Below are positions 1 through 64,000 of a DNA stretch of 64,000 nucleotides, piece after piece. A program made the position numbers and the translations under genes. Below the pieces are notes generated by a model. The model made no database searches, had not been told where the DNA came from, and saw nothing but the letters and a program-made list of their open reading frames with translations. Positions within the stretch are counted from its first letter, which is position 1; each line of letters opens with the position of its first letter. The stretch is from Escherichia coli (lineage in GTDB: Bacteria; Pseudomonadota; Gammaproteobacteria; Enterobacterales; Enterobacteriaceae), in NCBI RefSeq assembly GCF_041248615.1, contig NZ_CP158426.1, one strand, 5' to 3'.

Positions 1-1006
1 CCAGCGGCATCGATTTTTTCATCTGACGAGCGACTTCAGCGGCGTCATCAATGATGATGCGGTAATGGCGGCGCGCGTTTTCACCCAACGTATGCACGAC
101 AAACTCGTCCAGTACGCGGAAGTAGTCGGCGCTCTCTTTCGGGCCGGTGAGGATCAATGGTAAAACCTGATCTTTGTTGGCCGGGTTCATTAAAATTCCC
201 AGCAAATACAGCAACTCTTCTGCCGTACCCACACCGCCAGGGAAGATAATGATACCGTGAGCGATACGGACAAACGCTTCCAGACGTTTTTCGATATCCG
301 GCATGATGATCAATTCGTTGACCAGCGGGTTAGGCGGTTCAGCGGCGATAATCGACGGCTCTGTCATACCAATAAAACGACTGTCTTTGTAACGCTGCTG
401 TGCGTGTCCGACCGCAGCGCCTTTCATCGGCGCTTCCATCGCTCCCGGACCACAGCCGGTGCAGATATTCAGCTCACGCAGGCCCAGCTGATTCCCGACG
501 CGACGGGCATACAAATACTCGTTTTCGTTAATTGAGTGCCCGCCCCAGCAGACCACCATATTTGGCGCTTCACCAACATGCAGCGCGCGAGCGTTACGCA
601 AGATGGAAAAGACCAGGTTAGTGATGTGGACGGAGTTGTCGAGATTCAGGTTGGGAAAACGAACAGTATTATGGATTTGCCCGTAAACGAAGAGAATGTC
701 GCGCAGAACCGCGAACAAGTTGGCCTGCAAAGCGCGAATAATTCGCCCATCGACAAAAGCCTCTTCCGGGGGATTAATCAGTTCCAGCTTTACGCCGCGT
801 TCACGGCGCAAGACGTTAATATCGAAATTTTCAAAACGAGACAGCAATTCTTTGCTGTTATCGGTCAAACTACCGGAGTTCAGTACGGCAAGTGAACAGT
901 TGCGAAACAGTTGATAGAGGTCGCTGCTGGCGGTGCGTTTAAGCATATCCACTTCCAGCTGCGACAACATATCCATGGAGCCAAGCGGGCTAATATGTGT
1001 AATCAA
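1..1006 (-). CDS. ppnN: Nucleotide 5'-monophosphate nucleosidase PpnN (LOG family), C-terminal part cut by window edge; probable TTG start at 1004-1006
   Basis: Minus-strand translation reads [19 protein letters not shown]...; frame open to window start; AGGAG 8 nt upstream of TTG; alternative ATG starts at 975 or 969. Confidence 0.8.
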
Positions 1007-1117
1007 GAAAAACTCCTTATGGGACGAATATCGTCATTCCCTTTGATTACAATAGCCCTGCCTGATGACCTTTCACAACCTTCTGCGTGAATCCAGCACG
1101 CAAAATTGAGAAAAAAT

Positions 1118-1966
1118 TTATTGCCGAACCAGTCTTGTGGTCGATGGGACAAAATCGCTATTACTGCGCCACGGGTTAATGTCCAGACCGCCACGACGGG
1201 TATAACGTGCGTAAACGCTCAATTTCTCTGGCTGGCAGAAGCGTAACAGGTCATTAAAGATGCGTTCCACGCACTGTTCGTGGAACTCGTTGTGATGACG
1301 GAAAGAAACCAGGTAACGCAGCAGTTTTTCTCTGTCAATTTGGCGTCCACGATACTGAATTTGGATCGATCCCCAATCTGGTTGATGGGTGATCAGGCAA
1401 TTTGATTTCAGCAGGTGGCTGACGAGCGTCTCTTCTACTACTTTTTCGCCACTGGTGGCATTCTCCAGATAGTCAGTAGTGAATTCATAGTTATCGATAG
1501 TGATATCCTGGTCATCAATGCAAGTGCCATTGAAATGACCTATCGGTTGGCCTTCCAGATCATCAAGACGATATAACGCCACGCTAACCTTACCCTGAGC
1601 GCAAGTGCTTAAGTCGCGCTCCAGCGTCTGGCGCACCTCATCCCAGTTATTAAAACGCGTCTGGTTAAAACTGTTGAGATAGAGCTTAAAACTCTTCGAC
1701 TCAATCAGATTTGCGCTGGTGTAATCAAGTGCAACATGACCGACGGCGACCTGCGGCAAACCTTTCGCATTCAGCCAGGAAAGTTCATACAGCGTCCAGA
1801 TATCCGTACCGTGAAAAGGCAGGTTATCCGCTTTCAGACCCAGCGGATCGCGATTCAGACTACGTGGAACGCCTTGCAGTAGGCTGGCGTCATAGGTATC
1901 CCGGTAATCGGTTGATTTTCCAAGAGTCAGGCCCGCAAGTGCCTGATGGTTTGCATAAGAAGACAT
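1118..1966 (-). CDS. queF: NADPH-dependent 7-cyano-7-deazaguanine (preQ0) reductase QueF
   Basis: 282-aa ORF, size and sequence consistent with E. coli QueF; synteny next to ppnN/syd. Confidence 0.9.
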
Positions 1967-2033
1967 GTTTCACCGTCATAAACCAGATAAACTAAACGAC
2001 AAGTGTATCTGGTTTAAGTGAAGAGAGAAATTA

Positions 2034-2579
2034 GTGGACGATTTGACCGCACAAGCCCTGAAAGATTTTACTGCACGCTACTGCGATGCGTGGAATGAAG
2101 AGCATAAAAGCTGGCCGTTGAGTGAGGAACTGTACGGCGTTCCTTCACCGTGCATTATTTCAACCACCGAAGACGCCGTATACTGGCAACCCCAGCCGTT
2201 TACCGGGGAACAAAATGTAAACGCGGTTGAACGCGCTTTTGATATTGTGATACAACCCACAATTCATACCTTTTATACGACTCAGTTTGCCGGGGATATG
2301 CACGCGCAGTTTGGCGATATTAAACTGACATTGCTGCAAACCTGGAGTGAAGACGACTTCCGTCGGGTGCAGGAAAATCTGATTGGTCATCTGGTGACTC
2401 AGAAAAGGCTAAAACTGCCGCCCACGCTATTTATCGCGACGCTGGAAGAAGAGTTAGAGGTGATCTCGGTGTGTAATCTCTCCGGTGAAGTGTGCAAAGA
2501 GACGCTGGGAACACGTAAACGGACGCATTTAGCCTCAAATCTTGCGGAATTCCTTAATCAACTTAAGCCTCTTCTGTAA
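2034..2579 (+). CDS. syd: SecY-interacting protein Syd (GTG start)
   Basis: 181-aa [23 protein letters not shown]...; divergent from queF. Confidence 0.85.
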
Positions 2580-2598
2580 TCCAAATACCCCATCTGGT

Positions 2599-2616
2599 TG
2601 TGAGAGATCTCTTACA
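2599..2616. promoter_or_regulatory. 18-bp palindrome TGTGAGAGATCTCTTACA, candidate UvrY (BarA/UvrY) binding site upstream of csrB
   Basis: Near-perfect inverted repeat about 180 bp upstream of csrB 5' end; matches the recalled UvrY box. Confidence 0.55.
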
Positions 2617-2789
2617 GACTCTGTAGGAGATCGCCAGGAAATAAGCGAATACTTAAAAAAATAAGAATCGTTATTTTCATTTAAAATCAATATATTGCTT
2701 GTCAATTCTTAACTTTCATATGAAATTTTCCTTAAGGCATTGTCTGTAAGCGCCTTGTAAGACTTCGCGAAAAAGACGATTCTATCTTC

Positions 2790-3155
2790 GTCGACAGGGA
2801 GTCAGACAACGAAGTGAACATCAGGATGATGACACTTCTGAAGGACACACCAGGATGGTGTTTCAGGGAAAGGCTTCTGGATGAAGCGAAGAGGATGACG
2901 CAGGACGCGTTAAAGGACACCTCCAGGATGGAGAATGAGAACCGGTCAGGATGATTCGGTGGGTCAGGAAGGCCAGGGACACTTCAGGATGAAGTATCAC
3001 ATCGGGGTGGTGTGAGCAGGAAGCAATAGTTCAGGATGAACGATTGGCCGCAAGGCCAGAGGAAAAGTTGTCAAGGATGAGCAGGGAGCAACAAAAGTAG
3101 CTGGAATGCTGCGAAACGAACCGGGAGCACTGTGAATACAGTGCTCCCTTTTTTT
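2790..3155 (+). ncRNA. csrB: CsrB small RNA (CsrA-sequestering), 5' end approximate
   Basis: About 365 nt with many repeated CAGGATG / AGGA(U)G GGA motifs; ends in hairpin 3123-3148 plus T7 run 3149-3155; located between syd and yqcC. Confidence 0.85.
3123..3155 (+). terminator. Intrinsic terminator of csrB
   Basis: 11-bp stem GGGAGCACTGT/ACAGTGCTCCC, loop GAAT, followed by TTTTTTT. Confidence 0.8.
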
Positions 3156-3200
3156 ATTCCTGCTATCCTTCGCGGCAGTTTTTCTTATTGAGGTTGCTTT

Positions 3201-3530
3201 ATGACCACTCATGACCGCGTTCGTCTCCAGCTGCAGGCGCTTGAAGCATTACTGCGTGAACATCAGCACTGGCAAAACGATGAACCCCAGCCGCATCAAT
3301 TTAACAGTACCCAACCGTTCTTTATGGACACCATGGAACCACTGGAGTGGTTGCAGTGGGTGCTGATCCCGCGAATGCACGATTTGTTAGATAACAACCA
3401 GCCGTTACCGGGCGCTTTTGCCGTCGCACCCTATTATGAAATGGCGCTGGCGACGGACCACCCGCAACGCGCGCTTATTCTGGCTGAGCTGGAAAAACTG
3501 GATGCTCTTTTTGCGGATGATGCGAGCTAA
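3201..3530 (+). CDS. yqcC: DUF446 family protein YqcC
   Basis: 109-aa ORF; synteny csrB-yqcC-truC. Confidence 0.75.
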   Translation: MTTHDRVRLQLQALEALLREHQHWQNDEPQPHQFNSTQPFFMDTMEPLEWLQWVLIPRMHDLLDNNQPLPGAFAVAPYYEMALATDHPQRALILAELEKLDALFADDAS

Positions 3531-4312
3531 TGCTGGAAATACTCTATCAGGATGAATGGCTGGTTGCGGTAAATAAACCCTCCGGCTGGCTGGTTCACCG
3601 CAGCTGGCTGGATCGCGACGAGAAAGTAGTGGTCATGCAAACCGTGCGTGACCAGATAGGCCAGCATGTGTTTACTGCTCATCGTCTGGACCGACCAACT
3701 TCTGGTGTGTTGTTGATGGGATTATCCAGCGAGGCCGGACGGCTGCTGGCACAACAGTTTGAACAGCACCAAATCCAGAAACGTTACCATGCGATTGTGC
3801 GCGGCTGGTTGATGGAAGAAGCAGTTCTGGATTATCCACTGGTGGAAGAACTGGACAAAATCGCTGATAAATTTGCCCGCGAAGATAAAGGCCCACAGCC
3901 AGCAGTGACGCATTATCGCGGTCTGGCGACCGTAGAAATGCCGGTAGCGACCGGACGTTACCCGACCACGCGCTACGGCCTGGTGGAACTGGAGCCGAAA
4001 ACCGGACGTAAGCACCAGCTCCGTCGCCATCTTGCCCATTTGCGCCACCCGATTATTGGCGACAGCAAACATGGTGATTTACGCCAGAATCGCAGCGGTG
4101 CTGAACATTTTGGCCTTCAGCGGTTAATGCTGCATGCCAGTCAGTTGTCATTGACGCATCCTTTTACTGGCGAGCCGCTGACTATTCACGCGGGCCTGGA
4201 CGACACCTGGATGCAGGCGTTATCACAATTTGGCTGGCGGGGTCTGCTTCCTGAAAATGAAAGGGTTGAGTTCAGTGCGCCATCGGGTCAGGATGGAGAG
4301 ATAAGTTCCTAA
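3530..4312 (+). CDS. truC: tRNA pseudouridine(65) synthase TruC
   Basis: 260-aa ORF with RluA-family motifs (HRLDRPTSG); start overlaps yqcC stop. Confidence 0.85.
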
Positions 4313-4329
4313 TCCAGGGAGAAAACGGT

Positions 4330-4779
4330 ATGGCGGAAATTGGTATTTTTGTCGGCACTATGTACGGAAATTCGCTGTTAGTGGCGGAAGAAGCGGAAGC
4401 AATTCTGACCGCGCAGGGCCACAAAGCAACGGTATTTGAAGATCCTGAATTAAGCGACTGGCTGCCCTATCAGGATAAGTATGTTCTGGTGGTTACGTCC
4501 ACGACCGGGCAGGGCGACCTTCCTGATAGCATTGTGCCGCTCTTTCAGGGAATCAAAGATACCCTGGGCTTCCAGCCGAATCTGCGTTATGGCGTGATTG
4601 CGCTCGGCGACAGTAGTTATGTGAATTTCTGCAATGGCGGCAAACAGTTCGATGCCTTGTTGCAGGAACAGAGCGCTCAGCGGGTTGGCGAAATGCTGTT
4701 GATTGACGCCAGTGAGAACCCGGAACCGGAAACGGAATCAAATCCGTGGGTCGAACATTGGGGCACGCTGTTGTCCTGA
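4330..4779 (+). CDS. yqcA: Flavodoxin-like protein YqcA
   Basis: 149-aa ORF with flavodoxin-like N-terminus ([12 protein letters not shown]). Confidence 0.8.
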
Positions 4780-4833
4780 TATGTTCAGCGAGCGGTAAAT
4801 GCCGTTTTAGCGGTGCTGAATCGAATCTTTTCA

Positions 4834-4886
4834 GGCAAATGCCAGTAAAAACTGCTTCATAGCGCGGATTTTTACTGGCGTTTGCC
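4834..4886 (+). other. Long imperfect hairpin (18-bp arms) downstream of yqcA; possible terminator or regulatory structure
   Basis: GGCAAATGCCAGTAAAAA ... TTTTTACTGGCGTTTGCC, one mismatch, 17-nt loop; no U-run follows. Confidence 0.4.
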
Positions 4887-5213
4887 TGGAGTCAAGCGAT
4901 CCATTTCATACTCTTCTTTATTTCTTCGTTTTAACCCTTCCTTTCTTGTTCTTGTTTTCATTTCCGTGAAGTGGATTCCACCGTCCAGGGCTAATGCCAA
5001 AATCGGGCCTCATTGAACGCATTAATGTTGTGTTGTTGCACGGTGAGCCGCTATGGCGCGCTTTTTATACTGCTATTGCCAGATATAAACACGCGCCGTA
5101 TTCGGCGAACGACCTATAAAAACGGCAAAAAACACCCTACGTCACCTCTGATTTCCTGGCGATGTCGCAGTCCAGAGTGAGCGTGGCTAACGCGAATTTT
5201 CAGGAGTGCAACA

Positions 5214-6566
5214 ATGAGTTCTTTAAGTCAGGCTGCGAGCAGTGTGGAAAAACGCACAAATGCTCGTTACTGGATAGTGGTGATGTTGTTTATCGTCACA
5301 TCCTTCAACTACGGCGACCGCGCTACGCTCTCTATCGCCGGTTCGGAAATGGCCAAAGATATCGGCCTTGATCCTGTGGGAATGGGCTATGTGTTCTCTG
5401 CCTTCTCATGGGCTTATGTTATCGGGCAGATCCCTGGTGGTTGGTTGCTGGATCGTTTTGGTTCAAAACGCGTCTACTTCTGGTCGATCTTTATCTGGTC
5501 GATGTTTACCTTGCTGCAAGGCTTCGTCGATATCTTTAGTGGATTCGGCATTATCGTTGCCCTGTTTACTCTGCGCTTCCTGGTCGGGCTTGCTGAAGCG
5601 CCATCTTTCCCCGGCAACAGTCGCATTGTTGCGGCCTGGTTTCCGGCGCAGGAAAGGGGAACGGCGGTGTCGATTTTTAACTCCGCTCAATACTTCGCAA
5701 CGGTGATCTTCGCGCCGATTATGGGCTGGCTGACGCATGAAGTGGGCTGGTCACACGTCTTCTTCTTTATGGGCGGTCTGGGGATTGTCATCAGCTTTAT
5801 CTGGTTGAAAGTCATCCACGAGCCAAATCAACATCCGGGGGTAAATCAGAAAGAGCTGGAGTACATCGCCGCGGGTGGCGCGCTGATCAATATGGATCAG
5901 CAAAACACCAAAGTTAAAGTGCCGTTCAGCGTGAAGTGGGGGCAGATCAAACAGTTGCTCGGGTCACGGATGATGATCGGCGTTTATATCGGTCAGTACT
6001 GTATCAACGCCCTGACTTACTTTTTCATTACCTGGTTTCCGGTTTATCTGGTGCAGGCGCGTGGGATGTCGATTCTGAAAGCGGGCTTTGTGGCTTCCGT
6101 TCCGGCGGTTTGCGGTTTTATCGGCGGTGTGCTGGGTGGGATTATTTCCGACTGGCTGATGCGCCGCACGGGATCGCTGAACATTGCGCGTAAAACACCG
6201 ATCGTAATGGGCATGTTGCTGTCGATGGTGATGGTGTTCTGCAACTACGTCAACGTTGAGTGGATGATCATCGGCTTTATGGCGCTGGCCTTCTTCGGTA
6301 AGGGCATCGGGGCGCTGGGTTGGGCAGTAATGGCAGATACCGCGCCAAAAGAGATCAGCGGTCTTTCCGGTGGCCTGTTCAACATGTTCGGTAACATTTC
6401 TGGCATCGTCACGCCAATCGCAATTGGTTATATCGTTGGCACGACTGGCTCCTTTAATGGGGCGCTGATTTATGTTGGTGTTCATGCCTTAATCGCGGTA
6501 CTGAGCTACCTGGTGCTGGTGGGCGATATCAAGCGTATCGAGCTGAAACCTGTCGCGGGGCAATAA
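5214..6566 (+). CDS. gudP: MFS transporter, glucarate/galactarate permease GudP
   Basis: 450-aa hydrophobic ORF; first gene of gudP-gudX-gudD arrangement. Confidence 0.85.
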
Positions 6567-6567
6567 G

Positions 6568-7908
6568 ATGACGACACAATCCAGTCCTGTTATTACTGAT
6601 ATGAAAGTCATTCCGGTCGCCGGGCACGATAGCATGTTGCTTAATATTGGTGGGGCGCATAACGCATATTTCACTCGCAATATTGTGGTACTCACCGATA
6701 ACGCCGGGCATACCGGCATTGGTGAAGCGCCAGGCGGAGAGGTGATTTATCAGACACTGGTCGATGCTATTCCGATGGTGTTGGGCCAGGAAGTTGCGCG
6801 CCTGAATAAAGTGGTTCAGCAGGTGCATAAAGGTAATCAGGCAGCCGATTTTGATACCTTCGGCAAAGGTGCCTGGACTTTTGAATTGCGCGTTAATGCC
6901 GTGGCGGCGCTGGAAGCCGCCTTGCTTGACCTGCTAGGTAAGGCGCTGAATGTTCCGGTCTGCGAACTGTTGGGGCCAGGCAAGCAACGCGAGGCTATTA
7001 CCGTCCTCGGTTATCTGTTTTATATCGGTGATCGGACCAAAACCGATCTTCCTTATCTGGAAAATACGCCGGGCAACCATGAGTGGTATCAATTGCGGCA
7101 TCAGAAAGCGATGAACAGCGACGCCGTTGTGCGTCTGGCGGAAGCCTCACAGGATCGCTATGGCTTTAAAGATTTCAAACTTAAGGGCGGCGTGTTACCT
7201 GGCGAGCAAGAAATCGACACTGTTCGTGCATTGAAGAAACGCTTCCCGGATGCGCGGATTACCGTTGATCCCAACGGTGCATGGCTGCTTGATGAAGCCA
7301 TTTCTCTGTGCAAAGGGCTGAATGATGTTCTTACCTATGCCGAAGATCCATGCGGAGCAGAACAGGGGTTCTCCGGACGTGAAGTGATGGCGGAGTTTCG
7401 GCGGGCGACCGGCTTGCCCGTCGCGACTAATATGATCGCCACCAACTGGCGCGAAATGGGCCATGCGGTGATGCTCAATGCGGTAGATATTCCACTTGCC
7501 GATCCGCACTTCTGGACGCTTTCCGGTGCAGTCCGCGTGGCGCAGCTTTGCGACGACTGGGGGCTGACCTGGGGCTGCCATTCCAACAACCATTTCGATA
7601 TCTCTCTGGCGATGTTTACCCATGTGGGCGCGGCGGCACCGGGTAATCCTACCGCTATCGATACCCACTGGATTTGGCAGGAGGGCGATTGTCGCCTGAC
7701 CCAAAATCCGCTGGAGATTAAAAACGGAAAAATTGCCGTTCCTGATGCGCCCGGTCTGGGCGTGGAACTGGACTGGGAACAGGTACAAAAGGCACATGAG
7801 GCCTATAAACGTCTGCCTGGCGGTGCGCGTAACGACGCGGGCCCGATGCAGTACCTGATCCCCGGCTGGACCTTTGACCGTAAACGTCCCGTTTTCGGCC
7901 GTCATTGA
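6568..7908 (+). CDS. gudX: Glucarate dehydratase-related protein GudX (enolase superfamily)
   Basis: 446-aa ORF, clear paralog of the next ORF (shared HDSML..GAH..FTRNIV..GHTG.GE motifs). Confidence 0.85.
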
Positions 7909-7928
7909 TTTTGAAAAAGGACATAAAT

Positions 7929-9269
7929 ATGAGTTCTCAATTTACGACGCCTGTTGTTACTGAAATGCAGGTCATCCCGGTGGCGGGCCATGACAGTATG
8001 CTGATGAATCTGAGTGGTGCACACGCACCGTTCTTCACGCGTAATATTGTGATTATCAAAGATAATTCTGGTCACACTGGCGTAGGGGAAATTCCCGGCG
8101 GCGAGAAAATCCGTAAAACGCTGGAAGATGCGATTCCGCTGGTGGTGGGTAAAACGCTGGGTGAATACAAAAACGTTCTGACGCTGGTGCGTAATACATT
8201 TGCCGATCGTGATGCCGGTGGGCGCGGTTTGCAGACATTTGATTTGCGTACCACTATTCATGTAGTTACCGGGATAGAAGCGGCAATGCTGGATCTGCTG
8301 GGGCAGCATCTGGGGGTTAACGTGGCATCGCTGCTGGGCGATGGTCAACAGCGTAGCGAAGTCGAAATGCTCGGTTATCTGTTCTTCGTCGGTAATCGCA
8401 AAGCCACACCGCTGCCGTATCAAAGCCAGCCGGATGATAAATGTGACTGGTATCGCCTGCGTCACGAAGAAGCGATGACGCCGGATGCGGTGGTGCGCCT
8501 GGCGGAAGCGGCATATGAAAAATATGGCTTCAACGATTTCAAACTGAAGGGCGGTGTACTGGCCGGGGAAGAAGAAGCCGAATCTATTGTGGCACTGGCG
8601 CAACGCTTCCCACAGGCGCGTATTACCCTCGATCCTAACGGTGCCTGGTCGCTGAACGAAGCGATTAAAATCGGTAAATACCTGAAAGGTTCGCTGGCTT
8701 ATGCAGAAGATCCGTGTGGTGCGGAGCAAGGTTTCTCCGGGCGTGAAGTGATGGCAGAGTTCCGTCGCGCGACTGGCCTGCCGACCGCAACCAATATGAT
8801 CGCCACCGACTGGCGGCAGATGGGCCATACGCTCTCGTTACAATCCGTTGATATCCCGCTGGCGGATCCGCATTTCTGGACGATGCAAGGTTCGGTACGT
8901 GTGGCGCAAATGTGCCATGAATTTGGCCTGACCTGGGGTTCACACTCTAACAACCACTTCGATATTTCCCTGGCGATGTTTACCCATGTAGCCGCTGCTG
9001 CACCGGGTAAAATTACTGCTATTGATACGCACTGGATCTGGCAGGAAGGCAATCAGCGTCTGACCAAAGAACCGTTTGAGATCAAAGGCGGGCTGGTACA
9101 GGTGCCGCAAAAACCAGGATTGGGCGTAGAAATCGATATGGATCAGGTGATGAAAGCCCACGAGCTGTATCAGAAACATGGGCTTGGTGCGCGTGACGAT
9201 GCGATGGGAATGCAGTACCTGATTCCTGGCTGGACGTTTGATAACAAGCGCCCGTGCATGGTGCGTTAA
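7929..9269 (+). CDS. gudD: Glucarate dehydratase GudD
   Basis: ORF 7905-9269; probable start at ATG 7929 ([10 protein letters not shown]...), 446 aa. Confidence 0.85.
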
Positions 9270-9342
9270 GACAGAAAACCAAAACCGGCTCTTTCAGGAG
9301 CCGGTTTGAGATTACTGACGAAGTGGCTTACGGGGACGGTTT

Positions 9343-9445
9343 TCCCCTCGCCCTTTCAAGGAGAGGACCGGGGTGAGGGTAATCATTCGCACTTGCGTTG
9401 GCCTGTTCCCCTCACCCTAACCCTCTCCCCGGAGGGGCGAGGGGA
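9343..9445. repeat. GC-rich composite inverted-repeat extragenic element between convergent gudD and barA
   Basis: Two 37-38 bp copies in inverted orientation (TCCCCTCGCCC..GGGGTGAGGG at 9343-9379; CCCCTCACCC..GGGGCGAGGGGA at 9408-9445), each internally palindromic. Confidence 0.5.
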
Positions 9446-9508
9446 CTGTCTGTGCTGCTCCCAGCATTGGCATTGGACGGAACCTATTTTGACTCGACAA
9501 AACGTCCA

Positions 9509-12265
9509 TTACCCGAGAATTTTGCTGGCTTCGCGCGCTACATTATCCATCTCGTCCAACAGTTCCAGCAGCTCCGGCTCCAAATCTTCTTCTTTAGTAC
9601 CGCTACGTAGCTGTTGTTCGATCAGTTGGCAGAGATTCTTCATACGCGGCACACCGCTATAGCCGCAACTGCCATGCAGTTTATGAATCAAATCAACCAG
9701 GCCTTCCGGGTTTTCTCCAACCAGCTGTTCCTCAACTTTGTTGCGAACTTCAGGCAGGAAATCGAGTAACATTTGCAGCATATCGCGCGCTAAATCGGTT
9801 TTTCCTGCTGCCTGGCGTAGTGCCAGTTGCCAGTCGAGGGTCGCATTCGGGTTCACCACAATTTCGTTGACTTCGGGCGTCACGACGCGAGAGGAAATAC
9901 CGCTGCCAGGCTTGTAGCGCAACAACAAATTATGCAATCGCTCTTCTTCAATCGGTTTCGCCAGATAATCGCTCATCCCTGCGCCAAGCAGCTTCTCTTT
10001 TTGCCCGGCCATTGCATGCGCCGTTACCGCGATAACTGGCGTTTGTTGCTGATGGGGGAGCTGGTGGATGAGTTCGCAGGCCCGAATGCCGTCCATGTCC
10101 GGCATTTGAATATCCATTAAGATCAAATCGAACGGCATCTGTTTCGCCCGTTCAACCGCCTGATGCCCGCTATCGCAAAGTTCCACATGTTGCACCATAT
10201 CTTCCAGCAATGCGCCGATAAGTTTCAGGTTAGCGGGGTTGTCATCAACCGCCATGACTGTCATTGCCAGCTTACTTTCATCGGTTACAGGCAAAAGCGT
10301 GTTTTGTTTGTGATGACAAAATTCCGTCAGGGCAGGTAACAGGCGCGTAGGTGTTAATGGTTTCAGCAGACACGCGCCGATACCATCTTGCTTAAGTTTT
10401 TCAGCATTGACTTGTGCATGGCAAGGAAGTGCCAGCATCAGAAAATCGGTCATCGATACCGCTTTCGCTAATCGCTCATGTTGCATTGTTAGCGGCTCGC
10501 GGAAGGTCACCGCAATGCCTAATAACATCATGTCGTAATGCGCGGGAGGCAGCGCGGAGAATGTTGGGCTATAAACCACTTCCAGCGGCGTTTCACTTAA
10601 AATATCCAGCGTGCATTGCGCTGCTGCGGAGTTTGGTTCGACATAGGCCAGGCGCTTGCCGGCGAGGCACTGGGTGGATGGCCCTTCGATAATAATGTTC
10701 GGATTCAGATCGAGATTAATGTGGAACCAGAAAGTTGAACCGCGATTCGGCTGGCTATGGAACGAAATATCGCCGCCCATTTCATTAACCAGTTTTTGTG
10801 TAATCACCAGCCCCAGCCCGGTGCCACCATGACGGCGGGAAATACTGGCATCAGCCTGTCGGAAGGCCTGGAATAAGCGCGATTGATCGCGTTCAGGAAT
10901 ACCAATGCCGGTATCCCGAATCTGCACTTCAATCTGCACTTTGGTATTACTCAGCGCACGTTTTTCTACCAGAATATCAATGTTGCCATTCTCGGTGAAT
11001 TTAATTGCATTCCCTACCAGGTTAGTGATGATTTGCTGTAATCGCAGTGGGTCGCCAATTACGTTATCGGGCACGTCGCTCTTAATATTGAGCGTCAGTT
11101 CCAGCCCTTTATCGTGAGAAGAATGTGCCAGCAGGGTAACGACTTCATCCAGCGTGCTGCGTAGTGGGAATGGAATACTTTCCAGAATCAGCTTACCCGC
11201 TTCCAGTTTCGAGAAGTCGAGAACATCATTAATAATTGCCAGCAAATTATTTGCCGAACGTTCAATCGTATTCAGGTGATCGCGCTGCGTTGGTGTTAAT
11301 TCTGTTTTCAGCGTCAGGCGAGTAAAGCCAATAACACCATTCAGTGGTGTACGCAGCTCGTGTGACATATTTGCCAGAAACTCGGATTTAATACGCGCCG
11401 CTTCCTGGGCGCGCTTTTTCGCCAGATCCAACTCAACGTTCTGAATTTCCATCTGCTCCAGCGTTTCACGCAGATCGGACGTCGCCTGGTCGATATTGTG
11501 CTGCATCTCTTCGTGATAAGCAGCCAGCGACATTGCCATCGAGTTGATACCGTTTTTCAGCATATCCAGCTCGCCGAGCATAAATCCTTCCACCCGGCTG
11601 TCGAGTTGCCCGCGACGGATGCGGTCGACGGTATTCACCATATTGCGAATCGGACCGGTTACATCGCGCATTAAGCGCCAGCCAAAAATAAGCGCAATAC
11701 CGATACAAAACAGCATCATCACGCTGGAAATAAAGATCTCTTTATATTGCTGCAAGCGAACCGATTTAAGATCCAGCTCAAGCGCAATATATCCCAACAT
11801 ATTTTGACTATTTTTGGCATCGCTACTGGGCGATTCGTCGGGGGAGTAACTCTCAGAAATAATCGGTGTGCGGAGGATCATAATATCGCCGTCACGAGTG
11901 ACAGTGAGCTGGCGAGGAAACGGCACGTTGCTGCCGAGCTGCATTGATGAGGGATCAAGATGAAAATTGGAGGTGACAAAGAGTCGGTTATTTTCATCAT
12001 AAACCGAAATCGCGCGAACAATATCGGAATGGCGACGATGCAGTACGCTTATTAACTGACCGATAGATTCGCGATTTTGCAGGCTCATGCCATATTCAGT
12101 AGAAACTGCAAGCGGCTCAATAATGCTGGCTCCGGCATCTTCCAGTTGACGCTGCAAATCGTTATAGCGATGCACAACGAAAAAGATACTCAGCAATAAA
12201 CCAATAAGGACGGTCGGTGCCAGGATCAGAATCATCATGCGTGCGCGCAGGCTGTAGTTGGTCAT
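9509..12265 (-). CDS. barA: Hybrid sensor histidine kinase BarA
   Basis: 918-aa ORF with HAMP, HisKA (SHELRTPLN), receiver and HPt regions. Confidence 0.9.
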
Positions 12266-12321
12266 GGAGTTCCGTTATGGGACAATTAAGGTCACACTGT
12301 TAAATTGAGAAAGTCTCGCCA

Positions 12322-13623
12322 ATGGCGCAATTCTACTCTGCAAAACGACGCACGACGACGCGTCAGATCATAACTGTTTCAGTCAACGACCTCGACTCTT
12401 TTGGTCAGGGCGTGGCACGACATAACGGCAAAGCGTTATTTATTCCTGGATTATTGCCACAGGAAAACGCGGAAGTTACTGTTACTGAAGATAAAAAACA
12501 ATACGCCCGCGCTAAAGTCGTGCGCCGGTTAAGCGATAGCCCGGAACGCGAAACGCCACGCTGCCCTCATTTTGGCGTATGCGGCGGCTGTCAGCAACAA
12601 CACGCCAGCGTGGATTTACAGCAGCGAAGCAAAAGTGCGGCACTCGCCCGATTAATGAAACACGAAGTCTCTGAAGTGATCGCCGATGTTCCCTGGGGCT
12701 ATCGCCGTCGCGCGCGTTTAAGTCTGAACTACTTACCGAAAACACAGCAACTTCAGATGGGGTTTCGCAAAGCGGGCTCCAGTGACATTGTCGACGTTAA
12801 ACAATGCCCCATTTTAGTGCCCCAACTTGAAGCATTGCTGCCCAAAGTCAGGGCATGCCTGGACAGCTTACAAGCTATGCGCCATCTTGGTCATGTTGAA
12901 CTGGTACAGGCAACCAGCGGCACGCTGATGATTTTGCGCCATACCGCACCGCTAAGTTCGGCTGATCGCGAAAAACTGGAACGCTTTTCGCATTCTGAAG
13001 GCCTGGATCTGTATCTCGCCCCCGATAGTGAGATACTCGAAACCGTCGCTGGTGAGATGCCCTGGTATGACTCAAACGGGTTGCGCTTAACTTTTAGCCC
13101 GCGCGATTTTATTCAGGTCAATGCGGGTGTGAACCAAAAAATGGTAGCGCGTGCGTTGGAATGGCTGGATGTGCAACCTGAAGATCGCGTACTGGATCTG
13201 TTCTGCGGTATGGGCAACTTTACACTGCCATTAGCGACACAAGCTGCCAGTGTGGTGGGTGTAGAAGGTGTTCCGGCGCTGGTGGAAAAAGGCCAGCAGA
13301 ATGCGCGTCTTAATGGCTTACACAATGTGACGTTTTATCACGAAAATCTTGAAGAAGATGTCACAAAGCAGCCGTGGGTGAAAAACGGCTTCGATAAAGT
13401 GTTGCTGGACCCGGCGCGAGCAGGTGCCGCAGGTGTTATGCAGCAAATTATAAAACTGGAACCTATTCGTATAGTTTATGTATCCTGTAACCCTGCAACG
13501 CTGGCTCGGGATAGCGAAGCGTTATTAAAAGCAGGATATACCATTGCGCGACTGGCGATGCTGGATATGTTCCCACACACGGGACATCTGGAATCGATGG
13601 TACTTTTCTCGCGCGTTAAATAG
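12322..13623 (+). CDS. rlmD: 23S rRNA (uracil1939-C5)-methyltransferase RlmD (RumA)
   Basis: 433-aa ORF with Fe-S cysteine cluster ([11 protein letters not shown]) and SAM-MTase motifs; divergent from barA. Confidence 0.85.
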
Positions 13624-13670
13624 TTACGATTTGCCGATTTCGGCAGGTCTGGTCCCTAAAGGAGAGGACG

Positions 13671-15905
13671 ATGGTTGCGGTAAGAAGTGCACATATCAAT
13701 AAGGCTGGTGAATTTGATCCGGAAAAATGGATCGCAAGTCTGGGTATTACCAGCCAGAAGTCGTGTGAGTGCTTAGCCGAAACCTGGGCGTATTGTCTGC
13801 AACAGACGCAGGGGCATCCGGATGCCAGTCTGTTATTGTGGCGTGGTGTTGAGATGGTGGAGATCCTCTCGACATTAAGTATGGACATTGACACGCTGCG
13901 GGCGGCGCTGCTGTTCCCTCTGGCGGATGCCAACGTAGTCAGCGAAGATGTGCTGCGTGAGAGCGTCGGTAAGTCGGTCGTTAACCTTATTCACGGCGTG
14001 CGTGATATGGCGGCGATCCGCCAGCTGAAAGCGACGCATACCGATTCTGTTTCCTCCGAACAGGTCGATAACGTTCGCCGGATGTTATTGGCGATGGTCG
14101 ATGATTTTCGCTGCGTGGTCATCAAACTGGCAGAGCGTATTGCTCATCTGCGCGAAGTAAAAGACGCGCCGGAAGATGAACGCGTACTGGCGGCAAAAGA
14201 GTGCACCAATATCTACGCGCCGTTGGCGAACCGTCTTGGGATTGGACAACTGAAATGGGAGCTGGAAGATTACTGCTTCCGTTATCTCCACCCGACCGAA
14301 TACAAACGCATCGCAAAACTGCTGCATGAACGCCGTCTCGACCGCGAACACTATATCGAAGAGTTTGTCGGCCATCTGCGCGCTGAGATGAAAGCTGAAG
14401 GCGTTAAAGCTGAAGTGTATGGTCGTCCGAAACACATCTACAGCATCTGGCGCAAAATGCAGAAAAAGAACCTCGCCTTCGATGAGCTGTTTGATGTGCG
14501 TGCGGTACGTATTGTCGCCGAGCGTTTACAGGATTGTTATGCCGCACTGGGGATAGTGCACACTCACTATCGCCACCTGCCGGATGAGTTTGACGATTAC
14601 GTCGCTAACCCGAAACCAAACGGTTATCAGTCTATTCATACCGTGGTTCTGGGACCAGGTGGCAAAACCGTTGAGATCCAAATCCGCACTAAACAGATGC
14701 ATGAAGATGCAGAGTTGGGTGTTGCTGCGCACTGGAAATATAAAGAGGGCGCGGCAGCTGGCGGCGCACGTTCGGGACATGAAGACCGGATTGCCTGGCT
14801 GCGTAAACTGATTGCGTGGCAGGAAGAGATGGCTGATTCCGGCGAAATGCTCGACGAAGTACGCAGCCAGGTATTTGACGACCGGGTGTATGTCTTTACG
14901 CCGAAAGGTGATGTCGTTGATTTGCCTGCGGGATCAACACCGCTGGACTTCGCTTACCACATCCACAGTGATGTCGGGCACCGCTGCATCGGGGCAAAAA
15001 TTGGCGGGCGCATTGTGCCGTTCACCTACCAGCTGCAGATGGGCGACCAGATTGAAATTATCACCCAGAAACAGCCGAACCCCAGCCGTGACTGGTTAAA
15101 CCCAAACCTCGGTTACGTCACAACCAGCCGTGGGCGTTCGAAAATTCACGCCTGGTTCCGTAAACAGGACCGTGACAAAAACATTCTGGCTGGGCGGCAA
15201 ATCCTTGACGACGAGCTGGAACATCTGGGGATCAGCCTGAAAGAAGCAGAAAAACATCTGCTGCCGCGTTACAACTTCAATGATGTCGACGAGTTGCTGG
15301 CGGCAATTGGTGGCGGGGATATCCGTCTCAATCAGATGGTGAACTTCCTGCAATCGCAATTTAATAAGCCGAGTGCCGAAGAGCAGGATGCCGCCGCGCT
15401 GAAGCAACTTCAGCAAAAAAGCTATACGCCGCAAAACCGCAGTAAAGATAACGGTCGTGTGGTGGTAGAAGGTGTCGGTAACCTGATGCACCACATCGCG
15501 CGCTGCTGCCAGCCGATTCCTGGAGATGAGATTGTCGGCTTCATTACCCAGGGGCGCGGTATTTCAGTGCATCGTGCAGACTGTGAGCAACTGGCGGAAC
15601 TGCGCTCCCATGCGCCAGAACGCATTGTTGACGCGGTATGGGGCGAGAGCTACTCCGCCGGATATTCGCTGGTGGTCCGGGTGATGGCCAATGATCGCAG
15701 TGGATTATTGCGTGATATCACGACCATTCTTGCCAACGAGAAGGTGAACGTGCTTGGCGTTGCCAGCCGTAGCGACACTAAACAGCAACTGGCGACTATC
15801 GACATGACCATTGAGATTTACAATCTGCAAGTGCTGGGCCGCGTGCTGGGTAAACTCAATCAGGTGCCGGATGTTATCGACGCGCGTCGGTTGCACGGGA
15901 GTTAG
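13671..15905 (+). CDS. relA: GTP pyrophosphokinase RelA ((p)ppGpp synthetase I)
   Basis: 744-aa ORF, RelA/SpoT family. Confidence 0.9.
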   Translation: MVAVRSAHINKAGEFDPEKWIASLGITSQKSCECLAETWAYCLQQTQGHPDASLLLWRGVEMVEILSTLSMDIDTLRAALLFPLADANVVSEDVLRESVGKSVVNLIHGVRDMAAIRQLKATHTDSVSSEQVDNVRRMLLAMVDDFRCVVIKLAERIAHLREVKDAPEDERVLAAKECTNIYAPLANRLGIGQLKWELEDYCFRYLHPTEYKRIAKLLHERRLDREHYIEEFVGHLRAEMKAEGVKAEVYGRPKHIYSIWRKMQKKNLAFDELFDVRAVRIVAERLQDCYAALGIVHTHYRHLPDEFDDYVANPKPNGYQSIHTVVLGPGGKTVEIQIRTKQMHEDAELGVAAHWKYKEGAAAGGARSGHEDRIAWLRKLIAWQEEMADSGEMLDEVRSQVFDDRVYVFTPKGDVVDLPAGSTPLDFAYHIHSDVGHRCIGAKIGGRIVPFTYQLQMGDQIEIITQKQPNPSRDWLNPNLGYVTTSRGRSKIHAWFRKQDRDKNILAGRQILDDELEHLGISLKEAEKHLLPRYNFNDVDELLAAIGGGDIRLNQMVNFLQSQFNKPSAEEQDAAALKQLQQKSYTPQNRSKDNGRVVVEGVGNLMHHIARCCQPIPGDEIVGFITQGRGISVHRADCEQLAELRSHAPERIVDAVWGESYSAGYSLVVRVMANDRSGLLRDITTILANEKVNVLGVASRSDTKQQLATIDMTIEIYNLQVLGRVLGKLNQVPDVIDARRLHGS

Positions 15906-16000
15906 TCTTACATAGCTGGATATGGCGTCAGCCGTATCCAGCGATATCTTTTACTCGAAGGTATTACACCTGACGGACCCGCAATTTTCAGGACATTCTA

Positions 16001-16792
16001 ATGAATCAAATCGACCGTTTGCTCACCATCATGCAGCGCCTGCGCGATCCGGAAAACGGCTGCCCGTGGGATAAAGAGCAGACATTTGCCACCATTGCAC
16101 CTTACACCCTTGAAGAAACCTACGAAGTGCTGGACGCCATTGCCCGTGAAGATTTTGACGATCTGCGCGGTGAACTCGGCGATCTACTGTTCCAGGTGGT
16201 TTTTTACGCACAAATGGCTCAGGAAGAAGGGCGCTTTGACTTTAATGATATATGCGCCGCGATCAGCGATAAATTAGAACGTCGCCATCCGCATGTTTTT
16301 GCTGACAGTTCTGCCGAAAACAGTAGTGAAGTGCTTGCCCGTTGGGAGCAAATCAAAACCGAAGAGCGCGCGCAGAAAGCGCAGCATTCGGCGCTGGACG
16401 ATATTCCTCGTAGTTTACCGGCTTTAATGCGTGCGCAAAAAATCCAGAAACGTTGCGCCAACGTTGGTTTTGACTGGACGACGCTTGGTCCGGTAGTCGA
16501 TAAAGTCTACGAAGAGATCGACGAGGTGATGTACGAGGCACGGCAGGCTGTTATCGACCAGGCTAAACTGGAGGAGGAAATGGGCGACCTGCTGTTTGCC
16601 ACGGTCAATCTGGCTCGTCATTTAGGGACAAAAGCGGAAATCGCATTGCAAAAAGCGAACGAAAAATTCGAGCGTCGTTTTCGCGAAGTGGAGCGTATTG
16701 TTGCCGCGCGTGGACTGGAAATGACAGGTGTTGACCTCGAAACAATGGAAGAAGTCTGGCAACAGGTAAAACGGCAGGAAATTGATCTCTAA
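16001..16792 (+). CDS. mazG: Nucleoside triphosphate pyrophosphohydrolase MazG
   Basis: 263-aa ORF with tandem MazG motifs; begins 95 bp after relA with no mazE/mazF in between. Confidence 0.85.
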   Translation: MNQIDRLLTIMQRLRDPENGCPWDKEQTFATIAPYTLEETYEVLDAIAREDFDDLRGELGDLLFQVVFYAQMAQEEGRFDFNDICAAISDKLERRHPHVFADSSAENSSEVLARWEQIKTEERAQKAQHSALDDIPRSLPALMRAQKIQKRCANVGFDWTTLGPVVDKVYEEIDEVMYEARQAVIDQAKLEEEMGDLLFATVNLARHLGTKAEIALQKANEKFERRFREVERIVAARGLEMTGVDLETMEEVWQQVKRQEIDL

Positions 16793-16805
16793 GGGAATTA
16801 CGTGG

Positions 16806-16847
16806 TCAAGCGCGATTTGTGTCATTTTTTAAATGACAAGCGCTTGA
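16806..16847 (+). terminator. Imperfect hairpin downstream of mazG, possible terminator
   Basis: TCAAGCGC..TGTCATTT / AAATGACA..GCGCTTGA inverted repeat; weak U tract. Confidence 0.35.
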
Positions 16848-17004
16848 TTTGCGTCAAAAACATTTACCCCAAAGGGGCTATTTTCTCACTCCTGATTTCA
16901 ATAGTGCGCTGGCGAAGAGGAGGGATAATGAAAGTTTGTGGCACAGGTCATGTTCGGGTATACTGCTTTCCCGTCCTGGTTATTCCATCGTCTTTTCAAC
17001 CTAA

Positions 17005-18657
<1,653 letters not shown>

Positions 18658-18728
18658 GAAAAAAGTTAGAACGGCAACGCGTACCCTGGGTACGCGTTGT
18701 TTGTCTGGAGTTTCAGTTTAACTAGTGA

Positions 18729-20042
<1,314 letters not shown>

Positions 20043-20061
20043 GTCTGACTTTATCTGATTT

Positions 20062-20093
20062 AAAAATGCCAGCCTTCGGGCTGGCATTTTTTA
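20062..20093. terminator. Bidirectional intrinsic terminator between convergent eno and ygcG
   Basis: Stem ATGCCAGCC/GGCTGGCAT, loop TTCG, flanked by A-run and T-run. Confidence 0.75.
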
Positions 20094-20101
20094 TGGTTGA
20101 G

Positions 20102-20974
20102 TTACCAGCGACCGGACGCGCCGCCACCGCCAGAAGAACCGCCCCCGCCGCTAAATCCGCCGCCACTTGAGCCGCCACCGGAACCGCTGTTGTCTGAATG
20201 ATAACTTCTACCAGATGCTTTTTTCTGAAGTACACATAAACAGGTAAAGACCATAATGGTGGTGAAAGTAAAAAAGAAGAAAAATACAGCAATGGAAAAA
20301 GTTTTATCGGAGAACAGGAATAAATCTAAAAGATAGATTGCTGAAATACAGACACTGCTTTTACATGCGCGACAAAAATTACTGCCTTGATGAAAAAACC
20401 AGAAAGGGAAGAACATCACTGCAAATACCCAAAAAATAGCAAAGTAATAATGATCACTGGAAGACGCTGATTCAATTTCTGAAGGATTAGCCGGATATTG
20501 GTGTTGTGAAGTGAGTTGGTTATTCAAAGCGTTTATAGCTAGCTCTAATCCCTGAGCTAATTTTTGTTGTTTAAATGCGGGTATCATGTTGCTACGGATG
20601 ATATCTCCAGCCAGAGCATCGGTTACCTTTTCTTCCAGCCCATAACCTACCTGGATGCGGACAGTACGATCCGACCAGGCAACAATGATCAGTATCCCAT
20701 CATTACGTTTGGCATCTCCTAAACGCCAATTGTCAAAAACCCGTGTAGCATATTTTTCAATTGTCTCGTCTTTGGTTGTGGGAACAATTAATACAGCAAT
20801 TTGCACTTGGGTATTATTGAAAATAGATTCTAACTTGTACGTCAGTTCTTTCTTTTCTTGTGAGTTTAAGCTACTCGTAAGATCCGTAACTTGTTGCTGT
20901 AATGATGGGACAATAGTTGGTTGGGCTGCAACAAAGGAACACACGAATGTGAATATTAGTATGAAATAGCGCAT
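20102..20974 (-). CDS. ygcG: TPM-domain membrane protein YgcG with Gly/Ser-rich C-terminal tail
   Basis: ORF 20102-21019; probable start at internal Met ([19 protein letters not shown], signal-peptide-like) giving about 290 aa; C-terminal [21 protein letters not shown]. Confidence 0.7.
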
Positions 20975-21267
20975 TATAAATGTCCCATTAAAGCTGGATA
21001 AATAAATTGACGGCGGCATCGGTAATTTGAGATTCGTTATAATTAAAAACGAACACAGAAAAAATAAGTATAATTTTGGTGAATGTTTTTGACATGATTA
21101 AATCCCTTTACTTTATTTATTTCTGACATAATACGTTACTCCCTTTTATTATTAACGATCTGTTTCTCATTTTTCTTTAAACCTGCCTGTAACAGAATGT
21201 TAATAAGACATGATTGTTGTGGCAGGATCTGCAATAATTAACAATTATCCACTTCACAGAGAATGCT

Positions 21268-21939
21268 ATGCAGTACCCGATTAACGAGATGTTCCAGACC
21301 CTGCAAGGTGAGGGTTACTTTACCGGCGTCCCCGCCATTTTTATTCGTTTACAGGGATGCCCGGTTGGCTGTGCCTGGTGCGACACCAAACACACCTGGG
21401 AAAAGCTTGAGGATCGGGAAGTCTCCCTTTTCAGCATTCTGGCGAAGACCAAAGAGAGTGATAAGTGGGGGGCGGCGAGCAGTGAAGACTTGCTGGCTGT
21501 CATTGGTCGCCAGGGATACACCGCGCGGCATGTGGTGATTACGGGTGGTGAGCCTTGCATTCATGATTTGCTGCCACTGACTGACCTGCTCGAAAAGAAC
21601 GGTTTTAGCTGCCAGATCGAAACCAGTGGTACTCATGAGGTACGCTGCACACCGAATACCTGGGTTACCGTATCGCCAAAGCTGAACATGCGCGGCGGCT
21701 ATGAAGTGTTGTCACAGGCACTGGAGCGAGCCAACGAAATCAAGCATCCAGTGGGACGCGTGCGTGATATTGAAGCACTGGATGAACTACTGGCAACACT
21801 GACCGATGATAAACCGCGAGTCATTGCGCTGCAGCCGATTAGCCAAAAGGAAGATGCTACTCGTTTATGTATCGATACGTGCATTGCGCGCAACTGGCGT
21901 TTGTCGATGCAAACACATAAATATTTAAATATTGCCTGA
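21268..21939 (+). CDS. queE: 7-carboxy-7-deazaguanine synthase QueE (radical SAM)
   Basis: 223-aa ORF with CxxxCxxC-type cysteine cluster (GCPVGCAWCDT). Confidence 0.85.
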   Translation: MQYPINEMFQTLQGEGYFTGVPAIFIRLQGCPVGCAWCDTKHTWEKLEDREVSLFSILAKTKESDKWGAASSEDLLAVIGRQGYTARHVVITGGEPCIHDLLPLTDLLEKNGFSCQIETSGTHEVRCTPNTWVTVSPKLNMRGGYEVLSQALERANEIKHPVGRVRDIEALDELLATLTDDKPRVIALQPISQKEDATRLCIDTCIARNWRLSMQTHKYLNIA

Positions 21940-22277
21940 TTAAACATTTATAAGCGTTATAAATGGGTGGAACCTGTAAAGACTTCTACTCATTTATATT
22001 CTTTGTCGCCTCTAAAAAACCTCCATTTTGCCCATCCTGGACTAATCATTATCATTTTCTACAAATTCTGTGGCGTTAATTTTTCGTTGGAGTGAAAATT
22101 ATTACGTCGGAGTTTGGTGGATTTTAGTCGGTATAGAATTACTTTAAATATTTGGCTTTTCAATCAATGAATTAAGTGCTCTTTAACATAATGGATGTGT
22201 TGTTTGTGTGTTTCTGTTAAGTTGGTAGATTGTGACTGACTTAAAAAATCAATAATTAATAATAGGTTATGTTTAGT

Positions 22278-22672
22278 GAGTTCCCCGCGCCAGCGGGGAT
22301 AAACCGGCTGATGCGGTTCTATCACCACCACAAATTATGAGTTCCCCGCGCCAGCGGGGATAAACCGCAAATACGCGCGAGTGGCTAACCTGGAATCATG
22401 AGTTCCCCGCGCCAGCGGGGATAAACCGGCGCGGACGATAATCAGGGGCAGGCAGGGCACGAGTTCCCCGCGCCAGCGGGGATAAACCGGAAATCCAATA
22501 TTAACGTGGTGTTTTCAAAACGAGTTCCCCGCGCCAGCGGGGATAAACCGCGTTTAGCTCCGCAATGCTGGATATCACTGATGAGTTCCCCGCGTCAGCG
22601 GGGATAAACCGTATGGGAAACAGTAGCAACGGGCACACTGGCGGAGTTCCCCGCGCCAGCGGGGATAAACCA
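22278..22672 (+). CRISPR. Orphan type I-E CRISPR array (CRISPR-II / 2.1): 7 repeats, 6 spacers of 32 bp, leader on the left
   Basis: 29-bp repeat GAGTTCCCCGCGCCAGCGGGGATAAACCG at 61-bp period; repeat 6 has the GCGTCAG variant; last repeat ends ..AAACCA; AT-rich leader with GTTGGTAGATTGT at 22221-22233. Confidence 0.95.
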
Positions 22673-23140
22673 CCATATAACCCGTAATCTCTTTCTAAAG
22701 TTTTTATATTAGCAGTACTCGTAATAAGCAACATATCCACGTAACACCTCATGTTCAAAATAGCTCTCCATATATGAGAAGTTCACAATTATCGATACAA
22801 AAAATCAAATTTAATTAAAGTGTTAGTTGTATAATACTTAAATCATTAAGAAATTATCATATATTATTTTTTTAATATTGAATTGATGTTTGTTAGTTTT
22901 TTCTTTAGGATAATAGATTGTTTTTTAAGCTTATTATTCATTGATTAAGTAATAAATCTGGAAATTTGTCTTTGTTTTGAGGCTAATGAGTGGTTTTACA
23001 TAACCGTCTCTATAGACTGTTGATGAATAGTTCTTATGAATAAAGATATCCAGTTCATACTTTAAATGAAAATTGATAAAGTACGGTTTGCGTTGTCTTT
23101 TATTCTAAGGACATCGAGTGTAGTTAATATTCCTTGTAAC

Positions 23141-23265
23141 AACAGGGATAAACCGAACTAGTTAAAGTTTTTATTATGTTCCCTGCATCAGCGGGGATAA
23201 ACCGGACTTGTTATCATTTTTTAAGTTGTCGAACTTATGTTCCCCACGTCAGCGGGGATAACCAT
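23141..23265 (+). CRISPR. Degenerate CRISPR remnant (CRISPR 2.2-2.3-like): partial repeat, two degenerate repeats, one 32-bp spacer
   Basis: ..AACAGGGATAAACCG (23141-23155); ATGTTCCCTGCATCAGCGGGGATAAACCG (23176-23204); 32-bp spacer; ATGTTCCCCACGTCAGCGGGGATAACCA (23237-23264). Confidence 0.6.
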
Positions 23266-23310
23266 TCAGGTATGTTCAGGCCGGGCAGTTTCCCGCCCGG
23301 CCTTCCTCAC

Positions 23311-24789
23311 TTACGCATTCGACCAGCTCTGGATCGAATCCGCATTCCCCAATTCACCATGCATCACTTCATACGATTTTTTCAGGATCACATCAGTGTG
23401 CTTGGTTAGGTCTTTGAAAATGCCTTTATTCATCGCGTCGTAGCGTTTGGCGTTGCTCTCAACAGGCATAAAGATATCTTTCACGCGAACCATTTTGTCG
23501 ACAGCCGTTGCGTAATCCGGGTATAGCCCCAGACCTACCGCCGTATTAATCGCTGCCCCCAGACTTGCACAACCATTAATGGCGTTACGGCGTGCCGGAA
23601 GGTTGAACACGTCGGCAAAAATCTGCATAAACAGATCGCTGTTCGAACCGCCGCCAGTAATGATCACATGCTTTGCAAAGTGATTCATTTCATTACACAT
23701 ATTGTCGTAATTGTTCTTCAGCGTCAGCGCCACGCTTTCCAGTATCGAACGATATATCCATGCGTAATCCATGCTGGAATCAAAGCCGATCATAATCCCG
23801 CGTTTGTACGGTTCCCACGGATTGGTCAGCCAGTCCAGCACCGTCATCAGACCATTACAGCCAGGCGGCACACAAGACGCTTTTTTGTTGAGTAAATCTT
23901 CCGGTGAAAGATCCTGTGCTTTGGCATCCTGAATTAACGACTCGCCTAACATGTCGCGCAGCCAGCTCACTGTCCACATGCCTTTGCGGATACCGTAACC
24001 TTCATACAGCAATGTTTGCGGAATAGAAGACATAATCGGCCAGTACGCTACCGGATCTTTCGGCAGTGCTTTGCCGTTCATCATCAACGCGATGTAAGTG
24101 CCAAGAGAAATTACCGCAGTTTCATCATCCAGTAACCCGGCTCCCAGTGCTTCTACCGGTTTATCACTGGTGGTACAAACAACCGGCAGCCCAGCCGGGA
24201 AATGTGTCGCCAGCGCGGCTTGACGAGTGATATGCCCAAGAACAGTGCCCGGCATTTGCACATCAAACAGCATATGACGGGGGATATTAAACTTCTCCAT
24301 GACTGCGGCATCTTCACTCCATGCCCAGGTCTTATAATCCACCGGCCACTGACCAAAATAGTTGGCGATATTGTCTTTAAACTCGCCGGTTAAGCGATGC
24401 GTCAGATAACCCGAAAAAGAGGTGACATATGCCACGTCAGGATTCGTATGTTCGTAAGGGCGTGTAACGCGTGCATCCTGCCAGCTAATCAACGGCGCAG
24501 CTGGCGTGCCATCGGCTTTCAATAACGCACGGCAGCAACGGATGGATCCCAGACCAATACCGACAATATCTTCTTTATTTCCGGCAAACTGACTCATCAA
24601 ATCGTGACCGGCAAAGCATAATGATGCCCATAAATCGTCGTCAGGATGTTCTGCGGTATCGGCATCTGGCGTGTGCATCGGCTGCAATAAGCCTTTGCCT
24701 TCGCAAACCACATTACCTTCCAGATCGTACATCACCACTTTTGTGCTCTGACTTCCACCATCAATCCCTATGATGTATTTTTTCGACAT
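23311..24789 (-). CDS. ygcE: FGGY-family carbohydrate kinase YgcE
   Basis: 492-aa ORF with N-terminal IGIDGGSQSTK kinase motif. Confidence 0.8.
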   Translation of the reverse strand: MSKKYIIGIDGGSQSTKVVMYDLEGNVVCEGKGLLQPMHTPDADTAEHPDDDLWASLCFAGHDLMSQFAGNKEDIVGIGLGSIRCCRALLKADGTPAAPLISWQDARVTRPYEHTNPDVAYVTSFSGYLTHRLTGEFKDNIANYFGQWPVDYKTWAWSEDAAVMEKFNIPRHMLFDVQMPGTVLGHITRQAALATHFPAGLPVVCTTSDKPVEALGAGLLDDETAVISLGTYIALMMNGKALPKDPVAYWPIMSSIPQTLLYEGYGIRKGMWTVSWLRDMLGESLIQDAKAQDLSPEDLLNKKASCVPPGCNGLMTVLDWLTNPWEPYKRGIMIGFDSSMDYAWIYRSILESVALTLKNNYDNMCNEMNHFAKHVIITGGGSNSDLFMQIFADVFNLPARRNAINGCASLGAAINTAVGLGLYPDYATAVDKMVRVKDIFMPVESNAKRYDAMNKGIFKDLTKHTDVILKKSYEVMHGELGNADSIQSWSNA

Positions 24790-24815
24790 GATTTTTCTCC
24801 TGTAATTTTCTGGAC

Positions 24816-26093
24816 TTACTTGCTGCTAGCCATAGCAGGGGCGCTATCAGCAGTACGAATTTTTTGGAACAGCAAAAAGGTAAAGACGATCACCATGGCA
24901 AGCGCCGCCATGCCCATCAGCCACATATTGCGGTAGGCTTCTGCAGCGGGCAGGGTGTCTTGCCAGTAGCCGATAATCGGGTAAACGAAGACATCCGGCA
25001 GGAATCCAATCACCGAACAAATACCTACCGTGGTGCCCATAATGTAAGACGGTGTTCTCGCTTCGCCAGGGCAGGCCCAGTACAGCCCGCGTGAGGCGTA
25101 ACAGGTGAATCCCAGCAGTAAAATCAGGCCAATCCCCATCGCGACCGATTGCGGGTTAGAGTTCGTGACGAGCAGGGCAGTTAACGCCAGCAAGCCGAGT
25201 ACGGAAAGGATTTGGATCACGCGGGTAGGGGATTTCACTTTGCTGTAGGTGGTGATAATGCCACCAAGTGGGCCGCACAGTGCGCGGAAGATTTTGTTGA
25301 TCACAATCCCCATGTAGCTCGCCGCCACCAGCGACATGCCGTACATTTCGGTCAGATAGTTGGTGGAGTAACTCAGAATGGCGTAGATGGTGAAGACACC
25401 AAAAATCACCATGCTGCAATACCAGGTGGTGCTGATGCGCAAAACAGCCAGGATGTCGCTAAGCTGGAATGACTGTTTTTCTTCGTTATTGGTATTGCGC
25501 AGGTTGTTGTTATCGCTAACAAAAAACCAACACAAAATGCCCAGCAGAATGTAAACCACACTATAGATAATAATGACCGTTTTCAGGCTGGCGCTGTCAT
25601 CCGGTGCAAAGCGAGAAAAGACCCACATGGTAAACACCGCCAGCGACATTACACCGACGCCGCGCAGCCCTTCCATCCAGCCCATAATTTTCCCTTGCTC
25701 GCTATGATCGCCCAGCAACGAGGCGGCTTTAATCGACACCGACCACAGCATTAAAATCGTCGTTATCGCAAAGGCGACCTGAATACAGAGCATTACCCAC
25801 AGCGGTGGATATGTTGCCATTAACAGACCCAGTAATCCGGTAATGATCATCGCGGAAGTAATCATTTTGCGGTGTGAAAATTTATCGGCAATAACGCCGC
25901 TGGGGGCATAAAGAATAATAGCCGCAATACCAAAGGTACTCATTATTAAACCTATCTCGGTATTGCTGAATCCCATAAATTTCGCCATGGGAATTTGATA
26001 AATATAACGTAAATAAGCCAGGTCGAAACTAACGCCGCCGCTAAAACTAATTATCGCGAGGGTTATCCAACGGCGATATGAGTTGTGTTGCAT
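24816..26093 (-). CDS. yqcE: MFS transporter YqcE
   Basis: 425-aa hydrophobic ORF directly upstream of ygcE on same strand. Confidence 0.8.
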   Translation of the reverse strand: MQHNSYRRWITLAIISFSGGVSFDLAYLRYIYQIPMAKFMGFSNTEIGLIMSTFGIAAIILYAPSGVIADKFSHRKMITSAMIITGLLGLLMATYPPLWVMLCIQVAFAITTILMLWSVSIKAASLLGDHSEQGKIMGWMEGLRGVGVMSLAVFTMWVFSRFAPDDSASLKTVIIIYSVVYILLGILCWFFVSDNNNLRNTNNEEKQSFQLSDILAVLRISTTWYCSMVIFGVFTIYAILSYSTNYLTEMYGMSLVAASYMGIVINKIFRALCGPLGGIITTYSKVKSPTRVIQILSVLGLLALTALLVTNSNPQSVAMGIGLILLLGFTCYASRGLYWACPGEARTPSYIMGTTVGICSVIGFLPDVFVYPIIGYWQDTLPAAEAYRNMWLMGMAALAMVIVFTFLLFQKIRTADSAPAMASSK

Positions 26094-26116
26094 ATCGTAT
26101 TCCCATTTGTAATAGA

Positions 26117-26180
26117 CAAAAAAAAGAGAAAAGTAAGCCGCCCTTTCAGGTGGATTACTTTTCTCAGGTCTCTAGTAATT
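26117..26180 (-). promoter_or_regulatory. yqcE leader: conserved 5' hairpin (antiterminator candidate) overlapping intrinsic terminator about 24 nt before the start codon
   Basis: Minus strand: hairpin AUUACU/AGUAAU (26153-26178) with loop AGAGACCUGAGAAA; terminator arms GAGAAAAGTAA/TTACTTTTCTC (26125-26164) plus U8 (A-run 26117-26124 on + strand). Confidence 0.6.
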
Positions 26181-26213
26181 GCAATAAGAAATAACATGGA
26201 AAGCAGTGGTGTT

Positions 26214-26229
26214 GTGTGAGAGTAATCAC
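26214..26229. promoter_or_regulatory. CRP-like site TGTGAGAGTAATCACG, positioned for the yqcE promoter
   Basis: TGTGA-N6-TCACG; centre about 41.5 bp from the start of the yqcE leader motif. Confidence 0.45.
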
Positions 26230-26271
26230 GCTTCTGCTTTTTAAAATTATTTGACAATTCGAATATCACAC

Positions 26272-26287
26272 TGTGATTACGATCACA
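26272..26287. promoter_or_regulatory. Consensus CRP site TGTGATTACGATCACA, positioned for the ygcW promoter
   Basis: Perfect TGTGA-N6-TCACA; centre about 42 bp from the start of the ygcW leader motif; TATGAT -10-like hexamer at 26304-26309. Confidence 0.5.
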
Positions 26288-26321
26288 TTAGCGATTATGC
26301 CCTTATGATAAAAATTATCTC

Positions 26322-26388
26322 CAGTTACCAGAGATAATGAGAAAGGTAACTTCCCTCTCGCGGGGGAAGTTACCTTTCTTTTTTTTTT
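26322..26388 (+). promoter_or_regulatory. ygcW leader: conserved 5' hairpin (antiterminator candidate) overlapping strong intrinsic terminator 25 nt before the start codon
   Basis: Hairpin AGUUACC/GGUAACU (26323-26351) with loop AGAGAUAAUGAGAAA; terminator 14-bp stem AAAGGTAACTTCCC/GGGAAGTTACCTTT (26342-26377) plus T10 (26379-26388). Confidence 0.65.
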
Positions 26389-26412
26389 GCCTTACGGAAA
26401 TTGGAGCTAACT

Positions 26413-27198
26413 ATGTCAATCGAATCTCTCAATGCGTTCTCAATGGATTTTTTCTCCCTGAAAGGTAAAACCGCAATTGTTACCGGCGGGAATAGCGGTT
26501 TAGGCCAGGCATTTGCCATGGCGCTGGCCAAAGCAGGCGCAAATATCTTTATTCCAAGCTTCGTTAAAGATAACGGCGAAACAAAGGAAATGATTGAAAA
26601 ACAGGGTGTTGAGGTGGACTTCATGCAGGTGGATATCACCGCAGAAGGCGCGCCGCAGAAGATAATCGTCGCCTGTTGCGAACGTTTCGGTACCGTCGAT
26701 ATTCTGATTAACAATGCCGGTATTTGTAAGCTGAATAAGGTGCTGGACTTCGGTCGTGCCGACTGGGACCCGATGATTGATGTGAACCTGACCGCCGCAT
26801 TCGAGTTAAGCTATGAAGCTGCAAAAATTATGATCCCGCAGAAAAGCGGTAAAATCATTAATATCTGTTCATTATTCTCTTACTTAGGTGGACAATGGTC
26901 ACCTGCATATTCTGCCACTAAACATGCTCTTGCCGGATTCACCAAAGCTTATTGTGATGAACTAGGTCAATATAATATTCAGGTAAATGGTATTGCCCCT
27001 GGCTATTATGCAACAGATATTACGCTGGCGACACGCAGTAATCCAGAAACTAATCAGCGCGTTCTTGATCATATTCCGGCAAACCGTTGGGGCGATACTC
27101 AGGATTTAATGGGCGCAGCCGTATTCCTCGCAAGTCCGGCTTCAAATTATGTTAACGGGCATTTATTAGTGGTCGATGGCGGTTATTTAGTGCGCTAA
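26413..27198 (+). CDS. ygcW: Short-chain dehydrogenase/reductase YgcW (KduD-like)
   Basis: ORF 26401-27198 (TTG); likely ATG start 26413 (MSIESLNAF...) with GGAG at 26403-26406; TGGNSGLG Rossmann motif. Confidence 0.8.
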   Translation: MSIESLNAFSMDFFSLKGKTAIVTGGNSGLGQAFAMALAKAGANIFIPSFVKDNGETKEMIEKQGVEVDFMQVDITAEGAPQKIIVACCERFGTVDILINNAGICKLNKVLDFGRADWDPMIDVNLTAAFELSYEAAKIMIPQKSGKIINICSLFSYLGGQWSPAYSATKHALAGFTKAYCDELGQYNIQVNGIAPGYYATDITLATRSNPETNQRVLDHIPANRWGDTQDLMGAAVFLASPASNYVNGHLLVVDGGYLVR

Positions 27199-27267
27199 TC
27201 CATAACGGTGGTTTCTGTTTTCTCTTATTAATGATTATTCCATTTTTATTATCAGGAAGGAATTACT

Positions 27268-28722
27268 ATGTCTTTATCTCGCGCAGCGATTGTCGACCAG
27301 CTAAAGAAAATTGTTGGTGCAGATCGCGTAATTACCGATGAAACAGTATTAAAGAAGAACAGTATTGACCGTTTTCGCAAATTTCCGGATATTCATGGCA
27401 TTTATACTTTGCCGATTCCGGCAGCGGTCGTAAAACTCGGTTCCACAGAACAAGTATCCCGTGTGCTGAATTTTATGAATGCGCACAAAATTAACGGTGT
27501 GCCGCGTACCGGTGCTTCCGCTACCGAAGGTGGGCTGGAAACCGTTGTGGAAAACTCGGTGGTGCTCGACGGCTCTGCCATGAATCAAATCATTAATATT
27601 GATATTGAGAATATGCAGGCCACGGCGCAATGCGGAGTTCCGCTGGAAGTGCTGGAAAACGCGTTGCGTGAAAAAGGTTACACCACGGGGCATTCTCCGC
27701 AGTCAAAGCCGCTGGCGCAGATGGGCGGCCTGGTAGCAACCCGCAGTATCGGGCAGTTCTCCACACTCTACGGCGCAATCGAAGATATGGTCGTTGGTCT
27801 GGAAGCAGTATTGGCTGATGGCACCGTAACACGCATTAAAAACGTACCACGCCGCGCGGCAGGCCCGGACATTCGTCACATCATCATCGGCAACGAAGGT
27901 GCATTGTGCTATATCACTGAAGTAACTGTGAAAATCTTTAAGTTCACCCCGGAAAACAACCTCTTCTACGGCTATATCCTGGAAGACATGAAAACCGGCT
28001 TCAACATCCTGCGTGAAATCATGGTGGAAGGGTATCGTCCGTCGATCGCTCGTTTGTATGACGCTGAAGATGGCACCCAACACTTCACCCATTTTGCTGA
28101 CGGAAAATGCGTGCTGATCTTTATGGCTGAAGGTAACCCTCGCATTGCGAAGGCGACGGGCGAAGGGATTGCTGAAATCGTGGCACGTTACCCGCAATGC
28201 CAGCGAGTGGACAGCAAGCTGATCGAAACCTGGTTTAACAACCTGAACTGGGGACCGGATAAAGTAGCTGCCGAACGTGTGCAGATCCTCAAAACCGGCA
28301 ACATGGGCTTTACCACCGAAGTGTCCGGCTGCTGGAGCTGCATTCACGAAATCTACGAAAGCGTTATTAACCGTATTCGTACCGAGTTCCCGCACGCCGA
28401 CGACATCACCATGCTGGGCGGTCACTCCTCTCACAGCTACCAGAACGGCACCAACATGTACTTCGTTTACGACTACAACGTTGTTGACTGTAAGCCGGAA
28501 GAGGAAATCGACAAGTACCACAATCCGCTCAACAAAATCATCTGCGAAGAAACCATTCGCCTCGGCGGTTCGATGGTGCACCACCACGGTATTGGTAAAC
28601 ATCGCGTTCACTGGAGCAAACTGGAACACGGCAGCGCGTGGACGTTGCTGGAAGGTCTGAAAAAACAGTTCGATCCTAACGGCATTATGAATACGGGTAC
28701 TATCTATCCGATTGAAAAATAA
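27268..28722 (+). CDS. ygcU: FAD-linked oxidoreductase YgcU (glycolate oxidase / alkyl-DHAP synthase-like)
   Basis: 484-aa ORF. Confidence 0.8.
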   Translation: MSLSRAAIVDQLKKIVGADRVITDETVLKKNSIDRFRKFPDIHGIYTLPIPAAVVKLGSTEQVSRVLNFMNAHKINGVPRTGASATEGGLETVVENSVVLDGSAMNQIINIDIENMQATAQCGVPLEVLENALREKGYTTGHSPQSKPLAQMGGLVATRSIGQFSTLYGAIEDMVVGLEAVLADGTVTRIKNVPRRAAGPDIRHIIIGNEGALCYITEVTVKIFKFTPENNLFYGYILEDMKTGFNILREIMVEGYRPSIARLYDAEDGTQHFTHFADGKCVLIFMAEGNPRIAKATGEGIAEIVARYPQCQRVDSKLIETWFNNLNWGPDKVAAERVQILKTGNMGFTTEVSGCWSCIHEIYESVINRIRTEFPHADDITMLGGHSSHSYQNGTNMYFVYDYNVVDCKPEEEIDKYHNPLNKIICEETIRLGGSMVHHHGIGKHRVHWSKLEHGSAWTLLEGLKKQFDPNGIMNTGTIYPIEK

Positions 28723-28814
28723 TATGTCAGGCAGCGTTCCGCTATGAGGGGCGTTGCCTTTTCGGCTTCTCAGGCGAGAAGCCGTTCTTATTACCGGACA
28801 ATGAAGGGGTAAAG

Positions 28815-30152
28815 ATGAACACTTCACCGGTGCGAATGGATGATTTACCGCTTAACCGTTTTCACTGTCGAATTGCTGCGCTCACTTTCGGGGCGCACCT
28901 GACCGACGGTTATGTTCTCGGCGTCATTGGTTACGCCATTATTCAGCTTACACCCGCCATGCAACTGACGCCGTTTATGGCGGGAATGATTGGCGGCTCG
29001 GCGCTACTTGGCCTGTTTATCGGTAGCCTGGTTTTGGGGTGGATCTCCGACCATATTGGTCGGCAAAAAATCTTCACCTTCAGCTTTTTGCTGATTACGC
29101 TCGCTTCGTTCTTACAATTTTTTGCCACCACGCCAGAGCATCTTATTGGACTGCGCATTTTGATCGGCATTGGTCTGGGAGGCGATTACTCAGTAGGCCA
29201 CACCTTGCTGGCTGAATTTTCTCCGCGCCGCCATCGCGGTATTTTGCTGGGCGCATTCAGCGTGGTGTGGACCGTAGGCTATGTGCTGGCAAGTATTGCC
29301 GGACATCACTTTATTAGCGAAAGCCCGGAGGCCTGGCGCTGGCTGCTGGCATCGGCAGCTCTGCCCGCATTGTTGATTACGTTATTACGCTGGGGAACGC
29401 CAGAATCGCCACGCTGGCTACTGCGCCAGGGGCGTTTTGCAGAAGCTCACGCTATCGTGCATCGCTATTTTGGTCCCCATGTTTTACTGGGCGATGAAGT
29501 GGCAACGGCGACCCATAAACACATCAAAACCTTGTTCTCTTCGCGCTACTGGCGGCGCACGGCGTTTAACAGCGTCTTCTTTGTCTGCCTCGTAATCCCA
29601 TGGTTTGTGATTTATACCTGGCTGCCAACTATCGCCCAGACTATTGGTCTGGAAGATGCGCTGACAGCTAGCCTGATGCTTAATGCGTTGTTAATTGTGG
29701 GTGCGCTGCTGGGATTAGTTCTGACGCACCTGCTGGCACATCGCAAATTTTTGCTGGGAAGTTTTTTGTTGCTGGCGGCAACGCTGGTCGTGATGGCCTG
29801 TTTGCCTTCCGGCAGTTCATTAACGCTGCTGCTTTTTGTTCTCTTCAGCACCACCATTTCGGCAGTCAGTAATCTGGTGGGCATTTTGCCTGCGGAAAGT
29901 TTTCCTACTGACATTCGCTCGCTGGGCGTCGGTTTTGCCACCGCCATGAGTCGACTTGGCGCGGCGGTAAGTACGGGCCTGCTGCCGTGGGTGCTGGCGC
30001 AGTGGGGAATGCAAGTCACCTTAATGCTCCTGGCGGCAGTGTTGTTGGTTGGTTTTGTTGTGACCTGGCTATGGGCACCAGAAACCAAAGCACTCCCGCT
30101 GGTGGCGGCGGGAAATGTAGGAGGTGCGAATGAACATTCTGTTAGCGTTTAA
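28815..30152 (+). CDS. ygcS: MFS transporter YgcS
   Basis: 445-aa hydrophobic ORF. Confidence 0.8.
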   Translation: MNTSPVRMDDLPLNRFHCRIAALTFGAHLTDGYVLGVIGYAIIQLTPAMQLTPFMAGMIGGSALLGLFIGSLVLGWISDHIGRQKIFTFSFLLITLASFLQFFATTPEHLIGLRILIGIGLGGDYSVGHTLLAEFSPRRHRGILLGAFSVVWTVGYVLASIAGHHFISESPEAWRWLLASAALPALLITLLRWGTPESPRWLLRQGRFAEAHAIVHRYFGPHVLLGDEVATATHKHIKTLFSSRYWRRTAFNSVFFVCLVIPWFVIYTWLPTIAQTIGLEDALTASLMLNALLIVGALLGLVLTHLLAHRKFLLGSFLLLAATLVVMACLPSGSSLTLLLFVLFSTTISAVSNLVGILPAESFPTDIRSLGVGFATAMSRLGAAVSTGLLPWVLAQWGMQVTLMLLAAVLLVGFVVTWLWAPETKALPLVAAGNVGGANEHSVSV

Positions 30153-30909
30153 AGCCGAACCGGATGCCGGAATGCTGGCGGAAAAAGAGTGGCAGGCGGC
30201 GGCTCAGGGTAATAGCGGACCGGATGTTTCGCTTCTGCGAAGTTTACTCGGTGCTGATGAACAGGCTGCCGCCGCGCTGCTGTTGGCGCAGAGAAAAAAC
30301 GGTACGTCGATGTCCTTAACCGCGTTGAGCATGGGGGATGAACGGGCGTTGCACTGGCTGCGCTATCTCATGGCGCTTGGGTTTGAGGAAGCTGTATTGC
30401 TGGAGACGGCGGCAGATCTGCGCTTTGCGCCGGAATTTGTCGCTCGCCATATTGCCGAATGGCAGCGTCAGAATCCGCTGGATCTGATAATTACCGGCTG
30501 CCAAAGCAGCGAAGGGCAGAATGGGCAAACGCCATTTTTGCTGGCGGAAATGCTGGGCTGGCCCTGCTTCACCCAGGTGGAGCGTTTTACTCTCGACGCG
30601 CCGTTTATCACCCTCGAACAGCGTACTGAAAACGGGCTGCGCTGTTGCCGGGTTCGCTTGCCTGCGGTGATTGCCGTGCGTCAGTGCGGTGAAGTGGCCT
30701 TGCCAGTACCGGGAATGCGCCAGCGTATGGCGGCGGGGAAAGCAGAAATTATCCGTAAAACTGTTGCTGCCGAATCGCCAGCGATGCAGTGTCTGCAACT
30801 GGCAAGAGCAGAGCAACAACGCGGAGCGACGCTGATTGATGGGCAAACGGTAGCAGAAAAAGCGCAAAAGCTATGGCAGGACTATTTACGCCAAAGGATG
30901 CAGCCATGA
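30130..30909 (+). CDS. ygcR: Electron transfer flavoprotein beta-subunit-like protein YgcR
   Basis: ORF 30124-30909; start probably MNILLAFK at 30130; overlaps ygcS stop. Confidence 0.7.
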   Translation: MNILLAFKAEPDAGMLAEKEWQAAAQGNSGPDVSLLRSLLGADEQAAAALLLAQRKNGTSMSLTALSMGDERALHWLRYLMALGFEEAVLLETAADLRFAPEFVARHIAEWQRQNPLDLIITGCQSSEGQNGQTPFLLAEMLGWPCFTQVERFTLDAPFITLEQRTENGLRCCRVRLPAVIAVRQCGEVALPVPGMRQRMAAGKAEIIRKTVAAESPAMQCLQLARAEQQRGATLIDGQTVAEKAQKLWQDYLRQRMQP

Positions 30910-31766
30910 ATATCGCAATTGTGACAATAAATCAGGAGAATGCCGCAATAGCGAGCTGGCTGGCAGAACAGGATTTCAGCGGTTGTACCCTGGCACACTG
31001 GCAGATTGAACCTCAGCCCGTAGTGGCGGAACAGGTGCTGGATGCGCTGGTGGAACAGTGGCAGCGAACGCCAGCGGACGTTGTTCTCTTTCCGCCGGGA
31101 ACGTTTGGCGATGAACTGTCGACCCGGCTGGCCTGGCGTTTACATGGTGCAAGCATCTGCCAGGTGACTTCGTTAGATATTCCAACTGTAAGCATGCGCA
31201 AATCCCACTGGGGAAATGCGCTAACGGCGACGCTGCAAACAGAAAAACGCCCGCTATGCCTTTCCCTTGCCCGCCAGGCGGGAGCACTGAAAAACGCCAC
31301 GTTGCCCTCTGGTATGCAGCAACTGAACATTGTCCCCGGCGCGCTTCCCGACTGGCTGGTTAGCACAGAGGATCTGAAAAATGTTACCCGTGACCCATTA
31401 GCTGAGGCCAGACGGGTGCTGGTGGTGGGGCAGGGCGGAGAGGCAGATAACCAGGAAATCGCTATGCTGGCAGAAAAGCTGGGAGCCGAAGTGGGCTACA
31501 GTCGGGCGCGAGTAATGAACGGTGGCGTTGATGCCGAAAAAGTGATTGGTATTTCCGGACATCTGCTGGCACCTGAGGTGTGTATTGTTGTTGGCGCTTC
31601 CGGCGCAGCAGCGTTAATGGCGGGCGTCCGCAATAGCAAGTTTGTGGTGGCGATTAATCATGACGCCAGCGCGGCGGTATTTTCACAGGCAGATGTTGGC
31701 GTGGTTGATGACTGGAAAGCGGTGCTGGAGGCACTGGTGACAAACATTCACGCAGATTGCCAATAA
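30906..31766 (+). CDS. ygcQ: Electron transfer flavoprotein alpha-subunit-like protein YgcQ
   Basis: ORF 30873-31766; start probably MNIAIVTINQ at 30906, overlapping ygcR stop. Confidence 0.7.
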   Translation: MNIAIVTINQENAAIASWLAEQDFSGCTLAHWQIEPQPVVAEQVLDALVEQWQRTPADVVLFPPGTFGDELSTRLAWRLHGASICQVTSLDIPTVSMRKSHWGNALTATLQTEKRPLCLSLARQAGALKNATLPSGMQQLNIVPGALPDWLVSTEDLKNVTRDPLAEARRVLVVGQGGEADNQEIAMLAEKLGAEVGYSRARVMNGGVDAEKVIGISGHLLAPEVCIVVGASGAAALMAGVRNSKFVVAINHDASAAVFSQADVGVVDDWKAVLEALVTNIHADCQ

Positions 31767-31794
31767 CGTGCAGCCGGATGATCCTGCCTACGGT

Positions 31795-31870
31795 TCTGGG
31801 CTGGGGACTTGTAGGCCTGATAAGACGCGTCAAGCGTCGCATCAGGCGCTGAATGTCGGATGTGGCGTGC
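31795..31870. repeat. REP (repetitive extragenic palindromic) element(s) between convergent ygcQ and ygcP
   Basis: GCCTGATAAGACGCGTCAAGCGTCGCATCAGGC-type palindromic unit. Confidence 0.65.
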
Positions 31871-31873
31871 AGC

Positions 31874-32488
31874 CTACAAATCACACAAATTCAATTCGTT
31901 ACGATTATCCCGACAAAGCAATTTTTTCGCTAGCGTCCAGACCCCGGTATTCGTGGTGGAAAGCGCCACGACACCTGCGTTAATCGCATTACGCGCATCT
32001 TCTTCATCGCACACCAGCCCGCCAGCAATCAGCGGTTGGCGGATTTTCTCCGTCACCCAGCCCAGCACTTTGGGCATACAGCCTGGCAGGATCTCAATAC
32101 AATCCGGATTCGATTGCGCAACTTGCTTATCAATGTTGTGAAACGAAATTGAATCAACAATAAACAGGCGATGAATACAGAAAAAACCTTCCGCTCTTGC
32201 TGCTTTCAGCATTGAGGCTTTGGTACTGATAATTCCGTCCGCCTCGGTCACCAGTTTCAAAAACTGAATCACCACTTCTTTATTTGACGCGCCTTCCAGC
32301 AAATCAACATGAATAAAAGCATATTTTCCGGCATTTTTAATCTTTTTAACGATTTGACTAATGGTGCAGATATTGCCGTACAACACGGAAATAAACTGGC
32401 ATTCAGAGTCGATTGCCAGTTGCAGGCTGGCATTATCTTTAACGGCAGCAATCACCGGATTCTGGCGGAGCAGGTGTAAGAGGGGCAT
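31874..32488 (-). CDS. ygcP: GlpP-family (glycerol-3-phosphate-responsive) transcription antiterminator homolog YgcP
   Basis: 204-aa ORF MPLLHLLRQNPVIAAVKDNASLQ...; C-terminal codons run into the REP element so the true stop may differ. Confidence 0.7.
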   Translation of the reverse strand: MPLLHLLRQNPVIAAVKDNASLQLAIDSECQFISVLYGNICTISQIVKKIKNAGKYAFIHVDLLEGASNKEVVIQFLKLVTEADGIISTKASMLKAARAEGFFCIHRLFIVDSISFHNIDKQVAQSNPDCIEILPGCMPKVLGWVTEKIRQPLIAGGLVCDEEDARNAINAGVVALSTTNTGVWTLAKKLLCRDNRNELNLCDL

Positions 32489-32504
32489 AAATTATCCTTA
32501 TTAT

Positions 32505-32765
32505 TTATCCAAAACGGTAGGTGATGCCGAATCCGGAAGGCGGATAGCGCCACTGTTGTAGTGTTGATTCGTCGCACAGCAAACGGCAGGTGCCACACTC
32601 CAGGCAGCCGCGATAATCAACGCGTAAGTCACCTTCCGGTGTGAGCAAAAAAAGACCAGCCGGACAAGCGTTAATCAACCGTTGTACCGTCTGGCGCTCA
32701 ACGGAGTCAGCCGGAACAATGTGCGGCGCATCGGCAACGCGCCAGAGATTACGGACTACAGACAT
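32505..32765 (-). CDS. ygcO: Ferredoxin-like protein YgcO (FixX-like)
   Basis: ORF 32505-32801; probable start MSVVRNL (86 aa); C-x2-C-x2-C-x3-C region CLECGTCRLLC. Confidence 0.7.
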   Translation of the reverse strand: MSVVRNLWRVADAPHIVPADSVERQTVQRLINACPAGLFLLTPEGDLRVDYRGCLECGTCRLLCDESTLQQWRYPPSGFGITYRFG

Positions 32766-34027
32766 CGCAGACTCCTGATAACATCGCCCGCCAGATGCCA
32801 CAGGCCGTGACGACGTAAATGACGCCAGAATAACTGGCGCAGCGGCGGAACAGGTTTATCACCCTGATCCCATAAATCACGGGAAATATCCTGCATTAAC
32901 GCAGGCCACGCCCGATACCAGCCAGGTCGTTGCAAAAGCGCCGGAACATGCTGATAACGTTGTAGAACATCCCATAGCAGGCTGCGCTCGACGTTGTGAT
33001 GATAAAGCGCAAACAGATTTTGCGGCTCGCGGTGCTGGCAGGCGCTTATCAGCGTTTGTGCCGCCGCCTGCGCGCCAGTTAGCGCCATATCCATGCCGCG
33101 TACGGAAATTCCGGTATTGACGCAACTGCGCAACGCATCGCCCAGCAGCAGCCAGCCGTTACCGGCGTATTGCACCGGCATACTGTGCAAGCCACCTTCT
33201 GGCACCAGATGCGCACCATACTCCAGTGATTCCGTGTTTTTGATAAGCGGGCGCACTGCCGGATGCGTTTTAAAGCGAGCCAGCAGCTCGCTTGCCGGAA
33301 CACGACTTTGCGTAAGGGAAGAGAGCGGGCAAACAATCCCTAACGAGAGCGTTTGTTGATTAGTATAAAGAAATGCGCCGCCGGGTAAGTCATCACAGAT
33401 CCCGCCGCTGAACAGCAACGCTGCGCCTTCGTTATTCTCCAGATGAAAACGTTCTTCAATAGCGGATGTTTCCAGCGACAGCACTTCTTTGATCCCCAAC
33501 GCCATCGCTTCGCCAGCAGGACGAGTCACTAACCCGTGACGCTCAGCCAGGACGCTGTTGGCACCTTCTGCCAGCACCACATAACGGGCGCGGAGAATAT
33601 CGTCACCACAAATGACACCACACACCCTGCCGTTTACTTCATACAGCGCATCCACCGTCGCACCAGGGATGCATTCGACACCTTCTTTTTCGGCTTCGGC
33701 AACCAGCCACGGATCGAACCGTGCACGTAATACGCTCCAGGATTCACCGCCGGGCTGTAAGCTGGAAAACGTCGTTGCGCCATCCGGCGTTAACAGGGAA
33801 AGGCTTTCGTGAGTGATGCGTCGTTCAAGAGGCGCGGTCAGATGAAATTGTGGGAGGAGTTCCGCGAGCGCATGGGTGTATAAACGCCCGCCGGAAAGGT
33901 TTTTACTGCCGGGAATTTCAGCTCGTTCCAGTAACAGAACGGACAAACCTGCCCGCGCGCAGCGTAAAGCACAAGCGGTGCCTGCTATACCCGCACCAAT
34001 AATAATAATGTCGCAGTCGTCTTCCAT
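32756..34027 (-). CDS. ygcN: FAD-dependent oxidoreductase YgcN (FixC / ETF-QO-like)
   Basis: ORF 32756-34057; probable start MEDDCDIIIIGAGIAG (FAD-binding GxGxxG), 423 aa. Confidence 0.75.
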   Translation of the reverse strand: MEDDCDIIIIGAGIAGTACALRCARAGLSVLLLERAEIPGSKNLSGGRLYTHALAELLPQFHLTAPLERRITHESLSLLTPDGATTFSSLQPGGESWSVLRARFDPWLVAEAEKEGVECIPGATVDALYEVNGRVCGVICGDDILRARYVVLAEGANSVLAERHGLVTRPAGEAMALGIKEVLSLETSAIEERFHLENNEGAALLFSGGICDDLPGGAFLYTNQQTLSLGIVCPLSSLTQSRVPASELLARFKTHPAVRPLIKNTESLEYGAHLVPEGGLHSMPVQYAGNGWLLLGDALRSCVNTGISVRGMDMALTGAQAAAQTLISACQHREPQNLFALYHHNVERSLLWDVLQRYQHVPALLQRPGWYRAWPALMQDISRDLWDQGDKPVPPLRQLFWRHLRRHGLWHLAGDVIRSLRCL

Positions 34028-34104
34028 GTCGTGCCCCATATATCCAGAGCGCAACACCCTAACATAGCGTTACTTAAGGGAAATTGACCGCCGACACACT
34101 CTTA

Positions 34105-34470
34105 TCATTCGCCGCGATAGATGCAACCTGCGGTGCAGGTTTCTTTCACCATAACCGCACTTAACAGCGGAACAACCGGTTTAACCTGATCCCAAATCCA
34201 TTTTGCTAAAACCTCGCTGGTCGGGTTTTCCAGGCCAGGAATATCATTGAGATAATAGTGATCGAGGCGATCATAGGTTGGTTTAAATGCCGCTTTCAGT
34301 TCAGCGAAATCGATAATCCAGCCCGTATGCGGATCGACTTCCCCGGTAATTTCCAGTCGCACCATAAAGGAATGCCCGTGCAGGCGACCACATTTATGCC
34401 CTTCCGGGACGTGTGGTAAGCGGTGAGCGGCTTCGAAGGTGAAATCTTTAAATAACGTGGTGGACATCAT
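34105..34470 (-). CDS. queD: 6-carboxy-5,6,7,8-tetrahydropterin synthase QueD
   Basis: ORF 34105-34554; start at [21 protein letters not shown] gives 121 aa. Confidence 0.85.
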
Positions 34471-34785
34471 AATTTCTCTACAGGACGATAAAACCGCCGT
34501 AGAGTACCGGAAAGGCTGTTTTTTCGCATTATCTAAAACGACTTTGTTGCGCAAAATCGCTGATTTATCTTATTGATGGGCAATATTCATTTGTTTTTCA
34601 TTGGGTTGGTTAATCTATTTTGTTGTTAAAGACTATTGCTAAAACAGGTTAGTCGATTTGGTTATTAGTTATCGCTATCCCGTCTTTAATCCACACCGTT
34701 CACCCCGTTAACCTTATCTTCTCTTCTGTTTTATGGGCGCTGACAGGGCGCAGAAACAGCTTTGCTTACTGGAACATAACGACGC

Positions 34786-36585
34786 ATGACGACACAGGTC
34801 CCACCTTCCGCGTTGCTTCCGTTGAACCCGGAGCAACTGGCACGCCTTCAGGCGGCCACGACCGATTTAACTCCCACCCAGCTTGCTTGGGTTTCTGGCT
34901 ATTTCTGGGGCGTGCTCAACCAGCAGCCTTCTGCGCTTGCAGCGACGCCAGCGCCCGCCGCAGAAATGCCGGGTATAACTATTATCTCCGCTTCGCAAAC
35001 CGGCAATGCGCGCCGGGTTGCTGAAGCATTACGCGATGATTTATTGGCGGCAAAACTGAACGTTAAGCTGGTGAACGCGGGCGACTATAAATTCAAACAA
35101 ATCGCCAGCGAAAAACTGCTTATCGTGGTGACGTCAACGCAAGGGGAAGGGGAACCGCCGGAAGAAGCCGTCGCGCTGCATAAGTTCCTGTTCTCCAAAA
35201 AAGCGCCGAAGCTGGAAAACACCGCGTTTGCCGTGTTTAGCCTCGGCGATAGTTCTTATGAATTTTTCTGCCAGTCCGGGAAAGATTTTGACAGTAAGCT
35301 GGCGGAACTGGGCGGTGAACGCCTGCTCGACCGTGTCGATGCCGACGTTGAATACCAGGCTGCTGCCATCGAGTGGCGCGCCCGCGTGGTTGATATTCTG
35401 AAGTCCCGTGCGCCTGTCGCGGCACCTTCGCAATCCGTCGCTACTGGCGCGGTAAATGAAATTCACACCAGCCCGTACAGCAAAGACGCGCCGCTGGTGG
35501 CGAGCCTCTCTGTTAACCAGAAAATTACCGGGCGTAACTCTGAAAAAGACGTTCGCCATATCGAAATTGACTTAGGTGACTCGGGCCTGCGTTACCAGCC
35601 GGGTGACGCGCTGGGCGTCTGGTATCAGAACGATCCGGCACTGGTGAAAGAACTTGTCGAACTGCTGTGGCTGAAAGGTGATGAACCTGTCACCGTCGAG
35701 GGCAAAACGTTGCCTCTGAACGAAGCGCTACAGTGGCACTTCGAACTGACCGTCAACACCGCCAACATTGTTGAGAACTATGCCACGCTTACCCGCAGCG
35801 AAACGCTGCTGCCGCTGGTGGGCGATAAAGCGAAGTTACAGCATTACGCCGCGACCACGCCGATTGTCGACATGGTGCGTTTCTCTCCGGCGCAACTGGA
35901 TGCCGAAGCGCTGATTAATCTGCTGCGCCCGCTGACCCCGCGCCTGTATTCCATCGCCTCCTCACAGGCGGAAGTCGAGAACGAAGTACACGTCACCGTT
36001 GGCGTGGTGCGTTACGACGTGGAAGGCCGCGCCCGTGCCGGTGGTGCCTCCAGCTTCCTCGCGGACCGCGTGGAAGAAGAGGGCGAAGTCCGCGTATTTA
36101 TCGAACATAACGACAACTTCCGCCTGCCAGCCAACCCAGAAACCCCGGTGATTATGATTGGCCCAGGCACCGGCATCGCGCCGTTCCGAGCCTTTATGCA
36201 GCAGCGCGCCGCTGACGAAGCGCCGGGTAAAAACTGGCTGTTCTTTGGCAATCCGCACTTTACGGAAGATTTCCTCTACCAGGTGGAATGGCAGCGCTAC
36301 GTCAAAGAGGGCGTGCTGACGCGTATCGATCTTGCCTGGTCGCGCGATCAAAAAGAAAAAATTTACGTACAAGACAAACTGCGCGAACAGGGCGCGGAGC
36401 TGTGGCGCTGGATCAATGACGGTGCCCACATTTATGTCTGCGGCGACGCTAATCGCATGGCGAAAGACGTTGAGCAGGCACTTCTGGAAGTGATTGCCGA
36501 ATTTGGTGGCATGGACACCGAAGCGGCGGATGAATTTTTAAGTGAGCTGCGCGTAGAGCGCCGTTATCAGCGAGATGTCTACTAA
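34786..36585 (+). CDS. cysJ: Sulfite reductase [NADPH] flavoprotein alpha-component CysJ
   Basis: 599-aa ORF; flavodoxin plus FAD/NADPH domains. Confidence 0.9.
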
Positions 36586-38297
36586 TGAGCGAAAAACATC
36601 CAGGGCCTTTAGTGGTCGAAGGAAAACTGACAGACGCCGAGCGCATGAAGCTTGAAAGCAACTACCTGCGCGGCACCATTGCGGAAGATTTAAACGACGG
36701 TCTGACCGGCGGCTTTAAGGGCGACAACTTCCTGCTGATCCGCTTCCACGGCATGTATCAGCAGGATGACCGCGACATCCGCGCCGAACGTGCTGAACAG
36801 AAGCTGGAGCCGCGCCACGCGATGCTGTTGCGCTGCCGTCTGCCGGGTGGCGTGATCACCACCAAACAGTGGCAGGCGATAGACAAATTTGCCGGTGAAA
36901 ACACCATCTATGGCAGCATTCGCCTGACCAACCGTCAGACGTTCCAGTTCCACGGTATTCTGAAAAAGAACGTCAAACCTGCGCACCAGATGCTGCACTC
37001 GGTCGGTCTTGATGCGCTGGCGACTGCTAACGACATGAACCGTAACGTACTCTGCACCTCGAACCCTTACGAGTCGCAGCTACACGCGGAAGCGTATGAA
37101 TGGGCGAAGAAAATCTCTGAACATCTGCTGCCGCGTACCCGCGCGTATGCGGAGATCTGGCTCGATCAGGAAAAAGTCGCCACCACCGATGAAGAACCGA
37201 TCCTCGGTCAGACTTATTTGCCGCGTAAATTCAAAACCACGGTAGTGATCCCGCCGCAGAACGATATCGATCTGCATGCCAACGACATGAACTTCGTGGC
37301 AATCGCCGAAAACGGCAAGCTGGTGGGCTTTAACCTGCTGGTGGGCGGTGGGCTTTCCATCGAGCACGGCAACAAGAAAACCTACGCCCGCACGGCGAGT
37401 GAGTTTGGTTATCTGCCGCTGGAGCATACGCTGGCGGTGGCGGAAGCCGTCGTGACAACTCAGCGTGACTGGGGTAACCGAACCGATCGTAAAAATGCCA
37501 AAACCAAATACACGCTGGAGCGCGTAGGGGTTGAGACGTTTAAAGCAGAAGTGGAACGTCGCGCGGGAATCAAATTCGAGCCGATCCGCCCGTATGAGTT
37601 CACCGGACGCGGCGATCGTATTGGCTGGGTTAAAGGCATTGATGATAACTGGCACCTGACGCTGTTTATCGAAAATGGTCGCATCCTTGATTATCCGGGG
37701 CGTCCGCTGAAAACTGGCCTGCTGGAGATCGCGAAGATCCACAAAGGTGATTTCCGCATTACGGCGAACCAGAATCTGATCATCGCCGGTGTGCCGGAAA
37801 GCGAGAAAGCGAAGATCGAGAAGATCGCCAAAGAGAGCGGGTTAATGAATGCCGTCACGCCGCAGCGTGAAAACTCAATGGCCTGCGTGTCATTCCCGAC
37901 TTGCCCGCTGGCGATGGCCGAAGCCGAGCGTTTCCTGCCGTCTTTTATCGACAACATCGATAATTTAATGGCGAAACATGGTGTCAGCGATGAGCATATC
38001 GTGATGCGTGTAACAGGCTGCCCGAACGGTTGTGGTCGCGCGATGCTGGCGGAAGTGGGCCTGGTGGGTAAAGCGCCGGGTCGCTACAACCTGCATCTTG
38101 GCGGCAACCGCATTGGGACACGTATCCCACGGATGTATAAAGAAAACATCACCGAGCCGGAAATCCTGGCGTCGCTTGATGAACTGATAGGGCGCTGGGC
38201 GAAAGAGCGCGAAGCGGGTGAAGGCTTCGGCGACTTTACGGTGCGTGCGGGCATCATTCGCCCGGTGCTCGATCCGGCGCGCGATTTGTGGGATTAA
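36585..38297 (+). CDS. cysI: Sulfite reductase [NADPH] hemoprotein beta-component CysI
   Basis: 570-aa ORF; start overlaps cysJ stop. Confidence 0.9.
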
Positions 38298-38299
38298 CC

Positions 38300-38350
38300 A
38301 TCAGCCCGGTCTTGTAGGCCCGATAAGACGCGTGAGCGTCGCATCAGGCA
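38300..38350. repeat. REP element between cysI and cysH
   Basis: GTAGGCCCGATAAGACGCGTGAGCGTCGCATCAGGC palindromic unit. Confidence 0.65.
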
Positions 38351-38370
38351 AGGCAAACAGTGAGGAATCT

Positions 38371-39105
38371 ATGTCCAAACTCGATCTAAACGCCCTGAAC
38401 GAACTGCCGAAGGTAGATCGCATTCTGGCGCTGGCAGAAACTAACGCCGAACTGGAAAAACTGGATGCTGAAGGCCGCGTTGCCTGGGCGCTGGATAATC
38501 TGCCCGGTGAATATGTACTTTCTTCCAGTTTCGGCATTCAGGCGGCGGTGAGCCTGCATCTGGTGAATCAGATTCACCCGGATATCCCGGTGATCCTCAC
38601 CGATACGGGTTATCTGTTCCCGGAAACCTACCGCTTTATTGACGAGTTAACGGACAAACTCAAGCTCAACCTGAAAGTGTACCGCGCTACCGAAAGCGCC
38701 GCCTGGCAGGAAGCGCGCTACGGCAAACTGTGGGAGCAGGGCGTTGAAGGCATTGAAAAGTACAATGACATCAACAAAGTCGAACCGATGAACCGGGCGC
38801 TGAAAGAACTGAATGCGCAAACCTGGTTTGCTGGCCTGCGCCGTGAACAATCCGGCAGCCGCGCCAATTTACCGGTGCTGGCAATTCAGCGTGGCGTATT
38901 TAAAGTGCTGCCGATTATCGACTGGGATAACCGAACTATTTATCAGTACCTGCAAAAACATGGCCTGAAATATCACCCATTATGGGATGAAGGATATTTA
39001 TCGGTCGGTGATACCCATACAACCCGTAAATGGGAACCCGGCATGGCGGAAGAAGAAACGCGTTTCTTTGGCTTAAAAAGAGAATGTGGGTTACACGAAG
39101 GGTAA
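38371..39105 (+). CDS. cysH: Phosphoadenosine phosphosulfate (PAPS) reductase CysH
   Basis: ORF 38218-39105; start at ATG 38371 ([15 protein letters not shown]...) gives 244 aa. Confidence 0.9.
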
Positions 39106-39123
39106 ATATTGCCGGATAAATTA

Positions 39124-39161
39124 AACGCCTCTGTCAGAAATGATGGGGGCGTTTTTATTTT
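39124..39161 (+). terminator. Intrinsic terminator after cysH
   Basis: Hairpin AAACGCC..GGGGGCGTTT followed by TTTTATTTT. Confidence 0.6.
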
Positions 39162-39369
39162 GCGAGCAGCATTCCTGATTTTAAACGTGAACGCCGCTGG
39201 AAGAATTATCAGGTATAGAATGGCGTTGGGTGCTTGAGGCTGTCTGGCGTTAAGCATTCGCGAGGTTCCAGATGGACAAAAGCCCCAGGCGATATTTCTA
39301 TCAACCTGAGGCCAGCGTTCGAACCTAAGCAATTCGAATGTTAGTCTCTTCTTTGCAGGGAGGCAAGAC

Positions 39370-39522
39370 ATGCTGACAAAATATGCCCTTGTGGCAATCA
39401 TCGTACTGTGTTGTACAGTACTGGGATTCACGCTGATGGTAGGCGACTCGTTGTGTGAGTTGAGTATCAGAGAACGTGGTATGGAGTTTAAGGCAGTTCT
39501 CGCTTACGAATCGAAGAAGTAG
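39370..39522 (+). CDS. Hok/Gef-family small membrane toxin (50 aa), HokE-like; not in ORF track because shorter than 60 aa
   Basis: [50 protein letters not shown]: hydrophobic N-terminal helix, conserved Cys, Hok signature ..LCE..R...E..A.LAYE; mRNA-like 5' GGGUGCUUGAGGC and 3' GCACCC plus T-run. Confidence 0.7.
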
Positions 39523-39716
39523 CCACCACGCGGGGGTAAAACCCCGCGTATTGAATTGTGATGGTTTGGTCTCCTGCACCCTTTTTTAATTTATATTGTT
39601 TATGTGAATATTATGCCTATGTTTATTATTTATATATATTACTGATGAAAATTATTTGATTATTCATAATGTAAATATTTTATTGAACGATATATATCAC
39701 AGATAATTTTTAATAT

Positions 39717-42416
39717 ATGCGTAAATATCCTTTAAGTTTACTGAAGGATAAAAATATTGTGACTTTTTTTGATTTCTGGGGAAAAACCCGACGCGGCGAG
39801 AAAGACGGGGGCGACGACTATCACCTTCTTTGCTGGCATTCGCTGGATGTAGCCGCGATGGGCTATTTAATGGTTAAAAGCAATTGCTTCGGACTGGCTG
39901 ACTATTTTCGTCAATTAGAGATTTCTGACAAGGAACAGGCGGCTCAATTTTTCGCCTGGTTGTTGTGCTGGCACGATACTGGTAAATTTGCCCGCTCATT
40001 TCAGCAACTTTACCTGCACCCGAAACTCAGGGTTCCGGAAGGTGCTAGAAAAAATTACGAAAAAATCTCTCATTCAACGCTGGGCTACTGGTTGTGGCAT
40101 CATTATTTAAGTGAATGTCAGGAGTTACTTCCTTCCTCTTCACTCTCTCCCCGCAAACTTACACGTGTAATAGCGATGTGGATGCCCATAACTACCGGGC
40201 ATCATGGTCGCCCGCCTGACCGTATTGATGAACTGGATAATTTTCTGCCTGAAGACAAAGCTGCCGCGCGAGATTTTCTTCTTGAAATCAAACCACTGTT
40301 TCCGCTCATAGAGATCCCCGCATTCTGGGATGATGATGAGGGCATTGAACTTATAAAACACCTTTCCTGGTATATCTCTGCAACCGTCGTGCTCGCAGAC
40401 TGGACGGGTTCGTCAACGCGATTTTTTCCACGCGTCGCACACCCAATGGATATTAAAGGTTACTGGCAGAAAACTTTAGTTCAGGCTCAAAACGCCTTAA
40501 CCGTCTTTCCTCTAAAAGCAAAAGTCGCGCCTTTCACCGGAATTAATACGCTGTTTCCTTTTATTGAGAATCCGACACCGTTACAGCAAAAGGTGCTGGA
40601 TCTGGATATCAGCCAGCCAGGGCCACAGTTATTTATTCTGGAAGATGTGACTGGCGCAGGTAAAACGGAAGCGGCGCTTATCCTGGCGCACAGGTTGATG
40701 GCTGCGGGTAAAGCGCAGAGTTTGTTTTTTGGCCTGCCAACAATGGCAACGGCCAATGCCATGTACGATCGACTGGTCAAAACCTGGCTTGCTTTCTATT
40801 CGCCAGAGTCCCGCCCCAGCCTGGTGCTGGCACACAGTGCCCGAACATTAATGGACCGCTTTAATGAATCACTCTGGTCCGGTGATTTAGTCGGGTCAGA
40901 AGAACCGGATGAACAAACGTTCAGTCAGGGATGTGCGGCCTGGTTTGCCGACAGTAACAAGAAGGCGCTACTGGCTGAAATTGGCGTCGGCACGCTGGAT
41001 CAGGCGATGATGGCGGTGATGCCGTTCAAACATAATAATGTGCGGCTTCTGGGACTGAGTAACAAAATCCTGCTGGCTGATGAGATCCATGCCTGTGACG
41101 CTTACATGTCATGCATTCTTGAAGGGCTGATCGAGCGGCAGGCGCGTGGCGGAAACAGCGTCATTTTGCTTTCTGCCACGTTATCTCAACAGCAGTGCGA
41201 CAAACTCGTTGCTGCCTTTGCGCGTGGTACAGAGGGCCAGCAAGAAGCTCCGTTCCTGGAAAAGGATGATTACCCCTGGCTGACGCACGTTACGAAATCC
41301 GATGTGCATTCACACCGGGTAGCGACGCGCAAAGACGTTGAGCGTAGCGTGAGCGTGGGTTGGCTTCATAGCGAACAAGAATGTATTGCGCGTATCGAAT
41401 CGGCAGTAAGTCAGGGGAAATGCATCGCCTGGATCCGGAATTCTGTCGATGACGCTATTAAGGTTTATCGTCAGTTGCTTGCCCGCGGCGTCATTCCTGC
41501 TTCCAGCCTTTCTCTTTTTCATAGCCGCTTTGCTTTTAGCGATCGCCAGCGAATTGAAACGGAAACGCTGGCACGCTTCGGTAAAAGTTGTAGTTTACAG
41601 AGATCATCACAAGTCATTGTTTGTACACAAGTAATTGAACAAAGTGTGGATATTGACCTGGACGAAATGATCTCCGACCTGGCCCCTGTTGATTTGCTGA
41701 TCCAGCGAGCGGGGCGATTACAGCGGCATATCCGCGATATTAATGGTCAGTTAAAGCGTGACGGAAAAGACGAGCGTTCTCCTCCTGAATTGCTGATTCT
41801 GGCCCCCGTCTGGGACGACTCTCCGGGTGATGAATGGTTTGGCAGAGCCATGCGTAACAGTGCATATGTCTACCCCGATCATGGGCGAATCTGGCTGACG
41901 CAGCGTGTGCTGCGTCAGCAAGGCGCTATTCAGATGCCACACTCAGCCCGGCTTCTGATTGAATCAGTCTACGGTGAGGACGTGGTAATGGCGGAAGGGT
42001 TTGCCCGCAGCGAGCAGGAGCAAGTGGGCAAATATTACTGCGATCGCGCAATGGCTAAAAAGTTTGTCCTGAACTTCAAGCCTGGCTATGCCGCCAATAT
42101 CAACGATTACCTTCCGGAAAAGCTGTCGACACGTCTGGCGGAGGAGTCTGTTTCCCTGTGGCTGGCTACCTGTATTGCCAGTGTGGTGAAGCCTTATGCC
42201 AACGGTGCTCACGCATGGGAAATGAGCGTTGTCAGAGTGCGTCGAAGCTGGTGGAAAAAACATCGGGATGAGTTTTCTTTACTGGAAGGGGAAGCGTTCA
42301 GGCAGTGGTGCATTGAACAGCGGAAAGATCCGGAGATGGCAAACGTGATTTTAGTTACCGATGACGAAAGTTGCGGGTATTCGGCTATGGAAGGATTGAC
42401 TGGCAAGGTTGGTTGA
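39717..42416 (+). CDS. cas3: Type I-E Cas3 helicase-nuclease (HD plus DEAD/DEAH helicase), variant not of K-12 type
   Basis: 899-aa ORF with Walker A LEDVTGAGKTEA and DEIH-like motif; alternative GTG start at 39759 with AAGGA 10 nt upstream. Confidence 0.85.
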   Translation: MRKYPLSLLKDKNIVTFFDFWGKTRRGEKDGGDDYHLLCWHSLDVAAMGYLMVKSNCFGLADYFRQLEISDKEQAAQFFAWLLCWHDTGKFARSFQQLYLHPKLRVPEGARKNYEKISHSTLGYWLWHHYLSECQELLPSSSLSPRKLTRVIAMWMPITTGHHGRPPDRIDELDNFLPEDKAAARDFLLEIKPLFPLIEIPAFWDDDEGIELIKHLSWYISATVVLADWTGSSTRFFPRVAHPMDIKGYWQKTLVQAQNALTVFPLKAKVAPFTGINTLFPFIENPTPLQQKVLDLDISQPGPQLFILEDVTGAGKTEAALILAHRLMAAGKAQSLFFGLPTMATANAMYDRLVKTWLAFYSPESRPSLVLAHSARTLMDRFNESLWSGDLVGSEEPDEQTFSQGCAAWFADSNKKALLAEIGVGTLDQAMMAVMPFKHNNVRLLGLSNKILLADEIHACDAYMSCILEGLIERQARGGNSVILLSATLSQQQCDKLVAAFARGTEGQQEAPFLEKDDYPWLTHVTKSDVHSHRVATRKDVERSVSVGWLHSEQECIARIESAVSQGKCIAWIRNSVDDAIKVYRQLLARGVIPASSLSLFHSRFAFSDRQRIETETLARFGKSCSLQRSSQVIVCTQVIEQSVDIDLDEMISDLAPVDLLIQRAGRLQRHIRDINGQLKRDGKDERSPPELLILAPVWDDSPGDEWFGRAMRNSAYVYPDHGRIWLTQRVLRQQGAIQMPHSARLLIESVYGEDVVMAEGFARSEQEQVGKYYCDRAMAKKFVLNFKPGYAANINDYLPEKLSTRLAEESVSLWLATCIASVVKPYANGAHAWEMSVVRVRRSWWKKHRDEFSLLEGEAFRQWCIEQRKDPEMANVILVTDDESCGYSAMEGLTGKVG

Positions 42417-42513
42417 GATGCCTGCGACAGGGCTCTCTGAATAGTTGATACACCGAAAAGGATGGAATGATGGACAACCGACCTAGGATGGTCTTTTTTA
42501 CGAGAGGATGCGT

Positions 42514-44076
42514 ATGAACTCGTTTTCACTTCTGACAACCCCGTGGTTGCCCGTTCGTTATAAAGACGGAACGACAGGCAAACTGGCGCCTGTCGATCTG
42601 GCGGATGAAAATGTTGTCGATATTGCTGCGCCACGGGCAGATCTCCAGGGAGCGGCATGGCAGTTTTTGCTGGGGCTACTACAAACCAGCTTTGCGCCAA
42701 AAGATCATCGTCGTTGGGATGATATCTGGGAAGACGGACTGGAATCTGAAAAGCTACGGGAAGCATTGCTGTCCTTAGAACACGCTTTCCAGTTTGGGCC
42801 AGATTCCCCTTCATTTATGCAGGATTTCGAGGCGCTCACAGGAGATAAAGTTCAGGTCGCTTCGCTACTGCCTGAGATTCCCGGCGCTCAAACAACGAAG
42901 TTTAATAAAGACCACTTTATCAAGCGTGGTGTAACGGAATACCTGTGCCCACATTGTTCTGCGTTAGCTCTGTTCTCCCTACAGTTAAATGCGCCGTCAG
43001 GTGGTAAAGGCTACCGCACCGGTTTACGCGGCGGTGGGCCGATGACCACTCTGATTGAATTACAGGAATATCAGGGCAATCAACAAACGCCCTTGTGGCG
43101 CAAACTGTGGCTCAATGTGATGCCGCAGGACGAAGCCGACTTACCGCTACCCAAAAAATTTGACGATCTGGTTTTCCCCTGGCTTGGCCCGACGCGTACC
43201 AGCGAACTGGCCGGTGCGGTGGTAACCGATGATCAGGTTAATAAACTCCAGGCGTACTGGGGAATGCCGCGGCGTATTCGTATTGATTTTAATACCACGA
43301 CAGTCGGCAACTGCGATATTTGCGGCGAGCAGAACGACGCGCTCCTGAGCCTGATGACGACCAAAAATTACGGCGCGAATTATGCCATGTGGCAGCATCC
43401 CTTAACGCCTTACCGTGTACCCCTTAAAGAGGGCGGCGAGTTTTACTCGGTCAAACCACAACCAGGCGGTTTAATCTGGCGCGACTGGTTAGGCCTTATC
43501 GAAACGGGTAAATCAGAAAACAATACGGAACTTCCCGCGCTGGTGGTGAAACTCTTTAATGCCAGCAGTCTCAAGCAGGCAAAAGTGGGCCTGTGGGGAT
43601 TTGGTTATGATTTTGACAACATGAAAGCGCGCTGTTGGTACGAACACCATTTTCCGCTGCTGCTCGATAAAAAAGAAGGCCAGATACCGAAGCTGCGGCT
43701 GGCTGCGCAAACGGCTTCACGGATTCTGAGTCTGTTACGGAGTGCATTGAAAGAAGCGTGGTTCTCCGATCCAAAAGGTGCACGGGGTGATTTCAGTTTT
43801 GTGGATATCGACTTCTGGAACAAAACTCAGCATCGCTTCCTGAGGTTAGTGCGCCACATTGAAGAAGGTCAGGATGCGGATGAATTACTCAGCAAATGGC
43901 AAAAGGAAATTTGGTTATTCGCGCGTCAGGATTTTGACGAGCGTGTCTTCACCAATCCATATGAGCCCGTTGATTTGAAACGCGTCATGACCGCGCGCAA
44001 GAAATATTTTACAACATCGGCGGAGAAGCAAAATGCTAAAGCCGCCAGGGAGAAAAAGCAGGAGGCTGCTGAATGA
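42514..44076 (+). CDS. casA: Cascade large subunit Cse1 (CasA)
   Basis: ORF 42508-44076; second ATG 42514 has better spacing from GAGAGG; about 520 aa; position after cas3. Confidence 0.8.
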   Translation: MNSFSLLTTPWLPVRYKDGTTGKLAPVDLADENVVDIAAPRADLQGAAWQFLLGLLQTSFAPKDHRRWDDIWEDGLESEKLREALLSLEHAFQFGPDSPSFMQDFEALTGDKVQVASLLPEIPGAQTTKFNKDHFIKRGVTEYLCPHCSALALFSLQLNAPSGGKGYRTGLRGGGPMTTLIELQEYQGNQQTPLWRKLWLNVMPQDEADLPLPKKFDDLVFPWLGPTRTSELAGAVVTDDQVNKLQAYWGMPRRIRIDFNTTTVGNCDICGEQNDALLSLMTTKNYGANYAMWQHPLTPYRVPLKEGGEFYSVKPQPGGLIWRDWLGLIETGKSENNTELPALVVKLFNASSLKQAKVGLWGFGYDFDNMKARCWYEHHFPLLLDKKEGQIPKLRLAAQTASRILSLLRSALKEAWFSDPKGARGDFSFVDIDFWNKTQHRFLRLVRHIEEGQDADELLSKWQKEIWLFARQDFDERVFTNPYEPVDLKRVMTARKKYFTTSAEKQNAKAAREKKQEAAE

Positions 44077-44609
44077 GTATTGTAAAAGAGGAGCACAAAG
44101 CCACGCTGCGTAAATGGCACGAAGAGTTGCAGGAAAAACGCGGCAATCGTGCCAGTCTGCGGCGTAGCACAACGGTTAATGATGTTTGTCTGTCAGAAGG
44201 GTTTCGTTCTCTGCTGATGCAGACCCACACTTTGTGGAAAATTGAAGCACAAGAGTGGCGTTTTACCGCACTGGCGCTGGTCGCCGCAGTTAGCGCCAAT
44301 GTTAAAGCTATTGATGAACGGCAGCCTTTTGCCGCGCAGCTGGCGGCGGTAATGTCGGAGGGGCGTTTTACTCGCCTGTCGGCAGTAAAAACGCCTGATG
44401 ATTTACTGCGTCAGTTACGTCGCGCGGTCAAATTATTAAATGGTTCCGTCAATCTTATCTCTTTGGCAGAAGATATTTTCCGCTGGTGCCAGGAGAGCGA
44501 CGACCTGCTCAATCATCACCGCCGCCAGCAGCGGCCAACAGAATTTATCCGTATCCGCTGGGCGCTGGAATATTACCAGGCTGGCGACGCCGATAACGAA
44601 CAAAATTAA
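44073..44609 (+). CDS. casB: Cascade small subunit Cse2 (CasB)
   Basis: 178-aa ORF overlapping casA stop by 4 bp. Confidence 0.8.
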   Translation: MSIVKEEHKATLRKWHEELQEKRGNRASLRRSTTVNDVCLSEGFRSLLMQTHTLWKIEAQEWRFTALALVAAVSANVKAIDERQPFAAQLAAVMSEGRFTRLSAVKTPDDLLRQLRRAVKLLNGSVNLISLAEDIFRWCQESDDLLNHHRRQQRPTEFIRIRWALEYYQAGDADNEQN

Positions 44610-44623
44610 TAAAGGACTATCTC

Positions 44624-45679
44624 ATGACGACATTTATTCAGCTTCATTTGTTAACCGCTTACCCTGCTGCCAACCTTAACCGTGATGACACCGGTGCGCC
44701 AAAAACTGTGGTACTGGGTGGAGCAACGCGTCTGCGCGTTTCCTCACAAAGTCTGAAACGTGCGTGGCGCACTTCTGCACTTTTTGAACAGGCACTGGCG
44801 GGCCATATTGGTATTCGCAGTGGGCGTATTGCGCGTGAGGCGGCAACTATCCTGATTGAGAAAGGCATCGAAGAGAAAAAAGCCATCGAATGGGCGGCAA
44901 AAATTGCGGATTATCTTGGGAAAGCTAAAAACGACAAAAAACCAAAAGATCCGCTCACTAACGCCGAAACTGAACAGCTAGTCCATATCAGCCCGGCAGA
45001 ATTTGACGCCGTAAAAGCGCTGGCCCATCAACTGGCCGAAGAAAAGCGCGCGCCAAAAGAGGAAGATCTCGCTTTGTTACGTAAAGATCGCATGGCGGTA
45101 GATATCGCTATGTTTGGTCGTATGCTGGCGAATAAACCCGAATTTAATGTTGAAGCCGCCTGCCAGGTCGCGCATGCATTTGGTGTCAGTGAAACGATTG
45201 TCGAAGATGATTTTTTCACCGCCGTTGATGATTTGCGCCAGGCTTCTGAAGATGCCGGTGCCGGGCATCTTGGTGAAACCGGATTCGGTTCTGCGCTGTT
45301 CTACACCTATATCTGCATCGATAAAGATCTGCTGGTCGAAAACCTCGGCGGTGACGAAGCGTTAGCTAATCAGACCTTGCGCGCCTTTACGGAAGCCGCA
45401 CTTAAAGTCTCCCCAACCGGCAAACAGAACAGCTTTGCCAGCCGTGCCTACGCCTCCTGGGCGCTGGCAGAAAAAGGCACTGAACAACCACGCTCTCTGG
45501 CGGCGGCTTTCTATGAACCCATTAATGGCACCCGGCAGTTAGATGTGGCGGTGCAGCGTATTACAACGCTTCGCGAAAATATGAATACGGTCTATGAACA
45601 GAAGACCGAATGCGCAAGCTTTGACGTGATGAACAAACAGGGAAGCATGAAGGACGTGCTGGACTTTATCTGCGCGTAA
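44624..45679 (+). CDS. casC: Cascade backbone subunit Cas7e (CasC)
   Basis: 351-aa ORF MTTFIQLHLLTAYPAANLNRDDTGAPK... Confidence 0.85.
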   Translation: MTTFIQLHLLTAYPAANLNRDDTGAPKTVVLGGATRLRVSSQSLKRAWRTSALFEQALAGHIGIRSGRIAREAATILIEKGIEEKKAIEWAAKIADYLGKAKNDKKPKDPLTNAETEQLVHISPAEFDAVKALAHQLAEEKRAPKEEDLALLRKDRMAVDIAMFGRMLANKPEFNVEAACQVAHAFGVSETIVEDDFFTAVDDLRQASEDAGAGHLGETGFGSALFYTYICIDKDLLVENLGGDEALANQTLRAFTEAALKVSPTGKQNSFASRAYASWALAEKGTEQPRSLAAAFYEPINGTRQLDVAVQRITTLRENMNTVYEQKTECASFDVMNKQGSMKDVLDFICA

Positions 45680-45689
45680 GGGGCGGCTA

Positions 45690-46436
45690 ATGAGCCAATA
45701 TTTGATTTTTCAGCTTCATGGGCCAATGGCATCCTGGGGCGTCGATGCCCCCGGCGAAGTGCGTCATACCCATGAACTGCCTTCGCGCTCAGCATTGCTG
45801 GGGCTGCTGGCTGCCGGGGTAGGGATTCGGCGTGATGATACCGAACGATTAAACGCGTTTAACCGCCACTATTCACTGGTGGTTTGCGCCAGCCGTAACC
45901 CGCGCTGGGCACGGGATTATCACACGGTCCAGATGCCAAAAGAGGTGCGTAAAGCGCGTTATTTCAGCCGTCGCGAAGAGTTGAGCGCCCCTGATCTTCT
46001 GAGCGCGATTATCTCCCGGCGCGACTACTACACCGATGCCTGGTGGATGGTGGCGGTGGCAACAACCCCCGATGCGCCTTACAGGCTTGAACAGTTGCAG
46101 GACGGTTTACGTCATCCGGTTTTTCCGCTTTATCTGGGGCGAAAAAGTCATCCGCTGGCGTTACCACTTGCGCCGTTACTGCTCGAAGGCAACGCGTCTG
46201 ATGTCTTACGTAACGCATACCAACAGTATCAGGATAGTTTCCGCGAACTGAAAGTCTCACTCCCGAAACTTCAGGATGAATGCTGGTGGGAAGGGGAACA
46301 CGACGGCCTGGTCGCGAGCAAAATATTACGTCGCCGGGATGTTCCTTTAAATCGTCAGCAGTGGCTGTTTGGGGAACGCACCATCAATCAGGGGCCGTGG
46401 CTCAGCAAGGAGGAACCATGTACCTCTCAAGAATAA
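45690..46436 (+). CDS. casD: Cascade subunit Cas5e (CasD)
   Basis: 248-aa ORF; operon position. Confidence 0.8.
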   Translation: MSQYLIFQLHGPMASWGVDAPGEVRHTHELPSRSALLGLLAAGVGIRRDDTERLNAFNRHYSLVVCASRNPRWARDYHTVQMPKEVRKARYFSRREELSAPDLLSAIISRRDYYTDAWWMVAVATTPDAPYRLEQLQDGLRHPVFPLYLGRKSHPLALPLAPLLLEGNASDVLRNAYQQYQDSFRELKVSLPKLQDECWWEGEHDGLVASKILRRRDVPLNRQQWLFGERTINQGPWLSKEEPCTSQE

Positions 46437-47064
46437 CCTTACATACCGGCCAGCTTTCGCCTGCGCAGTTGCTGCATCTGGTGGATCGCGGTGAATATGT
46501 AATGCATCAGTGGCTGTGGGATCTTTTTCCTGGCGGCAAAGAAAGGCAATTTCTTTATCGTCGGGAAGAACTCCAGGGGGCGTTTCGCTTTTTTGTCCTG
46601 TCGCAGGAACGCCCGGCGGAAAGTGATATTTTCACCATCGAATGCCGACCATTTGCGCCAGAGTTGCGTACCGGACAATCCCTTTGTTTCAACCTGCGGG
46701 CGAATCCAACAATTTGTAAAGCGGGCAAACGCCACGACTTGCTGATGGAGGCGAAACGGCAGGTGAGGGGGCAGGTGGAAGGAAGTGATGTCTGGTTGCA
46801 TCAACAACAGGCGGCGCTGGACTGGCTGGCAGCGCAGGGGGAAAGAAGCGGTTTTACACTACTGGATACCTCGGTCGATGCCTACCGACAACAGCAACTG
46901 CGGCGGGAAAACTCCCGGCAACTGATCCAGTTCAGTAGCGTGGATTATACGGGGATGCTTACGGTCACCGATCCTGGGTTATTTCTGCAACGTCTGAGCC
47001 AGGGGTATGGCAAAAGCCGCGCGTTCGGCTGTGGTCTGATGCTGATCAAACCCGGAGCAGAGGC

Positions 47065-47068
<4 letters not shown>
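46418..47068 (+). CDS. casE: CRISPR repeat endoribonuclease Cas6e (CasE)
   Basis: ORF 46280-47068; probable start MYLSRITLHTGQ at 46418 (216 aa), overlapping casD end; C-terminal G-rich loop GYGKSRAFGCG. Confidence 0.8.
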
Positions 47069-48278
<1,210 letters not shown>

Positions 48279-48374
48279 GTTATCTGTTCTTTAAAAATAA
48301 GGAAATGTTTTAATTTAGTTGGTAGATTGTTGATGCGGAATAAATTTTTTTAAAAACAGTTATGTATGCTTAGT

Positions 48375-49074
48375 GTGTTCCCCGCGTCAGCGGGGATAAA
48401 CCGGACTCAGTTTTTCCCTGCTGACCCTCCGAAGGGTGTTCCCCGCGTCAGCGGGGATAAACCGCCATGCCGCGCCAGCTCTGCGAAACAGCCCGCGTGT
48501 TCCCCGCGTCAGCGGGGATAAACCGATCCAAAGATAGTCGCCCCGATTGCCAAATTGGTGTTCCCCGCGTCAGCGGGGATAAACCGACGGTATTGTTCAG
48601 ATCCTGGCTTGCCAACAGGTGTTCCCCGCGTCAGCGGGGATAAACCGGCGGCACTAACGTGATAATCACGATCAATTATGTGTTCCCCGCGTCAGCGGGG
48701 ATAAACCGTGACGGTCCGAAAAAAGTTGGCTGAAGAAATTGTGTTCCCCGCGTCAGCGGGGATAAACCGGTTATTGCGTTTTCCTCACCTGCGGCGAGTC
48801 CGTGTTCCCCGCGTCAGCGGGGATAAACCGCATTCCGTGCAGCGGTCTGAATAATTGCCGCGGTGTTCCCCGCGTCAGCGGGGATAAATCGAGTAACGAC
48901 GAAAAAATACAGGCACGGGCCAGGTGTTCCCCGCGTCAGCGGGGATAAACCGATCCCCGCAGGTATCGCGCAGCTATCGATCGAGTGTTCCCCGCGTCAG
49001 CGGGGATAAACCGGACGCACTGGATGCGATGATGGACATCACTTGGAGTTCCCCGCCCCTGCGGTAGAACTCCC
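48375..49074 (+). CRISPR. Type I-E CRISPR array (CRISPR-I) adjacent to cas2: 12 repeats (last degenerate), 11 spacers of 32 bp
   Basis: 29-bp repeat GTGTTCCCCGCGTCAGCGGGGATAAACCG at 61-bp period; repeat 9 ends ..AAATCG; terminal repeat GAGTTCCCCGCCCCTGCGGTAGAACTCCC; leader 48279-48374 with GTTGGTAGATTGT at 48319-48331. Confidence 0.95.
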
Positions 49075-49094
49075 AGCTCTCATTTTCAAACCCA

Positions 49095-50132
49095 TCAAGA
49101 CGCCTTCGCCAGCTCCTTCACCAGCGGTAGCATTATCCGCATAACATCACGGCAGCGACGTTCTATTCTTCCAGGAAGTGCCTTATCAATATGTTGTTGA
49201 TTATCCAGTCTTACGTCATGCCAGCTATTTCCCGCAGGGAATGCAGCTGTTTTTGCGCGTTGCTGATAACCATCCTTATTCCCAAGATTCCAATTTGTTG
49301 CTTCTACCGAAAGTACGGCAATACCGGCTTTGTCGAAAACTTCGGCATCATTACAACAGCCAGTACCCTTCGGATAATTTTTATTCAAACCCGGATTGGT
49401 CGTTGCGGCAATTCCATGACTACGCGCAATTGCCAGCGCCCTGTCGCGCGTTAATTTCCTTACTGCTTCAGGGGTTTTTACACCGCTGTTGAAATACAAT
49501 TTATCGCCAACAATTAAGTTATCGAGATTAATCACCAGCAGCGTATTTTTCTTTTCGGTGTCACTCATCCGCTTGAGTAAATTCTCAGCGCCTAATTTCC
49601 CTTCCTCTTCGCCGCTGGTCGCCACAAATCGAATACCATACTCGGTAGGCGTATTTTTCAGGCGTTCTGCCAGTTCCAGCATGACACCTAAACCTGCAGC
49701 GTTATCATCCATTCCTTGTAACGTCAGTCCGCCGAGATTGGCATCGGCGTCAGCATCGCTCAGCGGGGCGTAAGTATCCAGATGCGCCATAATGATGATC
49801 TGCTGCGGCGCTTTGCCTTCATGAGCGGCAATCACCGTACTTCCCGTCACGTTATGCCAGCTCTTGCGATTATCGCGGGCGGTATAAATATACCGACTAT
49901 TAAATGTCCGAATATCACTGCGATAACCCATTTGCTGAAACTGTTGGCGAATATAATCGGCAGATAACATTTCTGCAGGAGTTCCGGTCATGCGTCCCGG
50001 AAAGAAAGTAGCAATATGTCGTGCCTGAGTATTAGCAAAATCGCCAGGTTTAGCTGACGAGGCGTGTACGGGGAGAATAAAGCATACGCCGAGCGCCAGG
50101 GCAGCGGTACGGTGGCGCAATGCGGAAAACAT
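49095..50132 (-). CDS. iap: Alkaline phosphatase isozyme conversion aminopeptidase Iap
   Basis: 345-aa ORF with signal peptide, M28-peptidase-like. Confidence 0.8.
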   Translation of the reverse strand: MFSALRHRTAALALGVCFILPVHASSAKPGDFANTQARHIATFFPGRMTGTPAEMLSADYIRQQFQQMGYRSDIRTFNSRYIYTARDNRKSWHNVTGSTVIAAHEGKAPQQIIIMAHLDTYAPLSDADADANLGGLTLQGMDDNAAGLGVMLELAERLKNTPTEYGIRFVATSGEEEGKLGAENLLKRMSDTEKKNTLLVINLDNLIVGDKLYFNSGVKTPEAVRKLTRDRALAIARSHGIAATTNPGLNKNYPKGTGCCNDAEVFDKAGIAVLSVEATNWNLGNKDGYQQRAKTAAFPAGNSWHDVRLDNQQHIDKALPGRIERRCRDVMRIMLPLVKELAKAS

Positions 50133-50383
50133 AGTGAGTCCTTAAATACCATGCAAATTTTTTTACCGCCATAGTATGAAACTGCCGATGCGCTAAAACA
50201 ATTTCAAATCTTCCTAAACGCCCGAAATCCGGTGCCTTAAGCACTTTTTGATATTAGCTTTGCCAAATCGTTATTCCGTTAAGGAACTACTCATTCTAAT
50301 TGGTAATTTCATTCGTTCTCTTACGCTCCCTATAGTCGAAACATCTGATGGCAAGAAAATAGCGGTATTGCAAAGGAACGGTT

Positions 50384-51292
50384 ATGGATCAAAAACGACT
50401 TACTCACCTGCGGCAACTGGAGGCGGAAAGCATCCACATTATTCGCGAGGTGGCGGCAGAATTCTCAAATCCGGTGATGCTCTACTCTATCGGTAAAGAT
50501 TCCAGCGTCATGCTGCATCTGGCGCGCAAGGCGTTTTATCCAGGTACGCTGCCTTTCCCGTTGCTGCATGTCGATACCGGCTGGAAATTCCGCGAGATGT
50601 ATGAGTTCCGCGATCGTACGGCTAAAGCCTACGGCTGCGAGCTGCTGGTGCATAAAAACCCGGAAGGCGTGGCGATGGGGATTAATCCATTCGTTCATGG
50701 CAGCGCGAAACATACCGATATTATGAAAACTGAAGGCCTGAAACAGGCGCTGAATAAATACGGTTTTGATGCCGCCTTCGGTGGTGCACGCCGCGACGAA
50801 GAGAAATCCCGTGCTAAAGAGCGAATCTACTCTTTCCGTGACCGCTTCCATCGCTGGGATCCGAAAAATCAGCGCCCGGAGCTGTGGCACAACTACAACG
50901 GGCAAATTAACAAAGGCGAAAGCATTCGCGTCTTCCCGCTCTCTAACTGGACCGAGCAGGATATCTGGCAATACATCTGGCTGGAAAATATCGACATTGT
51001 GCCGCTGTATCTCGCTGCGGAACGACCGGTTCTGGAACGCGACGGTATGTTGATGATGATTGATGACAACCGTATCGACCTGCAACCGGGAGAAGTGATT
51101 AAAAAACGGATGGTGCGTTTCCGTACGCTGGGCTGCTGGCCGCTGACCGGTGCGGTGGAGTCAAATGCACAAACACTGCCGGAAATCATCGAAGAGATGC
51201 TGGTTTCCACCACCAGTGAACGTCAGGGTCGCGTGATTGACCGCGACCAGGCGGGATCCATGGAGTTGAAAAAACGTCAGGGGTATTTTTAA
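50384..51292 (+). CDS. cysD: Sulfate adenylyltransferase subunit 2 CysD
   Basis: 302-aa ORF, PAPS-reductase-like fold motif (SIGKDS). Confidence 0.9.
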
Positions 51293-51293
51293 G

Positions 51294-52721
51294 ATGAACA
51301 CCGCACTTGCACAACAAATCGCCAATGAAGGCGGCGTCGAAGCCTGGATGATTGCGCAACAACATAAAAGCCTGCTGCGTTTTCTGACCTGTGGTAGCGT
51401 CGATGACGGCAAAAGTACCCTGATTGGTCGTCTGCTGCACGATACCCGCCAAATCTACGAAGATCAGCTCTCATCGCTGCATAACGACAGTAAGCGTCAC
51501 GGCACCCAGGGCGAAAAGCTGGATCTGGCTCTGCTGGTGGACGGCCTGCAAGCTGAGCGCGAACAGGGCATCACCATTGACGTGGCTTACCGTTATTTCT
51601 CTACCGAGAAGCGTAAATTTATTATCGCCGATACCCCAGGGCACGAGCAGTACACTCGCAATATGGCGACTGGCGCATCGACATGTGAACTGGCGATCTT
51701 ACTGATCGATGCCCGTAAAGGCGTGCTCGATCAAACCCGTCGTCACAGTTTTATCTCCACACTGTTGGGGATCAAACATCTGGTCGTGGCGATCAACAAA
51801 ATGGATCTGGTGGGTTACAGTGAAGAGACGTTCACCCGTATTCGCGAAGATTATCTGACGTTTGCCGGGCAGCTGCCGGGTAATCTGGATATCCGCTTTG
51901 TGCCGCTCTCTGCACTGGAAGGCGACAACGTGGCTTCGCAAAGTGAAAGTATGCCGTGGTACAGCGGTCCGACACTGCTCGAAGTGCTGGAAACCGTGGA
52001 GATCCAGCGAGTGGTGGATGCCCAGCCAATGCGCTTCCCGGTGCAGTACGTTAATCGCCCGAATCTCGATTTTCGTGGCTACGCCGGAACGCTGGCATCC
52101 GGTCGAGTGGAAGTCGGGCAACGTGTCAAAGTGCTGCCCTCTGGTGTGGAATCAAACGTCGCGCGGATCGTGACTTTTGATGGCGATCGCGAAGAAGCCT
52201 TTGCCGGAGAAGCGATCACCCTAGTGCTGACGGATGAGATCGACATCAGCCGTGGCGATCTGCTGCTGGCGGCAGACGAAGCGTTACCGGCTGTGCAGAG
52301 CGCGTCGGTGGATGTGGTATGGATGGCGGAACAGCCGCTTTCCCCAGGCCAGAGTTACGACATCAAAATTGCCGGTAAGAAGACACGTGCTCGTGTTGAT
52401 GGCATTCGTTATCAGGTTGATATTAATAACCTTACCCAACGCGAAGTTGAAAACCTGCCGCTGAACGGCATCGGGCTGGTGGATCTCACTTTTGACGAGC
52501 CACTGGTGTTAGATCGTTATCAGCAAAATCCGGTTACCGGTGGGCTGATTTTTATCGATCGCCTGAGCAATGTGACCGTGGGTGCCGGTATGGTGCACGA
52601 GCCAGTTAGCCTGGCAACTGCTGCGCCATCTGAATTCAGTGCATTCGAACTGGAATTGAATGCCCTGGTTCGTCGCCACTTTCCGCACTGGGGCGCGCGC
52701 GATTTGTTGGGGGATAAATAA
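51294..52721 (+). CDS. cysN: Sulfate adenylyltransferase subunit 1 CysN (GTPase)
   Basis: 475-aa ORF with G-domain motifs ([19 protein letters not shown]). Confidence 0.9.
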
Positions 52722-53326
52722 TGGCGCTGCATGACGAAAACGTCGTCTGGCATAGCCATCCGGTCACTGTGCAACAACGCGAGCTACACCACGGTCATCG
52801 TGGTGTAGTGCTGTGGTTTACCGGCCTCTCCGGGTCCGGTAAATCAACGGTCGCCGGGGCGCTGGAGGAGGCGTTACATAAACTCGGCGTCAGTACGTAT
52901 CTGCTGGATGGCGACAATGTTCGCCACGGATTATGCAGCGATCTCGGTTTTAGCGATGCCGATCGTAAAGAGAATATCCGTCGCGTCGGTGAAGTGGCGA
53001 ATTTGATGGTTGAAGCCGGACTGGTGGTGCTGACCGCATTCATCTCGCCACACCGCGCCGAACGCCAGATGGTTCGTGAACGCGTAGGAGAAGGGCGCTT
53101 TATCGAAGTGTTTGTCGATACGCCGCTGGCGATTTGCGAAGCCCGCGATCCAAAAGGCTTATATAAGAAAGCGCGTGCCGGTGAACTGCGCAACTTTACG
53201 GGAATAGATTCCGTTTACGAAGCGCCTGAATCGGCAGAAATTCATCTCAATGGTGAACAATTAGTAACAAATTTGGTACAGCAATTATTAGATCTGTTGA
53301 GACAGAACGATATTATCAGATCCTGA
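52721..53326 (+). CDS. cysC: Adenylylsulfate (APS) kinase CysC
   Basis: 201-aa ORF with P-loop GLSGSGKST; overlaps cysN stop. Confidence 0.9.
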
Positions 53327-53375
53327 GACACCACCGGGTTTCCATGCCCGGTTCGTCAAAGTAACAGGATCAAAT

Positions 53376-53699
53376 ATGCGTAATAGCCATAACATTACAC
53401 TAACAAATAACGACAGCCTTACTGAGGATGAAGAAACCACATGGTCACTGCCTGGTGCTGTGGTCGGTTTTATCTCCTGGTTATTTGCGCTGGCGATGCC
53501 GATGTTGATTTATGGCTCTAACACGCTGTTTTTCTTTATCTACACCTGGCCTTTCTTTCTGGCACTGATGCCTGTCGCGGTAGTGGTGGGGATTGCGCTG
53601 CATTCATTGATGGACGGAAAGCTACGCTACAGTATTGTTTTCACCCTGGTGACAGTAGGCATTATGTTTGGCGCACTGTTTATGTGGCTACTGGGCTAA
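53376..53699 (+). CDS. ygbE: Small inner-membrane protein YgbE (DUF3561)
   Basis: 107-aa ORF with predicted transmembrane segments. Confidence 0.7.
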   Translation: MRNSHNITLTNNDSLTEDEETTWSLPGAVVGFISWLFALAMPMLIYGSNTLFFFIYTWPFFLALMPVAVVVGIALHSLMDGKLRYSIVFTLVTVGIMFGALFMWLLG

Positions 53700-53892
53700 T
53701 TTGTACTTTCTTGTCTCCTCTGTTCATAATTCAAACCGTAACTAATAATGAGATTATGTTCTGCACGCCCTGGGTATACGTAACAATGGACAAATGTGGT
53801 ACATTTGCCCGCGTTGTCGCGGTATCCCCAACAGAGGATGTAGAGTCGTCTTCGGATGCATGGGATGATGATGCCGTTTTTCAGGGGGCAGG

Positions 53893-54204
53893 ATGGGTAA
53901 ACTAACGCTGCTGTTGCTGGCTATTCTGGTCTGGCTACAGTATTCGCTGTGGTTCGGTAAGAACGGTATACATGACTATACCCGCGTCAATGATGATGTG
54001 GCGGCACAGCAAGCTACAAACGCGAAACTTAAAGCGCGAAACGATCAACTTTTTGCCGAAATTGACGATCTCAATGGCGGCCAGGAGGCGCTCGAAGAGC
54101 GTGCGCGTAATGAACTCAGCATGACCAGGCCGGGCGAAACTTTTTATCGTCTGGTGCCTGACGCGTCGAAGCGCGCACAGTCTGCGGGGCAAAACAATCG
54201 ATAA
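53893..54204 (+). CDS. ftsB: Cell division protein FtsB
   Basis: 103-aa [28 protein letters not shown]... with coiled-coil region. Confidence 0.85.
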
Positions 54205-54222
54205 ATCAGCCCGGGAATTAAC

Positions 54223-54933
54223 ATGGCAACCACTCATTTGGATGTTTGCGCCGTGGTTCCGGCGGCCGGATTTGGCCGTCGAATGCAAACGGAATGTCCT
54301 AAGCAATATCTCTCAATCGGTAATCAAACCATTCTTGAACACTCGGTGCATGCGCTGCTGGCGCATCCCCGGGTGAAACGTGTCGTCATTGCCATAAGTC
54401 CTGGCGATAGCCGTTTTGCACAACTTCCTCTGGCGAATCATCCGCAAATCACCGTTGTAGATGGCGGTGATGAGCGTGCCGATTCGGTGCTGGCAGGTCT
54501 GAAAGCCGCTGGCGACGCGCAGTGGGTATTGGTGCATGACGCCGCTCGTCCTTGTCTGCATCAGGATGACCTCGCGCGATTGTTGGCGTTGAGCGAAACC
54601 AGCCGCACGGGGGGGATCCTCGCCGCACCAGTGCGCGATACGATGAAACGTGCCGAACCGGGCAAAAATGCCATTGCTCATACCGTTGATCGCAACGGCT
54701 TATGGCACGCGCTGACGCCGCAATTTTTCCCTCGCGAGCTGTTACATGACTGCCTGACGCGCGCTCTAAATGAAGGCGCTACCATTACCGACGAAGCCTC
54801 GGCGCTGGAATATTGCGGATTCCATCCGCAGTTGGTCGAAGGCCGCGCGGATAACATTAAAGTCACGCGACCGGAAGATTTGGCACTGGCCGAGTTTTAC
54901 CTCACCCGAACCATCCATCAGGAGAATACATAA
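54223..54933 (+). CDS. ispD: 2-C-methyl-D-erythritol 4-phosphate cytidylyltransferase IspD
   Basis: 236-aa ORF ([10 protein letters not shown] motif). Confidence 0.9.
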
Positions 54934-55412
54934 TGCGAATTGGACACGGTTTTGACGTACACGCCTTTGGCGGTGAAGGCCCAATTATCATTGGTGGCGT
55001 ACGCATTCCTTACGAAAAAGGATTGCTGGCGCATTCTGATGGCGACGTGGCGCTCCATGCGTTGACCGATGCATTGCTTGGCGCGGCGGCGCTGGGGGAT
55101 ATCGGCAAACTGTTCCCGGATACCGATCCGGCATTTAAAGGTGCCGATAGCCGCGAGCTGCTACGCGAAGCCTGGCGTCGTATTCAGGCGAAGGGTTATA
55201 CCCTTGGCAACGTCGATGTCACTATCATCGCTCAGGCACCGAAGATGTTGCCGCACATTCCACAAATGCGCGTGTTTATTGCCGAAGATCTCGGCTGCCA
55301 TATGGATGATGTTAACGTGAAAGCCACTACTACGGAAAAACTTGGATTTACCGGACGTGGGGAAGGGATTGCCTGTGAAGCGGTGGCGCTACTCATTAAG
55401 GCAACAAAATGA
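54933..55412 (+). CDS. ispF: 2-C-methyl-D-erythritol 2,4-cyclodiphosphate synthase IspF
   Basis: 159-aa [17 protein letters not shown]... Confidence 0.9.
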
Positions 55413-56438
55413 TTGAGTTTGATAATCTCACTTACCTCCACGGTAAACCGCAAGGCACCGGGCTGCTGAAAGCCAATCCGGAAGACTTTGTGGTGGTGGA
55501 AGATTTGGGCTTTGAGCCTGATGGTGAAGGTGAGCATATTCTGGTTAGAATCCTCAAAAACGGCTGCAATACCCGTTTTGTGGCGGATGCACTGGCGAAA
55601 TTCCTGAAAATTCATGCCCGTGAAGTCAGCTTCGCTGGGCAAAAAGACAAACATGCTGTTACGGAACAGTGGTTATGCGCTCGCGTGCCGGGCAAGGAAA
55701 TGCCCGATCTGAGCGCCTTTCAACTGGAAGGCTGCCAGGTGCTGGAGTATGCGCGGCACAAGCGCAAGCTGCGTTTAGGCGCGCTGAAAGGTAACGCCTT
55801 TACCTTGGTACTACGCGAAGTGAGCAATCGCGATGACGTTGAACAACGTCTGATCGATATTTGCGTAAAAGGTGTACCGAACTACTTCGGTGCCCAACGT
55901 TTTGGGATTGGCGGTAGCAACTTGCAGGGCGCGCTGCGCTGGGCGCAAACCAATACTCCGGTGCGCGATCGCAATAAACGGAGTTTTTGGTTGTCGGCAG
56001 CCCGCAGTGCGTTGTTTAATCAGATTGTTGCTGAGCGCCTCAAAAAAGCAGACGTTAATCAAGTTGTTGACGGCGATGCGCTACAATTAGCCGGACGTGG
56101 TAGCTGGTTTGTCGCAACCACCGAAGAACTGGCGGAATTACAGCGTCGCGTCAACGATAAAGAGCTAATGATAACCGCCGCATTGCCGGGCAGTGGCGAA
56201 TGGGGAACTCAGCGTGAAGCGTTGGCATTCGAACAAGCAGCTGTCGCCGCAGAAACTGAATTACAAGCCTTACTGGTGCGCGAAAAAGTTGAAGCCGCGC
56301 GTAGAGCGATGCTGCTGTATCCGCAACAATTAAGCTGGAACTGGTGGGATGACGTCACCGTAGAAATCCGTTTCTGGCTTCCGGCGGGAAGTTTTGCAAC
56401 CAGCGTTGTCAGGGAACTTATCAACACAACAGGTGATT

Positions 56439-56458
<20 letters not shown>
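55409..56458 (+). CDS. truD: tRNA pseudouridine(13) synthase TruD
   Basis: 349-aa ORF; start overlaps ispF stop. Confidence 0.85.
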
Positions 56459-57820
<1,362 letters not shown>

Positions 57821-57959
57821 AACGTGAGGAAATACCTGGATTTTTCCTGGTTATTTTGCCGCAGGTCAGCGTATCGTGAACATCTTTTCCAGTGTTCAGT
57901 ATGGTGCCTTGCACGGTAATTATGTCACTGGTTATTAACCAATTTTTCCTGGGGGATAA

Positions 57960-59099
57960 ATGAGCGCGGGAAGCCCAAAATTCACCGTTCGCCGCATTGC
58001 GGCTTTGTCACTGGTTTCGCTATGGCTGGCAGGCTGTTCTGACACTTCAAATCCACCGGCACCGGTCAGCTCCGTTAATGGCAATGCGCCTGCAAATACC
58101 AATTCTGGTATGTTGATTACGCCGCCGCCGAAAATGGGAACGACGTCTACAGCGCAGCAACCGCAAATTCAGCCGGTACAGCAGCCACAAATTCAGGCTA
58201 CTCAACAACCGCAAATCCAGCCAGTACAGCCAGTAGCTCAGCAGCCGGTACAGATGGAAAACGGACGCATCGTCTACAACCGTCAGTATGGGAACATTCC
58301 GAAAGGCAGTTATAGCGGCAGTACCTATACCGTGAAAAAAGGCGACACACTTTTCTATATCGCCTGGATTACTGGCAACGATTTCCGTGACCTTGCTCAG
58401 CGCAACAATATTCAGGCACCATACGCGCTGAACGTCGGTCAGACCTTACAGGTGGGTAATGCTTCCGGTACGCCAATCACTGGCGGAAATGCCATTACCC
58501 AGGCCGACGCAGCAGAGCAAGGAGTTGTGATCAAGCCTGCACAAAATTCCACCGTTGCTGTTGCGTCGCAACCGACAATTACGTATTCTGAGTCTTCGGG
58601 TGAACAGAGTGCTAACAAAATGTTGCCGAACAACAAGCCAACTGCGACCACGGTCACAGCGCCTGTAACGGTACCAACAGCAAGCACAACCGAGCCGACT
58701 GTCAGCAGTACATCAACCAGTACGCCTATCTCCACCTGGCGCTGGCCGACTGAGGGCAAAGTGATCGAAACCTTTGGCGCTTCTGAGGGGGGCAACAAGG
58801 GGATTGATATCGCAGGCAGCAAAGGACAGGCAATTATCGCGACCGCAGATGGCCGCGTTGTTTATGCCGGTAACGCGCTGCGCGGCTACGGTAATCTGAT
58901 TATCATCAAACATAATGATGATTACCTGAGTGCCTACGCCCATAACGACACAATGCTGGTCCGGGAACAACAAGAAGTGAAGGCGGGGCAAAAAATAGCA
59001 ACCATGGGTAGCACCGGAACCAGTTCAACACGCTTGCATTTTGAAATTCGTTACAAGGGGAAATCCGTAAACCCGCTGCGTTATTTGCCGCAGCGATAA
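57960..59099 (+). CDS. nlpD: Murein hydrolase activator lipoprotein NlpD (LysM plus M23-like)
   Basis: 379-aa ORF with lipobox LAGCS and Q/P-rich repeats. Confidence 0.85.
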
Positions 59100-59161
59100 A
59101 TCGGCGGAACCAGGCTTTTGCTTGAATGTTCCGTCAAGGGATCACGGGTAGGAGCCACCTT

Positions 59162-60154
59162 ATGAGTCAGAATACGCTGAAAGTTCATGATTTAAATGAA
59201 GATGCGGAATTTGATGAGAACGGAGTTGAGGTTTTTGACGAAAAGGCCTTAGTAGAAGAGGAACCCAGTGATAACGATTTGGCCGAAGAGGAACTGTTAT
59301 CGCAGGGAGCCACACAGCGTGTGTTGGACGCGACTCAGCTTTACCTTGGTGAGATTGGTTATTCACCACTGTTAACGGCCGAAGAAGAAGTTTATTTTGC
59401 GCGTCGCGCACTGCGTGGAGATGTTGCCTCCCGCCGCCGGATGATCGAGAGTAACTTGCGTCTGGTGGTAAAAATTGCCCGCCGTTATGGCAATCGTGGT
59501 CTGGCGTTGCTGGACCTGATCGAAGAGGGCAACCTGGGGCTGATCCGCGCGGTAGAGAAGTTTGACCCGGAACGTGGTTTCCGCTTCTCAACATACGCAA
59601 CCTGGTGGATTCGCCAGACGATCGAACGGGCGATTATGAACCAAACCCGTACTATTCGTTTGCCGATTCACATCGTAAAGGAGCTGAACGTTTACCTGCG
59701 AACCGCACGCGAGTTGTCCCATAAACTGGACCACGAACCAAGTGCGGAAGAGATCGCAGAGCAACTGGATAAGCCAGTTGATGACGTCAGCCGTATGCTT
59801 CGTCTTAACGAGCGCATTACCTCGGTAGACACCCCGCTGGGTGGTGATTCCGAAAAAGCGTTGCTGGACATCCTGGCCGATGAAAAAGAGAACGGTCCGG
59901 AAGATACCACGCAAGATGACGATATGAAGCAGAGCATCGTCAAATGGCTGTTCGAGCTGAACGCCAAACAGCGTGAAGTACTGGCACGTCGATTCGGTTT
60001 GCTGGGGTACGAAGCGGCAACACTGGAAGATGTAGGTCGTGAAATTGGCCTCACCCGTGAACGTGTTCGCCAGATTCAGGTTGAAGGCCTGCGCCGTTTG
60101 CGCGAAATCCTGCAAACGCAGGGGCTGAATATCGAAGCGCTGTTCCGCGAGTAA
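59162..60154 (+). CDS. rpoS: RNA polymerase sigma factor RpoS (sigma-38)
   Basis: ORF 59126-60154; start [30 protein letters not shown] at 59162 (330 aa). Confidence 0.95.
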
Positions 60155-60170
60155 GTAAGCATCTGTCAGA

Positions 60171-60206
60171 AAGGCCAGTCTCAAGCGAGGCTGGCCTTTT
60201 TCTTTT
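60171..60206. terminator. Intrinsic terminator after rpoS (also serves convergent MarR-like gene)
   Basis: AGGCCAGTCTC/GAGGCTGGCCT stem followed by TTTTTCTTTTG. Confidence 0.6.
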
Positions 60207-60274
60207 GTTTGGGAAGTCGGTGTGTTTTGTCGCCTGGATAAGACTCGTCAGCGTCCTACCCGGCAATCAGCATC

Positions 60275-60682
60275 CTATTTGCTCATCATCTTGCGCACCA
60301 ACTGCATAAACAGCTCCTTCTCTTCTGCACTCAAACGCCCCAAAAATTCCTCATCCACACTGTCACCAATGGGGATCGCCGCAGCAAGTACCTTTTCTCC
60401 TTCGGCAGTCAGCCAGACAAAGCGACGCCGCTTGTCAGCGGCGTCATGTTCACGTCTGACTAAGCCACGATTTTCCATTCTTGCCAACATTTCTGCCAGC
60501 GTTGCTTTGGTGCTGACTGCTGCTTCTATCAGTGCCACCTGTTCGATACCAGGCTTATCAGCAATGGCGCGCATCACCGCGTACTGTGGTTTGGTGAGGT
60601 TAGGTAACTCGTGCTGCCAGCGAGCCGTGTGCTGCTGAAAAAGCTGTCGTAACTGATGGAACGCTTTATTTCGTAACGCCAT
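60275..60682 (-). CDS. MarR/SlyA-family transcriptional regulator, divergent from the decarboxylase operon
   Basis: ORF 60275-60715; likely start MALRNKAFHQLRQLF; winged-helix MarR-like sequence. Confidence 0.7.
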   Translation of the reverse strand: MALRNKAFHQLRQLFQQHTARWQHELPNLTKPQYAVMRAIADKPGIEQVALIEAAVSTKATLAEMLARMENRGLVRREHDAADKRRRFVWLTAEGEKVLAAAIPIGDSVDEEFLGRLSAEEKELFMQLVRKMMSK

Positions 60683-60828
60683 GTAAACTCCGGGCAAACT
60701 ATCTGCCGCTATCATAGCGGTTTTTCAGTGACGAAGAAGATGTTGTTACTTTTCAGTGCTTGCCGCGATGAAAACAGAGGCGTATTTTAATAATAACGTT
60801 CGTATACGAATAATTAAGAGAATAAACA

Positions 60829-61422
60829 ATGAGACTGATCGTCGGGATGACAGGGGCTACCGGTGCGCCTCTTGGGGTGGCATTACTGCAAGCGCTGCGG
60901 GAGATGCCGAATGTCGAGACTCATCTGGTGATGTCGAAGTGGGCGAAAACCACCATTGAACTGGAAACGCCTTACAGCGCTCGCGATGTTGCTGCCCTCG
61001 CAGACTTCAGTCATAACCCGGCGGATCAGGCGGCGACCATCTCCTCAGGTTCCTTTCGTACCGACGGCATGATCGTTATTCCGTGCAGTATGAAAACGCT
61101 CGCCGGTATCCGTGTCGGTTACGCCGATGGCCTGGTAGGGCGCGCGGCGGACGTCGTGCTCAAAGAAGGCCGCAAACTAGTGCTGGTGCCGCGTGAAATG
61201 CCGCTTAGCACAATCCATCTCGAAAATATGCTCGCACTTTCGCGCATGGGCGTGGCGATGGTGCCGCCGATGCCTGCCTTTTATAACCATCCCGAAACGG
61301 TAGATGACATTGTCCACCACGTGGTAGCCCGCGTGCTGGATCAATTTGGCCTCGAACATCCTCACGCCAGGCGCTGGCAAGGATTGCCGCAGGCCCGGAA
61401 TTTTTCTCAGGAGAATGAATAA
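60829..61422 (+). CDS. ecdB: UbiX/Pad1-family flavin prenyltransferase (EcdB/KpdB-like)
   Basis: 197-aa ORF MRLIVGMTGATGAPLGVALLQAL... Confidence 0.8.
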   Translation: MRLIVGMTGATGAPLGVALLQALREMPNVETHLVMSKWAKTTIELETPYSARDVAALADFSHNPADQAATISSGSFRTDGMIVIPCSMKTLAGIRVGYADGLVGRAADVVLKEGRKLVLVPREMPLSTIHLENMLALSRMGVAMVPPMPAFYNHPETVDDIVHHVVARVLDQFGLEHPHARRWQGLPQARNFSQENE

Positions 61423-62849
61423 TGGCATTTGATGATTTACGCAGCTTTTTACAGGCGCTTGATGACCACGGCCAGTTACTGAAAATCAGCGAAGAGGTGA
61501 ACGCGGAACCGGATCTGGCAGCCGCAGCCAACGCCACCGGGCGTATCGGCGACGGCGCGCCCGCGCTTTGGTTTGATAATATTCGCGGCTTTATCGATGC
61601 CCGCGTGGCAATGAACACCATCGGTTCCTGGCAGAACCACGCGATTTCCCTCGGCCTGCCGCCAAACACCCCGGTTAAAAAACAGATTGATGAGTTTATC
61701 CGCCGCTGGGATAACTTCCCCATTACCCCGGAGCGCCGCGCCAATCCAGCCTGGGCGCAGAACACCGTCGATGGCGACGAGATCAACCTGTTCGATATTC
61801 TGCCGCTGTTTCGTTTAAACGACGGTGATGGCGGTTTCTATCTCGATAAAGCGTGCGTGGTTTCCCGCGATCCGCTCGACCCGGATAACTTCGGCAAGCA
61901 GAACGTCGGCATCTACCGCATGGAAGTGAAGGGCAAACGTAAGCTCGGCCTGCAACCGGTGCCGATGCACGATATCGCTCTGCATCTGCATAAAGCGGAA
62001 GAACGCGGTGAAGATCTGCCGATTGCCATCACCCTGGGTAACGATCCGATCATCACCCTGATGGGCGCCACGCCGCTGAAATACGATCAGTCTGAGTACG
62101 AAATGGCGGGCGCGCTGCGCGAAAGCCCGTACCCGATCGCCACCGCCCCGCTGACCGGTTTTGATGTGCCGTGGGGCTCGGAAGTGATCCTCGAAGGGGT
62201 TATCGAAAGTCGTAAACGTGAGATTGAAGGGCCGTTCGGTGAGTTTACCGGCCACTACTCCGGCGGGCGTAACATGACCGTGGTGCGTATCGATAAAGTC
62301 TCTTACCGTACCAAACCGATTTTCGAATCGCTCTATCTTGGTATGCCGTGGACCGAAATCGACTACCTGATGGGGCCTGCCACCTGCGTGCCGCTGTATC
62401 AGCAACTGAAAGCCGAGTTCCCGGAAGTGCAGGCGGTAAACGCCATGTACACCCACGGCCTGTTGGCGATTATCTCCACCAAAAAACGCTACGGCGGCTT
62501 TGCCCGCGCGGTGGGCCTGCGTGCAATGACCACGCCGCACGGTCTGGGCTACGTGAAGATGGTGATTATGGTCGATGAAGACGTTGATCCGTTCAACCTG
62601 CCGCAGGTGATGTGGGCGCTCTCCTCGAAAGTGAACCCGGCAGGCGACCTGGTGCAGTTGCCAAATATGTCCGTGCTGGAACTCGACCCTGGCTCAAGCC
62701 CGGCGGGGATCACCGACAAGCTGATTATCGACGCCACCACGCCTGTCGCCCCGGACAACCGTGGTCACTACAGCCAGCCGGTGGTGGATTTACCGGAAAC
62801 CAAAGCCTGGGCTGAAAAACTGACCGCTATGCTGGCCGCACGTAAATAA
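61422..62849 (+). CDS. ecdC: UbiD-family reversible hydroxyarylic acid decarboxylase (EcdC/KpdC-like)
   Basis: 475-aa ORF; start overlaps ecdB stop. Confidence 0.8.
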   Translation: MAFDDLRSFLQALDDHGQLLKISEEVNAEPDLAAAANATGRIGDGAPALWFDNIRGFIDARVAMNTIGSWQNHAISLGLPPNTPVKKQIDEFIRRWDNFPITPERRANPAWAQNTVDGDEINLFDILPLFRLNDGDGGFYLDKACVVSRDPLDPDNFGKQNVGIYRMEVKGKRKLGLQPVPMHDIALHLHKAEERGEDLPIAITLGNDPIITLMGATPLKYDQSEYEMAGALRESPYPIATAPLTGFDVPWGSEVILEGVIESRKREIEGPFGEFTGHYSGGRNMTVVRIDKVSYRTKPIFESLYLGMPWTEIDYLMGPATCVPLYQQLKAEFPEVQAVNAMYTHGLLAIISTKKRYGGFARAVGLRAMTTPHGLGYVKMVIMVDEDVDPFNLPQVMWALSSKVNPAGDLVQLPNMSVLELDPGSSPAGITDKLIIDATTPVAPDNRGHYSQPVVDLPETKAWAEKLTAMLAARK

Positions 62850-62859
62850 GGAGAACAAG

Positions 62860-63096
62860 ATGATTTGTCCACGTTGTGCTGATGAACAGATTGAAGTGAT
62901 GGCGAAATCGCCGGTAAAAGATGTCTGGACAGTCTATCAGTGCCAGCATTGCCTCTATACCTGGCGCGATACCGAACCGCTTCGCCGCACCAGCCGCGAA
63001 CATTACCCGGAAGCGTTTCGTATGACGCAGAAAGACATTGATGACGTGCCAATGGTGCCGAGCATTCCGCCGCTGCTGGCGGAAGGTAAGCGTTAA
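62860..63096 (+). CDS. ecdD: Small decarboxylase subunit (EcdD/KpdD-like), Cys-rich
   Basis: 78-aa ORF MICPRCADEQIEVMAKSP..YQCQHCLYTW with two CxxC pairs. Confidence 0.7.
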   Translation: MICPRCADEQIEVMAKSPVKDVWTVYQCQHCLYTWRDTEPLRRTSREHYPEAFRMTQKDIDDVPMVPSIPPLLAEGKR

Positions 63097-63136
63097 TAAA
63101 AAGTGCCGGGTAGTGGCTTTGCTTTACCCGGCCTCA

Positions 63137-63793
63137 TTACTTTATTTTATAAAATGACAGCCGCCCGCTTTTCGGCGATCCGGTATCAATATAAATCTGG
63201 TTTGCGAACGTCTGAATGTTATCAAACATCATATGTCCAAATATAAAATAATCAGCGCCGTTTATTTGTTGTAACTCGCCATTAAGCGATTTCTGCACAC
63301 GATCAACAGGCCAGAGTAATTCTCTCTCCGCTATTTCTTTGCCAAAGAGATATTCACTCCCCGGATAATCTGCATGTGCGATGACATATTTTATTATGTC
63401 GTTAGTGATTTCAATAATATGTGGAAGGTGATGAAATTTCAGCAACAGATCTATTGCTTCTTGTTGTTCCGTCTCATTTAATTCAAAGAACCAGTCGCCG
63501 CCGCTGGCAAGCCACATATTGCCATCGCCGGTCGCGAACGCATCCAACGCCATCGCTTCATGGTTGCCTTTAACCGATGTAAACCAGGGCTGGTTTAGCA
63601 GGTGCAGCACGTTAAGACTCTCCGGCCCACGATCAATATTATCGCCGACAGAAATAAGTAAGTCGGCTTCAGGGCAAAAAGAGAGTTGATGTAAGCGGGA
63701 TTGTAATAATTGATAGTCACCATGAATATCACCAACGGCCCATATATGGCGATAGTGATGGGCATTGATTTTTTGATAGCGTGTAGATGGCAT
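63137..63793 (-). CDS. pphB: Serine/threonine protein phosphatase 2 PphB (PrpB)
   Basis: 218-aa ORF with metallophosphoesterase motifs GDIHGD, GDNIDRG, GNHE. Confidence 0.8.
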   Translation of the reverse strand: MPSTRYQKINAHHYRHIWAVGDIHGDYQLLQSRLHQLSFCPEADLLISVGDNIDRGPESLNVLHLLNQPWFTSVKGNHEAMALDAFATGDGNMWLASGGDWFFELNETEQQEAIDLLLKFHHLPHIIEITNDIIKYVIAHADYPGSEYLFGKEIAERELLWPVDRVQKSLNGELQQINGADYFIFGHMMFDNIQTFANQIYIDTGSPKSGRLSFYKIK

Positions 63794-63898
63794 GGTTTTA
63801 CCCTGTAAAATAAGCTTTCCTATTATACAGGGTATTTTTATTTGATTCGTCAGTTGTCGTTAATATTCCCGATAGCAAAAGACTATCGGGAATTGTTA

Positions 63899-64000
63899 TT
63901 ACACCAGACTCTTCAAGCGATAAATCCATTCCAGCGCCTGACGCGGGGTGAGTGAATCCGGGTCCAGGTTTTCCAGTGCCTCGACCGCAGGCGACGTTTC
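63899..64000 (-). CDS. mutS: DNA mismatch repair protein MutS, C-terminal end only (5' part beyond window)
   Basis: Minus-strand frame ends ...[15 protein letters not shown]; stop at complement 63899-63901. Confidence 0.75.

Follow-up and report, generated by a model that had tools for sequence, protein, structure and literature searches.

The CRISPR-II locus of Escherichia coli isolate NRZ14408: array anatomy, an inherited repeat variant and the adjacent CRISPR2.2 element

A CRISPR array situated between queE and ygcE, 17 kb upstream of the start of cas3, and containing a single repeat with the loop sequence that is otherwise found throughout the CRISPR-I array, raises the question of whether it is an abandoned array into which a foreign repeat has been exchanged or an ordinary part of the resident type I-E system. 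The locus was analysed within a 64-kb stretch of DNA (the window) that matches record NZ_LT599825.1, the chromosome of E. coli isolate NRZ14408, at 100%, the window position being the record position minus 1,152,000. We conclude, with a probability of roughly 0.9, that the CRISPR-II locus in this isolate is the standard second type I-E array of E. coli (CRISPR2.3) together with the adjoining three-repeat CRISPR2.2. All of this, from the locus and its leader to the repeat variants and the adjacent mini-array, is already known and has been in the E. coli literature since 2010, and nothing in the locus is new apart from the strain-specific set of spacers.

Anatomy of the CRISPR2.3 array and its leader

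The CRISPR2.3 array (22278-22672, + strand) is composed of seven repeats of 29 nt and six spacers of 32 nt, and the same interval is already annotated as a CRISPR, by a direct-repeat feature, in RefSeq record NZ_LT599825.1. The repeats start at 22278, 22339, 22400, 22461, 22522, 22583 and 22644, giving a 61-bp spacing six times, and the locus is flanked upstream by queE (21268-21939, + strand) and downstream by ygcE (23311-24789, - strand). A preliminary description of this DNA, which had placed the array at these positions between these two genes, is borne out in coordinates, spacing and flanks, and the six 32-bp spacers that it listed match exactly; all six are mutually unrelated. With the canonical repeat GAGTTCCCCGCGCCAGCGGGGATAAACCG as query, seven copies were found in CRISPR2.3 and none are expected by chance, as judged from shuffled sequences. 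The type I-E pattern GWGTTCCCCGCGYCAGCGGGGATAAACCG also gave seven matches with 0-1 mismatch, against a chance expectation of nil. An Rfam scan of the window reported CsrB and sok alone, with no CRISPR family at the gathering threshold, which short repeats rarely reach.

Repeats 1-5 are identical to GAGTTCCCCGCGCCAGCGGGGATAAACCG, and the terminal repeat 7 (22644-22672, + strand) ends in CCA, an ending that is also present in K-12. Hence the earlier assignment of six repeats to the GAG..GCGCCAG type is exact for repeats 1-5, but the CCA end of repeat 7 had gone unmentioned. According to PMC3737337 (which cites Swarts, Datsenko and Goren 2012), the final G of each internal repeat is PAM-derived and belongs to the incoming spacer, which explains why the terminal repeat alone has a different end, its A being flanking DNA. 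Functionally, the array is made up of 28-nt duplicons and of 33-nt spacers whose first base is the PAM-derived G. The CRISPR2.3 repeat is predicted to fold into a 7-bp stem with a tetraloop (-15.1 kcal/mol), followed by the 8-nt handle ATAAACCG.

The closest reference is K-12 CRISPR-II, the ygcE-ygcF/queE array in the nomenclature of Diez-Villasenor 2010, which occupies the same position between queE and ygcE. The two loci have in common a leader that is 93% identical over the last 100 nt, the 61-bp periodicity, a terminal GAG..CCA repeat and a 503-bp gap to CRISPR2.2. However, all six spacers differ, and the internal repeats of K-12 CRISPR-II are of the GTG form (CRISPR-A) whereas those of the array here are of the GAG form (CRISPR-T). 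GAG..GCGCCAG is the repeat of K-12 CRISPR-I, while K-12 CRISPR-II has GTG..GCGCCAG, with GAG..CCA in the terminal repeat alone. The description of the repeats as K-12-type therefore holds for K-12 CRISPR-I but not for its positional counterpart, K-12 CRISPR-II. Since GAG is used in 10 of 10 other CRISPR-II arrays that were read, K-12 aside, it is what arrays of this spacer group usually have.

Leader2.3 (22100-22277, + strand) is AT-rich, with a GC content of 0.31 across 21940-22277, and its 93% identity to the K-12 leader agrees with the similarity of leader2.3 across strains that has already been reported (PMC3903273). The 14-mer AGTTGGTAGATTGT lies at 22220-22233 (+ strand), from -58 to -45 relative to the first repeat, and recurs at the same offset in the leader of CRISPR-I (48317-48330); the window contains no further copy. 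The statement that the two leaders have a sequence in common is confirmed, although the motif is one base longer than was first given. The four leaders of both arrays in NRZ14408 and K-12 also have in common TTTAA..A.AA.GGA..TGTT upstream and TTAG at the junction with the array. A candidate IHF site, AATCAATAATTAA (22247-22259, + strand; -31 to -19), proposed on the basis of its position, has one mismatch to WATCAANNNNTTR.

These elements can be compared with the mapped architecture of type I-E leaders, in which the Cas1-Cas2 binding region CBS2 extends over -46 to -57 and the integrase anchoring site over -50 to -53 (Yoganand et al. 2016, PMC5224486). According to the same study, type I-E leaders in which IHF is used have conserved the anchoring site, and the IHF site adjoins the first repeat (PMC5224486). 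The leader of CRISPR2.3 is alike in having a conserved block from -58 to -45 over CBS2 and the anchoring site and an IHF-like site from -31 to -19. It differs in reading GTAG at -53 to -50, where the K-12 CRISPR-I leader has GTGG, and the published experiments concern the CRISPR2.1 leader of BL21-AI/K-12. Because the position of the common motif coincides with the mapped CBS2 and anchoring site, the motif most probably represents conserved functional leader anatomy, and we see in it no sign of exchange between the arrays. Leader2.3 is described as carrying the array promoter (PMC3903273, PMC3737337) and spacer-integration sites; in our promoter and terminator scan it gave consensus-level matches only, no more than expected from shuffled sequence.

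Origin of the loop variant in repeat 6

Repeat 6 (22583-22611, + strand) carries a C13 to T change at 22595 that converts GCGCCAG to GCGTCAG. Position 13 falls within the tetraloop (GCCA) of the hairpin formed by the repeat, and the C and T forms have the same predicted fold and energy (-15.1 kcal/mol). The species consensus is CGGTTTATCCCCGCTGACGCGGGGAACWC, with the variants CRISPR-A and CRISPR-T (Diez-Villasenor et al. 2013, PMC3737337). Repeat 6 is the reverse complement, GWGTTCCCCGCGTCAGCGGGGATAAACCG, of this published E. coli type-2 consensus with W=T (CRISPR-T), and the CRISPR-I repeats are the consensus with W=A (CRISPR-A), whereas repeats 1-5 and 7 differ from it in having C rather than T at position 13, like K-12 repeats. 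As had been noted, GCGTCAG is found throughout CRISPR-I (11 of 11 repeats are GTG..GCGTCAG), and the preliminary description took the hybrid repeat to imply exchange between the two arrays. We find instead an old, inherited variant near the trailer end of the array, which a single C-to-T transition in the tetraloop explains.

The evidence comes from the inheritance of the variant. With a 93-nt query comprising spacer 5, repeat 6 and spacer 6, the T form was found to follow spacer 5 immediately in 29 complete genomes; in these, spacer 5 and the T repeat are 100% identical over 60 nt, and eight of the loci were read directly. The 28 genomes other than NRZ14408 are from pigs, chickens and humans on three continents, and the metagenome contig OASQ01002221.1 has a seven-spacer version of the array with the same T variant after spacer 5. 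As each new repeat is copied from the one next to the leader (PMC3737337), and repeats 1-5 have C, the T must have arisen in repeat 6 after the addition of spacer 5. It is a change in an old trailer-end repeat, predicted to be neutral for folding, that has been passed on together with that spacer.

The comparison of spacer order with other E. coli CRISPR-II arrays, which the preliminary description had put forward as a check, was made on eight loci and revealed shared trailer spacers and varied leader-proximal ones. Isolate 362 (Madrid) has the same array with one extra internal spacer, AGGTATATG..., which is also present in OASQ01002221.1. Strain 135 (chicken, China) and AF39 (UK) have spacers 5 and 6 in common with NRZ14408 and differ in their leader-proximal spacers. 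In pig ETEC, O139:H1 and ST2747 strains the array ends with spacer 5 followed by GAGTTCCCCGCGTCAGCGGGGATAAACCA (GAG..GCGTCAG..CCA), which is a recombinant of repeat 6 (T) and repeat 7 (CCA) left after the loss of spacer 6. We conclude that the array grows at its leader end and loses units when its repeats recombine: NRZ14408 has lost one internal unit that is still present in isolate 362 and OASQ01002221.1, and the loss of spacer 6 from other lineages has left the R6/R7 recombinant terminal repeat. Given that the T variant is common to 29 genomes, the metagenome contig and these recombinants, it is both real and old.

Exchange, by which repeat 6 would have obtained its T through conversion or recombination with CRISPR-I or with CRISPR2.2, 0.5 kb downstream, is unlikely. 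Potential donors do exist, as T is present in 11 of 11 CRISPR-I repeats and at the same position in units 2 and 3 of CRISPR2.2; repeat recombination within the array clearly occurs, as seen in the R6/R7 recombinant terminal repeats, and recombination has been documented for E. coli arrays (PMC4524480, PMC3903273). However, the GTG marker of the CRISPR-I repeats, only 11 nt upstream of the variant base, is missing from repeat 6 and was thus not co-transferred, and any exchanged tract must fit within ~26 nt of homology bounded by unrelated spacers. Strain K_EC180 has kept the T variant in CRISPR-II despite a CRISPR-I array in which 6 of 7 repeats are C-type (GCGCCAG). Moreover, position 13 is a site of recurrent variation in many arrays, and in a set of 117 distinct repeat instances nearly all of the variation falls at position 2 (46 variants) and position 13 (35). 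Two C-type repeats occur within the otherwise T-type CRISPR-I arrays of strains 135 and 362, GCGTTAG and GCATCAG repeats are found in the K-12 CRISPR-I trailer, and the last CRISPR2.2 unit has T at the loop position in NRZ14408 and K-12, whereas strains 7/2 and C1 have C there. The more parsimonious reading is a single transition, and one event inherited by 29 genomes suffices. The other possibility, a sequencing or assembly error in NRZ14408, which the preliminary description had named as something that would weaken its inference, has nothing in its favour beyond the single-base difference and was rejected with near certainty since 28 other independently sequenced genomes and OASQ01002221.1 carry the same T.

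Relation to the cas operon and spacer content

A type I-E cas operon (cas3, casA, casB, cas7e, cas5e, cas6e, cas1e and cas2e; 39717-48278, + strand) is present in the window with intact ORFs and no pseudogene flags in RefSeq. From the end of CRISPR2.3 it is 17.0 kb to the start of cas3, 24.4 kb to cas1 and 25.7 kb to CRISPR-I, so that the distance of 24 kb to the cas genes given earlier fits cas1 but not cas3 and is approximate. CRISPR-I (CRISPR2.1; 48375-49013, + strand) has 11 GTG..GCGTCAG repeats, all of which are GTGTTCCCCGCGTCAGCGGGGATAAACCG except one with AAATCG, and a degenerate 12th repeat lies at about 49046. The sok match from Rfam (39228-39385) marks a hok/sok element that precedes the operon, and the operon is the E1 variant with hok/sok in front. 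This element is found in all arrangements except the K-12-like E2 variant and marks the non-K-12 (E1) type (PMC3903273).

In the published layout, CRISPR-I comprises the cas-E genes together with CRISPR2.1 between iap and cysH (Almendros et al., PMC3903273), and CRISPR-II comprises CRISPR2.2 and CRISPR2.3, 0.5 kb apart, between ygcE and ygcF, with leaders adjoining CRISPR2.1 and CRISPR2.3 (PMC3903273). CRISPR-II is placed 24 kb from CRISPR I (Garcia-Gutierrez et al., PMC4489801) and its array is treated as the second array of the same I-E system (PMC3903273, PMC4489801). Because a complete type I-E cas operon is present 17 kb downstream and this layout matches, CRISPR2.3 is the second array of the resident system and not the orphan that it was first called.

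From the literature on such arrays we infer how the locus would work. Leader2.3 would drive transcription of CRISPR2.3 on the + strand. The transcript would be cleaved at every repeat hairpin by Cas6e, whose gene lies 24 kb away, and the guide RNAs released in this way would be taken up by Cascade, which would in turn recruit Cas3. New spacers would be inserted at the leader-repeat junction by Cas1-Cas2 together with bending of the leader by IHF, and the AGTTGGTAGATTGT block at -58 to -45 may serve as the upstream anchor in this reaction.

To search for spacer targets, the six spacers were joined by runs of N and used as a blastn query with a word size of 11. There was no match at E<=1 among 50,697 phage records, and among 72,556 plasmid records the only match was to the CRISPR array of a mis-filed E. 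coli chromosome. Among 5426 E. coli genomes, 324 matched, each at a single place, and the matches listed are all in CRISPR features except for one record without an annotated feature; hence there is no self-target among these matches, those in the source genome included. The BLAST check against phages, plasmids and the genome itself that had been suggested earlier has thereby been carried out, and it found no target. A scan of IMG/VR with a 26-nt pattern per spacer (N at positions 6, 12, 18 and 24) gave 0 matches for 6 of 6 spacers. An additional scan with spacer 1 covered GTDB genomes and JGI metagenomes and gave a match to the same array in a metagenome. A second match of spacer 1, to a class-V aminotransferase-like ORF in a Pseudotabrizicola MAG, was rejected as a target and judged to be due to chance (26/32 identical, with CCG instead of an AAG PAM). 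The absence of spacer targets fits a slow or inactive system. The type I-E system of K-12 is silenced by H-NS.

The spacers differ greatly in their distribution. Of 5426 complete genomes, only NRZ14408 and isolate 362 have spacers 1-4 at 100% identity; these spacers also occur in one metagenome contig. Spacer 6 is found in four genomes and spacer 5 in 324, ~297 of which have one mismatch at spacer position 18. In two of these ~297 loci that were read, a different terminal repeat, GCACCAGCGGGAAT..CCA, follows spacer 5.

A true orphan or decaying array, that is, a fossil that is served by no cas genes and is neither expressed nor extended, would agree with the lack of a detectable target for any of the six spacers, with the finding that only losses and no gains distinguish NRZ14408 from its closest relatives, and with the doubts raised in the literature about the relevance of the I-E system as a barrier in E. 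coli (PMC4489801). We nevertheless regard it as quite improbable. Against it stand a complete cas operon, the identity of repeats 1-5 to one another and intact motifs in the leader. In addition, strains with common trailer spacers differ in their leader-proximal spacers, which indicates past acquisition at CRISPR2.3, and the CRISPR-II leader has been reported to support acquisition (PMC3903273, PMC3737337).

CRISPR2.2 and the value of the locus as a marker

CRISPR2.3 is followed by an AT-rich region of 0.45 kb (22673-23126; GC 0.26) that has no recognised feature and no match in an Rfam scan, and then by CRISPR2.2 (23127-23265, + strand), the gap between the two amounting to 454-503 bp. CRISPR2.2 is defined as three repeats and two invariable spacers (PMC4489801). 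In the window it consists of three degenerate repeats on the + strand, unit 1 (23127-23155), unit 2 (23176-23204) and unit 3 (23237-23265), which are 19/29, 24/29 and 22/29 identical to the consensus, respectively, and of two fixed spacers between them, also on the + strand, at 23156-23175 (20 nt) and 23205-23236 (32 nt). The degenerate repeat-spacer-repeat remnant initially placed at 23141-23265 is thus real but larger, with three units from 23127. Over 46 nt, the two stretches of unit plus spacer are 76% alike, which points to an old duplication of the unit. The K-12 copy of CRISPR2.2 has the same make-up of three degenerate repeats with a 20-nt and a 32-nt spacer and is 98.6% identical; units 1 and 3 show point differences alone, located in loop or stem, unit 3 for example having CCCCACGTCAG here but CCCCGCGTCAG in K-12.

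Of mild interest is the much stronger conservation of CRISPR2.2 relative to its flanks, which diverge by 4-9%. Compared with its 98.6% identity to K-12, the adjacent AT-rich DNA is 91% identical and queE and ygcE are 96-97% identical. Among 11 strains, 4 of 139 nt segregate in CRISPR2.2 versus 51 of 454 nt in the AT-rich region (Fisher p=0.002), and there are no segregating sites in 23141-23245. The same is seen across ~4150 genomes, in which identity is typically 98-99% for CRISPR2.2 and 92-93% for the 139 nt immediately upstream. Of 4062 genomes, 4048 have a 100% identical copy of the 32-nt spacer, and about three in four E. coli genomes carry CRISPR2.2. The literature consulted already notes the invariance of CRISPR2.2 but gives no cause for it and assigns it no function.

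On the basis of this conservation, CRISPR2.2 might be a maintained element rather than a decaying fossil, for example one that yields a fixed crRNA-like RNA or acts as a cis-element, although we consider this doubtful. Units 2 and 3 of K-12 CRISPR2.2 keep a usable hairpin and the ATAAACCG handle, and unit 3 in the window has a stem mismatch (G10 to A). When searched against phages, the CRISPR2.2 spacer gave chance-level matches only, all with E>=0.3, and no target. Compensatory changes in unit 1 were considered as a sign of structural selection and rejected, as the stem would survive in ~16% of transition-only decay patterns, which is not significant.

The locus matters little beyond strain typing. 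In that context the spacer set of CRISPR2.3 is a useful lineage marker, with spacer 5, present in 324 genomes, as an old anchor, and the single-nucleotide difference in repeat 6 neatly illustrates that unit deletions can be traced from a repeat SNP, through R6/R7 recombinant terminal repeats.

Probable unit loss in CRISPR2.3 and units missing from CRISPR-I

CRISPR2.3, the CRISPR-II array at 22278-22672, carries seven repeats and six spacers in the window. At the junction of spacers 3 and 4 (22461-22489), isolate 362 (locus L002) and the metagenome contig OASQ01002221.1 (L018) have an extra unit with the spacer AGGTATATGAAATTGAAGAAAGCTGCCCCATC, and most likely one 61-bp unit has been lost from the window strain at this position. 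In loci L006-L009 (pig ETEC, ST2747 and K_EC180) the terminal repeat, at about 1533-1561, is GAGTTCCCCGCGTCAGCGGGGATAAACCA, a composite that has the repeat 6 T and, like repeat 7, ends in CCA. This terminal repeat is the footprint of the loss of spacer 6 through recombination between repeats.

CRISPR-I was compared with the arrays of isolate 362, which has 15 spacers, and of strain 135, which has 14; several of their internal and trailer-side units are missing from the array in the window strain (48375-49075). The spacer beginning ACGGTATTG is retained in the window and is absent from isolate 362. Repeat 9 (48863-48891) contains AAATCG, as it does in isolate 362, and a degenerate 12th repeat follows repeat 11 at about 49046.

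Spacer 1 and the neighbouring genes

Spacer 1 of CRISPR2.3 matches a Pseudotabrizicola MAG (L017, 1475-1500) at 26 of 32 nt, within an ORF of 415 aa that resembles class-V aminotransferases. The triplet beside the match is CCG instead of AAG, the expected number of such matches is about 0.03, and the match is probably due to chance.

A sok antitoxin RNA was identified at 39228-39385 (Rfam, 111.7 bits). Together with a Hok/Gef gene it lies a short distance upstream of cas3, an arrangement reported in non-K-12 (cas-E1) strains (PMC3903273). The small gene upstream of queE (20988-21129) corresponds to K-12 yqcG, which encodes a cell envelope stress response protein; its annotation as a frameshifted pseudogene recurs in several of the other strains compared. 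The window also contains the CsrB small RNA gene (2799-3158; Rfam, 382.9 bits), which has no relation to CRISPR-II.

Internal similarity and conservation of CRISPR2.2

The two unit-plus-spacer stretches of CRISPR2.2, the degenerate array at 23127-23265, are 76% alike over 46 nt at a spacing of 49 (23127-23221), and this likeness suggests that the mini-array grew by unit duplication rather than by two separate acquisitions. The most degenerate unit (23127-23155) retains a 7-bp hairpin fold (−7.9 kcal/mol) in which C-G pairs are replaced by U-A and U-G; this retention is not significant, since by our own count ∼16% of transition-only decay patterns keep the hairpin.

Among the 11 strains compared, segregating sites number 4 in the 139 nt of CRISPR2.2, none of them at 23141-23245, and 51 in the 454 nt upstream. 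In 4048 of 4062 genomes the 32-nt spacer of CRISPR2.2 has an identical sequence. With diverged DNA on both sides, CRISPR2.2 is an island of conservation.

Follow-up and report, generated by a model that had tools for sequence, protein, structure and literature searches.

In Bacillus subtilis, GlpP mediates glycerol-3-phosphate-dependent antitermination at the glpD, glpFK and glpTQ leaders, and in Escherichia coli, which has a complete GlpR-controlled glp system, bgl is one antitermination system of the BglG type. The ygc locus described here lies at positions 23311-34057 of the window, the whole 64,000-nucleotide stretch of E. coli DNA that was analysed, and is a conserved yet uncharacterised catabolic cluster of mosaic make-up. 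Its ten intact genes belong to the families that an earlier, sequence-only reading had named, with coordinates (Table 1) taken from an ORF scan and from an annotated E. coli chromosome, NZ_LT599825, that is 100% identical; the annotated start of ygcN is at 34027, and its longest-ORF start at 34057 is the right edge adopted in that reading. Families were assigned by NCBIfam and Pfam profile searches, and since none of the ten genes reaches a curated NCBIfam equivalog cut-off, they are homologues of named families and not assigned enzymes. As had been claimed, none of the ten ORFs within the cluster encodes a DNA-binding regulator.

Table 1. Coordinates of genes and regulatory features of the ygc locus in the window.
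Feature	Position	Strand	Description
ygcE	23311-24789	-	FGGY kinase (NCBIfam); core gene
yqcE	24816-26093	-	MFS transporter (NCBIfam); core in Enterobacterales and Listeria
yqcE leader	26118..26183	-	antiterminator hairpin overlapping intrinsic terminator
CRP site	26272..26287		TGTGA-TTACGA-TCACA between divergent promoters
ygcW leader	26320..26388	+	antiterminator hairpin overlapping long terminator
ygcW	26413-27198	+	SDR oxidoreductase, KduD / gluconate 5-dehydrogenase type; core gene
ygcU	27268-28722	+	FAD-linked oxidase; soluble alkyl-DHAP-synthase-like FAD enzyme; core gene
GC-rich hairpin	28763..28784	+	no U-run; between ygcU and ygcS
ygcS	28815-30152	+	second MFS transporter; accessory
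ygcR	30130-30909	+	divergent ETF beta-like subunit, E 8e-12; accessory
ygcQ	30906-31766	+	divergent ETF alpha-like subunit, E 1e-21; accessory
ygcP	31874-32488	-	GlpP-family putative RNA-binding antiterminator, PF04309 G3P_antiterm E 2e-62 (Pfam)
ygcO	32505-32765	-	FixX-like ferredoxin, E 9e-24; accessory
ygcN	32756-34027	-	FixC-like FAD oxidoreductase, putative ETF:quinone oxidoreductase, 365-378 bits; accessory

The ten genes had been treated as one unit, and are instead arranged in three transcription units, of which two carry a leader. At the start of both divergent operons lies a terminator that overlaps a weak 5' hairpin, with the consensus AGUUACY-AGAGA-N3-5-GAGAAA-RGUAACU; these are the only two copies found in the window by a covariance model (R1), which detects none upstream of ygcNOP. 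The yqcE leader (72.2 bits, E 1.4e-11) has the 5' strand AAUUACU, the loop AGAGA-CCU-GAGAAA and the 3' strand AGUAAUC, and its terminator, followed by U8, has a folding energy of -22.3 kcal/mol (z -4.0), against -1.4 kcal/mol for the antiterminator hairpin by itself. In the ygcW leader (82.9 bits, E 9.5e-14) the hairpin AGUUACC-AGAGA-UAAU-GAGAAA-GGUAACU is overlapped by a terminator of 17-19 bp followed by U10 (-34.7 kcal/mol, z -7.5; antiterminator alone, -6.7 kcal/mol). Over 55 leaders, pairing reaches 91.7% in the antiterminator helix, where four of seven pairs show compensatory changes, and 90.8% in the terminator helix, where nine of 17 do. The element lies ahead of genes for SDR, kinase, MFS and BCCT proteins in all cases where the core is accompanied by a gene of the YgcP subfamily, in relatives that include Vibrio, Photobacterium, Clostridium, Sporomusa, Anaeromicrobium, Thalassobacillus, Fodinisporobacter and a high-GC Streptomyces megaplasmid. 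An exact-motif scan of a metagenome collection returned 79 stretches, all of them within ygc clusters. Because the overlapping antiterminator and terminator leaders show covariation and accompany ygcP homologues in different phyla, the proposed RNA-level control of the ygc operons, by putative YgcP antitermination, is well supported. There is also DNA-level control through a CRP site that is read directly from the sequence and is common to both divergent promoters: acTGTGAttacgaTCACAtta has been assigned to ygcW/yqcE as a measured high-affinity CRP site with an estimated Kd of 1.7 nM (PMC12871828), and yqcE-ygcE is listed as Crp-activated (PMC8085971).

A comparison of gene neighbourhoods across genomes, proposed in the sequence-only reading, reveals a conserved core of ygcP, ygcW, ygcU, ygcE and a transporter in Enterobacterales, Vibrionaceae, Listeria, Bacillus, Clostridia, Sporomusa and Streptomyces, with ygcE kept in all ygc-type loci. 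The remaining genes, ygcS, ygcRQ and ygcNO, are accessory; they evolve faster than the core, and the clusters of Listeria, Pantoea, Erwinia, Thalassobacillus and Streptomyces lack them. The suggested link between the FAD oxidase and an ETF holds, with etfBA directly 3' of ygcU orthologues in at least six lineages (Vibrio, Photobacterium, Clostridium, Sporomusa and Anaeromicrobium, and Bacillus by tblastn); ETF-beta genes that follow ygcU orthologues elsewhere are 28-31% identical to ygcR. Among the loci examined, ygcN is confined to Enterobacterales, and ygcS, which matches aromatic-acid, sugar-porter and organic-cation MFS subfamilies, is associated with another adjacent module in Pantoea and Serratia. 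The GC-rich hairpin between ygcU and ygcS sits at the junction of the core and the accessory module, and may serve in processing or stabilisation, or mark where one module ends and the next begins. SurE phosphatase genes occur in two distant ygc clusters and suggest a phosphorylated product that is not simply DHAP.

The best solved relatives of YgcU are alkyl-DHAP synthases (5e-40), and YgcU residues Arg262, Tyr398 and His438-440 align with R419, Y578 and H615-617 of ADPS. These catalytic residues are invariant in the YgcU orthologues examined, are absent from the co-occurring GlcD-like oxidase, and are found in a protein that lacks the EHG motif of GlcD and LDH-type enzymes. YgcU is 65-73% identical to its orthologues in Clostridia, Sporomusa and Vibrio. 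YgcW is KduD-like (348.7 bits against an NCBIfam cut-off of 369; KduD is also its best solved relative, at 3e-58) and is 76-78% identical to its Listeria orthologues, and the best solved relative of YgcE is the AI-2 kinase LsrK (1e-29). Photobacterium has a yqcE orthologue that is 58% identical, and outside Enterobacterales and Listeria BCCT or OpuC-type transporters replace or join yqcE, being present in ten of the 12 lineages concerned and in some cases directly behind the leader. Because many relatives import through transporters of the betaine/choline/carnitine type, the substrate probably bears an onium or betaine group, an idea that rests on these distant relatives, the E. coli ygc transporters being MFS only. 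With the ADPS catalytic set in YgcU and such transporters under the same leader, the earlier designation of the substrate as a polyol or sugar acid is probably too generic, and a small glycerol-like compound, not a plain polyol or sugar acid, is the probable substrate.

The best explanation, and on balance a probable one, takes ygc to be a mosaic catabolic locus organised around an antitermination regulon of the GlpP type, for which we infer the chemistry, including what the effector ligand is, in which order the enzymes act and which way electrons flow. Here, cAMP-CRP binds a single site between the two divergent promoters, and the transcripts yqcE-ygcE and ygcW-ygcU (with ygcS-ygcR-ygcQ downstream) each begin with a strong intrinsic terminator, whose 5' arm can alternatively pair with an upstream AGUUACY strand into a weak hairpin with a loop of ~15 nt containing invariant AGAGA and GAGAAA. 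YgcP, together with a phosphorylated pathway intermediate such as glycerol-3-phosphate or a close analogue, would bind and stabilise this antiterminator hairpin, so that the terminator is blocked and transcription reads through, as with GlpP on the Bacillus glp leaders. Family membership suggests that YgcW oxidises the penultimate CHOH beside a terminal CH2OH to give a terminal ketol, that YgcE phosphorylates the terminal OH to yield a C1-substituted dihydroxyacetone-phosphate analogue, and that YgcU acts at C1 of this analogue. The YgcU flavin would exchange electrons with a dedicated ETF, YgcRQ, from which the route in Enterobacterales may continue to YgcN/YgcO and the quinone pool. The reaction of alkyl-DHAP synthase is redox-neutral, and its chemistry therefore does not predict a dedicated ETF partner. 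Taken as a whole, the sequence-only reading was sound on gene content, RNA-level control and the ETF link, is corrected on the single unit and by the addition of DNA-level control through CRP, and is probably too generic on the polyol or sugar acid.

That the ten genes nevertheless form a single plain polyol or sugar-acid pathway, with YgcU an ordinary GlcD-like dehydrogenase that always needs ETF and FixCX, seems unlikely. In its favour, pentitol loci classically pair an SDR with an FGGY kinase and an MFS transporter, YgcW is near KduD and gluconate 5-dehydrogenase, YqcE weakly matches a galactonate-type MFS subfamily, and ETF genes adjoin YgcU in many lineages; against this, YgcU has the ADPS-specific Arg, Tyr and HHH rather than EHG, the transporters of relatives are of the BCCT or OpuC type, ETF and FixCX are lacking in many complete clusters, and no equivalog cut-off is reached. 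It is less probable still that YgcP is an ordinary GlpP with glycerol-3-phosphate itself as effector, serving an auxiliary route for glycerol or a glycerol derivative, which could, for example, break down a glycerol conjugate to glycerol-3-phosphate or DHAP. A GlpP that is 62% identical to YgcP adjoins ordinary glycerol-3-phosphate dehydrogenase-like (glpA-like) genes, so that the effector may simply be glycerol-3-phosphate; the GlpP of a glpP-glpK-glpO operon is 46% identical, and canonical glp leaders resemble those of ygc in having a GA-rich bipartite loop between complementary strands beside a hairpin. However, the canonical leaders of three glp loci give no significant score with the covariance model, an SDR and an ADPS-like enzyme would be superfluous for glycerol, and E. 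coli already has its GlpR-controlled system.

YgcP itself matches PDB 3kts at 1e-27, and its true start is likely to be near 32449, giving 191 aa, the length of the largest E. coli YgcP protein cluster. Its family has been tested in Bacillus only, Pfam gives weak echoes to FMN-dependent dehydrogenases, and in Listeria ygcP lies inside the operon, between enzyme genes; we nonetheless regard it as very improbable that YgcP is a small-barrel enzyme acting on a phosphorylated sugar, with leaders that are riboswitch-like or respond to another factor, since ygcP is often transcribed apart from the enzyme genes, in all the lineages examined, which span phyla, the leader is found together with a YgcP-subfamily gene, and a 7-bp stem with a 15-nt loop, matching no Rfam family, is too small for a typical aptamer. 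Fast divergence of the ETF genes, and a literature search that gave incidental mentions only and no reported phenotype, would suit a decaying, functionless remnant in E. coli, which is scarcely credible given ten intact ORFs, conserved leaders and CRP site, and its presence, as one place covering 80% or more of the ygc query, in 5060 of the 5426 complete E. coli genomes. Purifying selection is strong, with dN/dS of 0.007-0.06 for the core (ygcP, 0.007-0.03) and 0.05-0.31 for the ETF/Fix genes (ygcR, 0.08-0.25; ygcQ, 0.12-0.20; ygcO, 0.13-0.31).

A GlpP-type regulon of this kind has close parallels in B. subtilis, where GlpP, like YgcP a PF04309 protein, targets operons with an intrinsic terminator in the 5' UTR, and where a kinase and a flavin dehydrogenase are among the genes controlled, with the product of the kinase as the presumed inducer. 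The ygc system differs in a predicted pathway for a compound other than glycerol, in which an SDR and an ADPS-like enzyme take the place of GlpD, in an RNA element with its own strongly conserved sequence, unmatched in the three canonical glp loci, and in its presence in Proteobacteria and Actinobacteria besides Firmicutes. The RAT-terminator systems of BglG, SacY and LicT follow the same logic of a protein-stabilised weak 5' hairpin overlapping a strong terminator, but the YgcP fold is unrelated, has no CAT or PRD domains, and is presumably controlled by a small-molecule ligand and not by PTS phosphorylation.

Among enzymes, YgcU finds its best solved homologue in the ADPS/AGPS of ether-lipid synthesis, with the Arg, Tyr and HHH loop kept, and the neighbouring SDR and kinase parallel the eukaryotic alkyl-DHAP reductase and alkylglycerol kinase; in contrast to ADPS, YgcU is without the N-terminal region of ~200 residues and lies in a soluble catabolic operon, paired with an ETF that the redox-neutral enzyme does not need. 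A PCMH/VAO-type FAD enzyme gene beside etfBA recalls LctBCD-type lactate dehydrogenase-ETF, and E. coli FixABCX, by the carnitine (cai) genes, offers both the FixC/FixX-like link to the quinone pool proposed for ygc and a BCCT transporter in an ETF context, as in ygc relatives. Yet YgcU is ~21% identical to the GlcD-like, LctD-type oxidase co-occurring in anaerobes, YgcRQ forms an ETF lineage of its own that evolves fast, and ygc has no CoA-dependent enzymes. The pentitol operons for ribitol (rbtDK) and D-arabitol (dalDK) share with ygc a transporter, a dehydrogenase and an FGGY ketose kinase, but are governed by DNA-binding repressors, with no flavoenzyme, ETF or leader terminator.

An ORF scan and a megablast search of complete E. 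coli genomes delimit the ygc locus. NZ_LT599825 matches it at 100% identity, and in 5060 of 5426 complete genomes (∼93%) a single place spans at least 80% of it. The locus is flanked on the left by queE and a CRISPR array and on the right by queD and cysJIH. The array to the left of ygcE, together with the cas3 start that lies with a hok/gef gene to the right of cysH, places the cluster inside a type I-E region, with the array on one side and the cas genes on the other. Every gene family named in the sequence-only reading was recovered in NCBIfam and Pfam scans, and its statement that the cluster lacks a DNA-binding regulator holds for the whole of the locus. None of the ten proteins reaches a curated NCBIfam equivalog cut-off, the closest being YgcW against KduD, and NCBIfam (June 2026) has a specific model for none of them. 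Searches of the literature with the gene names returned incidental mentions – promoter SELEX lists, the CRP site, and a ygcU deletion that left D-serine signalling unaffected – and no functional study, and no published work was found on YgcP, the leader RNA element or the pathway. The longest ygcP ORF would give 204 residues; almost every homologue, like the largest protein cluster in E. coli, has 188-192, and the true start is therefore probably an internal Met. An Rfam scan of 22000-35000 (E≤1) gave just two weak matches outside the leaders, one to naRNA4 (REP-like) over the convergent ygcQ/ygcP gap and one to a snoRNA model.

Positions of features in the window and in the genomic loci compared (L numbers)
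Feature	Position	Strand	Detail
ygc locus	window 23311-34057
ygcE, yqcE		minus	annotated record
ygcW, ygcU, ygcS, ygcR, ygcQ		plus	annotated record
ygcP, ygcO, ygcN		minus	annotated record
CRISPR array	window 22277-22672		just left of ygcE; annotated at L001 4967-5362 in the identical record
yqcE leader	window 26118-26183, before yqcE	minus	AAUUACU-AGAGA-CCU-GAGAAA-AGUAAUCC...UUACUUUUCUC-U8
CRP palindrome	window 26272-26287		TGTGA-N6-TCACA, perfect
ygcW leader	window 26320-26388, just before ygcW	plus	AGUUACC-AGAGA-UAAU-GAGAAA-GGUAACUUCCC...GGGAAGUUACCUUUCU-U10
GC-rich hairpin without U-run	window 28763-28784		between ygcU and ygcS
ETF/Fix genes	window 30130-31766, 32505-34027
ygcQ/ygcP convergent gap	window 31767-31873
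naRNA4 (REP-like) match	window 31814-31914		weak, E 0.028
Probable ygcP start	near 32449 (window 32449-32488)	minus	internal Met
hok/gef gene and cas3 start	about window 39370-39750		right of cysH
Orphan ygcP homologue	L043 7431-8000		Serratia microhaemolytica, between metH and fldB
Alternative neighbour set	L049 4461-9976		also L042, L044-46, L050-52, L054
ygcE orthologue as two ORFs	L056 12745-14096		Listeria grandensis
SurE-family gene	L153 17721-18536
SurE-family gene	L155 10783-12772		beside Fe-dependent alcohol dehydrogenase
GlpP beside glpA-like genes	L154 10001-13677
Second GlcD-like oxidase regions	L066 422-3909; L070 14803-18207; L068 14954-16495; L060 about 6450-9900

The locus had been read as a single catabolic island, a view that gene-neighbourhood comparison replaces with that of a five-gene core and accessory genes absent from many versions. 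A scan with YgcP, using one genome per species, gave 62 loci onto which the ten E. coli proteins were mapped; ygcP, ygcU, ygcW, ygcE and a transporter gene occur together in all but two of these, the exceptions being the locus of an orphan ygcP and a canonical glp operon (L063). The orphan, 70% identical to ygcP, has neither core genes nearby nor a leader element. The core forms a single operon, ygcU-ygcP-yqcE-ygcW-ygcE, in Listeria sensu lato, and identity across phyla is 76-78% for YgcW and 62% for YgcU. In Listeria grandensis, but in none of the other Listeria loci, the ygcE orthologue is apparently split into two overlapping ORFs, by a frameshift or a sequencing error. Further look-ups and a plasmid search located the core in Vibrio, Photobacterium, Clostridium, Sporomusa, Anaeromicrobium, Thalassobacillus, Fodinisporobacter, one further genome, and a Streptomyces clavuligerus megaplasmid. 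YgcU from these sources is 65-73% identical to its E. coli counterpart, and the ETF subunits only 27-36%.

The accessory genes ygcS, ygcRQ and ygcNO are missing from Listeria, Pantoea, Erwinia, several Serratia, Thalassobacillus and Streptomyces, and among the loci examined FixCX-like genes occur in Enterobacterales only. GC content is 42-50% across the core versus 54-56% across ygcS-R-Q and ygcN, and the junction between the two modules is occupied by a GC-rich hairpin without a U-run. Comparison within Escherichia and Citrobacter gives a dN/dS of 0.007-0.06 in the core, 0.11-0.31 in ygcR, ygcQ and ygcO, and 0.05-0.13 in ygcN. Decay of the ETF genes is rejected, as dN/dS is at most 0.31; the electron-transfer genes are under weaker constraint than the core and yet are not decaying. 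Several-fold faster evolution of the ETF/Fix genes is also seen in Mixta, where YgcQ is 39% and YgcU 91% identical, and ygcP is almost invariant although it is placed between these fast-evolving genes.

The 319-bp intergenic region between yqcE and ygcW carries two divergent leaders, in each of which a long hairpin followed by a U-run is an intrinsic terminator, with folding energies of -34.7 kcal/mol (z -7.5) for the ygcW leader and -22.3 kcal/mol (z -4.0) for the yqcE leader. An upstream AGUUACY strand is able to pair with the first bases of the terminator 5' arm. The alternative, antiterminator hairpin on its own has only -6.7 kcal/mol in the ygcW leader and -1.4 kcal/mol in the yqcE leader, a weakness in keeping with a structure that a bound protein has to stabilise. 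The same element stands ahead of core operons in every lineage examined, including a high-GC version on the Streptomyces plasmid (AGTTACTAGAGACCAGAGAACAGTAACT), and in Listeria and Bacillus it begins a few bases past a good sigma-A promoter, which puts it at the transcript's 5' end. In the 55 leaders that were aligned, AGAGA and most positions of GAGAAA-G do not vary, and the others hardly do. Pairing in the antiterminator helix is 91.7%, with four of seven pairs showing compensatory changes, and in the terminator helix 90.8%, with nine of 17 doing so; both are clearly above slid and shuffled controls, with kinship of the sequences inflating the pairing figures somewhat. RNA-level control, as proposed in the sequence-only reading, thus stands on two leader terminators, mutually exclusive alternative hairpins, and covariation in both helices.

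A covariance model built from this alignment (R1) has precisely two strong hits across the 64-kb window, and in all ygc-type loci it places copies ahead of SDR, kinase, MFS and BCCT genes; it finds none at the orphan ygcP or in the canonical glp loci. An exact-pattern scan of metagenomes returned 79 stretches, every one in a ygc cluster and all on Enterobacterales contigs, mostly E. coli-like, and so attests to specificity without adding new contexts. The leader region (26094-26412) has no match in Rfam at E≤1.

YgcP belongs to the GlpP family (PF04309, G3P_antiterm; Pfam E 2e-62 over residues 12-184), matches PDB 3kts at 1e-27, and is under very strong purifying selection. Two features of a GlpP-type system are thus present, the regulator domain and 5' intrinsic terminators with a structure that excludes them. 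The behaviour of B. subtilis GlpP is established (PMC9604022), and by extension from it YgcP carrying a phosphorylated intermediate would bind the 5' hairpin and prevent termination; we consider antitermination of this kind the likely mode of action of the ygc leaders. Three canonical glp loci were compared: glpP-glpK-glpO of Anaerococcus, glpP-ugp on a B. thuringiensis plasmid, and a clostridial-type glpA-like operon. In all three, complementary strands surround (A/G)GAG(A)-N-GAG(A/U)A(A/C) beside a hairpin, a likeness to the ygc leaders that is qualitative only, R1 scoring these leaders at E of about 0.4 or worse. The last of these loci (L154) encodes a GlpP 62% identical to YgcP, its glpA-like genes being those for a DAO/BFD flavoprotein, a pyridine-nucleotide oxidoreductase and DUF1667, and its leader, AAGCA-GGAG-UUUUU-GAGUAA-UGCU followed by a terminator, has the layout of the ygc leaders; the YgcP subfamily is therefore not cleanly set apart from ordinary clostridial GlpP.

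Between the two leaders lies a perfect CRP palindrome, for which a 2026 Footprint-seq preprint (PMC12871828) estimates a Kd of 1.7 nM, and yqcE-ygcE is among the Crp-activated units (PMC8085971). DNA-level control thus exists too, and the two would act in layers, with cAMP-CRP giving global permission at initiation and the leader terminators providing specific induction. The ygcNOP genes have no such leader; queD, which shares their strand, lies 77 bp upstream.

The best solved relatives of YgcU are alkyl-DHAP synthases (ADPS), ahead of glycolate oxidase and LctD; phmmer against 4bby (5e-40) gives two aligned stretches that cover both the PCMH-type FAD-binding domain and the cap domain. The catalytic elements of ADPS, Arg419, Tyr578 and the His615-617 loop, align with YgcU R262, Y398 and H438-440, the mutant entries 4bc7 and 4bca (R419H, Y578F) serving as a check on the positions, and these residues are invariant in 13 YgcU orthologues from Proteobacteria, Firmicutes and Actinobacteria. 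However, YgcU has 484 residues against 658 in ADPS and its alignment begins at ADPS residue 215, so that neither the N-terminal region nor the hydrophobic tunnel for a fatty alcohol or acyl chain is found; YgcU is therefore an ADPS-like enzyme rather than an ADPS. YgcW falls within the group of KduD (2-dehydro-3-deoxy-D-gluconate 5-dehydrogenase) and gluconate 5-dehydrogenase, which oxidises a CHOH adjoining a terminal CH2OH, and at 348.7 bits against a cut-off of 369 is KduD-like, not KduD. YgcE is an FGGY kinase nearest to LsrK and xylulokinase, which phosphorylate terminal hydroxyls; against the named equivalogs (xylulo-, glycerol, AI-2, ribulo- and gluconokinase) its best score is 141.6 bits, where cut-offs are 380-528. 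Judged by family membership, the three enzymes appear to converge on a ketol phosphate, X-CH2-CO-CH2-OPO3, or C1-substituted DHAP, the substrate class of ADPS.

The transporters also bear on what the substrate might be. A BCCT or OpuC/OpuA-type transporter, of families known for quaternary ammonium and sulfonium solutes, is present in the cluster of ten of 12 lineages outside Enterobacterales and Listeria; the leader element directly precedes BCCT genes in Sporomusa and Anaeromicrobium, and Photobacterium and Vibrio have both BCCT and MFS genes. All of these transporters fall below every specific NCBIfam cut-off, and so the substrate cannot be named. We hold with moderate confidence that in the organisms bearing them the substrate has a betaine or onium group, and the two MFS transporters of E. 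coli may handle this compound or one related to it. The earlier guess of a polyol or sugar acid accordingly needs revision, given these transporters in relatives and the ADPS residue set of YgcU. Carnitine, choline, glycerophosphocholine, DHPS and erythritol/threitol were dropped as specific substrates by fit alone, as none suits the three enzymes and the transporter pattern. The chemistry that we propose, in which SDR and kinase would make the C1-substituted DHAP for YgcU to act on, is tentative and less likely than not. It is improbable, though worth stating, that the core is an unrecognised route for cleaving C1-substituted glycerol derivatives with a bond not directly hydrolysable. SDR and kinase would in that case turn a free diol into an alkyl- or onium-DHAP, from which the soluble ADPS-like flavoenzyme would expel the substituent by covalent flavin chemistry, and candidate compounds would be ether- or onium-linked, such as deacylated betaine-lipid head groups (glyceryl-trimethylhomoserine) or a dihydroxypropyl-onium compound; ether-lipid biosynthetic chemistry would then run in the catabolic direction under a GlpP-type protein-RNA switch across Proteobacteria, Firmicutes and Actinobacteria. 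Searches on FGGY with BCCT and ETF, on bacterial ADPS homologues and on betaine-lipid head-group catabolism returned nothing relevant. Taken overall, our main reading of the locus seems to us somewhat better than an even prospect.

The ETF genes bear on this chemistry from another side. NCBIfam matches are 8e-12 for ETF-beta, 1e-21 for ETF-alpha, 9e-24 for FixX and 365 bits for FixC, all below the curated equivalog cut-offs, and the proteins are thus homologues and not FixABCX itself. The proposed link between the FAD oxidase and the ETF is borne out, as etfBA lies directly 3' of ygcU orthologues in at least six lineages (Vibrio, Clostridium, Sporomusa, Photobacterium, Anaeromicrobium and L153, a distant ygc-type cluster); this adjacency, and the presence of ETF genes in every strict anaerobe examined, argue that YgcU exchanges electrons with ETF. 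The reaction of ADPS is redox-neutral, however, and an ETF partner is not predicted by it; electrons may flow either way, the substrate being oxidised or its substituent removed reductively. In anaerobes and some facultative species the same cluster has a second GlcD-like FAD oxidase, ∼21% identical to YgcU, in which the ADPS residues are absent and the usual (S/G)EHG is found instead. In Clostridium, Photobacterium and Bacillus this oxidase comes with a separate ETF that has a ferredoxin domain; it stands alone in Sporomusa and apparently Anaeromicrobium.

Other neighbours also recur. Two distant ygc-type clusters have SurE phosphatase genes, 50% identical to each other; one of these clusters has an Fe-alcohol dehydrogenase gene, and the other has an enolase-superfamily (MR_MLE) gene 13 bp upstream of ygcP. 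These neighbours hint that the phosphate may be taken off again after the YgcU step. Pantoea, Erwinia and Serratia without ETF genes share a conserved alternative set, with a LysR gene directly upstream of ygcP and divergent genes for ygcS, a protein like Fae (formaldehyde-activating enzyme), an aldo-keto reductase and an SSADH-like aldehyde dehydrogenase; this ygcS operon has no leader element. We could not accommodate the second oxidase, SurE, the Fe-alcohol dehydrogenase and the LysR/Fae-like set in a single scheme.

These results turn ten E. coli y-genes of no known function, present in ∼93% of complete genomes, into a testable system: a protein-RNA switch with exact bases to mutate, usable directly as a reporter in screens of candidate inducers; a minimal core of regulator, SDR, kinase and ADPS-like flavoenzyme for reconstitution in vitro; and a concrete lead on the class of substrate. 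The leader motif is absent from Rfam, although its conservation reaches from E. coli as far as Streptomyces. Should YgcP act in the way suggested, Gram-negative bacteria would have their first described GlpP-type antiterminator, and if the YgcU chemistry is true the enzyme would be a bacterial soluble counterpart of ADPS, an ether-lipid enzyme, and possibly part of a new catabolic route. Among known systems, the ETF of the second oxidase resembles the bifurcating LctBCD complexes in having a ferredoxin domain in ETF alpha, and the ygc switch is like BglG/LicT in logic. The regulatory part is like that of B. subtilis GlpP, with which it has the protein family and leader terminator features in common; what is new is that the putative GlpP-type switch is joined to a different, unassigned pathway, one around an ADPS-like flavoenzyme.

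Follow-up and report, generated by a model that had tools for sequence, protein, structure and literature searches.

The segment between cysH and cas3 in the Escherichia coli window analyzed here (the whole stretch of 64,000 nucleotides, with positions counted from its first base) carries, with a probability that we put at about 85%, a chromosomal hokX/sokX type I toxin-antitoxin locus of the Hok/Sok family in its uninterrupted form. The module lies between the cysH stop at 39105 and the cas3 start at 39717. It is not a discovery, because RefSeq annotation and publications on it already exist: hokX/sokX has been annotated, named and mapped in the literature, and the copy present in the window is genuine and sequence-intact, but ordinary.

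The toxin gene hokX (HokG) is a plus-strand ORF at 39370-39522 encoding a membrane peptide of 50 amino acids. A preliminary description of the window, made from the sequence alone, had reported an intact ORF of 50 codons at this position, and it was found there with a translation exactly as quoted, for which an N-terminal transmembrane helix and a conserved Cys, both typical of the family, had been noted. The peptide is identical to WP_000956458.1, and the Pfam search that had been proposed placed it in the Hok/Gef family (HOK_GEF, PF01848; E = 6.3e-10, residues 5-46, full 42-position model). Against the NCBIfam models, the peptide reached 53 bits for HokA (curated equivalog cut-off 89) and 39.5 bits for the Hok subfamily (curated cut-off 73). 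As both scores are below the curated cut-offs, HokX is a member of the Hok family and not an equivalog of HokA. The resemblance to HokE that had been suggested corresponds to 78% identity with the K-12 HokE peptide. A Shine-Dalgarno sequence read from the window, GGGAGG (39358-39363, plus strand), precedes the hok ATG by 6 nt; the full-length fold pairs part of it with a U-rich segment upstream (39347-39354).

Between the alleles of the window, O157:H7 and N32, 8 changes in the ORF are synonymous and 1 is non-synonymous. Also, one dominant peptide allele is common to distant lineages, and the minor variants are rare single substitutions. The peptide gave no match in phages, and its plasmid matches at 95% identity or more were confined to records of 4.8-4.9 Mb, which are chromosomes filed as plasmids. 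An origin in a mobile element is not supported.

The same locus is found throughout the species. The chromosome of strain 135 carries a 100% identical copy, in which the PGAP CDS "Hok/Gef family protein" (WP_000956458.1) is annotated at exactly the same ORF, and the O157:H7 annotation holds the same protein accession. The exact-sequence look-up of the peptide returned at least 1000 contigs, with source names that include the UniProt entry "Putative protein HokG, HOKG_ECO57". A megablast search with 39100-39720 gave matches in 5425 of 5426 complete E. coli genomes. The ORF together with the 3' end (39370-39590) was found in 4220 of these 5426 genomes (about three quarters), with a coverage of at least 80% in 3417, and the hokX ORF is absent from 1206. 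The case that the preliminary description had named against itself, an ORF interrupted in the actual genome or created by a sequencing error, was not seen, given the identity with strain 135 and the presence of the ORF in thousands of genomes.

Several publications have dealt with this region. The gene located between cysH and iap was named hokX; it was first identified in E. coli B and is intact in the AIEC strain NRG857c (PMC7232551). Among 237 uropathogenic strains, 90% possess hok and sokX adjoining cysH, and the remainder possess sokX only, as K-12 does (PMC12736100). "The hok sok system" has also served as a landmark of the CRISPR-I locus, where only the strains with the cas-E2 (K-12) gene variant lack it (Almendros et al. 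2014, PMC3903273). Literature searches on the names "hokG" and "mokE" returned, respectively, only "HOK_GEF" strings and unrelated papers, and only irrelevant matches. In view of the RefSeq and UniProt entries and of the papers on the toxin-antitoxin repertoires of E. coli and on how the CRISPR region cysH-cas3-iap has evolved, the locus carries little weight as a discovery.

The sequences flanking the ORF resemble those of a hok mRNA, as had been proposed; the Pfam and Rfam matches, the fold-back and the leader homology with K-12 sokX all agree with this reading. The individual flank features of the preliminary description are all present, with four coordinates one base off. The -10-like TATAGAAT is located at 39214-39221 instead of 39213-39220, the mRNA 5' end GGGTGCTTGAGGC begins at 39228 instead of 39227, and the 3' segment GGTCTCCTGCACCC occupies 39568-39581 instead of 39567-39580, followed directly by T6 at 39582-39587. 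The 3' hairpin, placed at 39529-39548, represents the inner 7 bp of an 8-bp, G+C-rich hairpin with the loop GUAAAA found by folding at 39528-39549 (plus strand).

The leader itself was recognized by the Rfam model RF01794 ("sok"), which matched in full length on the plus strand at 39228-39385 with 111.7 bits (gathering score 59). The E-value was 2e-26 in a 1-kb search and 1.4e-24 in the whole 64-kb window, across which CsrB was the only other Rfam family above threshold. This match has the orientation of hok and thus describes the leader of hok, the real Sok gene being encoded on the other strand. A full-length hokX mRNA of 360 nt is predicted on the plus strand (39228-39587), with its 5' end placed at position 1 of RF01794 and its 3' end after the fbi-like element and a run of six U (39582-39587) read from the sequence. 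The minimum free energy (MFE) of this RNA was -128.9 kcal/mol (z = -3.6), and none of 100 shuffled sequences was as stable.

The fold-back that characterizes this RNA is formed by its first 14 nt, the tac-like 5' element GGGUGCUUGAGGCU (39228-39241, plus strand), with the fbi-like 3' element GGUCUCCUGCACCC (39568-39581, plus strand). This pairing appeared in both the MFE and the centroid structures, where 11 pairs had probabilities of 0.93-0.998 by thermodynamic prediction; the earlier suggestion that the 3' segment pairs with the 5' end is therefore borne out in the predicted mRNA, at 0.93 or above. Natural variation in the fbi-like element keeps the pairing: the O157:H7 change C39577T turns a G-C pair into G.U, and the N32 change T39570C turns a G.U pair into G-C. 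In the local fold of the last 41-71 nt, we found no hairpin before the U-run (-3.1 kcal/mol, no better than shuffles). An ordinary intrinsic terminator was thus dropped, and the helix ahead of the U-run would be the long-range tac/fbi stem. When the last 38 nt were removed in silico, the 5' end refolded into a local hairpin (mRNA nt 1-32) and the target of the Sok 5' tail moved into a hairpin loop (mRNA nt 97-105). This predicted refolding after 3' truncation agrees with the logic described for R1.

The candidate hokX promoter was read from the sequence. Its -10 element TATAGAAT (39214-39221, plus strand) places TAGAAT 6 nt before the predicted +1, which we infer by homology to the 5' end of the Rfam model and to the R1-like hok mRNA. 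Five alleles keep this element, as TATAGAAT or TTTAGAAT, despite differences in the sequence upstream of it. A consensus promoter and terminator scan of 39050-39750 (threshold 9/12) called neither the hok promoter nor the Sok promoter; its only calls were the terminator of cysH (39123-39154) and a promoter-like site inside a gene. The hok promoter was missed because it has no good -35, and the candidate SokX promoter, with 8 of 12 consensus matches, falls under the threshold. The scan neither supports nor contradicts the two assignments.

The antisense RNA gene was located by mapping the K-12 ncRNA sokX (b4701) onto the window, where it occupies 59 nt of the minus strand (39272-39330, with the 5' end at 39330). 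The two sequences are identical at 57 of 59 bases, and both differences fall in the 5' tail. The RNA folds into a single-stranded 5' tail and a stem-loop, followed by CUUUUGU. Its candidate promoter (39338-39366, minus strand) is composed of a -35 TTGCCT (39361-39366), a 17-nt spacer and a -10 TAACAT (39338-39343), with 7 nt to the +1; these elements are invariant in five alleles including K-12. As at other hok loci, the -35 is the complement of the hok Shine-Dalgarno region. SokX has been detected in K-12 by RNA-seq under all conditions tested (bioRxiv 10.1101/2024.06.20.599902). We do not claim a U-turn (YUNR) motif for the loop targeted by Sok: CUAA is found there in the window, but the K-12/N32 and O157 alleles are without the motif.

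By homology with R1, the locus would operate as follows. A weak constitutive promoter would give an mRNA of roughly 360 nt that is inert as made, with tac at its 5' end bound to fbi at its 3' end, and with the hok Shine-Dalgarno and start codon enclosed in a local hairpin. Slow trimming of the 3' end would free the 5' end and allow a refolding that exposes the translation start region and the Sok target. The short and unstable SokX (39330 to 39272, minus strand) would then pair with the leader just upstream of a short leader ORF, leading to a translation block and to decay of the mRNA. Upon loss of SokX, Hok would be made and would damage the inner membrane.

Published data bear on expression and toxicity. 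In O157:H7 EDL933, which encodes the same HokX peptide, the Rfam-defined leader listed as "sok_15/sokX" collected 93 RNA-seq reads and 28 footprint reads (RCV 0.63), counts that are low (PMC5331693); these leader reads are only suggestive of expression. Of 45 Hok homologues tested by induction, 42 proved toxic, HokE among them, and the same study summarizes earlier work in which the chromosomal hokA, hokB and hokC gave no post-segregational killing (bioRxiv 10.1101/2025.08.07.668861).

The uninterrupted locus has several natural knock-outs. In MG1655, only the ncRNA sokX is annotated between cysH and cas3, and this annotation agrees with the alignment and with what the preliminary description had said of K-12, since the leader and sokX are kept there. 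From the end of cysH to the G of the hok ATG (39372), K-12 and the window are essentially identical, with a few scattered substitutions; past 39372 the sequences are unrelated, the hok ORF and the 3' end having been replaced together with the cas3 upstream region. In strain 2017-02-2CC, IS421 (IS186 family) is inserted inside the hairpin at 39528-39549 and cuts the fbi segment off from the mRNA; the same kind of junction sequence is found at K-12 hokC and hokE. In PSJ-42, IS1 has removed the 5' part, and IS insertions are found in E. coli B and some other strains. Such repeated loss or disruption (K-12 deletion, IS421 insertion, IS1 deletion) indicates that the locus is dispensable. As a well-characterized example, the locus is of modest value: it offers an uninterrupted chromosomal hok locus beside these natural knock-outs (deletion in K-12, IS186-family insertion in the 3' hairpin, IS1 deletion).

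The question of mok deserves closer consideration. It had been stated that no mok-like frame overlaps hok, and this is correct for a long overlapping frame with a start codon; it overlooked a 12-codon leader ORF on the plus strand (39338-39376), which is a candidate short equivalent of mok. This ORF starts with the ATG at 39338, crosses the hok Shine-Dalgarno and ends four bases into hok, its stop overlapping the hok start (AUGCUGA). All four intact alleles contain it. Where O157:H7 has a synonymous change of the hok codon CTG to CTA, the leader-ORF stop TGA becomes TAA, so that a stop is kept. Because the ATG of this ORF is complementary to the Sok -10 (TAACAT), its conservation is explained without translation and does not constitute independent evidence. 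There is no clear Shine-Dalgarno before this ATG. An in-frame N-terminal extension of Hok was also considered as mok and was rejected, as the 20 open codons upstream in the hok frame contain no ATG, GTG or TTG. At the canonical mok start site, every E. coli hokX allele seen has TCG, and the Klebsiella relative and hokB have ATG.

Saturation mutagenesis of R1 has established that translation of hok needs mok to be translated up to the hok Shine-Dalgarno, that translation beyond the hok start is unnecessary, and that mok start-codon mutants abolish Hok translation (PMC9841398). By analogy, the 12-codon leader ORF would bring translation as far as R1 needs it, up to the hok Shine-Dalgarno. This ORF is a candidate that would likely act as the coupling device for Hok translation. 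The hokE/hokX branch, which is without a canonical mok, could show how short a leader ORF gating Hok can be.

These same observations can be read in another way: with the loss of the mok start, hokX would have become a translationally silent relic from which Hok is essentially never made, while a harmless hok mRNA and SokX persist. Such silence has been proposed in general for chromosomal hok loci. It would fit with the TCG at the mok position in all E. coli hokX alleles, where Klebsiella has an in-frame ATG after GAGG and hokB also has an ATG, with the effect of the R1 start-codon mutants (PMC9841398) and with the absence of killing by chromosomal hokA, hokB and hokC. The frequent deletions and IS insertions, and the absence of the ORF from 1206 of 5426 genomes, point in the same direction. 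Nevertheless, a silent gene agrees poorly with the excess of synonymous changes (8 versus 1) and with a single dominant peptide allele across distant lineages. The strong Shine-Dalgarno (GGGAGG, 6-nt spacing), the fbi variants that preserve the pairs with tac, and the 12-codon ORF reaching as far as R1 requires also speak against it, as do the ribosome footprints, low in number, that were reported for the EDL933 leader. We therefore consider the silent relic a possible but rather unlikely alternative to a functional hokX/sokX locus.

It had also been noted that the locus adjoins the AT-rich region upstream of cas3 and that its transcription could influence this gene. The first point is correct: hokX is followed by an AT-rich spacer (39588-39716, no strand assigned; 14.7% G+C), which we treat as context and not as part of the module, and which extends up to the cas3 ATG at 39717. 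The two genes are co-oriented, with hokX 129 bp upstream. The cas3 gene is of the "E1" variant, because the published primer cas3E1-R (PMC3903273) matches at 39798. That hokX influences cas3 is purely speculative. With termination depending on a long-range helix, read-through is conceivable, and transcripts escaping this fold-back terminator could add to the activity of the cas3 promoter or interfere with it, so that hokX would matter mainly for its neighbor. The orientation, the short distance and the lack of a local hairpin before the U-run are compatible with this idea, as is the presence of hok sok upstream of cas3 in every cas-E1 strain and its absence from the cas-E2 (K-12) arrangement (PMC3903273). 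However, the tac/fbi helix with the U6 behind it already resembles a terminator, and the mRNA of R1-like hok has the same kind of end. Moreover, hokX is equally present where there are no cas genes at all: in strain N32, it is intact between cysH and iap, an arrangement also reported for AIEC NRG857c, and the module is thus independent of cas3. More generally, hok loci are no closer to defense systems than expected by chance (12% versus 9.4%; bioRxiv 10.1101/2025.08.07.668861). A role of hokX for its neighbor therefore seems improbable to us.

A study of cas3 regulation (PMC7019758) gave no transcription-start information usable for this cas3. Tandem Repeats Finder found nothing in 39000-55000, as expected for a CRISPR array with unique spacers. 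One may go further and imagine that mok has been replaced by the minimal 12-codon ORF and that, with no terminator hairpin present, polymerase escaping the fold-back reads into an H-NS-silenced, AT-rich region upstream of cas3. We regard this combined proposal as more doubtful still; if true, it would tie the expression of the CRISPR nuclease in E1-type E. coli to how a toxin mRNA is folded.

The persistence of sokX in K-12, where it is expressed despite the deletion of hokX, raises the idea that the functional unit is SokX acting in trans, for example on the mRNA of hokE, the gene of the closest paralogue, and that hokX is incidental. This is very unlikely, as 12 of the 36 positions aligned within the target of the Sok 5' tail and stem are different between the leaders of hokX and hokE, and the allelic variation of hokX is concentrated in the same recognition segment. 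This target difference and this allelic variation would rather argue for a cis-specific pairing of SokX. Finally, a chance ORF or a sequencing artefact without biological meaning, for which only the small size of the ORF (below usual cut-offs) could be put forward, can practically be dismissed, as it is ruled out by Pfam and Rfam matches far beyond chance and by identical or near-identical sequences in thousands of independent complete genomes.

Compared with the other E. coli hokX/sokX copies (HOKG_ECO57, WP_000956458.1), the locus of the window has the same peptide, the same position downstream of cysH, and the same leader and sokX. There is no difference of substance; the present copy is uninterrupted and lies upstream of an E1-type cas3. 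The closest paralogue of hokX is hokE/sokE, known from K-12 and O157:H7. It has the same leader architecture; likewise, its 5' end GGGUGC pairs with GCACC in a 3' segment, its Sok -10 contains an ATG, and its 3' hairpin is a target of IS186. The two loci differ in several respects. The upstream ATG of hokE is in frame with hok and gives a 12-codon N-terminal extension, because the spacer between the Shine-Dalgarno and the ATG is 4 nt longer, whereas the ATG at the same position in hokX begins an ORF of its own, 12 codons long, with its stop on the hok start. Also, 12 of 36 positions are not shared between the Sok target regions, and hokE occupies a different chromosomal site, near ybdK.

With the hok/sok (parB) system of plasmid R1, hokX shares the Hok/Gef toxin, the leader RNA family, the tac-fbi fold-back between the 5' and 3' ends, and an antisense Sok whose promoter overlaps the hok Shine-Dalgarno region. 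As in R1-like plasmid hok, the mRNA of hokX would end just after the fbi element and a U-rich run; in the R1-like case, UUUAU comes directly after an fbi whose last base is nt 391. The hok mRNA of R1 is 398 nt long. In the R1-like locus, fbi and UUUAU end near nt 396, whereas about 360 nt are predicted for the hokX mRNA. R1 possesses a 70-codon mok, whose start is required for the translation of hok, and hokX is without that start. Unlike R1 hok, hokX is a chromosomal gene, for which no match was found among phages or true plasmids. The same leader and fold-back design is found in hokB/mokB/sokB of K-12 and in a hok relative of Klebsiella pneumoniae, which adjoins mutS and encodes an 86% identical peptide. 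The mok ATG site of hokB and Klebsiella (GAGG-N7) aligns with 39308-39320 of hokX; hokB has an out-of-frame ATG there and Klebsiella an in-frame one, whereas hokX has TCG.

The differences among the hokX alleles that we compared cluster in the bases corresponding to the 5' tail of the antisense RNA SokX and its target (39325-39329 in the window, and the equivalent bases of the comparison loci L009, L010 and L002 from other genomes). When the window was set against these three loci, the variants CCTAAGC, CCCAAAC and CGT-AGC were found in this tail/target segment, and the remainder of the hokX leader was almost invariant across the compared alleles. Such clustered variation could reflect that the sequence used for recognition has diversified.

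In nature, hokX has also been disrupted independently in two cases. In the first (L011 2675-3900), an IS421 element, of the IS186 family, is inserted inside the hokX 3' hairpin. In the second (L012 1748-2574), an IS1B has removed the promoter, the leader and the first half of the ORF. In O157:H7 (L013 401-1115, Z1723), hokE is duplicated in tandem, the annotation having two hokE CDSs some 500 bp from each other; hokE is likewise tandemly duplicated in NRG857c (PMC7232551).

Upstream of hokX, the intrinsic terminator of cysH lies at 39121-39163 (+), with a stem at 39123-39154 followed by a T-run. The ctRNA_p42d and Spot 42 Rfam matches in this region were both sub-threshold, and were rejected as genes since they are look-alikes of this terminator stem and T-run. 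On the other strand, a 152-aa ORF with a GTG start (38973-39431, -) runs antisense across the 3' end of cysH and the leader of hok. PGAP has no gene at this position in the identical locus of strain 135, and in O157 it annotates a frameshifted 'hypothetical protein' at the corresponding position on the strand opposite hokE. This antisense ORF is probably spurious. Downstream of hokX (39717-49064), the type I-E cas operon is complete and of the 'E1' variant, with an 899-aa cas3 at 39717-42416. After it comes a CRISPR array (48372-49064) in which 12 repeats recur every 61 bp, the last one degenerate; iap lies at 49095-50132 (-). Elsewhere in the window, the CsrB small RNA gene is full-length (2799-3158, +; Rfam RF00018, 382.9 bits).

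The Tyr46 codon of hokX, TAC (39505-39507, +), is followed by G39508 and thus forms a UACG motif, which the predicted fold places within a 9-nt hairpin loop, CUUACGAAU (39503-39511). A-to-I editing by TadA is reported to recode this Tyr to Cys at position 46 of hokC, hokD and hokE (bioRxiv 10.1101/2025.08.07.668861). Cys29 is already present in HokX, so that editing of A39506 could give rise to a Cys29-Cys46 pair.

Among relatives, a peptide 86% identical to HokX is encoded at a Klebsiella pneumoniae hok locus (L014 1330-1740, CP125156.1) which adjoins mutS, not cysH. This 5.37-Mb entry is classed as a plasmid, as are three E. coli entries of 4.8-4.9 Mb in PLSDB; all four are evidently chromosomes. 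At the canonical mok position of the Klebsiella locus, an ATG stands in frame and is served by a GAGG SD. The Hok of the IncFII plasmid pMTY1886 matched at 100% our R1 Hok query; there, the mok-position ATG lies 57 nt before the hok ATG (L008 344-403) and is thus in frame. By the R1 numbering of PMC9841398, with the mok ATG at 116-118 and the hok ATG at 174-176, the distance would be 58 nt, hence out of frame. In K-12, mokC and hokC end at one common stop, being in frame, whereas the mokB stop differs from that of hokB. Whether mok and hok share a frame is evidently not a conserved property.

Follow-up and report, generated by a model that had tools for sequence, protein, structure and literature searches.

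The cas3 gene of the cas-E1 variant in Escherichia coli raises the question of where translation of Cas3, the effector nuclease of type I-E CRISPR interference, begins and what the DNA in front of this start does. RefSeq (PGAP) places the start at ATG 39717, which results in a protein of 899 aa, and a GTG lies in the same frame 14 codons (42 bases) further 3' (Table 1). We examined this locus within a stretch of 64,000 nt of E. coli DNA, which is referred to as the window. A sequence-only reading of this DNA had favored the GTG as the likely true start, and our comparisons support this view, as the starts of orthologs align with the GTG and a frame-breaking indel between the two codons is tolerated. 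Judged by sequence, GTG 39759 is probably the native start of a Cas3 of 885 aa, and ATG 39717 probably is not. With a probability of roughly 0.7, we regard the region as the 5' control region of E1 cas3 that comprises the GTG start, a leader hairpin, and an AT-rich promoter presumed to be silenced by H-NS.

The Cas3 HD domain was recognized by PF18019 (residues 21-237 of the ATG form, E 2.8e-31) and TIGR01596 (84 bits vs. a cutoff of 43), its HD-motif residues are invariant across the Cas3 alignment, and the helicase core (TIGR01587, 227.7 bits vs. a cutoff of 102) and the C-terminal domain (PF22590, 117 bits) follow. With these domains and casA/cse1 as neighbor, the protein is a type I-E Cas3. 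RefSeq annotates casA 3' of cas3 in an identical strain and in E. coli 042, and an ORF of 522 aa is found at 42508-44076. With the model of the K-12-type (cas-E2) Cas3, NF007248, the score was 424 bits, below the cutoff of 569; the window carries the E1 and not the E2 variant. The gene order is cysJIH, hok/sok, cas3, and casA, which is the order of the cas-E1 CRISPR-I locus given by Almendros et al. (2014; mBio, PMC3903273) with cysH, hok/sok, IG3, IG4, and cas3-E1. The reverse complement of the E1-specific primer cas3E1-R, GAGAAAGACGGGGGCGACGA, matches the window at 39798-39817, and this match, the hok/sok unit, and the E1-linked intergenic segment together identify the cas-E1 variant. DNA homology between the window and K-12 ends at 39372, and the sequence is unrelated from 39373 on. 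The E1 region was found in about 2,695 of 5,426 complete E. coli genomes, i.e., in about half of them, O157:H7 and O104:H4 included. As far as its available part shows, the study by Almendros et al. (2014) is concerned with the E1 module and its evolution, and neither the start codon nor the leader hairpin nor the T indel comes up in it; in the literature on E1 cas3, we found no transcription start site, ribosome profiling, proteomic, H-NS ChIP, or start-codon account.

The unit in front of cas3 has the toxin ORF, the sok/hok leader RNA, and the predicted long-range pairing between the 5' and 3' ends of the mRNA that together identify a Hok/Sok system. Homology with E. coli strains that lack E1 cas3 breaks off at 39588, and leader, ORF, predicted fold, and homology break all back the earlier claim that the hok-like mRNA ends near 39586. 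A terminator scan found no canonical local terminator at the hok 3' end. Matches to the Rfam families ctRNA_p42d and Spot 42 at 39063-39163 scored far under the gathering score, lie on the cysH terminator, and were taken as chance.

Table 1. Features of the hok/sok-cas3 region, in positions of the window.
Feature	Position	Strand	Basis or remark
hok/sok type I toxin-antitoxin transcript region	39228..39587	+	Rfam, Pfam, predicted fold
sok/hok leader	39228-39385	+	Rfam RF01794, 111.7 bits vs. gathering score 59, E 3e-26
Hok ORF	39370-39522	+	PF01848; RefSeq name 'Hok/Gef family protein'
G+C-rich hairpin of the hok unit	39531-39549	+	
hok 3' segment pairing with the mRNA 5' end (39228)	39567-39581	+	predicted fold, z -3.8
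U-run closing the hok unit	39582-39587	+	directly after the 39567-39581 pairing segment
AT-rich intergenic region, E1-linked; presumed cas3 promoter/silencing region	39589..39716	.	composition, homology break
Block invariant in sampled E. coli alleles save two point polymorphisms and the loop T indel; candidate core promoter and cas3 5' UTR	39690..39758	+	alignments
RefSeq-annotated cas3 start ATG	39717..39719	+	without SD; in orthologs and 4-T strains either missing or not in frame
Predicted RNA hairpin UAUCCUUUA-(AGUUUAC)-UGAAGGAUA, 9 bp, SD in 3' arm	39726..39750	+	MFE -8.2 kcal/mol
T-run in hairpin loop; 3 T in window, 4 T in Escherichia outgroups as well as in no fewer than 47 complete E. 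coli genomes	39737..39739	+	alignments
Shine-Dalgarno (SD) sequence AAGGA, 10 nt 5' of GTG	39744..39748	+	anti-SD duplex -5.5 kcal/mol
cas3 (type I-E, cas-E1) from conserved GTG 39759-39761, 885 codons and stop	39759..42416	+	Pfam, ortholog starts

The two candidate starts differ in their SD sequences, as had already been noticed from the sequence. In the 22 nt 5' of ATG 39717, the best anti-SD duplex had +0.4 kcal/mol, which equals none, whereas the duplex at the AAGGA in front of the GTG is among the best 15% of all ATG and GTG codons on the same strand. The GTG form begins with (M)TFFDFWGK, and the WGK motif (39777-39785) is at residues 7-9, near the N-terminus, as had been predicted. The Pfam domain Cas3_HD begins at the W of this motif. 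In strains with three T, the N-terminus of the ATG form is MRKYPLSLLKDK..., with the W at residue 21. Solved Cas3 structures were considered as a guide to the N-terminal length and did not discriminate between the two starts, because the W of T. fusca Cas3 is also at residue 21.

The closest Cas3 proteins from outside Escherichia (63-66% identity) begin with MSIYHYWGK, MNIYNYWGK, or MELFDYWGK, and these N-termini align to V15 of the annotated protein. In Salmonella diarizonae, three Citrobacter, Phytobacter, and E. albertii, a GTG or TTG is exactly aligned to 39759; each of these orthologs has its own SD-like motif and in-frame stops 5-25 codons upstream with no ATG between, and no similarity exists 5' of the aligned start codon. 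The 14 residues upstream of the GTG, whose conservation in orthologs had been named as counter-evidence to the GTG start, are absent in every ortholog outside E. coli. All E1-type orthologs have a purine-rich SD-like motif (anti-SD duplex of -3.0 to -7.0 kcal/mol in the 20 nt upstream) that by eye is about 4-10 nt away from the aligned start, and in the E1 clade the SD-equipped start sits 4-6 codons before the W. At 48 of 78 Cas3 loci, fewer than 20 codons are open before the W, and a protein with W21 is therefore impossible there. The extension is thus unconserved while the downstream start and its SD are conserved, which is the pattern of an over-extended start.

A single nucleotide determines if the ATG shares its frame with cas3. 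In place of the TTT of the window, the loci L004, L005, and L006, E. albertii, and E. coli 042 have TTTT, and due to this extra T the ATG of 4-T alleles is out of frame with cas3. The genome count in Table 1 refers to complete E. coli genomes with the exact 4-T 88-mer; among the approximately 2,695 genomes with the region, the 4-T state is a minority, and the great majority have an in-frame ATG. As the in-frame state dominates in E. coli, comparison alone does not settle whether this strain uses the ATG. All five 4-T E. coli strains checked (042 and four more) contained the intact 885-codon ORF from the GTG, ORFs of 885-887 codons from the GTG are conserved in Escherichia sp. and E. albertii as well, and the dN/dS (omega) of 0.13-0.19 between 3-T and 4-T alleles in Escherichia comparisons indicates purifying selection. 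Hence, a frame-breaking change between ATG and GTG is tolerated by a gene that is intact and under purifying selection, again as seen with over-extended starts. RefSeq flags cas3 as a 'frameshifted' pseudogene in the same five 4-T strains, and these calls are probably wrong.

Among nine sampled 3-T alleles, the stretch 39717-39758 had no substitution at all, and a codon-level test of these 42 nt within 3-T E. coli therefore has no power; the cas3 dS, which was measured for one 3-T pair, was about 0.2 between the window and O157. The only length change in the leader is in the hairpin loop. In 4-T alleles, the ATG would open an ORF of 11 codons, MRKYPLSFTEG, with its stop 7 nt before the GTG. 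This ORF is present in 042, L004, and L006, and L005 has a version with 3 of 11 residues changed (MLKYPSRFTEG). In E. albertii, a TTG is at the position of the ATG, and the corresponding ORF has 5 codons and ends before the hairpin loop.

We propose that the 14 codons from ATG 39717 are leader and not ancestral coding sequence, and that a 1-nt deletion within the T-run put a pre-existing ATG into frame in most E. coli; longest-ORF logic would then have selected this ATG for annotation. Known over-extended annotations, which go back to longest-ORF choice or propagation in protein clusters, have in common with the window an SD-less upstream in-frame ATG, an unconserved extension, and a conserved non-ATG start with SD. 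The window differs from the usual case in that the extension would have arisen by a datable 1-nt deletion and that the error would yield false 'frameshifted' calls in strains with the ancestral state.

In the predicted fold of the leader, a hairpin pairs the SD with the upstream UCCUU at 39728-39732, and the predicted probability of an unpaired SD is 0.01. The significance of the hairpin was modest (z -1.5 on 59 nt, -3.0 on 32 nt), and comparison of the SD sequestration with that of shuffled upstream sequences gave empirical p values of 0.007 for the window, 0.022 for 042, 0.002 for L005, and 0.05 for E. albertii. The hairpin is kept in L005 with one U.G to C-G change, and E. albertii has a stem of different sequence. 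In the predicted folds of Salmonella, Citrobacter, and Klebsiella orthologs, no SD-sequestering hairpin was found, and SD sequestration as a family-wide feature was therefore rejected, as it is confined to Escherichia alleles. Leader-ORF translational coupling and SD-sequestering leader hairpins are known, for example from mok-hok. The window likewise pairs an anti-SD UCCUU with the SD, and the short upstream ORF of the 4-T alleles overlaps the structure. In contrast to the known cases, the hairpin is a prediction restricted to Escherichia, with covariation limited to the change in L005 and the re-invented stem of E. albertii. On the basis of the fold model, this hairpin may form and repress cas3 translation.

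The description of 39590-39716 as strongly AT-rich was fully borne out. These 127 nt have a G+C content of 15% vs. 51% in the whole window, and only 17 of 63,874 windows of this length were equally low or lower, in two places (39590-39716 and at about 22.8 kb), so that the segment shares the bottom of the G+C range of the 64 kb with one other stretch. An A+T content that is far above the genome average over at least 100 bp is typical of H-NS-bound promoters, and the segment has this property. A repeat search of the region returned low-complexity AT-rich matches only. The segment from 39589 to 39716 probably corresponds to the IG4 of Almendros et al. (2014), which is always linked to E1 according to that study; the E1 module described there and the window share an intergenic segment that is confined to E1. 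Low G+C 5' of cas3 (0.24-0.34) recurs in orthologs in which this region is not alignable and the flanks are unrelated. For S. Typhi, one report (PMC8039139, citing Medina-Aparicio et al., 2017) describes cas3 as an independent transcriptional unit that is silenced by H-NS. From composition and this analogy, silencing of the AT-rich region by H-NS is plausible. The H-NS nucleation motif (TCGATAAATT-like) was dropped as evidence: the best match was 8/10 (TCAATAAAAT, minus strand, 39677), the nine matches of at least 7/10 in 170 bp are what the AT content alone would give, and an enrichment exists only at the level of composition.

A strict sigma-70 promoter scan of the AT-rich region found none, and a looser weight-matrix scan gave 38 promoter-like pairs in 170 bp with none dominant; such hexamer pairs are about 20-fold denser there than in the window on average. 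The best conserved pair consists of a -35 TTTATT at 39679, a 17-nt spacer, and a -10 GATAAT at 39702, with a predicted start at about 39714, and is a candidate for the cas3 promoter. A K-12-like CRP site was rejected, as the best matches (39603 and 39686) have three mismatches and the window holds 394 sites of equal quality. The two halves of the region differ in their conservation. Whereas the 5' half (39590-39660) has many substitutions and indels, with about 38 nt missing in L006, the 3' half (39660-39758) hardly varies even though neutral divergence is high. The same alleles that were compared in the block 39690-39758 have a cas3 dS of 0.20-0.25.

In K-12, the cas3 promoter region is silenced, together with the cas operon, by H-NS. 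CRP acts as its activator (Yang et al., 2020, PMC7019758). The K-12 (cas-E2) gene resembles that of the window by its location directly 3' of cysH, its own promoter, and its low expression (K-12), but it differs by an ATG with the strong SD GGGAGG (-11.1 kcal/mol) and an upstream G+C of 0.35-0.39. The cas3 of S. Typhi, an E1-like ortholog with about 64% identity, shares with the window the aligned GTG with SD and the AT-rich upstream region, but its upstream DNA is unalignable with the window and has no predicted SD-sequestering hairpin.

Taken together, we envisage that the hok/sok transcript ends at about 39587 and that the AT-rich segment (about 130 bp, from 39589) travels with the cas-E1 set and probably houses the cas3 promoter. 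H-NS would bind and silence this segment like other AT-rich enterobacterial cas promoters. Cas3 would then start at GTG 39759, served by AAGGA, with ATG 39717 entirely unused, and the SD-pairing hairpin, the GTG codon, the 10-nt spacing, and the silenced promoter should hold Cas3 synthesis low. It is unlikely that the AT-rich stretch has no regulatory role, merely marks the junction of the cas-E1 acquisition beside hok/sok, and leaves cas3 to hok read-through or an outside promoter. The poor conservation of 39590-39660 including the gap in L006, the lack of a strong single promoter, and the scan result at the hok 3' end would fit such a junction, but the near invariance of 39660-39758, the recurrence of AT-rich DNA upstream of cas3 next to unrelated flanks, and the independent, H-NS-silenced cas3 unit of S. 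Typhi (PMC8039139) argue against it.

As to the start codon, two findings speak against the GTG: the predicted hairpin would hinder initiation there, and the complete invariance of the 42 nt also fits some coding constraint. Initiation is stronger at AUG than at GUG, and unstructured A/U-rich leaders can support SD-independent initiation. The ATG could be the real main start, the deletion having created a functional 14-residue extension that is translated by SD-independent initiation on the A/U-rich, weakly structured leader. We consider this quite unlikely, although the ATG is in frame in most E. coli with the allele, the 42 nt do not vary, the SD of the GTG is predicted to be paired, and Cas3 N-termini vary in length, so that, with T. 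fusca as precedent, the extension would be structurally tolerable. The ATG has no SD, no ortholog has the extension, its frame is lost in 4-T lineages with an intact and selected cas3, and, unlike the ATG, the GTG and its SD are conserved. In addition, the invariance covers synonymous positions and bases 5' of the ATG, which points to constraint at the nucleotide rather than the protein level. It is likewise quite improbable that both codons are used, or that the GTG is under the control of a leader ORF starting at the ATG. Translation of the 11-codon ORF would open the hairpin and be coupled to that of cas3, and ribosomes on 3-T transcripts would make an extended Cas3. The ORF in 042, L004, L006, and L005, a hairpin that spans leader codons 4-12, and the predicted transcription start at about 39714, which would result in a nearly leaderless AUG, are in line with such a control. 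Against it stand the missing SD of the ATG, the fact that the predicted promoter is one among 38 such matches in AT-rich DNA, the TTG and the short ORF of E. albertii that does not reach the loop, and the poor conservation of the peptide, as seen with L005. In its most elaborate form, which is very improbable, the ATG is the ancestral start of the 11-codon ORF on a nearly leaderless transcript, its translation opens the hairpin and couples to the GTG as a translational switch on top of H-NS silencing, and the deletion fused the ORF to cas3, giving rise to an extended Cas3 or two isoforms.

The locus represents ordinary biology and a useful annotation correction that concerns curation and regulatory detail and leaves the understanding of CRISPR unchanged. 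If the annotated start is wrong, 14 non-native residues or a wrong 5' boundary are built into expression constructs, antibodies or tags, and reporter fusions that follow the 899-aa protein, and surveys of intact vs. degraded CRISPR-Cas systems would misscore strains such as 042 as cas3 pseudogenes. The E1 cas3 leader is built quite differently from the well-studied K-12 leader, and a GTG start together with a long SD spacing, a predicted SD-sequestering hairpin, and a promoter region of 15% G+C offers a concrete, testable account of the very low native levels that are expected for E1 Cas3.

Over the 1.3 kb round the cas3 start, the window is 100% identical to Escherichia coli strain 135 and 93–97% identical to about 2,200 other complete E. 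coli genomes. The RefSeq gene order in strain 135 is cysJ, cysI, cysH, Hok/Gef family protein, "CRISPR-associated helicase/endonuclease Cas3", and casA, and a profile search found the Cas3 HD domain, helicase core, and C-terminal domain in the protein. As Cas3 scores only 424 bits against the K-12-type equivalog model (cutoff 569), DNA homology to K-12 stops at 39372 within hok, and the reverse complement of the primer cas3E1-R (Almendros et al., 2014) matches 39798–39817, we assign this cas3 by its sequence to the cas-E1 variant. The cas-E1 variant occurs in O157:H7, O104:H4, and many A, B1, D, and E strains; according to Almendros et al. (2014), it is invariably linked with the intergenic segment IG4, and hok/sok is found in all strains but those with cas-E2. 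In strains without this cas3, shared homology reaches 39588 and no further, and the AT-rich stretch from 39589 is thus part of the cas-E1 module; we infer that it is IG4. On the other side of the gene, casA of strain 135 starts 450 nt past the cas3 stop (L001 6317–6767), whereas the gap is only about 92–98 nt in the window (42416–42514) and in E. coli 042, so that strains nearly identical elsewhere differ either in this intergenic region or in where casA is called to start (identity between strain 135 and the window is 100% over 39100–40400). An E. coli-type hok 3' end, the AT-rich spacer, and a cas3-E1 at 92% protein identity are also present on a Pseudocitrobacter vendiensis contig (NZ_CALSBS010000035.1), which reflects either recent horizontal transfer or assembly contamination.

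RefSeq starts cas3 at the ATG at 39717 in every inspected genome with TTT at 39737–39739 (3-T genomes). The sequence-only reading, whose observations were confirmed in every detail, had noted that this ATG lacks a Shine-Dalgarno sequence (SD) and that a GTG at 39759 has one. Indeed, the ATG has no anti-SD complementarity upstream (+0.4 kcal/mol), and the GTG is in frame 14 codons further on, with AAGGA (39744–39748) exactly 10 nt upstream (−5.5 kcal/mol) and the WGK motif near the N-terminus, at residues 7–9 counted from the GTG. The nearest non-E. coli Cas3 proteins (63–66% identity) begin with MSIYHYWGK, MNIYNYWGK, MELFDYWGK, or MFNYWGK, and their first residue aligns on V15 of the annotated protein or two positions after. 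As predicted proteins inherit the choices of gene callers, we rechecked the starts at the DNA level in one genome per species. The codon aligned to 39759 is GTG in Salmonella diarizonae, Citrobacter sedlakii, C. youngae, a Citrobacter MAG, and E. albertii, and TTG in Phytobacter and Klebsiella indica; K. grimontii has an ATG two codons later. Each start is preceded by a purine-rich SD-like motif (duplex energies computed; distance of about 4–10 nt by eye), and the DNA 5' of the aligned codon is unrelated, has in-frame stops 5–25 codons away, and contains no upstream ATG in these genomes. The 14 residues upstream of the GTG are therefore not conserved in the orthologs, which convincingly supports the earlier proposal that the GTG is the likely start. 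In 48 of 78 Cas3 loci, the reading frame is open for fewer than 20 codons ahead of the W, which makes a protein with its W at residue 21 impossible at those loci; the E1 clade has an SD-bearing start 4–6 codons ahead of the W. Solved Cas3 structures are uninformative as a guide to the start, T. fusca Cas3 having its W at residue 21.

The closest relatives of the window allele, namely those of the Pseudocitrobacter contig (92% identity), Escherichia sp. MOD1-EC7003, E. coli SCPM-O-B-8794, and E. albertii, have TTTT in place of TTT at 39737–39739. In such 4-T alleles, the ATG is out of frame and opens only an 11-codon ORF (MRKYPLSFTEG), the TAA of which lies 7 nt before the GTG. The start region is present in 2,695 of 5,426 complete E. 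coli genomes, and the exact 4-T sequence in at least 47, including the enteroaggregative reference strain 042. The GTG ORF is intact with 885 codons in 042, four further 4-T strains, Escherichia sp., and E. albertii, and has 887 codons in Salmonella and Citrobacter. As dN/dS between 3-T and 4-T alleles is 0.13–0.19, cas3 is under purifying selection where the ATG cannot be the start. All outgroups have four T, and the alignments therefore indicate that the 3-T state is derived and that the loss of one base brought an already present ATG into frame with cas3. RefSeq/PGAP nevertheless lists cas3 as a 2,701-nt "frameshifted" pseudogene from the ATG in each of the five 4-T strains for which the whole gene was examined, and the sole "frameshift" in them is the additional T 5' of the GTG. 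Such flags are very probably false pseudogene calls, an artefact of the 899-aa ATG-start model. Unlike the flagged 4-T alleles, the divergent cas3-E1 of SCPM-O-B-8794 (L005 3025–4386) is truly a pseudogene, as a premature TAG interrupts it after 453 codons.

Features at the cas3 start region and flagged cas3 genes in 4-T strains
Feature	Coordinates	Details	Basis
cysH rho-independent terminator	39123-39154	14-bp stem then T-run	
Best candidate promoter in the conserved part (candidate only)	-35 at 39679; -10 at 39702	TTTATT, 17-nt spacer, GATAAT; predicted start about 39714	
Predicted 9-bp hairpin	39726-39750	5' arm UAUCCUUUA (39726-39734), loop AGUUUAC, 3' arm UGAAGGAUA (39742-39750)	RNA folding
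"Frameshifted" cas3, E. coli 042	L085 3018-5718	GTG ORF intact, 885 codons	RefSeq/PGAP
"Frameshifted" cas3, four further 4-T strains	L093-L096 2918-5618	GTG ORF intact, 885 codons	RefSeq/PGAP
"Frameshifted" cas3, sixth strain, E01	L084 418-892	Gene seen in part	RefSeq/PGAP flag

Across the E. coli alleles sampled, 39690–39758 is invariant except for T/A at 39714, T/C at 39755, and the T indel. Within E. coli, cas3-E1 has a dS of about 0.20–0.25 (window 39759–42416 against O157:H7, L002; 042, L085; and Escherichia sp., L006), which is far above typical E. coli core genes, with the 70 nt immediately upstream being invariant. Among nine 3-T alleles sampled, 39717–39758 shows no substitution, compared to about eight expected in 42 nt under neutrality and about three under cas3-level selection (our own arithmetic from dS), which places the constraint at the level of the nucleotide sequence. 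The predicted hairpin (MFE −8.2 kcal/mol) buries the SD, which pairs with an upstream UCCUU (P(unpaired) 0.01), and the T indel falls in its loop, where it is structurally neutral. The allele of SCPM-O-B-8794 retains the stem, in which a U.G pair has become C-G, and E. albertii has a different predicted stem, UUUUCUG...CAGGAA, that again covers the SD. SD sequestration exceeded shuffled-upstream controls in the window (p 0.007), 042 (0.022), SCPM-O-B-8794 (0.002), and E. albertii (0.05), but not in Salmonella, Citrobacter, or Klebsiella, and the overall fold z is modest (−1.5 on 59 nt, −3.0 on 32 nt). The hairpin is thus a reasonable prediction of an Escherichia-specific element rather than an established one.

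The stretch 39590–39716, described from the sequence as strongly AT-rich, has 15% G+C compared to 51% for the window, a level as low as in only 17 of 63,874 stretches of equal length, which lie at this and one other place. The other extreme AT-rich stretches of the window lie at 21940–23310 (especially 22738–23004) and 21022–21185; at about 22.8 kb, G+C falls to the level seen upstream of cas3, with no ORF of at least 90 aa in the surrounding 1.4 kb. The 5' half (39590–39660) varies freely, part of it being deleted in Escherichia sp. MOD1-EC7003, and the 3' half is conserved. Scans of 170 bp on both strands gave 38 promoter-like hexamer pairs, about 20 times the window-wide density, with none standing out as dominant, as is commonly seen in AT-rich DNA of the type that H-NS binds. 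Low G+C upstream of cas3 (0.24–0.34) also occurs in the orthologs of Salmonella, Citrobacter, Phytobacter, and K. grimontii, the upstream DNA of which is non-alignable, and PMC8039139, citing Medina-Aparicio 2017, describes S. Typhi cas3 as an independent, H-NS-silenced transcriptional unit. Our literature search turned up no data on H-NS, transcription starts, or translation for an E1 allele of E. coli, H-NS motif matches in the region do not exceed the expectation from composition, and the region has no credible CRP site; silencing by H-NS is therefore plausible and well motivated rather than a result.

The neighboring hok unit is real (Rfam sok, 111.7 bits; Pfam HOK_GEF). In its predicted full-length fold (z −3.8), the 5' end at 39228 pairs with 39567–39581, just before a U-run at 39582–39587, in agreement with the mRNA end originally placed at about 39586. 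Weak, sub-threshold Rfam matches to ctRNA_p42d and Spot 42 on the cysH terminator probably reflect only terminator-like structure.

The K-12 (cas-E2) cas3 differs from E1 in starting with an ATG behind a very strong SD, GGGAGG (−11.1 kcal/mol; L097 1365–1624), and its upstream region is much less AT-rich (G+C 0.35–0.39). The K-12 locus has no hok ORF, and a hok/sok leader remnant reaches to about 90 nt from cas3. As the K-12 leader is unrelated in sequence to that of the window, published work on the K-12 promoter, such as its activation by CRP (Yang et al., 2020, PMC7019758), is not transferable to the E1 allele.

Within this overall picture, we consider the GTG the principal native start with a probability of about 0.7. 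The ATG is improbable as the true start of cas3 in 3-T strains, given its lack of an SD and the selection on cas3 in alleles where it is out of frame; we rate equally low that both codons are used or that the leader ORF acts through a coupling mechanism. Both alternatives gain from the ATG being in frame in the majority of E. coli and from the ability of A/U-rich leaders to support SD-independent initiation. In the most likely mechanism, transcription would begin somewhere in 39680–39745 from a promoter embedded in AT-rich DNA that H-NS would coat, and the GUG codon, the 10-nt spacing, and the predicted SD-sequestering hairpin would keep translation low.

The following points seem to be unrecorded in the searchable literature: the start of E1 Cas3 at the GTG, the 3-T/4-T indel, the very probably false "frameshifted" flags, and a predicted SD hairpin unlike K-12. 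The element itself is of an ordinary type, a presumably silenced, AT-rich cas promoter combined with an over-extended start annotation. Taken as a whole, the sequence comparisons identify cas3-E1 as a conserved 885-codon gene that starts at the GTG behind its SD, and the annotated 14-codon extension as a lineage-specific by-product of a 1-nt leader deletion.

Follow-up and report, generated by a model that had tools for sequence, protein, structure and literature searches.

The CRISPR-Cas locus of type I-E in Escherichia coli is known in two forms, E1 and E2, which have been described repeatedly (Touchon & Rocha 2010; Díez-Villaseñor 2013; Almendros 2014). The two differ over the whole cassette (PMC3903273), the type of leader changes together with the cas variant (PMC3903273, PMC3737337), and an anchor spacer and terminal repeat common to both have been described (PMC3903273). 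Salmonella also has two cas profiles, cas-STM and cas-STY, which are strongly different “except for cas1 and cas2”, with cas1 at 82.5–87% amino acid identity (PMC7712790). The shuffling of adaptation and effector modules is a general principle in CRISPR-Cas systems (Koonin & Makarova 2019, PMC6452270).

We analysed a window of 64,000 nucleotides from E. coli (assembly GCF_041248615.1, contig NZ_CP158426.1), to which E. coli NRZ14408 is 100% identical. Positions 39717–49074 hold a complete type I-E locus, cas3-cse1-cse2-cas7-cas5-cas6e-cas1-cas2, followed by a leader and a 12-repeat array, and placed between hok/sok-cysH on one side and iap on the other (Table 1). The closest described system is arrangement A in Almendros et al. 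2014, the E. coli cas-E1/cas-EO (O157:H7-type) system that has CRISPR-A repeats and leader L1 and is named var. B-8552 in PMC12736100. The window shares with it the chromosomal site, neighbours, hok/sok, gene order, gene lengths, GTGTT repeat and anchor spacer, and has 92–99% nucleotide identity to thousands of E. coli genomes. As in the cas-E1 of Almendros 2014, hok/sok lies upstream and CRISPR-A (GTGTT) repeats and an L1 leader lie beside cas, and the cas genes group with those of O157:H7, E. albertii and Salmonella, apart from those of K-12. Published definitions of E1/E2 and CRISPR-A/T fit the window (PMC3903273, PMC3737337, PMC2886076, PMC12736100), and the gene lengths given in 2025 (2700, 1563, 537, 1056, 747, 651, 924 and 294 bp; PMC12736100) are those found here. 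The window differs in having T at loop position 13 in 11 of 11 repeats, where the four other E1 strains examined mostly have C, and its cse1 and cse2 are patchy, with 83–87% nucleotide identity in some E1 comparisons; among the complete genomes searched, none besides the identical record was at least 99% identical to the operon.

Of 5426 complete E. coli genomes, 2414 contained at least 80% of the window operon, and 1114 contained the E2 (K-12) operon. The term “variant”, under which the locus had been annotated, is thus K-12-centred, as cas-E1 is the majority form in E. coli. The arrangement in the window (cysH, hok/sok, cas-E1, leader L1, CRISPR2.1, iap) is ancestral in the species.

Table 1 Features of the type I-E locus and the orphan array (positions in the window).
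Feature	Coordinates	Strand	Details
Orphan CRISPR-II (CRISPR2.3) leader	22128..22277	+	90% identical to K-12 CRISPR-II leader; inside a collinear 96% block
Orphan CRISPR-II array	22278..22672	+	7 repeats GAGTTCCCCGCGCCAGCGGGGATAAACCG, six 32-nt spacers
Solitary degenerate repeat ATGTTCCCTGCATCAGCGGGGATAAACCG, CRISPR2.2 remnant	23176..23204	+	repeat-like sequence matching it is present at the equivalent position in K-12
sok antisense RNA region of hok/sok toxin-antitoxin module	39228..39385	+	immediately upstream of cas cassette
hok CDS, Hok/Gef family toxin	39370..39522	+	RefSeq annotation of identical record
AT-rich intergenic region upstream of cas3	39523..39716	+	27% GC; without similarity to K-12
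cas3, HD nuclease + helicase, 899 aa	39717..42416	+	TIGR01596 84 (cut-off 43), TIGR01587 228 (cut-off 102)
cse1/casA/cas8e, large Cascade subunit, 520 aa	42514..44076	+	TIGR02547 609 (cut-off 70)
cse2/casB/cas11, small Cascade subunit, 178 aa	44073..44609	+	TIGR02548 103 (cut-off 28.5)
cas7e/casC, Cascade backbone, 351 aa	44624..45679	+	TIGR01869 448 (cut-off 178)
cas5e/casD, 248 aa	45690..46436	+	TIGR01868 158 (cut-off 69)
cas6e/casE, pre-crRNA endoribonuclease, 216 aa	46418..47068	+	TIGR01907 288 (cut-off 45); start per RefSeq
cas1e, integrase, 307 aa	47065..47988	+	TIGR03638 381 (cut-off 216)
cas2e, 97 aa	47985..48278	+	TIGR01873 132 (cut-off 33)
CRISPR-I (CRISPR2.1) leader	48279..48374	+	96 bp, 24% GC; published L1 / leader-A type
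CRISPR-I array	48375..49013	+	11 repeats of GTGTTCCCCGCGTCAGCGGGGATAAACCG, ten 32-nt spacers, 61-nt period
Anchor spacer	49014..49045	+	common to K-12; also in strains O157, DX6, 98228, A38
Degenerate terminal repeat GAGTTCCCCGCCCCTGCGGTAGAACTCCC	49046..49074	+	common to K-12; completes the array

The eight cas ORFs (39717–48278, + strand) are co-oriented and intact, and the RefSeq annotation of the identical record NZ_LT599825.1 has the same eight cas genes. Every Cas protein scored above the curated NCBIfam type I-E cut-off, gene set and order are those of type I-E, including the signature genes cse1/cas8e and cse2/cas11 (TIGR02547 and TIGR02548), and the array has the type I-E format of a 29-nt palindromic repeat and 32-nt spacers with an AT-rich leader downstream of cas2. 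The N-termini reported earlier are present: MRKYPLSLL.. in Cas3 and, with the start that RefSeq places at 42514, MNSFSLL.. in Cse1. Catalytic residues are kept in Cas1 (E141, H208 and D221, invariant compared to K-12) and in Cas6e, where BLASTP alignment showed conservation of both the G-rich loop at the C-terminus and the catalytic His (H20 in K-12). A 262-aa cas6e ORF from 46280 was rejected as an over-extension of the RefSeq start at 46418. The K-12-type models scored below their cut-offs (PRK09694 for Cas3, 424 against 569; PRK09693 for Cse1, 104 against 576), which places the window outside the K-12 cas-E2 group. The GC content of the window cas genes is 50.1–55.4%, compared to 43.5–48.4% for the K-12 effector genes.

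The K-12 cas-E2/cas-EK system (the model Cascade) has the same subtype, gene order, chromosomal site, repeat length (29 nt), stem, 5' handle, 61-nt unit, terminal anchor spacer and degenerate repeat. In contrast to the window, however, hok is deleted in K-12, the cas3–casA spacer is 414 bp rather than 97 bp, and the adaptation and effector modules differ in phylogenetic affinity. Amino acid identity to K-12 over aligned residues was unequal, as the first-pass annotation had anticipated: 84.6% for Cas1 and 85.1% for Cas2, versus 31% for Cas3, 25% for Cse1, 27% for Cse2, 31% for Cas7, 36% for Cas5 and 31% for Cas6e, with no tblastn match between Cse2 and K-12 CasB. The strong divergence of Cas3 and Cse1 was therefore borne out. 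The description of Cas1 and Cas2 as very close to K-12 overstates the match, as cas1 and cas2 are only 70% and 73% identical at the nucleotide level with synonymous sites (dS) saturated in both.

This bears on the proposal, made in the same annotation, that cas3 to cas6e were replaced within E. coli while the resident cas1-cas2 and array were kept, making the window operon a mosaic. The unequal protein identities (84–85% versus 25–36%) speak for such a replacement, and there are genera, e.g. Oceanospirillum, in which the effector alone has been swapped and cas1-cas2 retained. However, nucleotide identity to K-12 is about 97%, with dS of 0.09–0.15, for the genes on the flanks (iap, cysD, cysN, cysI and cysH), far from the 70–73% identity and saturated dS of cas1-cas2. 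Alignment to K-12 is near-identical (96%) up to 39372, the end of the hok ATG (39370–39372), which forms the left edge of the differing segment, and 96% identity resumes only at ~48985, in the last regular repeat and anchor spacer. Between these edges there is no DNA similarity from cas3 to cas6e in the alignment, about 70% nucleotide identity over cas1-cas2-leader (68.5% for the CRISPR-I leader), and at the cas6e|cas1 boundary identity does not climb back to the level of the flanks. Between the window and K-12, cas1-cas2 were thus not kept in place, and the anchor spacer with the degenerate terminal repeat, whose end at 49074 is also the end given by the first-pass annotation, marks the right boundary of the exchanged cassette. 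Since both modules of the window also agree with their counterparts in Salmonella, E. albertii and Klebsiella, we regard in-place replacement of the effector genes in this operon as extremely improbable.

The reading of the Cas1 similarity was based on species-level loci, taken as the best-scoring 80 of 202 hits. Across these 80 of 202, Cas1 was 75–100% identical to that of the window, a range whose lower bound is set by this selection, while Cas7 identity ranged from about 25% to 99%, so that Cas1 at least 75% identical is found beside three or more effector lineages that differ deeply from one another. Among pairs of the same best 80 of 202 loci with Cas7 below 40% identity (n = 614), median Cas1 identity was 79%, and 51 of the 614 reached or exceeded the window–K-12 value. 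An identity of 84% is therefore a plateau value, and it is no sign of recent shared ancestry in this clade. The window Cas1 is equidistant (dN 0.12–0.16) from K-12's clade, Pectobacterium, C. amalonaticus and Erwinia endophytica; for cas1, dN was 0.131 between the window and K-12, 0.032 between the window and Salmonella, and 0.03–0.06 between K-12 and enterobacterial clade B. Identity to S. enterica subsp. diarizonae was 69–96% for the window proteins overall, with 96% for Cas1, 94% for Cas2, 86% for Cas7, 75% for Cse1 and 69% for Cas3.

In neighbour-joining trees (51 taxa, 200 bootstraps) the window clade, containing E. albertii, Salmonella, Klebsiella and Citrobacter, was recovered in both the adaptation tree (98% support) and the effector tree (100%); this agreement goes against the idea of a mosaic in the window. 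K-12 Cas1-Cas2 grouped with UBA5654, C. portucalensis and Raoultella (84%; 77–84% for this placement), all of which carry E1-lineage effectors, while the effector tree gave 100% to the E2 lineage and 100% to K-12 with Citrobacter amalonaticus. From these comparisons the window operon appears to have co-diverged with its relatives as a unit, and it is the K-12 operon that presents as the chimera.

A simpler account would be rate heterogeneity alone, with E1 and E2 unbroken since one ancient split, slowly evolving Cas1 and Cas2, and no exchange anywhere. Rates do differ between the modules, as the Salmonella comparison illustrates (Cas1 96% but Cas3 69%, Cse1 75% and Cas7 86%), and largely the same tree was reported for all Cas proteins in Escherichia and Salmonella (Touchon & Rocha 2010, PMC2886076). 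Rate differences do not, however, readily give same-genus pairs with Cas1 95–99.7% and Cas7 about 30% identical, as found among the best-scoring 80 of 202 loci, nor the pairings within Oceanospirillum, Marinomonas and Marisediminitalea/Alteromonas whose bootstrap support was 100% for adaptation but 0% for the effector. Nor do they explain why K-12 Cas1 is nearer to the Cas1 beside E1-lineage effectors (92–95%) than to that of its own effector lineage (83–86%), and we consider this account very unlikely. A swap at the same site is seen when O. linum is compared with O. maris: identity is 77.8% over the upstream flank and 78.0% over cas1-cas2-array, and cas3 to cas6e is unalignable. A recombination junction at cas6e|cas1 exists in the history of type I-E systems.

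The polymorphism and the chimeric nature of the K-12 system are supported by these trees. We hold it at even odds that exchange at cas6e|cas1 has recurred in Gamma- and some Betaproteobacteria, in which an ultra-conserved, host-lineage-specific “socket” of cas1-cas2, leader and near-invariant repeat stays and cas3–cas6e cassettes are swapped as a long-lived balanced polymorphism; such a statement was not found in the literature searched, the coverage of which was limited. The swapped interference cassettes would be anciently diverged and would share one chromosomal site; three or more forms exist, one of them with a rearranged gene order. That anti-CRISPRs against Cascade or Cas3 maintain the polymorphism is speculation. 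As in general module shuffling, the Cas1-Cas2 and effector phylogenies are incongruent with a junction at cas6e|cas1; unlike it, the exchange here is within one subtype and one chromosomal site, with a nearly invariant repeat and host-tracking cas1-cas2. The cas-STM/cas-STY contrast repeats the E1 versus E2 pattern, although Salmonella differs in host genus and in its commonest repeat loop, CCAG; our guess is that the second Salmonella profile is equivalent to clade B.

In CRISPR-I, GTGTTCCCCGCGTCAGCGGGGATAAACCG occurs 11 times, exactly or almost so, as the repeat, and no repeat matches were found in shuffled sequence. The repeat at 48863 has AAATCG in its 5'-handle part. The repeats of the orphan CRISPR-II array are of the form GAGTT..GCGCCAGC.., one with a T loop and the last ending in A. 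The two-position difference between the arrays noted in the first-pass annotation is confirmed at positions 2 and 13, the latter being the second base of the 4-nt hairpin loop. Position 2, which had been assigned to the 5' handle, belongs instead, given the established Cas6e cleavage site, to the mature crRNA's 3' handle; the repeat's last 8 nt, AUAAACCG, make up the 5' handle, which is the same in both variants. Both fold into a 7-bp stem and 4-nt loop (−15.1 kcal/mol). In K-12 the window's two variants are found in swapped positions, GAGTT in CRISPR-I and GTGTT in CRISPR-II, and across the loci compared one repeat serves E1- as well as E2-lineage effectors with loop bases varying freely. Because the variants fold identically and K-12 has them swapped, the orphan array is very probably used: most likely it would be transcribed, processed by the window Cas6e and loaded into the window Cascade. 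Repeat position 2 or the leader may matter for adaptation fidelity, since 7 of 18 insertions were aberrant when K-12 Cas1-Cas2 acted on a non-cognate repeat and leader (Díez-Villaseñor 2013).

The question of array use would be moot in nature if the locus were an intact-looking but dormant relic, silenced and with static arrays. E. coli type I-E systems are generally H-NS-silenced. The region upstream of cas3, likely the promoter and an H-NS-bound region, and the leader (27% and 24% GC) are AT-rich in the manner typical of H-NS binding in K-12 and Salmonella. Spacer turnover is slow in E. coli (PMC2886076), and only 1 of the 17 spacers had a match in the phage and plasmid collections searched. 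That one, however, spacer 4 of CRISPR-I (48587–48618), matches upfA of phage P1 at 32 of 32 positions and P1-like plasmids perfectly; the PAM position of this sole protospacer (in phage P1) reads ACG, not AAG or ATG. The eight ORFs are intact with their catalytic residues, and O157:H7 cas-E1 acquires spacers in experiments (PMC3737337). Furthermore, the T-loop base present in 11 of 11 CRISPR-I repeats occurs in the closest strain only in the anchor-adjacent repeat, and that strain has a run of 7 leader-proximal repeats sharing a different private mutation; these patterns are a signature of repeat copying during real acquisitions. We therefore think dormancy unlikely.

Our preferred explanation, to which we give a probability of about 90%, is that the window E1 operon co-diverged with its relatives, a chimeric E2 cassette replaced the whole E1 cassette in K-12, effector modules have been repeatedly exchanged, and the orphan array is most likely used. 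Judging from family membership, the leader would drive a pre-crRNA, and Cas6e would cut this where each repeat hairpin has its 3' base. The resulting crRNAs would be 61 nt long, of which 8 nt are the 5' handle and 21 nt the hairpin handle on the 3' side; Cascade (Cse1, Cse2, Cas7, Cas5 and Cas6e) would find PAM-flanked protospacers for degradation by Cas3, and new spacers would enter at the leader-proximal repeat via Cas1-Cas2. The segment replaced in K-12 would begin right behind the hok ATG and end within the array, including cas1, cas2, the leader and the leader-proximal repeats, and the incoming cassette would have joined an E2-lineage effector to clade-B cas1-cas2. Cas1, Cas2 and the repeat appear to be extremely conserved in this type I-E branch and to follow the host lineage, with a cas3-to-cas6e module in at least three anciently diverged forms that would have been repeatedly exchanged at cas6e|cas1. 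The window–K-12 contrast would then be due to whole-cassette replacement in K-12 combined with a conserved cas1-cas2 and repeat and exchanged effector forms.

What sets the window apart from K-12 is the E1/E2 dimorphism described in print in 2010–2014 and again in 2025, which our finding rediscovers, and it is already in the literature that results from K-12 may not transfer to the E1 system carried by most E. coli. The smaller points added here are the K-12 operon as a chimera, the uninformativeness of ~84% Cas1 identity on relatedness, and the shared repeat format. One repeat format common to very different Cascades predicts the cross-use of arrays and, if the socket reading is true, E1 and E2 Cascades would be interchangeable readers of one crRNA format.

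The E. coli NRZ14408 chromosome (NZ_LT599825.1) was 100% identical to the window. All eight cas genes were intact and in the same orientation, and each of the eight Cas proteins scored above the curated NCBIfam cut-off for its type I-E family, with E141, H208 and D221 of Cas1 and the catalytic histidine of Cas6e all kept. Mechanical ORF starts at 46280 (cas6e) and 38218 (cysH) were over-extended and lowered the estimates of identity to K-12; the RefSeq starts were adopted. A scan for consensus promoters and terminators over 39100-49200 found fewer promoter-like sites than in shuffled sequence, and none in the leader. The cas3-cse1 intergenic region was 97 bp in the window (42417-42513) vs 414 bp in K-12 (14140-14553 of its locus, L001). 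The K-12 region houses the H-NS-controlled Pcas promoter, so E1, the cassette form of the window, may regulate its Cascade operon in another way. Elsewhere in the window we observed the CsrB small RNA at 2799-3158 (Rfam RF00018, 383 bits) and a tandem repeat of 2.7 copies of 24 nt (CAACCGCAAATTCAGCCGACACAA) at 58158-58222, probably inside a coding region.

Coordinates of the type I-E cas locus and of the CRISPR arrays in the window
Feature	Coordinates	Remarks
cas locus	39717-49074	between cysI-cysH and iap-cysD-cysN
sok, part of hok/sok module	39228-39385	Rfam
hok CDS	39370-39522	RefSeq annotation of NZ_LT599825.1
spacer region		AT-rich; after hok/sok, before cas3
cas3	39717-42416	
cse1	42514-44076	
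cse2	44073-44609	
cas7	44624-45679	
cas5	45690-46436	
cas6e	46418-47068	
cas1	47065-47988	
cas2	47985-48278	
CRISPR-I leader		96 bp, after cas2
CRISPR-I array	48375-49013	eleven 29-nt repeats, 32-nt spacers; pattern search
CRISPR-I end	to 49074	anchor spacer, then degenerate terminal repeat
CRISPR-II orphan array, without cas genes	22278-22672	seven repeats; 17 kb upstream of cas3; at the K-12 CRISPR-II position
lone degenerate repeat	23176	beyond CRISPR-II

What the window holds is the ordinary cas-E1 system of E. coli, and the phenomenon has been described before. Almendros et al. (2014) coined the names cas-E1 and cas-E2 for the two forms: the major one, cas-E1, clusters with O157:H7, E. 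albertii and Salmonella, and cas-E2 (45.6% GC) was acquired most recently and occurs in K-12 and in a minority of strains, mostly of phylogroup A (PMC3903273). Díez-Villaseñor et al. (2013) tied the same forms, as cas-EO and cas-EK, to GTGTT repeats with leader-A and GAGTT repeats with leader-T respectively, and found that their acquisition motifs differ (PMC3737337). The gene lengths in the window are those given in a 2025 survey for “var. B-8552”, for which 84% Cas1 and 86% Cas2 identity were reported (PMC12736100). Of 5426 complete E. coli genomes, 2414 carried the window operon over at least 80% of its length (megablast), and the K-12 operon was present in 1114 complete E. coli genomes at 97-100% identity. 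That the window holds a divergent, novel I-E variant is ruled out by its 100% match to an E. coli genome in RefSeq and by the 92-99% identity of its cas region to thousands of other E. coli genomes. At ≥ 99%, the cas region matched no complete genome besides NRZ14408.

Within the E1 form, cse2 was 86% identical to that of O157:H7 and cse1 82.6% identical to that of strain A38, with cas5 and cas7 reaching 99-99.9% (window 42514-44609 compared with loci L083-L086 of other E1 E. coli strains). This unevenness of cse1 and cse2 is due either to intra-E1 recombination or to rapid change of the PAM-reading subunit and the small subunit, in agreement with PMC3903273. E. coli-type E1 cas genes with 97-100% protein identity to the window were also found in two MAGs labelled Bacillota (L003) and Collinsella (L076); the contigs almost certainly come from E. 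coli and were mis-binned into these unrelated metagenome assemblies.

Shuffled sequence gave zero matches to the repeat, and neither array was reported by Tandem Repeats Finder because the spacers differ. The repeats of CRISPR-I (the array beside the cas genes) and CRISPR-II differ at positions 2 and 13, the latter being the second base of the 4-nt loop. The first-pass annotation had likewise counted two differences, one of them in the loop, but had assigned position 2 to the 5′ handle, whereas cleavage at the established Cas6e site leaves it in the 3′ handle once the crRNA is mature. Both variants have the same 5′ handle (AUAAACCG), and both folded into the same 7-bp stem (− 15.1 kcal/mol).

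The regular repeats of CRISPR-I all have the T loop (11/11), and in one of them (48863-48891) AAATCG replaces AAACCG within the future crRNA 5′ handle. In the closest strain, 98228, whose cas1 is 100% identical to that of the window, the T loop occurs in the anchor-adjacent repeat only and the private AAATCG change is common to the seven leader-proximal repeats (L085 11776-12170); the anchor spacer is the sole spacer which the two arrays have in common. In type I-E systems the leader-proximal repeat is the template for each new one, so these runs of like repeats record real acquisitions. Most likely the CRISPR-I array of the window shrank to its anchor-adjacent repeat and then regrew.

All comparative evidence points to the orphan CRISPR-II array being used by the system of the window. 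The leader of the array is 90% identical to that of K-12, and K-12 is the mirror image of the window, with GAGTT repeats in CRISPR-I and GTGTT in 6/7 CRISPR-II repeats. The repeat GTGTTCCCCGCGCCAGCGGGGATAAACCG is common to effectors (the products of cas3 to cas6e) of the E1 lineage (Salmonella, Klebsiella, Pectobacterium and others) and of the E2 lineage, to which K-12 belongs (C. amalonaticus, Erwinia endophytica and Pantoea), and one marine variant is common to E1-lineage, E2-lineage and third-form effectors. Positions 11-14 of the repeat, comprising the final stem base and loop bases 1-3, vary between arrays (CCAG, TCAG, CTAG, CGAG and TGAG). The stem and 5′ handle are near-constant in enterobacterial arrays; marine arrays have compensated stem changes and AUGAACCG in the handle. 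The CRISPR-II leader is also similar across E1 strains, E2 strains and strains without cas genes (PMC3903273). A mismatch might show in adaptation fidelity rather than in processing, and K-12 Cas1-Cas2 acting on a non-cognate repeat and leader made aberrant insertions in 7/18 cases (PMC3737337).

In the protospacer search, CRISPR-I spacer 4 (48587-48618) matched phage P1 upfA at 32/32 positions (NC_005856.1 63241-63272) and was also found in about 600 P1-like plasmids. In P1, ACG stood 5′ of the match at the PAM position, vs the canonical AAG/ATG, and this lone case proves nothing. The same search found no match for the other spacers, including all those of CRISPR-II, so PAM statistics could not tell which Cas1-Cas2 variant had loaded CRISPR-II.

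Compared to K-12 over aligned residues, Cas1 and Cas2 had 84.6% and 85.1% amino acid identity, vs 36% for Cas5, 31% for each of Cas3, Cas7 and Cas6e, 27% for Cse2 and 25% for Cse1. This bears out the first-pass annotation in that Cas3 and Cse1 are strongly divergent and the divergence is unequal. Its view that Cas1 and Cas2 are very close to K-12 overstates the match and does not hold for the DNA, which is 70-73% identical with dS saturated or not computable. The flanking genes iap, cysD, cysN, cysI and cysH were about 97% identical to K-12 (dS 0.09-0.15). Over the core-gene flanks 16686-39372 and 49014-56713, identity was about 96-97% (dS 0.09-0.15), which suggests a large phylogenetic distance between the strain and K-12.

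Up to 39372 (hok ATG), the window runs collinear with K-12 at 96% identity. Over 39373-47076 there is no DNA similarity, identity in cas1, cas2 and the leader is about 70% (leader 68.5%), and flank-like values are reached again from the last regular repeat (48985) onwards, in the anchor spacer and in the degenerate terminal repeat. The left E1/E2 boundary is exactly the hok start codon (window 39370-39372; about 17312 in L001); K-12 retains the sok region and the hok ATG without the hok coding sequence, leaving only “sokX”. These breakpoints reproduce the published insertion module, which comprises the intergenic region, cas-E2, leader L2 and at least one repeat, and which integrated inside the array (PMC3903273). 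With breakpoints at the hok ATG and the last regular repeat, the proposed replacement of the interference genes with cas1-cas2 kept in place does not describe the E. coli event, as the cas1-cas2-leader segment lies inside the diverged region.

The Cas1 identity of 84% is a plateau rather than the mark of a recently shared module. We took the best 80 of 202 loci matched in species-representative genomes by an alignment of the window and K-12 Cas1. In these loci, which cover Enterobacterales, Oceanospirillales, Alteromonadales, Methylophaga, Shewanella, Parasutterella and Bordetella, Cas1 was 75-100% identical to that of the window, with the lower bound fixed by the selection. In the same 80 loci, Cas7 was 52-99% identical to that of the window in the E1 lineage and 51-74% identical to that of K-12 in the E2 lineage (Citrobacter amalonaticus, Erwinia endophytica, a Pantoea, Marinomonas rhodophyticola, Oceanospirillum linum, Methylophaga lonarensis and Cycloclasticus), and further effector forms matched both poorly. 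The plateau reading follows from two observations: among 614 locus pairs with Cas7 identity < 40%, median Cas1 identity was 79% and 51 reached at least the window-K-12 value; and the dN of the window cas1 was near-equal (0.12-0.16) to K-12, its clade, Pectobacterium, C. amalonaticus and Erwinia endophytica, with 0.03 to its own clade.

We compared neighbour-joining trees (200 bootstraps) of the adaptation proteins (Cas1 + Cas2) and the effector proteins (Cse1 + Cas7 + Cas5 + Cas6e). The former tracks host taxa and the latter effector lineages: the Oceanospirillum pair, the Marinomonas pair and Marisediminitalea + Alteromonas each had 100% support in the adaptation tree and 0% in the effector tree, and the E2 lineage had 0% and 100%, respectively. 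The window clade (E. albertii, Salmonella, Klebsiella, Citrobacter, Phytobacter and Intestinirhabdus) was recovered in both (98% and 100%). K-12 grouped with UBA5654, C. portucalensis and Raoultella by adaptation (84%; effector 0%) and with C. amalonaticus by effector (100%; adaptation 0%). The window operon is a co-diverged unit and the K-12 operon is not. The dN of K-12 cas1 was 0.03-0.06 to the other cas1 genes of clade B, the enterobacterial clade holding its own Cas1-Cas2; those genes sit beside E1-lineage effectors, and the distance is comparable to that of window-Salmonella (0.032). To the Cas1 of its own effector lineage it was 0.13; GC in K-12 was 43.5-48% in the effector genes and 51% in cas1. 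A sharp nucleotide junction between K-12 and clade B was looked for, and since all comparisons were 70-79% identical with saturated dS, it is placed at gene resolution only.

In Marisediminitalea aggregata (L065 2545-9153) the effector cassette was rearranged (cas3, cas6e, a 145-aa ORF, cas7, cas5, cse1), with K-12-like Cas3 and Cse1 (PRK09694, 971 bits; PRK09693, 549) and the ORF being cse2-sized without a family match. The adjacent Cas1 matched, at 99.7% identity, the Cas1 of an Alteromonas locus whose operon is canonical and of the E1 lineage. L065 and L068 each carry a 273-aa KilA-N ORF (9177-9998; Pfam PF04383, E 1e−21) between cas6e/cse1 and cas1, conserved along with cas1-cas2 (86.9% nucleotide identity between the two loci). 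The marine loci L037, L051 and L055 likewise have about 0.5-0.9 kb separating cas6e from cas1; the window has no KilA-N gene at this boundary.

Effector-only swaps at one chromosomal site have occurred elsewhere, for example in Oceanospirillum: between O. linum and O. maris the upstream flank and cas1-cas2-array were 77.8% and 78.0% identical, and cas3 to cas6e were unalignable. The first-pass annotation, which had read the window as a mosaic made by effector replacement, was therefore right about a process in the family but had placed it in the wrong genome and at the wrong time, the window trees being congruent. The pattern agrees with module shuffling as a general principle (PMC6452270). 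In the literature searched we found no specific statement of the incongruence between the adaptation and effector parts of the K-12 operon, and the cross-taxon pattern of a Cas1 plateau with tree incongruence is the sole part of these results which is possibly new.
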